A DNA stretch of 54,070 nt, filler included, from Circinaria calcarea (lineage: Eukaryota): assembly GCA_051942165.1 (NCBI GenBank). It is 4 parts of 4 records of this genome, joined end to end, with 100 filler letters (N's around TTAATTAATTAA, not from the genome) between each part and the next. Parts side by side here need not be neighbours in the genome. Positions count along the whole stretch, not along the records: positions 13,561 to 26,999 come from JAVECS010000501.1; 3 more parts are not named here. One strand, given 5' to 3'. A program made the position numbers and the translations under genes. The notes below the pieces were generated by a model. The model searched no databases and was not told where the DNA came from. It was given only the letters and a program-made list of their open reading frames with translations. Every line of letters starts with the position of its first letter. Position 1 is the stretch's first letter. Shown here piece by piece: positions 1-54,070 of this stretch.

Positions 1-609
1 GGGGTGATATTAGGAGTTAGGGGGGGGATGGAAAGGGGAAAGAGTCGAGGATAGGAAATTGGGTGATTAAGTGATTTAGTGATTGATTCAGAGGCGCTAG
101 GCGGAATAAGGTAGTGGGAAGGTAGTGAGAAGACGGGTACCTCCCCCTTACGGATGGAGGTGCTATAGCCGAGACGAGTGGGCGGTTGAGAGGAGGCGAA
201 GGGATGTATGCAGTCAAGGGATTATTGAGAGGAATAGGGAGAATCGTGGGATTAAGAGTCAACATTGCACGGAAAAAAGGGGGCGGATAGGGACGGTCAA
301 AGGGGAGAATGAGAAAGGCATTCTGGAAATTGCATGTAGGATTTTTTTTAAAAAGGAGTACAGTGCCGACAGGCATTGCCCACCGAGCCGTGGTATCTAT
401 GTTCAACGCCTCGCTCGTACCCTTAAACCGCATTTAATATACAAATCATCCGGCCGCCCCGCCTGCTTCCGGTCTCTCTAAATAGCGCCAGAGCAAGCAA
501 TGGTCATGATGACAAGGAGAACAGGCGAACAAGGACCTGCCGGTCTCCGATATGCAGAGTTCTTCTGCGGCAAAGTACAAAGAGAGACAGGGAAGTGATT
601 GTGCAGAGC

Positions 610-1249
610 TTAGACTTGAGCATCTAGACCCTGCTCCGGTTTCCCAGTCGGAACAGTTCGCGTGCGCCAAACGTGAAGGGCTGCAAGAACGGTCGTTACG
701 AGGAAGAGGAGCCTAGTTCGGCAACCTCGATTAGCAAAAATTCCGGCTAGGATACCCATCCCTTTGCTCCAGCATCGATCATCCAAGGCAAAATACATAC
801 CACTCAAACCCCCCAAACACCGCCGCCGCCCGCGCCGCCCGACAAACATTCCCCAAACACAAACTCAAGTGGCTCAAGAAAACCCCCAATGCGATGAACC
901 CGGCGAACCAAAACACGCTGGTGACGGCATCCAGAGCCAAAATAGCGTGTTTGTGGGCGAAGCGTGGGAAGTAGACGGGGCTAAGGGCGAGGTAGATGGT
1001 CACGAGGAGGGTCCAGAAGGAGACGAAGATGAGGAAGTTCACTTGGTTGGGGGAGTCGGAGGTGGTACGGGTGTTGTACCAGGATGCGACTGCGAGGCGT
1101 TAGTTGAGTAAGGTTCTTGGGGAAATAGAACTTGGCAACTGGGTTGGAATAGGGACTGAACTGAGCGTACCGTAGGCTGTGAGGCAGAGACTTATGATGG
1201 CGAAGACGGCCTGCACCGCGCGCAGGGGAGCCATGTAGTTGAATGTCAT
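610..1249 (-). CDS. MARVEL-domain membrane protein (3 exons)
   Basis: Spliced reading MTFNYMAPLRAVQAVFAIISLCLTAY/VASWY..SPNQVNFLIFVSFWTLLV..HAILALDAVTSVFWFAGFIALG..CLGNVCRAARAAAVFGGFEW/LLFLVTTVLA..: four hydrophobic helices with the MARVEL-type FWFAGFIAL and C-x3-C..A(A)VFG.FEW pattern; GT-AG introns. Confidence 0.8.
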
Positions 1250-1904
1250 TTTGGTTGATAAGTCGGTTGTTGAGGCAGGAAAGTGGTATAGCAATAGACA
1301 AAGTGTAGAGTTCTGGATATCTTAGGAATGTGGGTGTTGTGGATGATGAGTTTGTAAAGTCGATGGAATGTTCTTCCTGTCAAAGGATGATGGAGCAGGT
1401 AGCCGACAGTCGCTGATCAAAGCAACACGGTGGGACTTGTGAATGGATGAATGAATGAATAAAGGAAAGTAAAACAATTGGTAGGAAAGAAGGGAAAGGA
1501 AGGTCTTAAGCAAAGATCGCGGCGTGAATCAAGTGAACCAGGCACGCATGCTTTGTTTATTCTTGTTTGTTACAGAGTACTGTCGTCAAGCGTAGAAGGT
1601 CTGTCGAAACTGACGTAGGCGGATACCGTGGCCAATCAGAGAAGCGACATCCCGACCACGAGAGGTAACCGAAACGGCTTTTGGCAGAAATCTGCGACAA
1701 GCGCCAATCTACGGAGTAGCTTCAATGCCTTAAAACCAATTTAAGCATCGCGAGGCAGGAAACGAACAGACCCCAGTGCTGAAGATTCACCATCGGCTCC
1801 GTGATTGGAGTATCAACGCGTCAATATCGAACACCTACTCCCAGGGGGCAAGACGCGTGTCTAGGAGATCGGGCGTCTGTCTGGAAGGCCATCAGATCGG
1901 CGAC

Positions 1905-4900
1905 CTATGCCACTGACGCCCTGGCCAGTTTCTCACGCAAACAATCCATGGTAAATGTGCCCCAGCCATCACCTTTGGTTCCGACTCGGGTCTTACCCAC
2001 CACAGATGGCGCCATCATCGAATAAAGTCCATCTTTCTCGACCTTTTCCAATTCCTTCAAACACACCACCGCCGCAACGTAGCCAAAGCTATGCAGCGTG
2101 CCCACTTTGCTTCGCGGCCGCTCCTCACTGATGGCAATTGCGAGACAGGCCATCGACCGGGCAAGCGCATCCTCGCTCCTCGCTCCATTTTCATCCTCTT
2201 TCACGATGCAATCGATGATGAATGCAACGTCGCGGTCAAACTTCTCCTTCATGGTAACGGATGCCTCTCGCTGTCGCTTGCTCTGGGGTCCGTACCGCCC
2301 CACAATGTCACCGGCAAACACCTCGACCTCGCTTAGGTACTGGAGCGGGTGAAGGCTGTACTGGGACATTGTATCTACCATATATTCTTCATACCTAAAG
2401 GAGACATCAGCTGTCGTGAACGTCTTGATAGCCTAGCAGATCGCTCACATATCCTTGATTTCGCGGGCCCAAGCGGAGAGGTGTGTCCATTGAATGTGGG
2501 CAGCCTTTTTTTCGACATGAGGCCATAGCCCTAGGAGGAGCAACTGATCCGACTTAGAGGCGTCGATCGATCGGTCAGAGTTACCTTGCAGGTTTGTGAA
2601 GAAGGTTTCTTCATCAATGGCACGGTACAACTTGCCCAGAACCTTATCACTCTTGTAGTATTGCGTTGACCCAGTGTCCATTGGGGATGCAGCCAGGTAT
2701 CCATCTTCATCCTCATCTTCCTGTCCAAAATCATCGGGGTCATCAAACTTGGGTCGGCCTTGTTCCAATGCAATACGCGGCCCCGGAGCCATGAAATCTG
2801 GCTTGTATCTGTTGTAACGTGGGAGATTTGAAAGATCGACCTAGAGTCATTCGTTAGCAGTGTGCGTTAGTAGAGGAGGTTCGGTTCTCATTAGCGACTG
2901 AGTATGTTATGTAGATGTAACCCTCACAAAATAGGGATCCCTTATCGGAAGAATAGATACTCTATATCGGAAATGTTATCGTACTCACCGGTATCCCTGT
3001 CTTGGAGAAGTCAACTGCAGTCGAGTGTTTATTGGCAAGCAAGAGGCAATCGGGATCCAAGGTACCCGAGTCCCGCTGGTCGGCGAGCACCTGATGCAAG
3101 GTTGCAATTCTTCCCAACTGGTCGTTCTCCATGAATTGAATGAAGAAATCCGTCATATGACTACGCTCTACCTTCGTTCCAATATCCACAGGAGCCACCC
3201 GAGGATAGTCGGCGGGTACCATGACGCGATCTGGTAGTAAACCAGGATGATAAATGATGTTGTAAAGGTCTCCGTCGAGGTCCCCACCGCTCAACTGACT
3301 GGGAAGGTCCCTCTGTCCTTTTTGGCTAAAGACAACACAATTATGCAAAGCCTGAAGAGGCGATTCCGGAGGTACGTTGACAGCGTCTGCATATTGTATG
3401 TCGCCTGGATGCAGCGCAGGAGATCTAGTGACCGCTACATGGCCAGTGATGATAGATCTCCCCTCACTTTCCGTCTCAACCACGCAGAATATCTCACCCT
3501 CTTCTAAATATCCAGTCTCGTCCATAATGCCAAAGACGGTAAGAGCATCCTCCACCAATATTCGCGAGCGATACTTTAGAGCACGCAACTGCACAAGGAT
3601 GGCTAGTTCGAGGACGTCTCGGAGGAAGCCATCTATCTGAAATGGCAAGCCCATATCATTGAGCTTTTCAATCAACCATGGTACACGTGCAGCGTCAGCA
3701 ATATGACTTCGTGTCAGGAAGGTTGCAGCGTTAATAGGGCTGCGGGTGACACTGCGTAGCCTTTCAACAGCACTTTCCTGAAGACTCAAAAATACCTGGT
3801 GCTGAACTCCGAGGTCTTCCAAGATTTTGATGATCTGACGATTGAGATAAAATGGCAGTGGGCGGATTGCGGAGCCACAAATCTCTATCTCACTAGCATT
3901 TGATCCCGTGAATTTAACCATGGAAGGTCGGAGAGCAAGAGCGTCACCTTCCAATCTCGGGTCCACTGAAATCATACCCTTGGCACCTAGTTTTGTGTGT
4001 TAGCAGTGCATCGTTGTAGAAACGAAAGTCGAAGGGAAAAATGAAAATGATACAATATATGAAATTACAGACTGGATAAAAGGATGTAGGGGTGCGTAGA
4101 TGAGGTATATTGGGCTTCAAAGGGACTGGAGGCATACCTGCAAAGCGTATCTGAAACAGAGTAGGCTTGAGCTTATGAGACTGCGCGTACAATTCACAAA
4201 TTCTATTGTGAACCAAATACGATATCAACCCGCACCCGTCACTAAATGTACGACCAGACCGCTCGATATCTGCTATTATACGAACGCTCTCGATTGGAAT
4301 GCCAACGGCAATCAGAGTGTCCGAGAATGCTTGGCCGATGCGAGCAGCACATTTGGCAGGGGAACGGATTGCGGAGAAATCACCGATCTTTGCTATGACT
4401 GCTCTAGCATGTAGCAATTCGCCGTTGTGCGTAAAGGGCGCCATGAACCAGCACGATTGAGCACGAAGGGACGAGTGCGAGAACCCAAGGAATTCAAATC
4501 CTTGACCAGCGATGTTTAAAATGCCGTCAAGAACCTTCTTGAATCTATTATGATATATCTCCTCATTGGAAACGCTGGAGCTGAAGCGGATCGGGTCTCC
4601 ATCCTCATCTGCAAAAGTAACTTTCAAAAAATAGTCCCGATAGTCGGAATATATTCGTAAGACTCGATTCAAGGGTTCTTGGTCCGGTCCGTAAAGATAT
4701 GTACCAGCCGGAGTAACGGTTGCTTTATGGATGGTCACATAGCTCTCAACTTTTCTTGAACTAGCCGAGAGGTAGGAATGTTCCTCTTTACTTGCTGCTT
4801 CGTTCTTTTTAAGAAGCTCTAGAAGCCTCGTCACTTTGAAATCCTCCACTTCTGCCCCTGGTCCGGGAAACGGGATCTGATTGAATATTCTACGCAAGGC

Positions 4901-5977
4901 ATCCACACAGACCGGCAGCGAGGAGCGCTTTCCCATCTCGGAAACTGTTGGTAGAAGTTCTATGACCTTCGCTGGGCTTAGATATCCATTCTGAACTAAT
5001 TTCTGCATTTGAAATTTGAGACCAAATGGAATGTCGTCATATTGTGTTGCAAGCGCTGTTGATAATCGAGTTTGTTCCGAGGCATAGGTCCTCCTGGGCT
5101 CGAGTATTATTGCGTGCCACGGATAAATATCGGGTATCTCGCGAGACTTTTTCAAGGCGTTTATACTGTCCAAAGCCGTATCCGATAGCTCGATCTGGTA
5201 CACAAAACAGCTAGAAAATACACCACCGTGCGCTCTCGAAATACACGGGACTCTAGTCCATCTAGGTTTAGTTGCCTGCCGGCTTTTGAGATAAGGACGC
5301 AAAGTTTGCAGGACAAAAAGGGTAGGATCCGTAGATACGAGGTCTGCCTTATAGGTCTTTGGAGCCTCTGACAGGGTCAAAGTGAGAGACAGCCTATCTT
5401 CAGTCCCGCTTGTCAGGCTATGAATGCTGGAAAAGGGTACTTCGATGCGATATTGGGCTGGTTGGCCTAAAAGTATCGCTAGTGCTGTTTTGCCGAATAG
5501 TAAGGTTCCTCCTCGCACATCTGAAAAGTGCGGGGTGAAGGTGAGTTCTGAGCCCAGATAATCCCATAGACCGCACGAAAATACGAAGAAATCAAACTTT
5601 CGCTCCAGCTTTTTGCTTACAACCTTGACGGCTTTCGGCACATTTTTCTTCTTGCTGTTATCCTCTTCGTGTTGTAAAGTGCGCAGCAGGTACGGGTCCG
5701 CAGCGTGTCTACTGGGCAAGAAGTGGATGGCTCTCGTCATGTACCGAAGCTGCTGTACTGTCTGGAACGCTTGAGTCCTCTCCGTTTGTTGGCCATGGAT
5801 AGTGAGGAATGAAAGCCCGTCGGAGTGGTGCAGGAAGGTCAAAGTAGCACATCCTCGCTTTGACACCTTCTGACAGGCAAAAGTACGAATAGATAGCCTG
5901 GCAAGGATGGGACGCAAGAACCTTTCTAGCTGTTTTTCCGAAGTCTGGTCGGGCAAGTTATGAATGAAGACCTGCAT
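1905..5977 (-). CDS. RNA-dependent RNA polymerase (eukaryotic RNAi RdRP) with N-terminal RRM-like domain, 4 exons
   Basis: Motifs FSHSSLR, SPAKCAARIGQAFS, FSDGCG, FQIRFAG/AKG, RSPALHPGDIQ, catalytic SGGDLDGD, LA..HSTAVDFSKTG; N-terminal MQVFIHNLP..GCATLTF (RRM-like); introns about 4137-3988, 2988-2842 and 2450-2397; exact 3' end uncertain. Confidence 0.93.
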
Positions 5978-6678
5978 CGCGTATAAAGAGCTTGAAATGC
6001 GCAAACTCGGGCCGATCACTCGAAGCAGAAATAATGATGATAATGGTAGTAGGAAAGTAGCCTTACTAGCCGCACGCAGAGGCCCAAAGTCATGAGGCAG
6101 GTTTAGTTCTTCCAAGAATGAAAGCTCATCTGATCATGCGAATTCCGCAAAGAAGGGAATGGGGTAGAGAAGTAAGAGTGTGTAGAGAGTGTGTAGGGAT
6201 GATAAGAAATGGAAATGTGAGGGGTAGGCTGAATGAACTGACGATGCCAACTGTGCCTCACTCGATCTCGCGCAAGGTCGATCAATAATACAACACCAAG
6301 TCTACTTGGTGAGGGGGAAGTGGTGCTGCTCGGGGAGCACAACAGACTGCGGCCCTCTCATACGTGGAGGGACGACTGCAGCTGATTACCTATAAGCTTT
6401 GCAGCAGCAGCACACCGTAGGACATTCGGATTGCTCGACGATCAATTCATCCCAGACTATGATACAGATCTAACATGCACCACAGGGGAGAGGATTCGAT
6501 GCGCGAAAGAGGCTACTTCTTCTACTAGACTGGCAGAAGAGTGCTGCTTGATGGCATTCCCTAAGCAAATACATGTAAAAGCACTGTGGCTCGTGTGGTT
6601 GGCTGAAGGGGGGAAATGTTTCTGGCCGCGCTAGGGAGTATTTTAACGCCGAACCCTTGGGATTAGAGTTAATCCGCC

Positions 6679-6688
6679 ATGACGCCAT
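6679..6688 (+). promoter_or_regulatory. CYS3/MetR-type sulfur-regulatory site ATGACGCCAT
   Basis: Exact match to ATGRYRYCAT, about 165 bp upstream of the MET17 ATG. Confidence 0.55.
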
Positions 6689-6851
6689 CCCCCCACTCTG
6701 CCTCACGCGGCCGATCAGACAGAAAACGCGGGGGGTTGTTTGTCTGAAGGCGTACCTGCATTTCGACGTTTTGACCGTTTCCTTTGACCCTGACAGGTCC
6801 GGCAGCTTCAATCGAGACAATCTAGGATAACTGCTAGCGAAAGTATACAAG

Positions 6852-8529
<1,678 letters not shown>

Positions 8530-8958
8530 AGCATCTACCTACAACCTCAGGACTCTGTGACTGTTGGTAATAATTCGTCCCCTATAGAGAAGCCCTGCTT
8601 GGAATAAGGAACACCATCGACCCTAGGTGACTTCTTACCTAGGAGGTGTGTGGTGTTTATACTTGGGTGCGAGACGGGAAATAGTTAGAACTATAGAACG
8701 GAAGGCCCGTGCAAGCGCAGAAACCGGTTGAAGATATCAAGCTCCGGGGCCGTCAATTCCCCGAATGATCTGGGCTGAGAGGGTACTCCATACGGGACAA
8801 CATTAGAAGTAGAAATTCGTACTCGATTTCTGAATCTAGAAGTCCGATCGACTGTTGTACATGAGATTGATCATACTTCCTCCGTGAGATCAGGGCCGGA
8901 GGATTGCGGGTGACGATAGATGATCTGCTCAAGGAGGTCATCGTGCAGCTGCAAAAAG

Positions 8959-8964
8959 CCGAGG
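8959..8964 (+). promoter_or_regulatory. FarA/CTF1-type fatty-acid response site CCGAGG
   Basis: CCGAGG (=CCTCGG) upstream of an acyl-CoA synthetase; a 6-mer can occur by chance. Confidence 0.35.
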
Positions 8965-9274
8965 TACATTATTATCCTTAGAATAGATACTCGAGTCCAT
9001 TCTGCCATGTGCCTAGCATATCGCGCCGTCACTACCTTTTCTCCTCCTTCAAAACCGTCTTCACCTGTGTCTTCTTTGTCATAACCTAAATCCAAGGACG
9101 GAATATACTGCTCTGTGCGCGTCTCCAGTTGTTTCTATATGGTAAAGGTAAGTAGCAAGCTGTTCTGCGGAATAAGTGTTTCTGCACAAACTAACGTTGC
9201 AACACCTCAGAAGTACAAAGACATCTAATTTATTCCAGTTGTCTACAGAACCCGAAGTCTTCGCACCACCAAAA

Positions 9275-11630
9275 ATGGCTCACCTGGCATTTGCAAAAGA
9301 AGTCCTTGCTCCTCCCCCTGTCGGATCACCCTACTCGGTCGCCTTGCCGGGTACTGAGCAACAGGACCGGAGTCCAGTCTATAGACATTGGCGCTTTCAG
9401 AAGACACTGCTGGACACATTGGATCCTCATGTATGTAATAACTCGGCCTTATAGTGCTGTAGAGCTCCTACAAATGCTAATGCACTCTTCAGGTACTTAC
9501 AGCGCATGAAATGTTCGAACAGGCTGGTTAGCTACTCCTTACTATTCTATAATGAGCGCAGGCAATTAACGCGGCTCAGCGAATCGGGTCCCTCAAAATC
9601 GATGCCTAGGCTATAGGCCATTCGAGCCTTTGACAAAGACATTCGGTCCCTACCAATGGATAGACTATCAAACAGTACAGCAACGACGAGCAAGGTATGG
9701 TGCTGGTATTGTTGAGGCACACAAAAGGGTTGGTATTTCGGAGGGCAAACACGGCGTAGGGTTATGGTGTCAAAACCGTCCGGAATGGCAACTGACGGGT
9801 AAGAGTTGCCCGAGATTCGCCAACAGGTCCATTATTAATTCGATGCTGTAGATCTGGCCTGTATGTCGCAGTCATTCTACACTGTCTCTCTCTACGATAC
9901 CTTGGGACCCTCAGCCGTTGAGTATATAATCAATCACGCTTCCCTAGCGTGCGTTGCTACATCATTACCGCATATTGCAACCCTCCTGAAACTGAAGCCG
10001 CGACTGCCAACTCTGAAAATAATAATATCTCTCGATCCTCTCGACGCAGGGGAGCAAGCAGGGCACACGAAGCTAGACATACTCTCGTCCTTAGCTGCGG
10101 AGCACGGCATTCAGGTGTACTCGATTCACCAGGTCGAAGCTCTTGGTGATTCCTTGGGTCCAGTGCAATTGAATCCTCCTGTGCCATCCGATATTATCAC
10201 TATAAATTATACTTCTGGAACAACAGGACCTCCCAAAGGGGTGCTTCTAACTCATCGCGCTGCTGTAGCTGCTGCATCGTCGTCTCTTTGCACAATTGAG
10301 CATAGTCCCTCGGACGTTCTCTGTTCATATCTGCCTTTGGCTCACATCTATGCGCGGATGGTGGAACACGGTGGTCTCTGGGCCGGCGGCGCAGTCGGGT
10401 ATTTTCATGGTGATATCCTAAACTTGGTCGAGGATTTGAAGCTTCTTCGACCCACCGCCTTCACCTCTGTACCTCGACTGTACAATCGGTTTGGTGGTGC
10501 CATTCGTGCAGCAACGACTTCTCAACCAGGGGTCAAAGGTGCTTTGGCCCGACACATTGTGAGCACTAAGACTGCCTACTTAAAAGACCCTGATGCACCA
10601 TATGCGACGAATAAACATGCCTTCTATGATCGTATTTGGGGCCGTAAAGTCGCCTCTGCTCTTGGGCTAGAACGTTCCAAGGCCATGATTTCCGGCTCAG
10701 CTCCCCTCGACCCGACTCTCCACCAATATCTCCGTATTGTGCTTGGAAATCATTTCATCCAAGGCTATGGGCTCACAGAAACCTACGCCATCGGCCTCGC
10801 TCAGATTTCTGGTGACCTGTCGACTGGGAATTGTGGTGGTGTGATGGTAGCAGATGAAGTCTGTCTTGCGAGTGTGCCGGACATGGAGTACCTAGTCAGC
10901 GACAAACCGAACCCACGAGGTGAATTACTGGTCAGGGGCAATTCTCTCTTCAGTGGTTACTACCGTAATGAAGAAGAAACGAGCAAAGCCATGCTTCCAG
11001 ATGGCTGGTTCCGCACCGGAGATATCTGTTCAGTCGATTCCCGTGGACGCTTCAGGATCATCGATCGCGTCAAGAACGTCCTCAAACTCGCCCAGGGCGA
11101 ATACATCTCCCCGGAGCGCATTGAGAACGTCTACCTGTCCCACATTCCCTACCTCTCTCAAGCCTACGTTCATGGCGATTCGATGCAAACCTTTCTCGTA
11201 GCCATCTTTGGCGTTTTGCCCGAGACGTTCGCCCCTTTTGCGAGTAAAGTGATCGGCAGGACCATCGAAGCGACCGATCTACAAGCTGTTGCGGCTGCGT
11301 GCAAAGATAAGAAGGTCCGGAAAGAGGTCTGTAAGGAAATGGAAAGAGTAGGGAGAAAGAACAAGTTTATGGGATACGAGAGGGTGAGGAATTGCTATTT
11401 GTATCTGGAACCTTTTACGATTGATAATGAGCTTCTAACACCGACGTAAGTTTCCTCGTGTATCTTAGATGTATTTTAATTGAAGTGTGAAATTAATGGT
11501 GGTGTATAGGTTAAAGCTCAAGCGGCCGCAGACGGCGAAGAAATATCGCACGGAACTGGACGAGCTCTATGCGGAGGCGTTGGAGGAGGAGAAGGGGAAT
11601 GGAAATGGAAATGGAAAGGCGAAGCTGTAG
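9275..11630 (+). CDS. Long-chain fatty acyl-CoA synthetase, peroxisomal (FaaB/Faa2-like), multi-exon
   Basis: AMP-binding motif INYTSGTTGPPKG, SYLPLAHI, QGYGLTET, GWFRTGD, IIDRVKNVLKLAQGEYISPE; last exon ends ..GNGKAKL* (PTS1). An upstream ATG at 9139 spliced to ~9239 is an alternative in-frame start. Confidence 0.92.
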
Positions 11631-12659
11631 ATGGTTCTTACGTACCCGTTTACCAAGTAGTAGAGTGGCATCTACCGCTGAGATCGGTGGTACGCAGCCG
11701 CGAAGTGACGACTTGCATTTAGCCTTTGCTTTGTACTATTTTACAAGTACCTTGCCTCCGTAGTTATCGAGACCTAGGTACCTCACCTTTGTACTTGTAC
11801 CCGTTTAGCGATATTGCTAATCTCGTGATTGTGATGGCGACAAGTAGCTGTGTGACGATGTTGAATCATTTACTCCAGCTGGATCTCCCTTTCTGCCCGG
11901 CCCCAGGGTACGCAACTTGACAAATCACTTGTTACCGCTCGCAGACATGTAGATAAGGGAATGGGAATGGATACTGAAAGGTAAAGGTAAAGGTAAAGTT
12001 AGGGGTCTTGTCTCTACCGTCTAGTACATTTCATAAACCACAAGAATCCCGTCTCTATGGACGGGTGTTGCTGTTCTCAACTATCTGGCTACCTCTGGCG
12101 CAATATGGTACTCGCAAAATCGAAATTGAGATTGAAGTTGATAAGTCGAGTATAGAAGTCTGGATGCGTTACAGTAATGGGCCAAGGCCTCCGTGACGAT
12201 GATGGTGAGTTTGGATAGGGTTTGTGTATTGTGTGAAATGTGAAGGCAGGCAAATGGGGAGGTTGGTTAAGTACCTAAGGAGTCTGATAAATGATATTCT
12301 TATCACTATAATCCACCAAATCAATTGCTTTGATCTTAACAACCGAATAATATCTCGTACTCACCCTCAGGTTTCTAAGAAACATTTCATATGGATGTCT
12401 CCCTGTCGCTTTTGACACTTTCATGTCAAATCTACCATCTTCGTATTTGCTCCCATTTTCCCACCTCGCCCTTCCTAGCCATCATACATCCTACCCGCCC
12501 TAAAGAGGTTCCCATAGCCCAATTCAGCCCTCGTCAATACGAATTGCTCCGGTAGAATAGCCCTTAAGCTCCCTGCTGATTTTGCATCTCCGCCTAGTCC
12601 TTCATGCCCAACCGTACATTAGAAACAATAATAAAATAAGTGCCAAGATCGAAAAAAGG

Positions 12660-13460
12660 GTCCAGGAAAAAAGTCTCAGTCCCGTGACGAACTTCAAAAC
12701 TCGATCTCGAAAGCATTCGCACTTGCAGTTTCAATGCACCCACTAAAAATCAAGGGTTTTCTAAGAATAGAGGCTCAAATTAAAGAGCGTTATTCAAAGA
12801 TCTAAATAAGCCCCTATTTATAAAAATCTATTCAGAGGCGCAATAATTATATCGCATTGAATATATTGGTATGCCTGGGAACAGGCGGAAGAGTATGTTA
12901 AAATTTTAAGTGCTAAGAAAAAGTCTCAGTCACGTGATATTCTCGCGGGCGCAATTCGGCTGTCCCTTATGCTCTATAACATGCAGTGTTAATATGATCA
13001 CGAATTTTCAACGCATTTCTAAAAATGAAAGATCATATGAAAGCTCTAATTATGGCCTTGAAAATGAGCCCCTATTTGCCAGAATTAGTAATATAGGTAG
13101 TAGTAAAAGTCGCATATAATATATATATATACGTGGGAACTGCGCGGAACTGCGCGGAATAGAACTCCCGAACCTCCGAACTTCCGAACCTCCGAATCTG
13201 CGAGCGCATTGCCACCACGCACACTATAATTTTCGCAGTTAAATATGATTTTTTCTACACTACCGATTTTAGCAAATAAAAACGGCATTTGAAATAGCTT
13301 ATTCAGCACATAAATATGAGCTTCTATGCACGTATTTTTATTAAAAATTGATGGAGCAATTGAAGGTGGGGATTTCACGTAGAATTCGCATAATATTCGC
13401 ATAGTGGAAAAGCGCATACTATGTTCTCCACTATCATTTTCCCAGCGAAATATGATTTTT
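12660..13460. repeat. AT-rich repetitive/palindromic tract at contig end, probable transposon or satellite remnant
   Basis: AAAAAGTCTCAGTC(C/A)CGTGA at ~12668 and ~12918; CACTAT(A/C)ATTTT..AAATATGATTTTT at 13222 and 13429; short GAACTGCGCG and CCGAAC(C/T)T iterations; no coding signal. Confidence 0.45.
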
Positions 13461-13560
13461 NNNNNNNNNNNNNNNNNNNNNNNNNNNNNNNNNNNNNNNN
13501 NNNNTTAATTAATTAANNNNNNNNNNNNNNNNNNNNNNNNNNNNNNNNNNNNNNNNNNNN
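13461..13560. other. Artificial contig-joining spacer (N44-TTAATTAATTAA-N44)
   Basis: 100-bp spacer with all-frame stop linker; identical at three positions. Confidence 0.97.
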
Positions 13561-14878
13561 CACTCGGAAATCTGGGACAAAGGAAGGCCAGGTTCAAATG
13601 ATACGAGAAGCAAACGGAAGTGTCACTGCACATCAATGGTCACAAAGCACTCAGCAGTGGCTGAATGTTGGGACCGTGGTGGATGCTGTTGGAAGTAGTG
13701 GAAAGAAAAAGGACTATCTCGGCATCGATTATGACTATGTCTTTGACGTTGATATCGAAGAAGGCAAGCCACCTCTTAAATTACCATACAACCTCTCGCA
13801 AAACCCCTATGAAGCTGCAACAAAGTTTATCGAGGACAACGAGCTACCCATCGGCTATCTCGACCAAGTGGCAAATTTTATTACGACCAACACACAAGGT
13901 GCAACCATTGGACAGTCATCGAACCCTGCTCCTGCGGGAGCTGATCCGTGGGGTACAGAGTCCAGGTATAGGCCCGGCGAGACGTCCTCCGCACCTTCAG
14001 CCTCATCCGCACCAACCCCAAGACCTAAGATACTGCCCCAAACCCAATATCTATCTATCAACACTGCCAATCTCAAGACGATCCAGAAGAAGATTGAAGA
14101 ACTCAATGCACAGCTGATCAAGGATGGATCTAAAGATATCGCGTTGGATTCTGCAGAGATAGAGACGCTTCGAGAGCTTACAAAGCATCTTGAGCAGAGT
14201 CCATCTCTTGCATCAAAGCCTAGCTCTGCAGTTACAAAGGGACTGGAATTGATCATGGGTATAGTCACTTATTGGCCTCCTGCACAGCGACTACCGAGTA
14301 TTGATCTTCTTCGTCTATTGGCTGCCGCTACCCCTGCGACAGCGGAATTCAGAACATCAGGCGAGGGTAGTATTGTCGAAGCCCTTGAAAGTAGCGGTGT
14401 TTTCGAGGATAAAGAGAGGAGTAATAACATCATGTTGGCCGTCCGAGCCTTTGTCAACCTTTTCGAAACAGGAAAGGGTCGGGACTTGGTCGACACCCAA
14501 TACGACAAGATCCATAGACTCGTCCAGTCGGTGTCGGAGGGTACTACAAATCGCAACGTTGCAATCGCTGTGGCTACTCTGTACATCAACTACGCCGTCC
14601 TCCTTACATCGACATCTCATTCAGGACTGCCCTCATCCATGGACCGCGGCATAGAACTCATGAACAATTTAACAGGCATCATTTCTACTGCTACGGATTC
14701 AGAGGCCATTTACCGTGGTCTTGTCGCAGCAGGCACGCTGCTGGTTCTTGGAGAAGGGGTGCAGATGGCTGCAAAGGAGATTTATGATCTGCCGGGAGCA
14801 CTGCAGAAGGCGGAGAAGGGGATCAAGGAACCCAGGATCACGAGAGTGATTTCGGAAATTAGGGATCTGCTAAAGTAG
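13561..14878 (+). CDS. DOA1: Ubiquitin homeostasis protein Doa1/Ufd3 (PLAA), 5'-truncated at contig edge: PFU and PUL domains
   Basis: PFU motifs GTKEGQVQMIRE, DYDYVFDVDIEEGKPPLKLPYNLSQNPYEAATKF, YLDQVANFITTNT; PUL motifs WPPAQRLPSIDLLRL, NNIMLAVRAFVNLF, DSEAIYRGLVAAGTL. Confidence 0.93.
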
Positions 14879-15273
14879 ATGGGAAGGTGGAGGTCGCCAA
14901 GTTGGCATGCAAAGGTAGCTCCATGGCTCATTGATACCGGCTTGAAGAATATGCCTGACCAAGATATGCGTCTTTGTTTCTTAGACCATGGCATTAATGA
15001 TAGAAACACTGGCCCCTTCTTTCTCCAGTCATGACTCTCTTGTTGCATGGTAGATCTGGGTTGCTGTTGCCCTCAAATACACGATGACTTCCTTGTGGGC
15101 TTTGGGTCGGGATTTCAAACTACCCTAACTGAAGTTCCAGACTTTCTCCTCGAAAGTCGGGAGAGCAAAACTTGTAGATGATTAGGTCTCCAATTTCGTT
15201 AAGATGCCCGAGTGCATTCAAGCACATCTGGCATTATTACATCAAGGCGATACATGGCATTAACCCCGGGGAG

Positions 15274-15376
15274 GTCGCGCTTACAAGTAGTACTGCACGG
15301 GACCTTGGAGGTAAGGTGCAGGCGACTGTCTCGCTTAAAATTAGTACTGTACGCGACCTTTGAGGTAAGGTACAGC
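15274..15376. repeat. Two-copy 54-bp-period direct repeat
   Basis: GTCGCGCTTACAAGTAGTACTGCACGGGACCTTGGAGGTAAGGTGCAG (15274) vs GTCTCGCTTAAAATTAGTACTGTACGCGACCTTTGAGGTAAGGTACAG (15328), 41/48 identical. Confidence 0.8.
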
Positions 15377-15583
15377 GCAAGGCTTCGGCTTAGTCAACCC
15401 CGTCCCTTAAGCGAGAATTTCCTAGGTTAGGGTTTGAGCTATGGTTTATAGCTAGTGTCCCCACGATATTTTCGGTCCTTCTTGACAATTTTTTGAGCCA
15501 GAATTAATACTCTAAGTAACAAAGACACTGAAGCCCGTCTCCGCCTACTCTTTAAGAAATCAAACGTATCAGAGACAGTGAGG

Positions 15584-16846
15584 ATGTCTGACCAAAGTTC
15601 AAATCGGCCTCTGAACGGCCAGCAAGACATGTCCAGCCATCCGCTATTTGCGGCTCTTAACCAACGAGTTACAACGCTGGAGACCATAGTCCAAACTCAG
15701 CAGACCCTATTCCAGGCCCATCAGACCCTATTCCGGATTCAACAATCGACAATCTCCAACTTGACTCGGTCGGTCAACGAACTTCGTGCTACGAATCAAG
15801 CCCAACCGGGTGGCAGTGGGCTTGGGCGATCAAGATTAGAAAATCGAAATAGAGACAGATCAGATCCCCATCAGTCAAGGGGTAGAGAAGGCAGGAGCGT
15901 ACCACAGCAGCGACATGGCCACGGGAGGATGCCTTCACGCTCACGATCTCCTCCTATACATCACCCGCGTTCTCGCCGACAAACCTCTTCAATTGAAAGC
16001 GATGATAGCCTGATGGGTGCACACGCCCGTGGTTTTGGTCATCACGAAGATACGCAGAGGTTGTCTGCCCTTCCTTCACCAAGACCAAGACCGGCAGACG
16101 TGGATAGATCACTGTATGAAGGAAGCAGCAGATCGCGATCTGGACTCCAGCAATCTCAGTCCCCAGCTAGGAGGACGACTGAGATAATAGATTTGGAGCT
16201 TGAGGATATAAGCGACGATGAGAACAAGCAGCATTCAGCTGATAGCGAAGGGAATCCAGCGGATGATGGGCGCGCTCAGCTTCAGCAACCAGAAAACTCC
16301 GCTGGTGGCAGCAGGCGACCTCCAACTGGAAACCTTGACTTGGCCACGGGGAGTAACGACCCTCAAGCCGTGGAGCAGGATTCCCCACCACGAGAAACGC
16401 ATACGTCAGAGGTTGAAGAGCCCCTTGATGAAATCGATGGGATCTTGGCAAAGGTCATATTGCCACCGAATTTTACGGATGCAGAGACTTTGATTTTCCG
16501 AAATCTAATAGAAAAAGGTAAAAGAACAAAATATACCCAACCGGACTATATATTCGACCTCTATTCGGTGGATCCAAAGGTAACGTATAAAGGTAGTACT
16601 CGGGTGCGGTGTGTTTGCTGTGGCTTAGCAAGAGAAGGGGTATATTGGATTAATGATGATGGAGGCAAGATAGAGCATGCGTCGGAAGATCAAATGAAGA
16701 AACGCTGTGGGCATTGTTCTAGGTATAAACGGCCTTGCTTGACGGTGCGACTCGTGGAAGGAGTCGACCCGACTAATTCTGCCTCGACAAACGGCGAGGG
16801 TAAGAGATGGAAATTATTTAAAAAAACTAACGCAGATGCAGAGTAA
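15584..16846 (+). CDS. Orphan protein: N-terminal coiled coil, RS-rich disordered middle, C-terminal Cys cluster
   Basis: 420-codon intronless ORF; LNQRVTTLETIVQTQQ..LTRSVNELRA; RSRSPP; CVCC..CGHCSRYKRPC. Confidence 0.6.
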   Translation: MSDQSSNRPLNGQQDMSSHPLFAALNQRVTTLETIVQTQQTLFQAHQTLFRIQQSTISNLTRSVNELRATNQAQPGGSGLGRSRLENRNRDRSDPHQSRGREGRSVPQQRHGHGRMPSRSRSPPIHHPRSRRQTSSIESDDSLMGAHARGFGHHEDTQRLSALPSPRPRPADVDRSLYEGSSRSRSGLQQSQSPARRTTEIIDLELEDISDDENKQHSADSEGNPADDGRAQLQQPENSAGGSRRPPTGNLDLATGSNDPQAVEQDSPPRETHTSEVEEPLDEIDGILAKVILPPNFTDAETLIFRNLIEKGKRTKYTQPDYIFDLYSVDPKVTYKGSTRVRCVCCGLAREGVYWINDDGGKIEHASEDQMKKRCGHCSRYKRPCLTVRLVEGVDPTNSASTNGEGKRWKLFKKTNADAE

Positions 16847-16910
16847 CTCCACTGGTATAAAAGGTTTGAACAATGGAAGAGCGTGCAAGGTATTCGAATA
16901 CCAGGATAGC

Positions 16911-17088
16911 AAGAGCTGGTTTCATGGACTACGAAATGTAAAACAAGAGATGGGTACCCCGAGGGTTCTTAGCCTATGGCGTGCAGAAAGAGCTGGGTTT
17001 CATGGACTATAATATATTAAACAAGAGATGGGTGCCCCGAGGATTCTTAGCCTATGTGAATAGGCCATGGCATGCAGAAAGAGCTGGT
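16911..17088. repeat. Degenerate tandem repeat, ~77-91 bp unit, ~2.2 copies
   Basis: AAGAGCTGG(G)TTTCATGGACTA..AAACAAGAGATGGGT(A/G)CCCCGAGG(G/A)TTCTTAGCCTATG, unit starts 16911, 16988, 17079. Confidence 0.8.
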
Positions 17089-17249
17089 TGCACACGATTG
17101 CGAACGAGTTAGCTATGTTTAATCTGGAGCAAGGGCTAGAGAACGAGAAGCCATATACATAATAGATAGAAGTTAATATGTAATCAAAGGCCCCTTGCTT
17201 CTTAAACCCGCGACCGCTTTCACTGCATGGTGACTCTAGCTCTTCGTGG

Positions 17250-17336
17250 ATTCACCCATCATTCTTTCCCAAGATGAATCTCCATTATTCTTTCCCGAGA
17301 TAATTCACCCATTATTTTCCCCGAGATGAATCCCCA
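17250..17336. repeat. ~26-27 bp tandem repeat, ~3 copies
   Basis: CCAT(C/T)ATT(C/T)T(T/C)CCC(A/G)AGAT unit repeated. Confidence 0.7.
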
Positions 17337-17489
17337 ATTCATGCCTCGCAGTGAATTCCAAACCAGTCATCCCCAGAGATGTTAACCCAACCCAATCCTC
17401 CCCGATTTCAATTTCTTTCCCAATTATCTGCACCAACTTTCTCCAACACTCTCAAGTTTGAGCATCGTCTTGCATCTTCGTATATATAT

Positions 17490-17957
17490 ATGATGCCATC
17501 CACCTACATCCTCTTCCACCAATACGATAGAGCCACGTCTTACGTATACTTTCTGTGGTTGGGTAGCTTATAGGCCCATTCCCATCTTTGGCCAGCAATT
17601 AGTGGTGTACTTGTCTCTGGTCAATAGGGGCCACCACATATTCCAGCGTCAGATAACGCGAGAAGGCCAGCACCATCGGCGATCCTTCGAGCTCCGGCAG
17701 CAGCTATTAGGCGTACGCCTGCCGCACATGCGAATGCAGTTGAAGCTCAAGAGTTGCGCCAGACTGTTGCCCATATGGATCAGATGATAGCACATGGCCG
17801 AGCCGCTATTGCTGCTGCAGGGGCTCTGCTTCAACAAAGGAATATTAATATAAGCCCATCGTCTGGCCCGTCTCCCTCAGCCTCAAGGCCTCTTCTGATG
17901 ACTGAGCATCATTTGTTATATATGATACTGACTCCGGCCTCCGTTTGCTTCTCCTGA
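17490..17957 (+). pseudogene. Small orphan ORF interrupted by TAG stops
   Basis: Track ORFs 17379-17573 and 17754-17957 share one frame, broken only by two TAG codons; Ala/Pro-rich, coding-like composition. Confidence 0.3.
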
Positions 17958-18545
17958 TTTTTATATAGGATTCCATTCTTTTATGTATCTATTTTCGATT
18001 AGTTTATATAGTAGGCGTCTGTGAGAATCCAGACCGCTTGTCAGGCAAAAGGGCTGCTCCGGAGGGATGATGGCGGAGAGGTTCCCTGGTGTACTGGATA
18101 AAGATTTATAAAAAGAGGAAAAGAGTAAGTAACTAAGGAATAAGAGCTTGAAGCATCTAGTTTACTTTAACCAAGTCTTTTATTCTACTCTTTCATCATG
18201 TCCAATACAGGCCGCCCGTTCATTCCCAATTTCGATGAGGAGATGGATTGGGATGACCACAGCGATGATGAAGCAACGGCTCAGGCCTTGACACTTCATC
18301 AACCTGCACCACCTGCCGCCGCCGCCGCCACCGCTGGTCCTCGTGCAGCTCCTGTTGCTTCTGCAGTTCCTGCAGTTCCTCGTGCTGCTCCTGCTGCTCC
18401 TCGGGCAGCTCCTCCAGCAGCTCTTCCTGCTGCAGCTCTTCCCGCAGCTCCTCCTGCTGCCGCTGCCGCCGGTGCTGGTCCGGCTCCTGCTCCTGCCCCT
18501 GCCCAGAGACAAGGAGGAGATGGGTCTCGTCGTAGAGATAGGAAT

Positions 18546-18783
18546 GCTCGTGGTGGCGAGCAACCTGCTCGTGGAGGTGAGCGCCCTGCTCGTGGGGGAG
18601 AACGCCCTGCTCGTGGGGGTGAACGCCCTGCTCGTGGGGGTGAACGCCACGCTCGTGGAGGTGAACGCCATGCTCGTGGAGGTAGGGATGCTCGTGGAGG
18701 TGAGCGCCCTGTTCGTGGGGGTGAACGCCCTGCTCGGGGTAGCAGGGATGCTCGTGGCGGTGAGCGCCCTGCTCGTGGTGGTG
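18546..18783 (+). repeat. Coding minisatellite, 21-bp unit encoding ARGGERP (~12 units)
   Basis: GCTCGTGGNGGTGARCGCCCT iterations; 11 RGG plus 1 RGS. Confidence 0.9.
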
Positions 18784-19784
18784 CACCTCCACCTCCTCCT
18801 CAAGGTCGTCCTCGCCAAGCCCCTCCTCGCCAGGCTGCTCCTCCTCAGCCCCAGGAAGAGTTCAGGATCAAAGGTCTTGCTGACCCGGTTGCTCCTCCGG
18901 TGCTCTCCCCTCCGTCTGGTCCTGCGGCTCGAGCAATATGTTTACCTCGAGATAGCCCGGATGATTCAGTAGCAGGTAACGTAAGAGGTACCACCAGCAG
19001 CTCCGTTCGAGACTCAGATCCTATTTTACAACCAGGGCATGCACCCCAAGTACCCGTAGCTCCATAGGGCGTTAAGTCGTTCATCACTCGGTAACCGCGC
19101 GGATTACATTAATGTACCAGAGGAGAACGCCCGAGGGTTTCAAAAAGCGTGAAAAGAAGCTTAAAAATACTTAGATAAATGATTATGGCTACAGCGAGGT
19201 TCAGCAAAAGCTGAAGCTATAGGACCTTGAATTAAAGAAACGTCGCCTGCGTCTTTTGTTATATATGATATTGGCTCCGGCCTCCCGCTCATTCTTGCTT
19301 GATTAAGATTTTTATATAAGATTCCGTTTATGGGCGGAGCAGTGGGCGTTATGATGAACGTGAAGGCAGTTAAGATAATTAGACCGTTATTCTTCATATC
19401 AATCTAATCAATGATACTCGTCCCACCACTCTAATTCTGGGCGTCGATCGTCTCATCGATCTCCTTATTCACCTTCTCGATTACACCGATCGCAATACGA
19501 GAGGAGAAGGTTCTCCAGAGACCGTGAACGTTCACCTCCTCACCGCTCTCCTCGCCGCTCTCAAACCAGAAGATCGCCTGCTGACAGGTCATAGGGCTAC
19601 CGAGGAGAACCGAGAGACTTGGCTTATACCAGTGGGGGACAGGAGTAGTAAGGGCGCCCTCAGGGGTCGCCAGCGGGACAGGTCCCTTTTGCGTACGATG
19701 GTACGCCCCAGTCAGCGCCTTCTTCTGTAGTATATAACCACAACTACTATATAGCGCCTCTACCCCGGCCTATTGCCCCCGCTG

Positions 19785-19991
19785 AAGAAGGAAGTAGTAG
19801 TGTAGTTCAGTACGGGAAGCAGCTTTTAGCTCCGTCTGAAGAGCAAAGGCGTCTTGAAGAGGATGTTATAAGGATAGCCAAAGAAGGAAGTCGTGGTATG
19901 GTTCAGTACGGGAAGCAGCCTTCAGCTGTGTTTGAGAAGCAAAGACGTCTGAAGGAGGATTATATACGGATGGCTAAAGAAGGAAAAGAAG
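19785..19991 (+). repeat. 96-bp (32-codon) tandem duplication within the pseudogene
   Basis: AAGAAGGAAGT..GTTCAGTACGGGAAGCAGC at 19785 and 19881; third partial unit at 19977. Confidence 0.75.
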
Positions 19992-21639
19992 CTATACATG
20001 AGGATGGTTAAAGAAGGGGAAGAAGCTATTCGAAGATTTTAAAAGAATAAACTCAGGGTGGCTGCTCCAGCAGCATATGCAGAGAAAAAGGCTCACGAAA
20101 ACCAGATTGCGAAGCTTTAGCAAAAGGTGGATAGCGTGGATTCATGCCTGGATCTGAGTTGAATCCCAACGAAAATGAGATCGCAACGCTTAAGGGGCAA
20201 CTCGATGCCAGGTTGCAACATCACGTCCCGTAGTAGCAACCCTTAGCTTATTCGTCTGGCATGAGCATGCAGTCTGCAATCGCTCATCAGTCATGGCAAC
20301 AGGTGCCATTGTCATATGCGCCTTTTGGTTCTCAGCAGCAGTAACAGCAACAGCCATTACCTCAGCGATTGGGCTTCGGCACTTAGCCTTCGTCATCTCG
20401 TCCTTCTGCCCAAGCGTCCCTGTCTGTGTCGTAGCGGTTTCCGGCAGCTCGGCCATCTCGTATGAGCGCAGCGCCTCTACCAGCACATGGCAGACCCTAA
20501 CTCGCTTTAGGTCAAGGTTCCCAGCCTTTCGATCCTAACCATACGCTCAGCAGAGACGATCTACGAGGTCGTATCGATGCAATGAGCCATAAGCTCTGGC
20601 CAGACTACGACGAGATAGATAGGTTCTTCGGGATACAGGCATCCTTTAGCGGAGGCCATGGCGTTGGAGGGGATGCTGCATCGATCTATGCATCTCAAGA
20701 CATCGACCAGATCCGAAGTTGGGCGCTGGAAAGCCTGAAGAAATACTTCGACGAAACCATCTGCGAGATCGCCGATGAGGTCGATAAAGATTTTTATACG
20801 GATGATCAACTCGCTGCACTGCCCAGCGAGATGCAAGCCATATCGTCGAAAGTCGGATCTACCTTGGAAAGGTTCTTCAGCGGTATTGCTTGTATACGAA
20901 ACGTATATGAAACTGCTCTGCGCAATGGTCATTTCCCTCCTGGAGAGTTGTGTCGGAGGTTCCGGGAGAATGTCACTAGTCCCCATCCTGACAGAAGCTG
21001 GCTGGACTTTTCGACCAGCGCATTGAGAAGGTTACAGGCAACAGTGCCTTCTCCTTTCCGTTTCGTCCCTGCCACTGCTGCAAATACCGCAGCATCATCA
21101 TCATCTTCGCAGGCATTGATCCCCAGTGGATTACGTTGAGTTGCCAGTCAGATTGACCCAAACAAAATGCAAGAAGATAATGCTAGGGATCGACAACCAT
21201 CCGAGGAAGTAGATTGAGGCTTGGAAAGAAGGGAAGGATGAAATATAAGATGATATAGGGAGGATAGTGCCGGTTTCCCTTGGATAAGGAAATAGAAAGC
21301 ACAGTAGAATAACGTAATAATGAAATTATTTAGTAAGTAGTTCTCGTACCGATGATTTCTTACGTGATAGCAAAAAAATAATAAGAGTGACCACAATATA
21401 GAAGGTAGTCTCCAGGGGGAAATCTAGCTCCGCTGATCAATAAGGATAGTAGTTACAGCGGTGAACTTTCAGCCCTGCGAAGCATCAGGTCGCGTAATAT
21501 CACGCTAGGGCTTCGCATCTTGCAACGGCACAATTCTAAAAGCACAAATCTTTACCATTACATCAGAAAAGTACTGTTTCACCTCCGCAATCGCATGAAC
21601 AGAAGTCATAGCTTGATACTGCAACATAACAATATTACC

Positions 21640-23631
21640 ATGTCTCAAAACACATTCGAGAAGGTTTTTGAATCGGGGACGAAAGAAGAGAAGATGGCTA
21701 AGGTAGATGAAGAAGAGGAGGAAGAAGCTAGGCGGCAAAAGCTATTGAAAGAACAGGCTGCTAAGAAAGCAGCAGTTCAAGCTGATAAGGCCGCGGCGCT
21801 GAAGAAGCGTCAGGAGGAGATTGCTGCCTCCAAAGCTGGGGTGTTTGCACCACCTGCGCCCACCAGCCAACGTCCACTCCATCCGATGGTGGGTACAACG
21901 ACAGCGGTACCAATGCCAAGACCTGGGATGACGATGCAAGAGCAGTCCGATGTCCTCTATCGAAATGAGGCCGATCAGGAAGCTATGCAGGCGAGGCGAG
22001 GTGGTGGGACTTGGGGTGGACCTAGTCGCGGATATCGAAGCGCGGCACCCATTGCACCACTTTCAACAAGATCTCGTGCACCACCTAACGCACCAACCGG
22101 ACCAGCTGTCAGGGGTGGGATACCTGGTCAAGAAAGGGGGGCTCGGGAGGTAAGTCAGCCCTCGGCTGAAACGGTGAAGAGGCAGGAGGCACAGCTCCAG
22201 CACTGGAAAGTAGCCCAGAAAGAGAAGCAGAGGTTGCAGGGGACGACCGCTAAGGTGGCATCCCTGGAAAACAGGATTTTTGGGAAGGTGGAGAAGAAAG
22301 CTTCCACTCCTACACAAAGAGGTGGTAGCTTCCAGATCCGTGGCACATCTCGCCTTAGGGGTAACATTCCCCTTGGTCCTCGGTCAGCTTCTGTTCGACC
22401 AACGCAAGCGATGAGGCCCCCTCCAATTCCCTCACCAGCTCGCCCATCAGCTCCTCCTGTCTCCCAGAGTGGAGATGTGGCTATTGAGCTTGCCCGAATC
22501 AATCTCGAGCGAGAGAGACTTGTTTCGGAGAGAGAGCGTGAGCGTCTTGCTTTGGAGAGAGAGACTGAGCGTGAGCGTCTTGCTTTGGAGCTCAAGAAAA
22601 CGAACCATCAGATTGCGATGGATATGATGCGGCTTGGGGAAAACCGTGGCCGGTTGCAGGAGATGTCGGCACAACCCCGTCGGCGCCGTTCTCGGTCTGC
22701 CTCCCCACGTCGCCGTAGTCCCACCCACTACGACGGCTACCGTACTCCAAGGTCCCCAGCCGAACAAGCTCATGGGAGTCAAAGTCGATCGCCAACAAGG
22801 TCACGATACCCGGCGCCAGGACCCCCCACACCTGCCTTCGCCCCGGCATACACGCCAAGTGTTGCCAGCCAAAGGTCGCATTCGATAAGGAGTGGATCTT
22901 CCTGGGTATCCCAAGAAGAATTCTCTCGCAATTGGCTGCCAAGGCAAGGTATCCGTGCGGGGAATCAGGCGCTACATGACAGTCAAGCAGTCAGGGCTAG
23001 ACTGCGAGCACGAGAGAGGGAGATGGAGTTGATGAAGCAGAAGATTGCAGCTAAGGAGCTGGCTGGGAAGAGAAAGGCAGAGGCCGCCATAACTACTACA
23101 GCGAAGGCAGAGCATTTGTATAACCAAATCTCTACCACACCCCGTGCGACCGATGAGGATAGACCTGCGCTGGGCATACGAGACACAGCCCCTGTCATAA
23201 GACCCGAGAATGCGCCCGATCTACACACAATTCCAGAAGGTTTTGTGCTGTTCTGTCACGCAGAATCCGCCGGGGAATACATCAATGGCTTGGAAGAGAG
23301 CGCCCAGGGGTTTAAGGCTGCGTGGGAAGAAGCCTACAATTCCTATGTTGATAGTGACGCGGACACAACGGTTGTTCGTCTACTCGCCGCGAGAGTAGGA
23401 ATAGAGGATGGCATCCTCGCAACCATTCAGGACCTCCTGAACCGCGCTCGGGGTCTAATAGACCAGGCTGCAACAGTGGCTGAGGTGGATGACGCCGTCA
23501 ACTTCTTAAACGCAGAGGCACTGCGTCTTGGGATCGACGGGCGGCGTGTGTTCAGCAACATAGAGTTGCTGAACTATCTTCCAAGAGACAAGCTTGGTCC
23601 CCTTGTGGTAAGTGAGTTCACAAAGGATTAA
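21640..23631 (+). CDS. Orphan protein with coiled coils, RGG/RS-rich disordered region and helical C-terminal domain
   Basis: Intronless ORF of ~663 codons from ATG 21640; RRGGGTWGGPSRG, RRRRSRSASPRRRSP, ERERLALE duplicated; C-terminal AGEYINGLEESAQGFKAAWEEAY.. Confidence 0.75.
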   Translation: MSQNTFEKVFESGTKEEKMAKVDEEEEEEARRQKLLKEQAAKKAAVQADKAAALKKRQEEIAASKAGVFAPPAPTSQRPLHPMVGTTTAVPMPRPGMTMQEQSDVLYRNEADQEAMQARRGGGTWGGPSRGYRSAAPIAPLSTRSRAPPNAPTGPAVRGGIPGQERGAREVSQPSAETVKRQEAQLQHWKVAQKEKQRLQGTTAKVASLENRIFGKVEKKASTPTQRGGSFQIRGTSRLRGNIPLGPRSASVRPTQAMRPPPIPSPARPSAPPVSQSGDVAIELARINLERERLVSERERERLALERETERERLALELKKTNHQIAMDMMRLGENRGRLQEMSAQPRRRRSRSASPRRRSPTHYDGYRTPRSPAEQAHGSQSRSPTRSRYPAPGPPTPAFAPAYTPSVASQRSHSIRSGSSWVSQEEFSRNWLPRQGIRAGNQALHDSQAVRARLRAREREMELMKQKIAAKELAGKRKAEAAITTTAKAEHLYNQISTTPRATDEDRPALGIRDTAPVIRPENAPDLHTIPEGFVLFCHAESAGEYINGLEESAQGFKAAWEEAYNSYVDSDADTTVVRLLAARVGIEDGILATIQDLLNRARGLIDQAATVAEVDDAVNFLNAEALRLGIDGRRVFSNIELLNYLPRDKLGPLVVSEFTKD

Positions 23632-25021
23632 GAAAGAGATAAGTTGAAGTATTTGGGTTTAGAAAAAACAATGTAATAAGAGTTGGGTTAATTGGCATCT
23701 CTGATTCTGGAAAGAGACGGTTACTTAGTATATTGTTCTTGCTTTTAAAAAAGAGCTGGGATACAGGTTGGGTTCGCCATGGCTCGATGCTTAAGGTAAG
23801 TAGGAAAAGCATCCCCTGGCTATATCTAACGAATTAGGCCGAAGAACGTCTAAGGTAAAATAAAAATCCTTTTGAATAGATTTAAAATGAGTGGTAATAA
23901 ATCGTGTTCCTGGCTTTGCATGCTAAACGCAATTGTGAGACGTGACCGACCTATGTGTACTGCCTATTCATCCCGTAGATCCATCCCACAAATCCGCCTG
24001 AATGAAAATCGGAGCGCATACCCACGCTTTGCAGGAGTGACCACGAAGCAGAAGACTCCCCATTTGGCATACTATTTCAATAGCTTGCTTAATTAATGAA
24101 TCCCTTTAACTATCTCCACGATCATGGCTAGAATTAAATATCACGATACTATTCGATTCAAGCTGTTATGGCTTACCATAGCGCATAAACAAATCTAAGG
24201 TTCCGCGCGGCTCTCGGTACGGTGAGGATGATTGGATCCGGCAGGGATGATTGGATTGGACGCGCCTAAATGTAGGGGTCCAAAACGTGGAGCTACCCAG
24301 AAAGAGGTTCAGAGTTTGTTGAGTATTATTTTCTTGCTGAGTATTGCGTTAACCTATCCCCAATAACTAGACTTGTGTACGGATATTATCGATAGACTAC
24401 AGAGTATTTTTTGTTGTGGGTAGAGAATTCGTTGAACTTATTCATAGCTACGAATCCCATTTGCTAATCCGGTAACTTCCAGTCATTAAAGCTGGCCGTT
24501 GCAGTCGCATGATTCTGGCTGCCTGGTAGCATAGGTAGTAGCACTTTTAATATTATCTCTCCTCTCTCCATCTATAGAAAGAAGTACATGCGTTTATCAG
24601 TGATAGGTGCCTACAAATGCTATCCGGGGCTCCTTTGGAACACTATAACGACACAACCGGCAGCGTGTAAAGTAATTGGAAGTGAGTAAACAGTGAGAAG
24701 GGAAAGGAATAAGTAGGTGTTGCAGGAATACGTGACTCCCATCGCAGTGGTTGTCACAATTGCATTGGAAATAGTAACAGCAGAACCGATTTCATTTGCT
24801 AAGCCTGGATGGGGAGTACTTATCCTGTTGTGCCAGCCATTTCAGGGCCCTTCTCTTGAGTTGACCATATCCTTTCCTTGATTCAGTATTTTAAAGCCCA
24901 CCTCTTAGTCATACCCAAGCCCTTCTCTTATTAATTGTCCCCTTCCTCAACACGGTCCAACTCTTTTCTATACCCAAGGGTCCTCCTCTTATCAAATGCC
25001 TCCTTCTCGCACCTATCAGAG

Positions 25022-26999
25022 CTACCGGGCGGCAGGATTCATGGTCGCCGTCATCCACTCGGAGGTGTACCACGCTGGCTGTGCTCCGGGCTGCACAGTT
25101 TCTGTCCTCGTGTTCCAGTCCCAATCACCCTCTGCATTAGGAGGTTCGTAGTTGGGATCAAAGTCCTTGATGGCGCCCCGCAAATCCGCCTCGGTGACCA
25201 CCAGAACGCCGCTGATGATTGCTCTCGTTCCAATCTGAGTCATCTGCCGGTACACCAAATACTCGGGGAAATTGGGTTGCAGGTCTTGATTTCTCTTACG
25301 ATTCATATAGGCGTGATCATATACCAGACTGCGTTTGCTGAGCTGCACCTGATTGCCCGTACGTCTGTCTGTATAAGTATCCTCGAAGCTATGTCGAGCA
25401 ATCCTATAAGGAAGTCCGCAGATAATGGTCCGGCAGATATCATTGATCCTCGAGTCGCGCAGAGTGGATGGCGGTGGGTAGACTTGGGATGGCTGGAGGC
25501 GTCTGCGGAGGTTCTCCTTGTTTCTCGCCTCCTCGCTGTTCGGTCTCCCCGCGCGGAGGTCTTGGTTTTCATGCAACATAGCATGTATATATGCCATGAG
25601 ATCTCCGTATGTGCTGAGATATTGATCAATGGCATGATCAAACAACACACTCGCAGGTCGACGACGCATGAGGACGGATGCCAGGCACAACATCTCCTCT
25701 GCCAACCCTACCCTGTCTCCCTCAACCAGCATCCCCGCCAGCTCCAGGTCGCAGGGGCGCTCCAATGCTTCCTCACCGAAAGGAGTCACCCGCAACTTGA
25801 CATCGACCATCCCCATTATCCAAAGCTCCTCATAGCCATCGCAGATGAAATCGAAAGGTGGTGCATCAAGAAATGGGATATCCCGGAGAAACAGGTCTGG
25901 TCTAGCATTTCGCAGACCGAGAATAACGCGTGCCAGCCGACTTCTGGTGATGGGTACGGGATGATGGTCGGGCATCATTTCATAGGACAGCTCGGTATAC
26001 ATCCGCCAACATATCCCAGCCCTTGTCCTGCCGACCCTGCCCTTGCGTTGATCAGCTGATCCCTTGGAGACGGCGGTGAGCCGGAGCTCTTCGCATTTCG
26101 TGATGGGGTCGTAGACGTCGACTTTCTCCAGACCCGAATCAATCACGTGGACTACGTTTTCCACCGTCAAGCTCGTTTCGGCAATGTTGGTTGCCAGGAT
26201 GACTCTGGTATACGTCGGCGGTGTGCGCGTATGAGAGGTGAGGACAGCCTCTTTGTCCTGTTGGGTCATACCATCGTACAGCTGGTAAACCACGAGACGA
26301 AGCTGATCTGCCACTGTTCTGAGAGAACGGGTGAGCATGGAAATCTCTTCCTCGCCGGGAAGAAACACCAAGATATCCCCACCGAAATTACCCGTAACGA
26401 TGTGTTCTATCGTTTGCCCAATGGAACTTGGGTAATTCGAGGCTGCCTTCTTCAGGTACTTTTGCTGAATAACATGTGGAGTCCCACCGGCAACATGCAC
26501 AGCAGTCGAGCCTGGGAAATGGTTCAAAAACGAAGCTGCATTGATTGTCGCTGACATGATGATCAGCTTGAGATCGTTGTCGGGATCGTCAATGAGCTGT
26601 CGGAGAAGGGCCAGCAACACGTCTGTATCCAAGCTCCTTTCGTGTGCTTCATCGATGATGATGGTGCTGTACCTCTTCGCCAGGATGTTACGGTCTTTAC
26701 CGTGGTATGCCTCCATGGCCAAGAACCCATCCGTTACGAATTCGATGATTGTCTCCGACGAGGTCATCTTCGTACCTCCCACACGGTATCCGACTTGCTT
26801 GCCCAGCTCCATATCCATCTCAGCTGCCACTCGTCTGGCACTCTCTATACAGGCCACCATTCGATGTTTAACGACTGCGATGCCTCGAGTGGGACTTATC
26901 AGGTGGGGAAGGTCATCGTAAAGGACGAACTGGGGGATCTGGGTGGTCTTGCCACAACCAGTATCGCTCGTCACGACAATGACCTTGCTGGTCTGGTAT
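25022..26999 (-). CDS. Divergent Prp43-derived DEAH/RHA-family RNA helicase, 5'-truncated at contig edge, intronless
   Basis: TGCGKTTQIPQFVLYDDLPHL (Prp43 signature), TDG, IIIDEAHER, MSAT, DILVFLPGEEEI, ATNIAETSLT, SADQRKGRVGR, followed by WH/HA2/OB-like regions. Confidence 0.88.
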
Positions 27000-27099
27000 N
27001 NNNNNNNNNNNNNNNNNNNNNNNNNNNNNNNNNNNNNNNNNNNTTAATTAATTAANNNNNNNNNNNNNNNNNNNNNNNNNNNNNNNNNNNNNNNNNNNN
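27000..27099. other. Artificial contig-joining spacer
   Basis: N44-TTAATTAATTAA-N44. Confidence 0.97.
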
Positions 27100-28221
27100 G
27101 GGGATTATTAGTAAGGTTTTCCCGGGCAAAGAGGAGAAGAAAAGAGTCGGAAGAGACGAAGGGGAAGGCAGGAGGTTGGGGCATTAGATGAGTGACTTGG
27201 GTGAAATCCGTAGGCTTAGGGTTTATGCATTAAAGTCACGAGTCCCGTCCTCCCCTTCCTTCGGCCGCCCCCTTTATTAAAAAGGGAAAAAGGGAAACGG
27301 GGGCGGGGGGATCTTTTACGTAGTGCTATGGTATGGTATGGTAAGGTAAAACCTACCATAACGGAACTACAGACAGACAGATACCAAAGTACGGGTTCAT
27401 TCACAGGTAACAGGTAACATGTACGTACGAGGGTTTCAAGTTTTTTTTCCAGCTTTAAGTTCAGAGAGTTTGTGGAAATGGGGATGGGGATGGGGATCAG
27501 GATTGGGAATAAGAACTGTTATGTACTTTTTACATAGATTACATCGATCCGGGGTACCGGGTGCCGGGTGCTTGCCGTTACCCCACCCCATCCCTCGCTC
27601 GGGGGCTCTTTGGGGTTTTTGCTTACCCTTAGGTGCGTTGAGTTGGTAGCAGCCAGTAGTAGGAATGATTCGTTTTTGGAATGCGATACATGTTCACTAA
27701 CTAGGCAAGGGAAAGTCGGGGGGAAGGAATTCCGCGGTAAAAGAGACCCCCCCCCCCCCTCCAAACTTCAAAGGACAAGGTTTTCGGGAGCCGGAGCGGA
27801 AAATTGGAGGGAGAAATGGTTGATGGTTATGGTTTGAATGGGGGAAAGAAGATTTGGCGGTTGCAGGTAGGTAACCCGAAATTCAATAAAAATTTTAATC
27901 TGTTGTACAACAAGGAAGACTACCCCTTTCTCCTCCCCAAACGTTGATGAAAAAGATTCACAGGCAGCCAGTCTATAGCAGCGCGGAAAAAAAAGCTGCA
28001 AAGGAATAGGGGAGACAAGGAACGCCTCTCATCCCTCCACCCGTCCCAAAGGAAAAAGGCAGAGTAGAAATGATTTCGATTCTTCATTGCGCAAACACCC
28101 ATGGACCTTTTTGAAAAGTAGAGTAGAAAATGCCCGTTCCTATCCTAATGAAAAAAGCCTCGTTTTCCAAACCCTAGGTATCCCAAAAACGCCTCGCTCA
28201 ATCCCCAGACCCGTGTTAACA

Positions 28222-30647
28222 TTACACTTGCCCCCGACGGACCTGCCCTTGCGATAGCATACTCTGAACTAGCGCTTCCAGATTCTTCAATCGCGTATCC
28301 TTCTCTTGTGCCTCCTTCTTCAGCCTCTTGACCTCAGCTTGCAGCTCTCCCATTTCATCATCGACACCTTCATCATCCTCGATGGCATGCCTCGTGCGCT
28401 TGCCTCGTGGAACCCTTGTGGATACCTCGGGGGCAACCTGTGGAATGACTGGAGCTCCTATTCCCGTAATGGTCGCAGCTTCGCGGTCTGGAGATCCTAC
28501 GCCCCTATGTACGCGTCTCAAGTGCTCCTGCAGATTTTCCTTCCTGGAAAACCCGGTCCCGGTACTTCGCTTACAATCCCGATGTGGACACATCTTGGGT
28601 GCCTTGGGTCCACCATGTTGCTTGTGCACTTCACGTTGATGTCGCAACAAGCCGCCAGAGTAAGTGAAGCCTTGGATCTTTTCGCAGCCGGATTCTTCAC
28701 AGACATAAGGACGCGTGTGCTTGTCCATGTGCTTCCTGTGAATGGAAGGATTAGTTAAGAGTGGCGAAGCAGGACAAAAGACGCGCCATTACTTACGTCC
28801 ATTCACATTTGCGGGAAAAGGTGAGGTTTTTGGCAGAGCACTCTCGGTGAGAGCAGCATATCTCACCTTGCGCATTTCGTGGAGGTTCTTGATTGCCTCT
28901 GCCATCTTGATTGGAATCAGGACTCCGCTCGGTAGTCGGAGATACGTTGTGTGAATTCTCGGTTCGTAGGTTGATGGGAACAGAGGGACATATAGATGGA
29001 GCACATTCTGAGCCGTCGCTATGCTGCGGGCTCGGATAATTGTCATGCATCAGAGGTCGAAGTCCGGAGTTTATGCCGGGATTGCCGGAGTAATGCCAAT
29101 ACAGGTTGTTCGGAGATGTATCTGTGATGGGAGTGGTGTAGTTTGCAGCATAGGAACTGGGCGAGCTGTTCGAGAACGGAACTTGCAGATTCGATGTCGT
29201 GACGTTGAGCTGGTTGAGATCAGACGGCCACTCATATCCGGTATCCCGAGCAGCATTGGCTGCGAAGGTGGTGCCTGCTTCTTGAGGCCATATGCTCGTC
29301 GAGCTCAAGAAAGAGGTCGCAGAGGAGGGGGTCGTCGGGCTTATATACGAATTACCAACCGATCTGCGCCGAGACCGACTTGCAAGCGTATCGCTATTAG
29401 GGATGCCTGTTTTTCAGGGTTAGCCTGGCACGTGAGTCATAGTTTCTTCACATGCCTGCGGCGCTAGAGGTATTAAGCATCGCGCTACTAAGCGAGCCAG
29501 TATCGTTGTTGACACGTGACCCCGCTGGCCCAAAGTTCCGGCCAGGCTGCGACCGCTGCATATTATTGGCATAGCTGCTAAGCCAGGTATTTTCGTCTGC
29601 ACCACTCGTCAGCATACTGGCGCAGTCAGGCAGATGAATATGAATATGAAGGTCGTACCCAAAATTTGCATGTTAGGCTGCGATGCTGGTGTTTGCTGCC
29701 ACTGCCTATTGCCTTCCCCAGCTTCTCCGATAGCCTCGTTGTGGGAAAGGAGGTTCCCATAGAACATCCAACACACGCCCCATAGAACTACGAGTGAGGA
29801 CTTAATATTCCAAGGCCAGGTCGTGCTGAGCGGACGACGACCACTTGGCCATTCGGAAAACCAGCTGTCGCAAAATTGCTTTTGCTGTTGCCAATGTTCA
29901 CGCCAGTGATGGATTTCATCCTCGAGAATTCCTAGGCTGTGCCAAATAATGGCCTGCAGAGCAGCCTGTTGGAGACATAGGAGCATGTGTTCGAGGTTGG
30001 GTACGAAATTTCCACGCTTGGTATTATCCACAGTGGAGCAGGCCTCCTGATGCGATGCAGCATCAAAAATCCATGCACCTTGGACGCTCCCAAGCAACAA
30101 CGTAGAAGCATCAACGACATGGCGAAGGTGCTTGATGGTGGCATTTTTAATGAGCCGTTGAGCGTCGAAGCGGAGGAATAACTTGTCCTTCGAAGCCACA
30201 GAACTAAGGGAAAAGACTGGTAGCGTAGCATTGCAGTCAAGTTCGTTCAGCACCCTACGGATAAGTCACGTCAGCAAACTCAGTCGAGCATATCCCACAG
30301 AAGAGGAGGTTATTACTTGAGATAGCTTGACGCAGACCTCTCTGCTGGAATGCTTGGAGGCAAACCTGTGACTCTCCCGACCTGTGTGTCATAAATGGAT
30401 TTAGGCTTCAAAGCCCTGGATTACCATCAGTCAAGTTCGTAGTTTCAAGTTGTCTCACTGACCTGCTGATGCTAGTGAGAGCATGGACTTCGAGGGACTG
30501 GCATAGGGCAGATGGTTGCGTGCTCGCTCGGTTTCTTTTGACTCGAGCCTTGAGCTGTTCCCTGACTCGCTGAACAAGCCTTGCCAGTCTAATGGCCGCG
30601 TAGAGAGAAGGACGCGTGAGCGTAGCCTGATCCTTCATAATATCCAT
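28222..30647 (-). CDS. C2H2 zinc-finger transcription factor with Trp-rich N-terminal region (about 6 exons, one GC-AG intron)
   Basis: Fingers CSHRECSAKNLTFSRKCEW/TKHMDKHTRPYVCEESGC..LLRHQREVH and CPHRDC..FSRKENLQEHLRRVH, C-terminal coiled coil; upstream exons splice in frame; start codon uncertain. Confidence 0.75.
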
Positions 30648-31902
30648 TGCAAAGCTCCTCTGTCATGAGCAACAGGTATGAAGAGAGCATAGTGAAATAG
30701 AGGGGCAAGTGTCTTCTTCTTATTACACAGCCTTGGCCAACCCTCAGGTAGAGTAATCGCAGCCTGGTAGTAAAAAACGCAAGGCTGCGATGGAGAAAGA
30801 CCTGCGATGATGAGGAAAGGCATTTGCGGCAGGGACAGAGAATAAGCCACACGAGAGAGGATCACCATACAGCGTGATACGGCACCAGGTAGCTCTCCTG
30901 CAGCAGAGGACGGAGGAGAGAGCTAGCTCTGAACCGGCGGAACCGGGATGCTGCAGCAGTGAGGGCTATGGAATGACGCCCGGCTTCTGGTGTAATACGG
31001 AGTATGCATGGAAGAGATGCATACAGCGTTGATTCCTCGAAGCTTGGCCGCGTCCGATAGGCTACCGCAGCGGTACTTTCGTGGCTGTGCACTCCTCGAG
31101 TCCGCTCCTCCTTCATCACGAGTCTCTGCGCTGTCACAACTTCATCTCCGTGACAAGGCCATTGTGCTACCATCGATAGAATACGAGCCTGGTAAGGATT
31201 CCGTTGCGGCTCTCCGGGTTTGACCGGTGCCACTTATCGCAGTGCATGATTAACCAGAGTGACAGCGAACCATTTGATCCCGGAAGGGAAGGAGTGGTGT
31301 CCGTCAAAGGCGATTTTTGGAAGTGTATGGAGGAAATTGACCCGCGCTTAGAGCGACACAATGATTTGCTATAAGGTGTTTTATTGACGTTGATAATATC
31401 CATTGAGCATGCTGGTCTGGTCACCGTCACCTTGCAGTAGTATTATATCTTACTCTGTGGTGGCTTGCTTCAGCCGCTTCTAAAGCGGGAGGGCCGCCTC
31501 CAGGTTGGATGATTATGGATGGTAAAATAAGCTTATCTACTTCACGGGTAACATTCCTTCCTTTGGGGTTTGATTTATGTATATCGATAATATCGCCATA
31601 GCAGTTTTTTTTTAAAAAAAAACTGAAATCTTGGATACATAAGCATACACAAAGGCGGATTCCGCCGAGCCAGAATATAGAAGTACCAGGTTCGTATTTA
31701 TTTCACTCATGTACTTTTTGTGCGGCGGGGAGGAGTCTGCTCTCTATTAAAATGTGGCCGTACCCTCTTTGGACAACGGAAATGGCAGTCAAAGATCCAA
31801 GCAAAGCTCCTGGCGTATGTAATATTTATGTATATCCAAGTGGTAAACGCAGTTCGTTGTATCATCAAGCCTTCGCTTAAACAAGGAAATATCTCCGGTT
31901 TT

Positions 31903-33944
31903 TCAACAATCCTGCGCAATCTTCCTCTCCCGAACCCCAGACTCTTGCATCCCCTTATACGGATCCGAGCCCGAGACACTCTCCTCATCATACGCATCCG
32001 TAGCGCCATACGCAATACTCACATTTCTGATCTCGTTCCCAACCTCCATCCATCGGTCACTCGTCGCAGGGATGGGGAAGTATCGACAGAGCAGGTAGTA
32101 TGTCCCCGCAGCCACAATGAACCCGGCGAAGAAGTTGACGTTGTAAATGTACTGCGCCCCGACCGGTACCTCGCGGCCAATGGCACCAACGAAGCCGACA
32201 ATGTTGATCAGGATCCCGGCTATGTACGCAGCATACCCACGCCAGTGAAAGCCGTACGAAAAATAATATGGGCTGGTGTCGCGGGCACTGTAGAGATCTT
32301 TGATCTGGTAGTAGCCCTTCCGAACGATGTAATAATCGCATATGATGACACCGGCAATGGAGGAGAGGAACACCGAGTATGCCGAGAGATAAGTAGTGAA
32401 GTTGTTCGTGGTCGACAAAAGGTTCCTGTGTACTGTCAGAATTCCCCCTCAACATTGGACAACGGACGTAAAGCTTACCAGGGGCACATGGCAAAACCAA
32501 CAGCAGCGCATATGTAGCCACCACGGCGGATGTTGAGATAACGAGGCAGCAGCGCAGTCAAATCAGTTCCAGCAGACACCGAGTTGGCAGCTATATTGGT
32601 ACCAAGCTGAGCTAACGCAAAAGCGGAGGCGATGATGAAAACTCCAAAGCGCGCTCCTGAATTCGCGCCATCGAGGAAATTGCTTAGTAAATCCAGGGGA
32701 TTCCAGATTGGTTCTCCGTAAATGACGTTGGAAGACGATGAGACGATAATCCCGATGAAAGACGTAAAGGCAAAACCAACCGGAATCGTAATGAACTGGG
32801 ACCAGAGAGCGTCTCTCGGCTTCCTCGCAAATCTTGCAAAGTCGGGGTCATTGACGATCAAGGTAGCGAAGTTAGCGATCGACGACATGATTCCCTTGAC
32901 CATGTTCCATGCTAGATCACTACCGCGGCTAGTTGCGGGTTGACGAACGATCGGGCCTAAACCATGGGCTTTGACAATCGCCCAGATGAAATATGCTATT
33001 CCAGCAACGGGGACAAAGTACGCTTTGACTGTAAAAAGATGTCGAATCTTATGGACAGGAAACCAGATAGCCGGCAAACTGCAAAGCGAGAATAGAAAGA
33101 AGCTGAGGAAGTCCCTTGTGTTGGTACCGGAGCTTAAAGGTATGCCGTTTGGTAGAACGGTATACTTTGTCCAGATAGCTCTGAGCATGAGCGTAACGCA
33201 TTGCCCTAGGTTCTAGGATTAGTATGAGTTCCTCCCAGAACAAGCAGCTGAGATGAAACACCTCCGATCCATGCCTGCACACCATACCAGATCTGCAGGG
33301 TATCAGTATTGCGTAGGCTTCATAGAATATGCAGACAAGACATACGCATGCCATAGCTGCCCTGTTGAAGACCGGCCAAAGTGAGCCCCAAATACCAAAA
33401 GAAGCCCTGGTGACAACGGGGAAGCTGATGTGATAGGTGGCTCCGATCCGTCCTGTCATACAAATGAAGGTACCAGAGATGGTGTACCCAATCCAAACGC
33501 AAAGCCACGATTGCCACCAGGATAGCCCTCCAGTTCTGGGGGTTCTAATGATCATCGAGGACGATATCATCCAGGTGTTCTGTTTCCGTTCAGCCGGCAT
33601 AATTGCCTATTTGTGGACCTTGTACCCACAATGTTGAACGAGTCCGCGATCCAAAATCCCACGAAGTTCTATCAATCGACTACCATTAGTCGGCCAGTCG
33701 GGAACACCATGCTGGTGGACTTACCCAAGCACCCCATTGCCGACGCTCAGGTTCCACTGTGACAACGGTCAGTGCAGTGCCCCTTCCGCTCTTGTCCGGA
33801 CAGTAACATACCGGGCTTCAAGTCGTCATTCGTCAACATGAGTTGGGCATTAGTCAGTCCCGGTTCGTTAGACACCTCCAACTTTCGCAAGAAGTGCGCA
33901 AGCCTCGAAGTCGACATCTTCTCCATTGCGGCTGCTGAAGTCAT
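31903..33944 (-). CDS. NCS1-family nucleobase permease (Fur/Dal4-type uracil/allantoin transporter), multi-exon
   Basis: [101 protein letters not shown]. Confidence 0.92.
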
Positions 33945-34153
33945 GTCGACAATATGTTCGTATCTCGTTATCACCAGCACAGATGATTCAAATCTTGTCA
34001 ATTTATCCCATATATATGCATCTACAGACAGTCGTCCAACAGCCGCAAGAAACAAATACCAATGAGCTCGCCAAACCGAGGACCTTGAAAAGGTGATGGA
34101 ATATTCATGTATCCTGGGTTCAAGAAAATATATGTATCGGGCAAAGGCGATGG

Positions 34154-34379
34154 CTTATCTCCACCCGTTCGCCACGAGGGTAGGAGGACTTGGCTAAAGA
34201 TAAGCGATCCAGCAGATCGCCGTGGTGCGAGAGGAGGGAGAAGTTTTCCATTCCGACTTAGCTGACATCCAGCAGCGAGAACGTCGAGCTCGTGTGACTT
34301 GCCGGTGGGACGCGATTTTCGACTCGGCAAAAAGTGGCCCTTTAGGACTGATGTGGGGTTAGCCTTATCCTCTCTTATC
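34154..34379. promoter_or_regulatory. GATA (AreA-type) site cluster upstream of the NCS1 permease
   Basis: CTTATC/GATAAG at 34154, 34199, 34364 and 34374. Confidence 0.45.
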
Positions 34380-34515
34380 GCTGCCCTTCGACCCCGGTCA
34401 GGTCTCGTGTGTGTTACCTCACTCCATTAAGCAAAACCGCCAAGTCCCGGACTCTGCCGACGCATTACTCCGTACTCCGTGTCGGTGCATCTTGCGCCCG
34501 AGAACTGCAACAATG

Positions 34516-34529
34516 TCGGTGCATGCCGA
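34516..34529. promoter_or_regulatory. UaY/Ppr1-type site TCGG-N6-CCGA
   Basis: TCGGTGCATGCCGA is an exact match; second near-site CCGG-ACTCTG-CCGA at 34447-34460. Confidence 0.55.
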
Positions 34530-34652
34530 GAAAATGTCAAAGAGCAAGTATCGTTAACATGGGATTTGCCTATCTTCAGTCTGTGGCGACAAGGGATTTC
34601 TAATGGGGAGTGTGCATTGACACGTGATCATCGCCGTCAGTCCCCATAGGAT

Positions 34653-37600
34653 TCATGACCCCTGCCATCTCCCAAACCGTCTATAGTCATCGTAAAGTAC
34701 CTTGAAAATAGCTCTGCCCGCCGAGTCCAGCGCAGCATTAACCGTTCTCATCACCTCCTGGCCCATCGCATCGAAGACGGCGTAAAGGCCCGGATCCAGC
34801 GCCGTTCTGACGCCGGGTCTAAGGCGTCCCCGGAGCTGGCACTGGCAAAACTCCATGATTAGGTACTGAAGGTGCTGCCCTGCAATACTCCGGGCTTTCT
34901 TCGTCTCATCGTTCAGCTCTTGCCGGGATCGCTTGCTTGTCCGTGTGACAGCAGACACCGTTGGGTCACAAATCGCGGTCAGGAGTCTACTGTACGCTGT
35001 AGAGTGCGTTTCCTTGAGAAGGCCACCCCGAGACTCCAGCCAAGGTGGTAACGCCAGAGGAGCACCGGATCCTACATTCTTAGAATATGGCTCAAAGAGA
35101 CATCTTAGTAGACCTTGCAAAGCCGAAACCACGAGGTGGAATCGACCGCCGAGTTTAGTCCGGTGTACCGCTAGCAGAGCTGCGAACAATCTGCAAAGGC
35201 CCAAGAAAATGTTGCAAGCGCTTTCACCGACGAACTTAGGTCCGGAGGCAGAGGTCACGACTACAATGACAGATAAGAGATTGTCAACATGCCATTGCAG
35301 GATAGCCGGGGGCTGCTGTCGATTAGCACATAGCAGAGAGCTATGGAAGGAAGTACAGACTTTCTTTCGGAGCAAAAGATCCATGCACTGCATCCTCAGT
35401 ATGGACGTTCGAACCGTTGTCGGTTGACTAAGCCGATCACATAAGGTAGAAAATGCCCGGGCCAACTCCAATTTCAACCCGTCGAATGTCTCGGCAGACT
35501 CTGCTATCATTAGCATCAGAGCAATTACTATAGGCATATAGAATTTAATATACCCTGTTGACATGCCAATATGGTCTGTAACTGGAGTAAAGGTTCTTCT
35601 CTTGAAAGGCTTTCACCGTCGCGCTGAAGAAGTAAAGATATGAGCTCTGCTTGCCTTGCTAGGTCCAGGTGAGAGAATTGTTTCTTGAGCTGTTGCAGGA
35701 GACTTCGCTTGGCTCGAGTGGTACGTACTGAAACAGATAGTCAGATTTACAATCCAGGCTAGCCGAAATTTAGAACTTACATTGTGAGAAGTCCATACTC
35801 TCTAGCATTGACATTACAGAGCGCTTAGAGTCATCCCGGAGAGATAAAAGTTTCTTTGCTAGGACTGAAACTTCCTCGAGATAATCAGTTGCCCCATTGT
35901 CGACTCTTGCTAATGAGTGTAAGAATGAGTTGGCTGGGATATCTCTGGCGCAAAGTGACAGGTTCGTCAAAAAGGCGGATGACTGGACATCCGCTCCAGC
36001 GTAGAGTAACTCGAATAGATCTGAGTATGACTGTAGGCTTTCTAGCAGCAGACCGTACTGCCACCCATGTGGTGCTTTGTCTCCTAGCTCAGCTAAGTGG
36101 TTCCGTATCCATTCGAAGTGCTGTTGACGTAAATCTGCCAATGAGGGTGCCCTATTGAGATTAGAAGTAAGGTTTGCACGGTGCTCCCATAATACCTCTA
36201 TTGCTGTAGAAACTATGATTGAAGAGGGAATTACATGTTTTTCGGAGTCAGCTCCGGGAATGTGCCTGGACAGTGACTCAAAGAACATCTCTAGAGACTT
36301 CAAGGCTTGACTCTGGGAGTTCGTCCCGATCCCGACAAGATGACTATAAGCTGTCAGCGGGAGTTTCAGTTAATCCTTCACGAGTATGAATGACTATACC
36401 GGAGCGTTACTCGTGTAAGCCGCTTCATAGCACGATACAAAGGAACCACCGAGTCAATATCCAAAGCAGCATCAATGTAACGATCAATTTTCTCAGCAAT
36501 CCTCCATAAGCATTTCGGATCTGAGACCTAATGAGCATCAGTATAGGACAAATCAGCGGTGTCAATTGACTCACGAGCTCCATCAGTTTTGTTGGGTGCT
36601 CCATACATCTAATCAAGAGATCGATATGGATACGGAGATTGGAATTCTCTACTCCGCCCTCAGTGTCTAGTAACTTGGAGAGAGTTCGATTAGCTGTCCG
36701 TTCTCTCTCCTGGCGTTCGAATGCATCGCCAGGCATCTGCAAGAGATTGCAAATGCTGAACGTATTGTAACTTTCAGCAAAATGAGGATGTGATCCGAGG
36801 AATGATTCGTCTTCAAGATTGGATACTTGAACCTGGCATAAGGTTCCTATCCAGTCTCGCGGTCAGAAAGAGCAATCAGAAGGAGCAATTCTGGTCCAAC
36901 TTACGGAGTAGTAAAGCTTCTTCTCCAAGCTTAGTAGAGTTAAGAAGCTCGTCGCATAACCATGTCCAGCTCACTCCTACAGAAGGTCTATATTCACCCG
37001 CGAAAGATCTGGGGGTATTGACGACTTGTAAACAAGCGCACCAGTAAAGTTGAGTAAAGAGATCGTGTACGAGAGTCGCCTCGAGACAGCTATAGTACGT
37101 TAGCTTAGATTCATTATTGCATACTGCTTCCCCAGAAATACCTCAAAAGATGCGTCGCCAGAGTAATCTCTACGGCATAGCATAGTAATAACATGTCAGG
37201 TGTATCAATTGAACTTCTATGACCGTCCCATTCCAAACTCAACCAGGTTTGGCTCCCTGGACTATTAGCATGCTCGCGGGCATAGACCACCTTCTGCTTT
37301 ATCGAGTTGACAATGGTCTTTACTAGAGCAGGGATGATTCCGCCATAGATATTCTCCAATTTGATGTCACGTTGTGCGGGAACTAGAGCCAGCATTGATC
37401 CCAACGCATGTATGTCCTGTGCATATTCTGATATACCGTCTTCGTCTAGAGTAGTAGATGAGAGCCCTTTGGTCACAAGAGTTTGAGCCTGTTCTAAGAC
37501 GGTGTGTGACGGAGTCGAATGGTTAAAGGTCTGGGTAAGATTTGGCCAATGTGTGAAGATCGTTGCCAGGATTCGCCAGAGTCTCCAACTCCACCACTGT

Positions 37601-39880
37601 GAAGATTTTGTATTGCTGGAAAGAATTGTTATTACTTGGGTAAGTATCTGACCAACCTGCTCAGTCATTATCGAGATAGTAGTCTCACTTTTGATGCCAT
37701 TCAAGACACAATCGAGTATTGTAACACCGGCATAGCATTTGGGAAATGCTTCCTTCCCAGGTTTCAACAAGGTTTGCAAATCATCAGATATACCTCGAAG
37801 GACTTTGGAGATTTGTCCTGGCGTGAGCGCGATTTCAATCTTTGATGCTACCACATCCAATAGCTTGTCATCCTCCCAGATGCTCTCGACGCAGCCTGAC
37901 ACCAATTCCGAGCTTATATATGATCTTTTTGAATTCTGCCATGCAACGAGCTGAGTTTGCCAGATTCCAATAAAACCACTAAGATCTCGCGCATGAACGA
38001 AAGCTTCTACTAAAAAAATAGCAATATCATTGAGTATGGTCGCATAAGTCTTCATCTTGTCTGATGAGCTTGCGGATTTGGAGCCTTTTCGTGCATCTAA
38101 AATACCAGAAATGGTAGCTTTAGCAAGCAACGGTGTCAACAGTTGACCATATGGTTGGAGCATGCGACCACTCGTTTCTGATTTGGCAGGGATTATCAGA
38201 TCTCCATCATTCTGCATACATAGGCTCACCAAATCCCAGTCGGTTGAGCGTTCAAACGTCTCATCAGAAAGTCCAGATACTTGTAAGAAGATCGCTTCCA
38301 ATGTTAGAGAATCCAATTTGATTTTGCTACTGATGGCAAATTGTAGTAACTGCCTTAGTACCGTGACTGAAGCCTGATGTGGTTTAACGGTAGTAGAAAC
38401 AGGGGACAATAGAGAGGCGCATCGAGCATGCTCGAGAAAGAGAAATTGAAGCCACGGGGTTTCCAGTATTCGCTGCTTGGAAGATCTTAGCGACAAACAT
38501 CTCAAACCAAGATCAAATAGGTAACTAATTGAGTCTAGAGTAGGATGGGAAGCCCCCTTGACCGAGAGATTCCGTAATTCCTCGGATGCAGCTTTTGACA
38601 ATGGTTCGAAAAGCTCCTCACACAAGGTCTTAGCTCCATGTATACTAGGATCCTTTGCTTTTCTTTGACGTAGAAATGCAGCCCGCGACGGAAGGATTAT
38701 GTGTCCTGCGATCAACTTCTCGAGCTCCAGGATGGTGCTGTTAGTACTAGAACGGGGCAGTCTATGGCAGACGTGCAATACATGTAAGATAGGTACTAGG
38801 CAATTGGTGGAAAAAGCTCGCTATTATATCATCAGTGGAACTTCCCAGACTTACAGCTCTGACCATACATTACTTAGTTGACCGGCAAGATCATCATTGG
38901 CTTCAGACCTCAGGTTCCATAGAGAGATCAATGGTAGAATTAGTGAAGCATGAATGTCAGTATTTTCGAGGAAACCATTTTGCCGGAGACTAATCAAAGC
39001 ATGTTTTGCAACGCAAAGAGAGTTGCCTAAAATCCTAGCAGCATCTTCAGGAGAACATTTGATGGCTGCTTTTATGTGCTCAGCGGCAAACCCTTGGACT
39101 CCTTCTGATTCATCCTCCGCATGTGTTTCGACTTGTCGAAGTGCGCTGCAGATAGCAAGGTACAATTCACAAGCCCTAATCGACGAAGACTCCAAAATTC
39201 CTGCAGATGCTATTTCCCCGTTATCCAGTTTACGCTTCCTGGACTTTTTGGCTGGTGTAGCAAAAGGGACGTCTAGTGTAGCCGAGCTAGAGCTGTTACC
39301 TGAGTCCGGCAAACTGAGGTCGGGTATAACTCGGAGTTCCCTTTCGCGGTTTAGATATCGATTTAGCCATTGCAGAACACGATCCGCTGTGACTGTGAAT
39401 TTGAGGCTGCTCAGCATACGGGCGGCAATAGACGTCGGAACACGGGCAAGCAGTATTCTCAGAAGAATCCATGCTTGCGGCTGTGAACAAAGACTATACT
39501 CCGATCAGATCATCTGCAGGAGGATGTGTATATACAGTCTTGGAGAAGGAGTATTCCTGTACCTATTTTCTTGAATTTCCTCCACGTTCAACCTTTTGAG
39601 CAGCCATCGCATGAACCACTCTTCTTTCGGCCCAGAACCGATTGAATGCTGCTTTTCAGCATCTTCAGAGCTCCAGATCACTCGAGCATCATGTTGATTT
39701 ATTTCTAGGATTTCAAAAGCCTCGGTAATCTGCACCACGGCGTCCTCGTCACTTCTATCAAGTGCGGTAATACGTTGTTGAAGAGTGTTGGCAGTGGTGA
39801 CTGTCGCCTGGTTAATGTCAGTGACACTCGCTCTAGTATGAAGCATGGAATTATATACATACCGCAGAATTAAGTGCCAT
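34653..39880 (-). CDS. URB2: Nucleolar pre-ribosomal-associated protein Urb2/Npa2, multi-exon
   Basis: C-terminal Urb2 domain (HRTKLGGRFHLVVSALQGLLRCLF..LDPGLYAVFD..AALDSAGRAIFKVLYDDYRRFGRWQG); N-terminal KEEWFMRWLLKRL; successive minus-strand exons; ATG 39880 followed by GTATGT donor. Confidence 0.85.
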
Positions 39881-40140
39881 GAAAGGCGTAGAAGTATTGC
39901 GTACGGGATAGTCCTTTGAATTTCTACATGTCGTGAAATATTTTTGAAGCTCTGCTCTGATTGGCTGAAGCTTTTCCCTGAACTTGCCGAACAACATTAC
40001 AATCCACTACTACCAAAGCTCCGGATAACGACTTTCTCACAACCTAAACACACCCAGCATCAATTCCCCTTCAGGTAAGTGAGATTCTCTCTGGAAAATT
40101 GAAGCTTTGCTAACAGACACTGTGTTTTCCAGCCGGCGCA

Positions 40141-40510
40141 ATGGCTGATTCACAGCCGTCCACTCCCTCCTCGTCAGTCGTATACGCAAAGAAACCTGCC
40201 AGCGAGACCTTACTCAACGATAAGGTACGCAAACTATCTCACAGCCATGACGGGTTTCTGTCAAGTACGATTGAATAGTCGTCTTCAACGGGCTCACCAT
40301 AACTCGTTTCTGCTGCCAAACCTGCCAAATTACGCGTGGCTAATACTATGATCGTCTAGTGGGATCATGCGATCTCTTCTTTCCTCATCAGGTCAACACT
40401 CGGCCTCTCATTCGGCGTTGTATTCTCAGTTCTACTCTTCAAACGGAGAGCTTGGCCAGCATGGGTTGGATTAGGATTTGGAGCAGGCCGGGCATGGGAG
40501 GAAGCTGATG
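40141..40510 (+). CDS. MIC10: MICOS subunit Mic10, 3'-truncated at contig edge
   Basis: MADSQPSTPSSS..SETLLNDK / WDHAISSFLIRSTLGLSFGVVFSVLLFKRRAWPAWVGLGFGAGRAWEEAD (GxxxG helices, KRR loop); not in the ORF track. Confidence 0.9.
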
Positions 40511-40536
40511 GTATCTACTGGTCATATGGTGTCTAC

Positions 40537-40636
40537 NNNNNNNNNNNNNNNNNNNNNNNNNNNNNNNNNNNNNNNNNNNNTTAATTAATTAANNNNNNNN
40601 NNNNNNNNNNNNNNNNNNNNNNNNNNNNNNNNNNNN
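40537..40636. other. Artificial contig-joining spacer
   Basis: N44-TTAATTAATTAA-N44. Confidence 0.97.
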
Positions 40637-41995
40637 CATGCCAGCGAGTTGCTTGTGGAAATCACCCTCTTCAACCTTGACACGTCTCTTTGCAACTTTC
40701 TCACTGGGCTCGTTGTACAGCGATGAATGAGTCTTTAACTGGAAGAACAGATATGCCCCGTAAACCAGTAGGAGAAGAACAGAAGTACCCCGGGATAAAG
40801 CGGCAACGTGAGATAGATTGTCAGTTCCGGTGCCACTTGCGAATTGAGTAAACGTAGTAGGAATGATAAGGCTACCCACAGCCAAGGCTAGCAGGCTCGT
40901 GGCTGTTTGTGCAACAGTTTTGTTGAAACACTGTTTCACCCGGCTGAGACCTCCAAGGAAGAAGCACATGCCCAACACAAGTAAAAGGTTGGATAATATA
41001 CTGCCGATCAAAGACGTCTGCACAATGAGCACCTCGTCCTTCGCCAGGGCGATAATTGACACAATCAGTTCGACAGCATTTCTATTCCTTCCTCAGCTCG
41101 ATGACCCAGGACTCGAAAGGACTTCTTACTTACCCAAACGTTGCATTCAGCAATCCACCAAGTGTCTCGCCGACCCGTAATGCAATCTCTTCAGTCGCGT
41201 AACTCAGCATGGCTGCCAACGGGATAATCGCAATGAAATTGACCACAAACACCGCAATGGGAGGAACTCCAGCGAAGTTGAGAGCAATACCGACGGGAAC
41301 CGCGATTAGAAGTACGTTGATCCAAGAGTTGAAAAGTGTTCCTCTGATTTGGGAAATCAGGGTGAAGTGCTGCTTTGGTTTCTTGGATTTCCCCGTCGTC
41401 GTCCGTTCTAGTTCCGTATCACTCTTCTCCCCACGCTTCAAGTGTAATTTACTCATCAAGCCTCCCGATTTCCGTTTGCGAGCTTGACTGTCGCCAGTCC
41501 TGTTTTCATCGATCAGAGTGTCATCGGTCGTGGCAGCGGAATCCTGGCTGTTCTCCTTGCGATCCTTTTCTGGATCGTTCTCTGGGTTGGTTGGCAGCGC
41601 TCGTGAAGATGAGGGCTGATTTCTTACTCGACCATCCGCAGGCATTGTATTGGCGTGATTCGTGCCAATGGTATCTGGTCCGTAGGCTGACTGCCGGTTT
41701 GTCTCTATCAACGGGGGCGCAAAGTCGGCCGAGCGATAAGTCCCCTCCCGCGCAAGGTGTCCAGTGCCCACTCCACTCTCGATATCATGACTGCTGGTAT
41801 TCCGACTCCGGGCCCTGACCTTGGCGAAAGGGTTGTAGTTTGGCTTCCCGTCCTCTTCAGCGTACCATGCCGACTGGCGGGCTGTTCTCTTGATTTTATC
41901 TGACACTCTGTTAACAATGGGGTTGTCCCCACCCGAGCGCAATCATGCGCGCATGTGAAGCTGAAGTCGGATGGTCCCAGTGATGACTTACGCAT
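40637..41995 (-). CDS. VCX1: Vacuolar Ca2+/H+ exchanger (CAX family) with long N-terminal extension, 3'-truncated
   Basis: NFIAIIPLAAMLSYATEE, GGLLNATFG/NAVELIVSIIAL, LIGSILSNLLLVLGMCFF, LSRGTSVLLLLVYGAYLFFQLKTH; likely ATG 41995 plus intron giving MHKIKRTARQ. Confidence 0.85.
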
Positions 41996-43591
41996 TATGA
42001 TGGAGGATATAATCCCGACCAGCTGTGGCGATACCTTATCCACTAGAGCCACGGGTCAGCGTTTTAGCGTGTCCAACGGTTCGGCGTCAACGGTCTCACG
42101 GTGCAGTATTTGGGGGCTGCTCTTAGTGCGAGAACTCAAGCCACACACGAAAGGATGCTCCGCCTGGCCTGCGCAGAGCCGCGTCTGATGAAGGTAAATT
42201 CCACGACTCTGCTCAAGGATCTGGAGTGGTGGCGATATGAGAAAAGATCCGGGTCAGTGGATGGTATTCAAAAGGGCTACGGGGTATGGCGTGGGAAGAA
42301 CTGATTGAGTTGACTGGGATACGTCTTGATCCTTGCTTCGTTTTGTTTTGTATGTTTTGTTTCGTTTCGTGGCTTGGGCCCGGGCTCGGGCCGGGCCGGG
42401 TGAAACTAGGCTGGAATGTCTTGGTAGGTACGAGGCGGTTACTTAGGCAATCATTTATGCGACGGTGAGTTTATTCGATGGAGGAAGCAGTACGGAGTAC
42501 GTGTGAAGTGAGGGGATCAACTTCAAGGGACATATATGTATGCAAACACGATAACTGGTTTCCAGCGAAATCCACAATCTGATGTTGCCCGGCTCGGGAG
42601 GGTAGCTACCCACGCCCATTTCGATGACGCTTTTTTTTATCCTCTAGCCTTGTTGTGTTATCCCCTAGTGTTGGCGAGGGAATAGTCCGGATGAACTTCT
42701 AGTGTATCGTCATTATGTTTGCAATACCGGACGGAGGTTACCGTGTACCTCCTGCTGTACAACTGGCACATACTATCTCAGGTACGATTGGTTGACTGGC
42801 TACTCTTAGGCCTGATCATCGGCTTGCCGGCTAAGCGGAAGGGGAATGAGGCCAAAGCAGAACACAAATCAGGGCAAACGCCACACCACCAGATTTTAGT
42901 GTGGTCTTGGTACGGAGACTCCCACATGGCTGGGAGCTTGTTTCCGAATCGAAATGCTTGTTTTCCGCCCGGGGAGGCAAATCACGTTAGTTTCGTCTTT
43001 CATTATCCATTACAGCCACACAGCCTCTGTGAAGCGAATTCATCCCGGCCGTGTGGCTTCAGGCTTGGTGTGCGGTGGCGGTGGCAATTGGCCACAGCGA
43101 CGATGGAAAGTCGGGTCTTGGTGGGGTAATTCAGATGATGGATGTGTGAGTGGCTACTGGCAGATAAAAGGAAATATTCCATGCAATCCGAAGAAAGCGG
43201 AGTAAAACCAGATTGATAGCAGTCCAAGTACTTACTGTGTATAAACTGTATGCAAACCCCATACTGGATCAACGATATGGCCGTCTGCAGCGTGATGTCA
43301 TCATTGGCTTTAGATTCAAGCATTTAGGGCTGAGTCCGAACTGCATCAAGTCTTTTCTTCGAACTGATGAGAATCGCACTCTCGAACGCGAAAGTCATGT
43401 CTATAGCGGTATTTCCTGAAAGGGTACCGTGATTGGTAGATGTGAACGTCGTGTCTTTTCTATCTAACCTCACCCCGCTGACTGTCCACGTAAAGCCAGC
43501 CCGCTCAAATACCATGATATCAGAAGCGAGATACGACCCACAGCTTGTTCCGGGAAGAACAAGGCCATAAAGTTTCCATTTATGTTGCTTC

Positions 43592-46500
43592 ATGCCAATC
43601 AGGGCCATGCCCGGAGTCCCTCACGCCGAACCGCGAGGCTCGCAGCTCTATCGAGTCAGCACTGGGAACACCGACGAGACCAGCTCCATTGCAGAAGTGA
43701 CCGGAGCTACTAGCGAGGCTGGAACGGATGAGCATGGACGCCTCGACCATCAGAAATTAGCTGAAGGGGAAAGCTTCCCGGCCAGTTTGGTCTGCTCTTT
43801 GGGGGTTCACGACGAAGGATTCTCGAAGGAAGATGCCCTCCTGGACGTCTCGTTATTTCCCGAGGGTACTGTCAACGTCGGTGACTACATACGAATCGTT
43901 GCCTGTGACACAGATTCCCTGCTCCATGGCACTTGGCGCCCGGAGATCGGGCGCCAACAGGCCACTAATAGTCACGGCTCATCAGGTTCGATCAGACATG
44001 ACCATTTCCAAAGGTTCAGAAAGCTAAGGAGCGGTTTAGATAAGCCCGGGAGCAAATTGGTCGGAGACAGGTCATATGTATATGTGGTGAAGAAATCATG
44101 CGTCGGGCTGAACTCAAGGCAGCCGACTATTGAGGTTGGCAATGCTCTTCCGAGGACAACGATGGCTCCCAGTTTAATATGATCATATCCCCCAGGTCTG
44201 CATCGCCAAACGTATAGCTGATGCCCTCGGTTTCAAGCAACGAAGTCCGGTTACCGTGACAAAGGTAAGAGAGTCGACATGGGACCGTAGCATGAGAGCT
44301 AACACGGGGAAACGTGCAGGTAGACAAGGACGCTTACTCGGCCTCTCATGTAGAGCTCGCCTTTCGAGATGCATATCTTACCCGTGCTGATATGTGGCGT
44401 TTGGTTGTTTCGGAGCTGGCTGATAAATCTGTCTACAAAGGCCAGAGGCTACATTTCATGGGTACGAGAAAAGCTCAGATCAAGGCAATCTATATTCATG
44501 GACAGAAAGTTCCATCTGCGTTCTTTGGCCCATCTACCAAACCAATCTTCCGCAGTGAATCCGCTAGATATGTCTTGTATATCCAGATGTCCAAGGAGAT
44601 GTGGGATTTCGATACCGATGGGACTGGCGAAATCATGTTTCACAAGGTCATCAACGGTTTCCTTCCCGAACTCTTCAAACGCTGGGAAGATCTTGACGCA
44701 CGTCATTTAGTTAGCGTTATTCTCTTCACTCGGCTCGAATATGACAGGCCCTTGACGACTGGCACAGAGGGACAGGAAGCCGATGCAAGAGATGGTGATG
44801 CTGCTACAAATCCGCAAGCTCTACCCTTCAAAGACTTTTACAGAGTCCTTATCATTGACATGTCTTCAAGGGAATGGGCCGCCATACTGACAGAACTGAA
44901 AAGGGAGTTTAGGGTTTTTCTTCGGGATGTGTCCATACGGACAACTACGCCCACAGATGCTTCGCCATTAAGGGCGGCGGCGGAATATGTCCTGTCGAGC
45001 ACAGTCGCATCAGAAGTTATCGATGGACGTCCGGCAGCAGCAAGTAGGGGCAATATCCTCGAGGCCATAAATCTAGCATCGTCACAGTTCTCTGGAGATT
45101 ACATTGACCGTGACCTGGTGAGGACTGGATTGGCCATCATCATAATCTCGCCTGGTACAGGAGTCTTCGAAGTCGACCAGAATATGCTGTCCATGACCTC
45201 TGATACTCTCATTGAGAATGGCATAGGTATTGACCTGGTGTGTTTGTCGAGGATGCCACTGCACTCAGTACCCCTATTGAAATATCAAAAAACAAAGTCT
45301 TCCAAGCAACTTCCAAGCCAACCTGCGAGCCAACTGAATACCCTTCTTGATTCGGACAGCGCAAAGTGGAATTTCGAGAAAAGAAGTCCATTATCCGAGT
45401 CCTCCATACCGGACGATAGTGCAACCTTACATCAGTCAGGTAATAGAGCTGGATCCAAGACCACGTGGCATTACGGCATACCTCATTGGATCGATGTGTC
45501 GTTCTGGACAGCGCCGTCTTTTAATGGGAGCAATTCAAGTTCAAAGAAGGGAACTCTTAATCTTGCAAGTTCACTAACTGCGTCAAAGCGCAAAGTATTT
45601 TTGCCGAGAGTCCGCATGTACGAACTACAGATGATGGGAGTAATGGAGAATGAGATGAGCAACATATCAATCCCATATATAGACCAACCTTCTTCGAAGC
45701 GAGTCTCTACGTCTAATGATCCTAAGTCAGCAAAGCACCTAGGCGATTTCTCGGTTTCACCAAGTTCAGAGAATATGAACACACATTGCGATCTGCTCCA
45801 CTGGATGGATGACCACGATGCCATGCTTTTCCGACACCCTCTACACAGAAAAGCCACTAAGAAGGTCTCAAAGGTGCCCCTATCAGCTAAGAAACCAGCT
45901 CAGCTCACACCTGATTGGGACAAAGATGCACCTACTCGTAACATGTCGCCAAGTATGGGGTCCGGCAGCATGACTGTTGCAGAAAGGTCGGTCTACCTGA
46001 ACTCATCTACACGGGATCAACATCAAAGACACGGAGTTCCCGACCATAAGCCTAGCACAGGTAGTGTTGGACGGGGTGATCGAAAGCCGCCCATCAGGAA
46101 TACAAACTTATCACGCCAAATTAGTTTCGGCCTTCGTGGCTTTGGTGGGACAGCGCCGAAATCCGTTCCCGTCATCGAAGTGTCGACTGAAAATGCGCAG
46201 TACGCGTCGCTGCTCACTCGTGGGTTACGGGCTCAACCGGCATCATTAGGAAGCCAATCCGCAGTCACTCTGGGGCTAAACAAAAATGCCGACGCACGTC
46301 CATCTTCAGACGCAATACCCATAAACAACGGCAAGCCGACCTTGGAAACGTCGCATACTCTAGATAATTTTCATTCCGCTCAGCCAATCACTATCAGGCC
46401 AGGAAATCAGACGATCAGCATGCCTGATGGCCTCCATAGACTCGATAAACCTGAATGCGAAAAATTCACCGACTCGCTCCAAGAACTACCGGAGGCGAAC

Positions 46501-49074
46501 GTTGCCCTTGAGTCCCAACAAAATCCCATCACGCTTTCGTCGAGCAGTGCTATGGCCCCGTGGTTAACGGTACTGAACCCTTCAAATCCCCGTAAGGTCT
46601 GGGCGAATGAAAACAGTCGACTCGGTAGGTGGCACCACGTCTTCCCTCGCCCAATGCGAGCCTCAAATATCAAGTGGAAATCTCTATGTGCTCCAGCTTC
46701 TATGCCCCTGACTACAGAAGATTCTCCAACAGCCGATCAGCTGGCTGCGCAGTATGAGGAAATTAGTTATACGGTTTCTGCGGCCAAGGAAGACTCTTTG
46801 GCCGAAGAAGTAAAAACAGACCAATGGCTCATGAGGGAACTCATCAGTGCTCGTTTGTCTCAGGGGTTTCAAATTGTCGTAGGTCGTCAAGCTTCACCAT
46901 CAGATGATAAGTTCTCAGTTTTTGAGCTGGGAATTTTCAACGACAATTTAATTGGCCGTGTTGGCATTAGGATCTTGATGTCCAAAGGCAACACTATTCA
47001 TCAGCTATCCTTGATCAATGAAGGCATCGTCGAAGTCAAGCAACATCTACGACGATCCGTGGTCACCAGTAGTCAAGAAGACTCATTGATCCTATATAAG
47101 CCAGCCATAAGAACGGTTCTCAATCGGACTTATGTAACTCGTACATTTGCCATTTCTTCGCCACACGAAGTTTACGATTGGCATCGGTTAGACACCTTCA
47201 TTGCTAGCCATGAGGAACAGAAACTGGAACAGTACCCGGATAGCCTTCGGTTCTGGCGTGCCCGATTTGTACTAATACCCGTGGATCATCCGTCAAATAG
47301 CAAGCGTCCGTTACAGTCGGCAAACGAAGATAACGAGGAGGAGATACGGTTAGAAGGTATTCGCAAACTTACTCAACTATGGCAAAAACATCGATACATT
47401 CCTCAAACTGAGCGACGTTTTCAGAGCTCATCACGTAAGCGCCGAGACAACAACCCGCTCGATATTATATATCAGACAAGGAACCCATCCGCGATCGTAG
47501 CCGCGGAACTAGACAGTACACTGCTCATAGCAACTGAGACGAATGAGGGGAAGCCATCACAACTACTACCGGAGAATGACTTGTACGAGAGGACTAATCT
47601 CAACCTCGCCAGTCTCGCGCAGGCTATTCAAAGCGATCGAGGTGTGAAGCTTATGGATAGGCGATGGCATTGGAGGCTACACTACAACTGTTTTATCGGT
47701 ATCGAGTTTACAACATGGCTCCTGAATAACTTCAAAGATGTAGATTCTCGCGAGGAGGCAGTCGAGCTAGGTAACGAGTTGATGGAAAGCGGTCTTTTCC
47801 AGCACGTCGAGCAAAGGCACAACTTCCGGGACGGTAACTTTTTCTACCAGATCGCCAGTGAGTTCAGAATGCCGCGTGTGGAGTCCAGAAGCGGCTGGTT
47901 TGGAAGTCGAAGATCGGATCAGTCAATGCCTTCAACGCCAGTCACTGAAGGCATGAGAAATCTTGCCACGGGGTTACATTCACGTGCCAGTTCCAACGGG
48001 GACGAGTTGCCGGATGGAGATTCTCCAACGCCACCAGGCAAGAGAAGGCTCGGTGTCGCCCTTTCCAAAGGCTTGACGTACGACGTGGATCACCGAAAGA
48101 AGTCGTACAGGAACGAACTGATCAATCTACATTACGATAGAATATCCTCAGCCGACGATTGCTACCACCTGAGAATACACTGGCTAAACGTAACGCCCAA
48201 GCTTATCGAAGATTCGATTGTGAGCTGGGCGACATCTGCGGAACGCTTCGGCCTCAGGCTCGTCGAGCTACCGATTGGTGAGGCCTCGAGGATCCACGAG
48301 GTCCACCCCTTTCGATCTTCATACCGAATCAGACTGGCAAAGTACCCACCCGAGAGACAGCCGCAGACATATTTTGATGCGACGTCACTCGCCCCTCAGG
48401 CTGTCCCTGGGCAGTCTCACTCATATCAGAAGGCGATCCTGAAGAAGTTCAACTTTGTCTTGGACCTCGAGGCTGCCAAGGACTTTCCACCGTCTGTGGA
48501 AGTCACCTACTCTTGGGGCAAGCCGGATTACCATTATCCCCAGTACATTTCACGCGAAGGCGTCCTCCTGGCCCAGATCACCGATGATGGCGACTTCTTA
48601 CTGCTTGCCAACAGGCTGTACAACAACAGAAGTGCGGGAGCCAAAGATGTCGGCAAAGCAGGAGCTACGGAACCCCTGGGTCGTGCTGCAGGATCTCAAA
48701 GGTCGCCGGCCCGGATCCATGGGAACCTACATGGAACCTCTCCACGCGTGTCACCCTTTTCCTCGCCGATGATTCGCGCCACACCCGATGTAGGCCTCGG
48801 CTTTGCTCGTTCGGAGCTGGTGACACCCGAAAAGATCGCCAACGAACTAGAGGCGTTTTGCAAAGATGCCGAAGCGTTGACGAAGTTCTATGAAGAGGTC
48901 CTCCACCCAACGACGAGCTCGACACCCGGTACGCCGGCGATAGGAGATGGCAGCATCCCTGTGCTGGGACTGCCATCGCATCTCAACCTCCGGGGCGATT
49001 CGTCCACCGACCTGGATGCCCTTGGCAGCCTCAAGGGGCCGAAGGCCAAGAGCACAAGTCCGAATGCCGGCTAG
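43592..49074 (+). CDS. IML1: Vacuolar membrane-associated protein Iml1 (SEACIT/GATOR1 DEPDC5 ortholog)
   Basis: IFRSESARYVLYIQMSKEMWDFD, RGNILEAINLA, GIGIDLVCLSRMPLHSVPL, GRWHHVFP, KWKSLCAPASMPLT, RLSQGFQ, DEP domain (DRRWHWRLHYNCFIG..HNFRDGNFFY); two short 5' introns. Confidence 0.95.
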
Positions 49075-50003
49075 TGCAGCCGAGACGTAGAGGCAAACAC
49101 GAGGTCTCGTTCAGAGCGGTACATGAGATACGCATGTTGCGCCGCCAGGGTAGCTTGGTAATCTAGATGCCCGTCAAATCTACATGCGACGGTCCAGCCG
49201 GCTCCCTTGTGATCGAACCATGTCATGGAAACACGAACGGGTGACATGGAGAGTGCAACCGCTTCCGGCACCTCCGTCTGCTGGTGTAGTCTTGTAGAAT
49301 AGGCAGATGATTGCTCTCCGTGCTGGAGCAAGCCTGATCAATCAACGGCCCTAAGGTATGTCGTCTTGATATGTTTGATGTGGTAAAGCATCCGTCGATT
49401 CCTTGCAGAATTATGGTATGGCTACCAAGGCCCCCCCCCCGAGCTCTGCCAATATATCCGTCCCCTTTCGGTTGCGGAGCTGATTGCCTGATTTGGCTGA
49501 AATGACGATAGATCAATTGGCGGTTAGACTTCGTCCTTAGTGTCCTTCTTGGTGTCTTCTTAGAGCCTTCTTCCGGGCCGGCCAAAACTCCGTATCCCGC
49601 TCTCCTTCGAACACCGGACACACCTCCAAAGACGACTCGCGCAATGCCACACCGCTTCTTCTCATTTTTTCCTTTCCTCCCGGTCGGGGAGTCGTTGTAC
49701 TACTACTTACTACCGCAGATTAATGGTAATGATATTAATGAAGCCATCTCCTTAGACTCTCCCTTCACCCCCTCAGAGAATTCCATTCTTATTCACTCAC
49801 TCTGCTGACGCCTACCTGACTTACGCCGCTGCATTACTGCCCGTTCCTTTACTCAACACCCTTCCTCGCAACCGGCGACGCCCGGATCGTGGTAGCGATG
49901 GGCGTCGAAGTCGCAGCGTTCCGGCAGCAATATCCCTAACATATAGCAAACGTCCCCTCTGCGCAGCTGTCTCTGAAGTCCTCCCAACCCACCTTGTTCC
50001 AAC

Positions 50004-53000
50004 ATGATCGGTCGTCTCCTGCAATCCGCAGCTTCAACTTTCAGTCCCCACAGCTCACCGAGGTCGCAACCTCCTCTCGAATCAGTCACGGAAGAGGCCC
50101 ACACACGCGACTTGCTATACCCAGAAGTTTGCTCACCGCGCCAGGGCCAACCCAGTGGCTTTTCGGTACACAGCGGCAGAACACCCTACAATGCGAGGGA
50201 AGCTGCCAGCTATGACGACGTCGGTGGGCTCAACGTTTCCTACCCAGCTGATATCCGAATCGTCATAGCGCAAGATGCCAACCCCCGTCATCAACAACCG
50301 CAGGTCCTATTCGATTCCGCTCCTCCTCCTGCTCCTCCGACCATTCGACAGGAGACACCCCCCAAAAGTGCCGGAGATGGAAGGCCACGTCAAGAATGGG
50401 GGTCAAACAGGGGATCAGGACCTTCAGCTTCCACTCGGGATTCTCCAAAACATCAACACACGCGCCAAACTTCGATGTTTCAAATCCCACATCTTTATGG
50501 GGCATCTCCCGTCTCGCCTCGCTCTCCCGAACTCCGATCAAGAAGGGCATTCGCTGACTCTACGCCCCGATCGTCGACATTCGAAGCCAGTCCTGGCGAG
50601 TCGGAAACTACCCAAGGAAGAATCATAAGAGAGGGAAAAGAAGATACGGAGGCCCTCTTGAGCTGCATGTTTGGAGCTCCTGGATTTCGTCTAGAGCCGG
50701 GCACGAAGCTCCACGTCATCCCCCGGAAAATAACTGATCAATCGAATAGTAGTGTGTTGAGCCCAGCATTCTATCGACCAGGTTCTTCCGGAGGGTTCAG
50801 TAGGCAGCGTACATCTCTCATGCGTTCCACCAGTGCAGCAGACCTGTCTGACATGAACCCTACGAGTGATCGCAGTGTCCTGTCGAACTCCAAGAGTTCT
50901 CTAGTAATCACTAGACTGTTCTCCGTTCATCTGTCTGACACGGAAAGCACGGAATCTGATGAGACTTTGGAAAATGGAAGCCCGTTATATAATGGCGAAT
51001 CACTCGACTCACAAAGCCGAGAGGCGAACGTTAAGGGCACTTCTGGCTCATCCAAAGATGTAAAGCAGACAAAGACGCCCATGTTCGCCATAGCATTAAT
51101 ACTACAGTTGCCCAACGATACTCAGCGTGTTGGTTTGCGAAAGAATGCTTCCCAGATGGAAGCTTCCTCGTTGGGGTCGTCGTACGAGTATACGTCTCAA
51201 TCGCCCGATGCGAGTTGGAGAACCGGTAACAATACCTTGTCTAACCTCATGGATGTACAAGCCAGCAGCTTTTTCCTTGCTCTACCGAACAATCCTAACG
51301 TTCACATCGCCAAGGTCCTTGCACAATGGAACATTATTGGCAAGTGCCTAATCTCGTTGGAGACGAATATCAGGAGTAGGCTTCTCGAGTTACTGACATA
51401 CCAGAAATCGTTGCTGATCCACCTAATTACCACTCCTCGACCTCCTACAATCACGGGGAAACTCAAGAAAGTCAAGCTGCAATCTCAACAGAGTGTCCAG
51501 GTTGATCCTGGATGCTTGCAGAAATGTGTCCTCGTCCAGAGTGAAGTCTCAAAAACCTCCCAGAGGGTAATCGGTGGTCTTCGGACGCGTAGAGTCATCA
51601 CAGGTCAAGGTCGATGGGGCGCATGGAGGGAAGAAGCCCGCTGGGTCGGACGCTGGGCTGGAGGCCGCGACCAGAATTTTTTCTTCTTCAACGTTCTGAC
51701 TGCTTTTCTGGGATCACATACAGCATGGATGGACTCCTTCGAACCTGCTTTGCGAAAACGCCGACATGTAATACATAATCACCTCTCGCGCCAAGAAGCA
51801 GAACCTATCCGGCAGCGGACGGTCATCGTGTCTAACGACAAGATGGCTGCAAGGAGACTTATTTTCCTTCTTGCTGCATTCCTGCCGGGCACACACAGCA
51901 AACCTCGCCTCGAAGCGCCTCAGTCCCCTCAGCTCATGCAAGCTACCATGGTCTACTCCCAAAGCCCAGCGTCCTTGCCCACGGTACAGGATTTGTCGCA
52001 ACGCCGAACGGTCGATGACAGGGCCACTAATGCCCGGAAGACCAACAGTAGTGGTCACGGGAGATCAGTCAGTTTCTCTATCGAAGGTGTGGACGAGAAC
52101 TCCAATGTTACACTTGCAAACCAAGGCCATGAGAGGCGTACATCCGATGCAAGATCTATCAGAGGAGCTTCCCTAGCCATTCCGACCGCTAACTCAAGCT
52201 TACGAAAGTCCTCGACGTCTACCCTCGTGGCTGAATCTACGGTACCTGTTGCGCATTTCGCTGACTTGGGCAGTAAGAATCTGGCCAACTCACAGAGACC
52301 GGGAAGTAGTGGAAGTCTAGCCTCATTGGCGTTGAATCAAAGCTTGAGGAGGTCAGATAGCATTGGCTTGAGTAATATCAGTGGGTCTGCTGGCCGATTT
52401 GGGAGTATGGTTAGTGGGTTCTGGAGCATCAGAAGAGGTTCTTCCACCGATGATGGTGATGCTTTGGCTTCGTCTCAAGAGTCTCCTGCAGATTCACGGC
52501 CACGAAAGGATTTGATGAGGTTACCTGCACCAGGTAGACTTGCCCGCATGGTGGAGGAGGTTTCCCCCAATTTGGTCAAGGGAGATGAGGGACATGTTGC
52601 CGATGGGCAGAATTCACGAAAGTCGGCTTCCTTGGAACAAATGTTCAAGCAGAAACAAATCACCTCTCCAGATGAGATGGCGGATGGGAAACCTAATCAT
52701 CCATCATCCAAATCTTGGCGGACCCCTCTAAAGCTAGCGGTCAACGAGGAAGACGGTACTATCGACATCGAGTTGCCTCGTTGCCATTCTTTTGGCTCGT
52801 CGTTGGGGTCGTCTTTTGGCTCGTCACAGATACAGAGAACCGCCCCCAATAGCTTCCATGAGCACCACTCACCCTATGGTATGCCGGATTCTCCAAGGAT
52901 GCCATCTGATCCGGTCATTGACGTCGCCGGCTGGCTGAAGAGGTATCACCAGGACTTTTCTTTGCAAGCGGTGCGACCGTATCAAGCGTTAGAGGAAGAT

Positions 53001-53576
53001 GTGAAGGAATCTATGCTTAGTGAGGCACGGTTAGCTTTGCCCAAAGTGGTGGAAACAAGTTCAGAACCACCATCCGACAGATGGACAGATGTCTCTACGA
53101 CGCTGATTGCGGATACTACCAATTATTCCATTCGACGACTTCGACTGCGACGGAGACAAAAGAACCCCACCTCTGGCGACCAATCATCTGTCGAAAGTCC
53201 GCCTCAAGCCGAGCCCCTTTCGTTTGAAGAATCTCTCATCTCGGAACCTTTGATGGACATGGACCCCACCCTCATCGACGCCGTCGAGCGAGTCTTGGCC
53301 CAAAGCGGTCATTCCTCTCGCGTCCATTCGCGCGCTCCATCCCCTGCTCGTTCCGAGAGAGGTGCCACTACGGGTATGGGGACAGAAGGACCGGCGTTGG
53401 AGATTCCACACGGGGAGTGTAGGCGTATGGTGTTGGGGGCGCTGGAGCAGGTCGTGAGGAGCGTGAGCGAAGAGCAAGAGAAGGAGAGAGGAAGAGGGGA
53501 AAGGGCGAGAGGGGGAGTGGATAGTACGTTGAGAGAGGGTGTGAGGAAGTGGTTGGCTAGTGGGGAGGAGGCATAG
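50004..53576 (+). CDS. LST4: Folliculin-interacting protein homolog Lst4/FNIP (longin-DENN)
   Basis: FNIP_N-type IRIVIAQDA..VLFDS, LLSCMFG..TKLHVIP, LVITRLFSV, FAIALILQLP; later QRTVIVSNDKMAARRLIFLLAAFL and VAGWLKRYHQDFSLQAV; 1190-codon single ORF. Confidence 0.8.
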   Translation: MIGRLLQSAASTFSPHSSPRSQPPLESVTEEAHTRDLLYPEVCSPRQGQPSGFSVHSGRTPYNAREAASYDDVGGLNVSYPADIRIVIAQDANPRHQQPQVLFDSAPPPAPPTIRQETPPKSAGDGRPRQEWGSNRGSGPSASTRDSPKHQHTRQTSMFQIPHLYGASPVSPRSPELRSRRAFADSTPRSSTFEASPGESETTQGRIIREGKEDTEALLSCMFGAPGFRLEPGTKLHVIPRKITDQSNSSVLSPAFYRPGSSGGFSRQRTSLMRSTSAADLSDMNPTSDRSVLSNSKSSLVITRLFSVHLSDTESTESDETLENGSPLYNGESLDSQSREANVKGTSGSSKDVKQTKTPMFAIALILQLPNDTQRVGLRKNASQMEASSLGSSYEYTSQSPDASWRTGNNTLSNLMDVQASSFFLALPNNPNVHIAKVLAQWNIIGKCLISLETNIRSRLLELLTYQKSLLIHLITTPRPPTITGKLKKVKLQSQQSVQVDPGCLQKCVLVQSEVSKTSQRVIGGLRTRRVITGQGRWGAWREEARWVGRWAGGRDQNFFFFNVLTAFLGSHTAWMDSFEPALRKRRHVIHNHLSRQEAEPIRQRTVIVSNDKMAARRLIFLLAAFLPGTHSKPRLEAPQSPQLMQATMVYSQSPASLPTVQDLSQRRTVDDRATNARKTNSSGHGRSVSFSIEGVDENSNVTLANQGHERRTSDARSIRGASLAIPTANSSLRKSSTSTLVAESTVPVAHFADLGSKNLANSQRPGSSGSLASLALNQSLRRSDSIGLSNISGSAGRFGSMVSGFWSIRRGSSTDDGDALASSQESPADSRPRKDLMRLPAPGRLARMVEEVSPNLVKGDEGHVADGQNSRKSASLEQMFKQKQITSPDEMADGKPNHPSSKSWRTPLKLAVNEEDGTIDIELPRCHSFGSSLGSSFGSSQIQRTAPNSFHEHHSPYGMPDSPRMPSDPVIDVAGWLKRYHQDFSLQAVRPYQALEEDVKESMLSEARLALPKVVETSSEPPSDRWTDVSTTLIADTTNYSIRRLRLRRRQKNPTSGDQSSVESPPQAEPLSFEESLISEPLMDMDPTLIDAVERVLAQSGHSSRVHSRAPSPARSERGATTGMGTEGPALEIPHGECRRMVLGALEQVVRSVSEEQEKERGRGERARGGVDSTLREGVRKWLASGEEA

Positions 53577-53985
53577 GGAGTTTTATGCGAAGCGTTACGA
53601 GGGGTTTATGGATAAGGAGCGGAGGAAGTAATGGCATCGGAAGGGCGTTTAGCTTTGGTTTTATTTTTATGGCTGGGGCTGGGCTTGGCTGGGACTGGAC
53701 TGGACTGGACTGGGGTTTTTGCTGCATCCTCTCGGCGAATTTTGCCGGTCTTGGTGCCCCCTTGAGCGTTTTTTTTTTGTGTCTTTTTTGATACCCCCTT
53801 GTGGATGTACTTGTTTCCTTGTGCTGGTTGCTGGTGCTAGTTCTGGTGCCGGTTTTGGGGAGTTTGCGGGATACCAATACCGGGGCAGTCTTGGTATATA
53901 TAGCTAATGCTGACTGACGGGCTAATGTAACCCCTAACAATTAATGGCTAATAATTAAAATGCGAGGTTTTTCCATTATCTGGTA

Positions 53986-54010
53986 GCTATGCTATGCTAT
54001 GCTATGCTAT
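53986..54010. repeat. (GCTAT)5 microsatellite
   Basis: gctatgctatgctatgctatgctat. Confidence 0.85.
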
Positions 54011-54070
54011 GATATACCATGCCATTATTTCGACCAAGTCGAAGTGAAGCTATTCTTTTTCTCCCTGTCT

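Follow-up and report, generated by a model that had tools for sequence, protein, structure and literature searches.

The analysed window (54,070 nucleotides, filler included) consists of four contigs that were joined via three N44-TTAATTAATTAA-N44 linkers. The region described here lies on one whole contig of 13,439 bp (13561-26999) with these artificial linkers on both sides (N runs at 13461-13504/13517-13560 and 27000-27043/27056-27099). Since the proposed gene island spans most of this one contig, its right edge at 26999 is merely the contig end, and this position was rejected as an island boundary. Caution is required here: the boundary of the "island" arose from the joining of separate contigs. 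The following features were located.

13598-14878, plus strand: C-terminal half of DOA1/PLAA with PFU and PUL domains (Pfam PUL 2.9e-71, PFU 5.6e-42)
15584-16846, plus strand: ORF A, predicted, 420 aa
16436-16846, plus strand: 6-Cys domain of ORF A, CxCC-x28-CxxC-x6-C, six invariant Cys
16911-17358, no strand: intergenic tandem repeats, 78 bp x1.9 and 26/52 bp x3.2/2.2 (TRF)
18198-19067, plus strand: ORF B, predicted, 289 aa
18545-18783: 21-bp repeat x11.7 within ORF B (TRF)
18924-19161, plus strand: probable decayed copy of the linker and the start of the C-terminal domain of ORF D, with a stop, a frameshift and a second in-frame stop
19327-20469, plus strand: degenerate stretch collinear with the tail of the C. 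calcarea gene model Q9187_003665 (matches to P0123)
19415-19591, plus strand: short RS frame of 59 codons within the degenerate stretch
19785-19985: 96-bp tandem repeat within the degenerate stretch (TRF)
20582-21139, plus strand: ORF C, predicted, 185 aa (212 codons stop to stop from 20501)
21595-23631, plus strand: ORF D, predicted, 678 aa
25022-26998, minus strand: convergent DEAH helicase, 658 codons, N-terminus cut by the contig end

The DOA1 frame is open to the contig start, which cuts off the N-terminus of this protein. Downstream of DOA1, four ORFs (A, B, C and D) follow on the plus strand, none of which matched Pfam at E ≤ 0.01; three domain-sized pieces of the ORFs gave no match above threshold in Pfam at E ≤ 10. 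A preliminary description of this DNA had placed co-oriented genes without recognisable family behind DOA1, interleaved with local tandem repeats. Both observations hold, and the repeats lie at 16911-17056, 17246-17358 and 19785-19985 (TRF). The convergent Prp43-like helicase, with which the island was thought to end, is also present, but position 26999 is the end of the contig and not of an island.

The helicase frame runs off the contig shortly before motif I. In the PDB sequence search, Prp43 was the top match (1.2e-82, 281 bits), and Prp16-like and DHX15 sequences reached 254 and 246 bits, respectively. For P0005, a less diverged member of the same clade, the scores were 342-354 bits for Prp43, 314-315 for human DHX15, 311.5 for Prp16-like and 310 for C. 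elegans ddx-15. The alignment of P0005 takes in the N-terminal extension of Prp43, which is present in the clade members with intact N-termini. As in Prp43/DHX15, the sequences DEAH, SAT, TNIAETSLT and QRxGRxGR (here QRKGRVGR) as well as the RNA-contacting threonines of motifs Ib and V are kept, as judged from an alignment of 12 sequences, including 4 canonical Prp43 rows and 7 clade members. In contrast to Prp43/DHX15, the first Walker A residue is a serine and the P-loop reads GCGKT (motif I, GETGSGKT changed to SDTGCGKT (TGCGKTT), with GxGKT kept), motif Ia reads VKHRMVAC in place of TQPRRVAA, and the hook-turn SIRFE is replaced by RVGGT, so that RF has become GG. The HMMER alignment to 5d0u agrees on the motifs, and RF is missing in all clade rows that cover the hook-turn site (7/7). 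By the sequence of its NTPase motifs I, II, III, V and VI, the protein can be classed as a genuine DEAH-box protein.

Also unlike in Prp43/DHX15, the HA2 and OB domains of the helicase are too diverged for Pfam, whose HA2 and OB models gave no match, and a tryptophan-rich, clade-specific C-terminal tail is found in place of the basic tail of Prp43. The AF2 model of the helicase (pLDDT 78, pTM 0.75) nevertheless predicts the full RecA1-RecA2-WH-helical bundle-OB fold of a DEAH protein. It was superimposed on spliceosomal Prp43 (9l5r_Cc) over 657 columns (E 1.4e-45, TMq 0.77) and on structures of Prp43, Prp2, Prp22 and Prp16 over 632-705 columns (TMq 0.64-0.80). The earlier view of a Prp43-like and remodelled helicase is borne out by these data, with Prp43 as the best match on the one hand and the change of RF to GG, the altered motif Ia and the diverged C-terminal domains on the other.

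The database matches of the helicase fall into two groups. Seven relatives (38-85% identity) are without HA2 and OB Pfam domains; the second group (P0009-P0120; 34-40% identity) possesses PF07717, PF21010 and mostly PF04408, and its members named at the source are mostly Prp43. The named relatives of the helicase, Xylographa bjoerkii and Acarospora aff. strigata, are lichen fungi, and all belong to the Lecanoromycetes. The helicase clade is monophyletic (SH-aLRT 100) with a stem of 7.95 substitutions per site. In the free tree it is nested within the Prp43 of the Leotiomyceta (99); the log-likelihood rose by 3.26 units when the 19 canonical Prp43 rows of the Pezizomycotina were constrained to one group (p-AU 0.72). 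The trees covered the clade and Prp43 sequences, and derivation of the helicase from Prp43, which ranks first in the PDB searches, is putative. Due to this separate long-branch clade, its support and an identity to the canonical Prp43 rows of 32-33% in the alignment, assignment of the helicase as a Prp43 orthologue was rejected. It is best regarded as a putative neofunctionalised Prp43 paralogue. The clade, which includes Xylographa and Acarospora, is much older than A and D.

In Tauchert et al. 2017 (PMC5262380), the RF hook-turn is called a defining and universally conserved element of DEAH-box proteins, which is essential for pulling RNA through the enzyme. According to the same study, the R180G/F181G mutant of Chaetomium Prp43 (ctPrp43) shows an unwinding rate of 0.68 in comparison to 60.03 nM/min and fails in the disassembly of the intron-lariat spliceosome, but its intrinsic ATPase activity is retained and it binds U16 RNA. 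In Prp43, RNA phosphates are contacted by Thr195 of motif Ib and Thr381 of motif V. The helicase has GG at the same two aligned positions as this mutant. Because of these published Prp43 mutants, we infer that translocation is lost: by analogy, the helicase would bind RNA and hydrolyse ATP without pulling RNA through the tunnel. Its role would in that case be that of a clamp or switch on RNA/RNP under the control of ATP, and its partner surfaces would differ from those of Prp43. Unlike the mutant, the natural helicase has many further changes; the properties of the mutant are a prediction for the helicase, and compensating changes elsewhere in its tunnel are possible. No description of such a hook-turn-less Prp43 paralogue was found in the literature searched. 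As the clade keeps the ATPase machinery and RF is lost in every member examined, it may represent a natural experiment on the capacities of a DEAH protein without translocation.

ORF A is composed of a conserved N-terminal helical motif (residues ~1-70), a variable R/S-rich disordered linker (~70-285) and the C-terminal 6-Cys domain. Among 6341 candidates, a single non-self match was obtained, which is from C. calcarea. This orthologue (Q9187_003663) is 62% identical over residues 1-293, and its C-terminus is different. P0129 possesses the N-motif and the Cys domain as in ORF A and has no RS linker; the RS-rich linker is therefore dispensable in this family. A search of 1.84 billion representatives and of their clusters gave three true homologues of the 6-Cys domain: P0126 together with P0129 from its cluster, and P0127. 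The AF2 model of the domain reached a pLDDT of 64 with a best fold Z of 2.4, and the domain is presumably zinc-binding. In the Atlas feature search it was nearest to DUF3716-bearing clusters (0.82-0.89), which is below the 0.9 mark and a lead only. Identification as DUF3716 (PF12511) was rejected, because the domains of A, P0126 and P0127 miss this Pfam model at E ≤ 10, as they do every other Pfam model at this threshold. The domain defines a small family without a name or Pfam model. For both P0127 and P0002, an orthologue of the helicase, the ENA contig on record has a length of 9,711 bp. Co-occurrence of ORF homologues with divergent Prp43 copies had been suggested as a check, and in one relative the 6-Cys domain of A and a helicase orthologue are most likely encoded on the same contig. 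As this linkage recurs in a second genome, it could reflect function and not mere synteny.

In ORF D, charged helices are followed by an R-rich disordered centre (3 RGG, RS tract) and a variable helical C-terminal domain. Two non-self matches, both from C. calcarea, were detected among 8000 scored candidates, and one of them (Q9187_003718) is 69% identical to ORF D. Calculated per 50-aa block, the identity was 67-94% for residues 51-500, 41% for residues 1-50 and 34-50% for residues 501-678. ORF B comprises an Ala/Pro-rich part, an ARGGERP array and a tail homologous to residues ~495-553 of D, which aligns to D 528-553 and P0122 570-619. In its region five of the six frames are open, GC3 is 0.31 and the RSCU correlation is -0.08. 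By tblastn, D 528-553 was found at 19005-19082 (frame 0) and, collinear with it, D 561-580 at 19102-19161 (frame 1, 55%), with a summed E of 2e-4 in the 2.6-kb target; P0122 570-619 was found at 18924-19064 (E 0.001). On the basis of these short collinear matches, ORF B and the adjoining downstream stretch probably represent the decayed remnant of a partial tandem duplicate of D (D'). The cassette had been presumed to be duplicated or mobile; duplication is supported for the D family, with one probable decayed copy, and mobility is not supported. In the degenerate stretch that follows, P0123 matched at 19327-19368, 19374-19469 (75%) and 20203-20283; frame 2 contains 11 in-frame TAA/TAG stops, and the other frames show a similar stop density.

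No relative of ORF C was found in Pfam, PDB or Atlas. By our own estimate, chance would give ~0.05 open frames of 212 codons, the length of ORF C, in a contig this long. Homologues of ORFs A and D were restricted to Circinaria calcarea and a few other contigs; C. calcarea was the only named organism matched, in agreement with the proposed lineage restriction. Neither Xylographa nor Acarospora yielded a homologue of A or D in the searches run. The orthologue of A and a D-family gene, the tail of which is collinear with 19327-20283 of the window, are located on one 11,853-bp contig of C. calcarea, as ordinary synteny gives. A and D evolve through module swapping, and they show how modules are assembled and reassembled into young disordered proteins in a class of fungi that has been little sampled.

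SR proteins are defined by one or more RRMs together with an RS/SR-rich RS domain that extends over tens of residues, and RGG/RG-motif proteins contain clustered RGG repeats with a spacing of few residues in a disordered region. Charged low-complexity tracts are commonly borne by fungal disordered proteins of many functions. The tract RSRSPP is located in ORF A and RRRRSRSASPRRRSP in ORF D, whereas RERSPPHRSPRRS, one of the tracts ascribed to the large genes, belongs to the 59-codon frame (19415-19591) outside any large ORF. RS and SR dipeptides occur 19 times in ORF A (9.0 ± 2.8 in composition-matched shuffles; 19 reached in 1/2000) and 19 times in ORF D (11.3 ± 3.1; 28/2000), and no such excess exists in ORFs B and C. 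The enrichment in A and D is modest. RS tracts had been reported for each large gene, and an enrichment is seen in A and D; the two genes with RGG boxes were correctly recognised (B with 11, D with 3). A and D share with RNA-binding proteins of the SR and RGG/RG types R-rich disordered regions and RS dipeptides above composition, and RGG triplets occur in B and D. Unlike in RGG/RG-motif proteins, the 3 RGG of D are dispersed, and the sole dense array (11 RGG at 7-residue spacing) is encoded by the 21-bp DNA repeat in ORF B, whose coding status is doubtful. The ORFs were rejected as SR proteins, for they are without an RRM, and alternating RS runs extend over at most 5 residues in A and 4 in D. 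As no ORF of the contig has an RRM, G-patch, KH or another Pfam domain related to RNA, and with RS tracts far below an RS domain and a dispensable linker, the notion of an RNA-processing module is not supported.

As noted before, no transposase or tyrosine recombinase is visible: all 58 further stop-to-stop ORFs are without a Pfam match (58/58), and neither these nor the named ORFs matched a transposase, integrase, reverse transcriptase, recombinase or DUF3435. The 13.4-kb contig contains no DUF3435 captain and no long direct, inverted or terminal repeats, nor was a copy seen on the three remaining contigs. For A, C, D and the helicase, both GC content and codon usage lie within the range of housekeeping genes on those contigs. 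DNA mutated by RIP is characterised by TpA/ApT >0.89, (CpA+TpG)/(ApC+GpT) <1.03 and a lowered GC content. The composite RIP index was positive in 1 of 26 one-kb windows (19061-20060, +0.18; indices 1.12 and 0.94, GC 0.47), which overlaps the degenerate stretch; the contig-wide indices are 0.75 and 1.30. Differences between tandem copies are ordinary two-way transitions (5/7 and 12/17). RIP of the contig was rejected on these grounds, and the C>T-type decay noted before is not general.

The stretch is best described as a chromosomal, lineage-restricted, fast-evolving gene cluster beside a putative Prp43 paralogue. It is probably an ordinary part of a chromosome of a lichen-forming ascomycete close to Circinaria (Megasporaceae), without any sign of mobility, in which young, fast-evolving genes for R-rich disordered proteins neighbour an older Prp43-derived helicase paralogue. 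In this cluster, A combines a helical motif at the N-terminus and a presumably zinc-binding 6-Cys domain with an R/S-rich linker that is replaceable, and D has charged helices and an R-rich centre ahead of a helical C-terminal domain that changes fast; B is probably what is left of a partial D copy. These orphan genes evolve via duplication, decay and module swapping, and the helicase would be an older paralogue derived from the spliceosome/ribosome helicase Prp43. A stricter reading, in which B, C and the short RS frame are chance or decayed frames and only A, D and the helicase are real, appears rather unlikely as a whole. It agrees with the open frames, the GC3 and the atypical codon usage of B, the end of which meets a stop and a frameshift relative to D, with the shortness of the RS frame (59 codons), with a stop density at 19.4-20.5 kb that is alike in three frames, and with the lack of a detectable relative of C. 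However, a frame as long as C is hardly expected by chance, an annotated C. calcarea gene model spans the equivalent of 18.9-20.3 kb, though apparently frameshifted, and this reading overlaps the chromosomal explanation without replacing it.

It is unlikely that the helicase works with the R-rich, RGG and 6-Cys proteins in a lineage-specific RNP module, in which they serve, for example, as cofactors, adaptors or substrates replacing G-patch partners. The joint recurrence of A's Cys domain and the helicase (P0127, P0002; 9,711 bp) and the RS enrichment of A and D fit such a module, as do the better conservation of D's disordered centre with RGG and RS (67-94% identical to C. calcarea) compared to the folded C-terminus (34-50%) and the strong divergence of the C-terminal helicase domains, the site of partner binding in Prp43. 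But RNA-related Pfam domains such as G-patch, RRM or KH are absent from every ORF, the RS linker is missing from the A orthologue P0129, charged tracts of low complexity are widespread among disordered fungal proteins of many functions, and the helicase clade extends to Xylographa and Acarospora, without A or D homologues from either genus. Moreover, the linkage recurs only in close relatives (81-85% helicase identity), as plain synteny predicts. A physical or functional link between helicase and orphan genes would be hypothetical, and a working RNA-processing unit is not supported. Assembly breaks are frequent at repeated DNA, and both this contig and that of the relative appear to break in the 5' region of the helicase, P0002 beginning at the equivalent of motif I. 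This would suit cargo of a large mobile element (Starship-like or class II transposon) with ends and captain or transposase beyond the 13-kb contig, as would lineage-restricted, duplicated genes of unknown function with a decayed copy and local repeats, which such elements also carry. Furthermore, A's Cys domain is weakly feature-similar to DUF3716 clusters (the Atlas lead), and REP9, a transposon of Zymoseptoria tritici, carries DUF3716 proteins (PMC8232023). Unlike Starship and REP9, the contig possesses no captain, transposase, integrase, reverse transcriptase, terminal or long repeats, second copy or DUF3716 Pfam match, even at E ≤ 10; GC, RIP indices and codon usage resemble those of the housekeeping contigs, and the order of the A and D-family genes is kept in C. 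calcarea. With this collinearity and no compositional break, the mobile cassette proposed before is not supported within the 13.4-kb contig, and we regard such cargo as very improbable.

Returning to the chromosomal cluster with its putative clamp or switch, a bolder extension is conceivable, although quite improbable: the translocation-dead Prp43 paralogue of the lichen-forming Lecanoromycetes might in Megasporaceae work with the genetically linked, rapidly diversifying R-rich proteins that share the 6-Cys domain, as a lineage-specific module for RNA surveillance or defence. If so, an arms race would have left its traces in the long branch, in the swapping of modules and in C-terminal domains that change fast.

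Three identical linkers (N44-TTAATTAATTAA-N44) lie within the 54,070-base window, which is therefore made up of four separate contigs placed end to end. The joins are artificial, and a feature that ends at a linker, or an adjacency across one, is an artefact. The region from 15200 to 26999 lies wholly on the second piece (13561-26999; 13,439 bases). The protein database gives the contig carrying its proteins this very length. The preliminary description let this putative island end in a convergent Prp43-like helicase. The helicase is indeed present, but the right-hand edge is merely the end of a short contig, which truncates the helicase gene just a few codons before motif I. The following features are referred to below:

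13461-13560, 27000-27099 and 40537-40636: artificial linkers (N44, TTAATTAATTAA, N44)
end at 14878, + strand: C-terminal half of DOA1 (PFU and PUL)
15584-16846, + strand: ORF A, 420 aa, without Pfam family
16436-16846, + strand: C-terminal domain of ORF A with six invariant cysteines (CxCC-x28-CxxC-x6-C)
18198-19067, + strand: ORF B, 289 aa, without Pfam family
20582-21139, + strand: ORF C, 185 aa, without Pfam family
21595-23631, + strand: ORF D, 678 aa, without Pfam family
25022-26998, - strand: convergent DEAH helicase, open frame of 658 codons

The most interesting element is the helicase, which, judged from its sequence, represents a Prp43-like clade that kept the ATPase motifs and lost the hook-turn. 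In the alignment, it retains DEAH, SAT, TNIAETSLT, QRxGRxGR and GKT, and also the threonines of motifs Ib and V, which contact RNA phosphates in Chaetomium Prp43 (ctPrp43) according to passages of PMC5262380. Motif I reads SDTGCGKT (GETGSGKT in Prp43) and motif Ia VKHRMVAC (TQPRRVAA in Prp43). The most striking change concerns the hook-turn, where RVGGT is found instead of SIRFE, replacing RF by GG. RF is absent from all seven rows of the clade that cover this site (GG in three, then GE, GQ, GS and PQ).

In ctPrp43, the exchange R180G/F181G almost abolished unwinding (0.68 vs 60.03 nM/min), and disassembly of the intron-lariat spliceosome was lost. Intrinsic ATPase activity, binding of U16 RNA and stimulation by G-patch proteins were all retained, and RNA gave no further stimulation, as described in the passages on this mutant (PMC5262380). 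The natural helicase and this characterised separation-of-function mutant carry the identical hook-turn substitution (GG). The helicase is predicted to bind RNA under the control of ATP without Prp43-type translocation.

The C-terminal half of the helicase has diverged so far that the Pfam models for HA2 and OB do not match it. A structure modelled with AF2 (pLDDT 78, pTM 0.75) aligned end to end with structures of Prp43, Prp2, Prp22 and Prp16 (top match 9l5r_Cc, E 1.4e-45, 657 columns, TMq 0.77), and according to this model the C-terminal half retains its fold with altered surfaces. Prp43 possesses a basic C-terminal tail, whereas a clade-specific W-rich tail (GDWDW...AWYTSEWM; 25022-25150) occurs instead in the helicase and its relative P0002 and, in a looser form, in P0005. 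That the frame stays open over 658 codons and the catalytic motifs persist at 52-85% identity speaks for a functional gene in this genome.

A search of 5.8 billion proteins with the helicase yielded two groups of matches. The first comprises seven relatives in which the two RecA domains are the sole Pfam matches (P0002, 85% identity; P0003, 81%; P0004, 52%; P0005, 41%; P0006, 45%; P0007 from Xylographa bjoerkii, 38%; P0008, 42%). The second (P0009-P0120; 34-40% identity across about two thirds of the query) possesses C-terminal Pfam domains of the Prp43 type (PF07717, PF21010 and, in most cases, PF04408), and members named in their source are mostly called 'Prp43'. In P0007 (MMC18_004042), DDAQ replaces DEAH and the SAT stretch (motif III) is missing; this protein is probably catalytically dead or mis-modelled. 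The named members of the helicase clade so far belong to Lecanoromycetes only, and the P0006 cluster includes a protein of Acarospora aff. strigata. Since Xylographa and Acarospora are members of different subclasses of this class, the clade is far older than the genus of the window. A metagenome scan with the helicase gave 185 pattern matches, none of which was confirmed as a relative by tblastn.

Among solved structures, the sequence search ranked Prp43 of Chaetomium and yeast at the top (281 bits, residues 1-444 aligned), followed by Prp16-like proteins (254), DHX15 (246), and Prp22/DHX8 and Prp2 (about 228-235). The less diverged P0005 likewise scored highest with Prp43 (342-354 bits), followed by human DHX15 (314-315), Prp16-like (311.5), C. 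elegans ddx-15 (310) and Prp22 (304), and its alignment to yeast Prp43 included the N-terminal extension of the latter, as is also seen in the clade alignment. This rank order and the extension suggest that the clade derived from Prp43. In NCBIfam, the helicase met only bacterial HrpA and HrpB, far under the cut-offs, and A and D remained unmatched. In a tree of 33 rows, taken from the clade and from Prp43, the clade was supported by an SH-aLRT of 100, and its stem measured 7.95 substitutions per site. Its nesting within Prp43 of Leotiomyceta in the free tree was withdrawn after the AU test. A tree in which the 19 canonical Pezizomycotina Prp43 rows were kept together was 3.26 log-likelihood units better (p-AU 0.72), and the free tree thus does not fix the date of the Prp43 duplication. 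In the literature searched (listings and selected passages), neither a study of a Prp43 paralogue from fungi or lichens nor a description of one keeping the ATPase without the hook-turn was found; the passages of PMC11412873 mention Prp43 in general background alone.

Between DOA1 and the helicase, the layout was described correctly: A to D are co-oriented on the + strand and match no Pfam family, even at relaxed thresholds, and the local tandem repeats are present at the positions proposed. RS tracts had been ascribed to each large gene. The peptides exist, RSRSPP in A and RRRRSRSASPRRRSP in D, but RERSPPHRSPRRS sits in a frame of just 59 codons. A contains 19 RS+SR dipeptides (9.0 ± 2.8 in composition-matched shuffles; 19 reached in 1 of 2000), and D also 19 (11.3 ± 3.1; 28 of 2000). 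No enrichment over shuffles was seen in B, C, the helicase or DOA1. The longest alternating RS run has 5 residues. RGG boxes occur in two ORFs as proposed, with 3 in D and 11 in B; those of B all fall within an ARGGERP array, which a 21-bp DNA repeat encodes. Both features, RS and RGG, are genuine but modest.

A mobile cassette, possibly serving as an RNA-processing module, had been proposed for this region. The absence of a visible transposase or recombinase was borne out: none of the 58 other stop-to-stop ORFs (≥ 60 codons, both strands) matched any Pfam family, and neither they nor the named ORFs gave a transposase, integrase, reverse transcriptase or DUF3435. The GC content of A, C, D and the helicase lies inside the range of the housekeeping ORFs, and so do their RSCU correlations (0.16-0.50 vs 0.05-0.63). 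B alone deviates (GC3 0.31, RSCU correlation -0.08). No copies of the island ORFs or the island DNA were found on the other three contigs. C>T decay across the island is not seen either, as the composite RIP index exceeded 0 in only 1 of 26 one-kb windows (19061-20060, +0.18) and the tandem copies differ by two-way transitions and some transversions. Gene layout, repeats and helicase of the preliminary description stand, but not the island end and the general decay; of its interpretation, 'Prp43-derived, remodelled, lineage-specific, duplicated' is supported in part, but mobility and a role as an RNA-processing module are unsupported.

Of 8000 candidates scored for ORF D, two matched apart from D itself, namely Q9187_003718 (69% over 92%) and Q9187_003665, a fragment. 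They come from a metagenome-assembled genome of Circinaria calcarea. Towards Q9187_003718, the disordered centre with the RGG and RS tracts (residues 51-500) is 67-94% identical per 50-residue block, as against 41% for the N-terminal 50 residues and 34-50% for the helical C-terminal domain; by this pattern, D is mosaic. A metagenome scan with the D alignment gave 229 pattern matches and no relative confirmed by tblastn, and PDB sequence searches with D or the A-family profile returned coiled-coil noise or nothing. One part of Q9187_003665 resembles the D of the window and another its own paralogue; this switch may reflect gene conversion or a mixture of haplotypes in that assembly. The gene model of Q9187_003665 looks chimeric, with a D-like centre (22459-23157), a frameshifted RS region and a tail whose DNA looks non-coding in the window (19327-20283). 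This tail is collinear with that stretch of the window, and Q9187_003665 shares one contig of 11,853 bp with Q9187_003663, a relative of A. Gene order from A onward is thus conserved in that C. calcarea genome.

The tail of B and the next 100 bases are collinear with D residues 528-553 and 561-580 (summed E 2e-4), but the stop of B, a frameshift and one more in-frame stop interrupt the match. In addition, 18924-19064 matches residues 570-619 of Q9187_003718 (E 0.001). From this short evidence, B and the DNA downstream are probably what is left of a tandem copy of part of D, and this decayed duplicate would explain the single RIP-like window and the earlier impression of decay. For C, no relatives were detected by Atlas, Pfam or PDB sequence search. 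All 11 in-frame stops in 19413-21139 are TAA or TAG, one inside QQQ*QQQ. That this stretch is a single long pseudogene, with nonsense mutations of the C-to-T type, was considered but not adopted, as stops are about as dense in the two remaining frames (about 14-16).

ORF A had a single non-self match among 6341 candidates, Q9187_003663 of C. calcarea, which matches A over residues 1-293 (62%, gaps included) and has an unrelated, acidic C-terminus. P0129 has the N-terminal motif and the C-terminal domain of A, but its linker is short and acidic instead of RS-rich, and in P0127 (849 aa) a long coiled coil and a disordered region are joined to the A-type C-terminal domain. Judged from these arrangements, A is modular. 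True relatives of its Cys domain were only P0126, P0129 from the cluster of P0126, and P0127 (representative library of 1.84 billion proteins, plus clusters). P0128 (3030 aa, repetitive; 8.9e-07) was discarded as spurious, its match comprising only query residues 11-47 across 8 repeats. The domain matched nothing in Pfam even at E ≤ 10, its model was of low confidence (pLDDT 64), and the top fold match (Z 2.4) was uninformative. By features, Atlas gave a weak pointer to clusters of DUF3716 and DUF8257 (0.87-0.89, under the 0.9 mark of the tool). Proteins with DUF3716 are carried by the REP9 transposon of Zymoseptoria, according to passages of PMC8232023; the resemblance, unconfirmed by Pfam, may serve as a lead.

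ENA records place P0127, with the Cys domain, and P0002, the 85% helicase orthologue, each on a contig of 9,711 bp. Since equal sizes by chance are very unlikely, both most likely share one contig. This is the one result favouring the proposed co-occurrence of island genes and helicase, but in a close relative conserved synteny predicts the same. P0127 has no detectable relatedness to D. Protein searches with A, D and the Cys domain found no homologues of A or D in Xylographa and Acarospora, the distant named hosts of the helicase clade. This absence is weak evidence, because fast-evolving disordered proteins could evade detection.

On the remaining three pieces, the genes are ordinary for a fungus (RdRP, a Cys/Met-metabolism PLP enzyme, an AMP-binding enzyme, purine-cytosine permease, Urb2, Iml1/DEPDC5 and an FNIP-like protein). 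The fungal RNA-dependent RNA polymerase (2962-6133, - strand; RdRP 2.5e-116 and 1.1e-53, plus a fungal RdRP PH-like domain), on a contig other than that of the helicase, is split between two open frames that overlap, suggestive of an intron or a frameshift. On the third contig, a 168-aa ORF (28222-28728, - strand) showed weak C2H2 zinc-finger and Med9-like matches, both under the Pfam cut-offs. On the fourth, Iml1/DEPDC5 (44296-49074, +) adjoins a FNIP-N-domain protein (49977-53576, +); both are regulators of TORC1 nutrient signalling.
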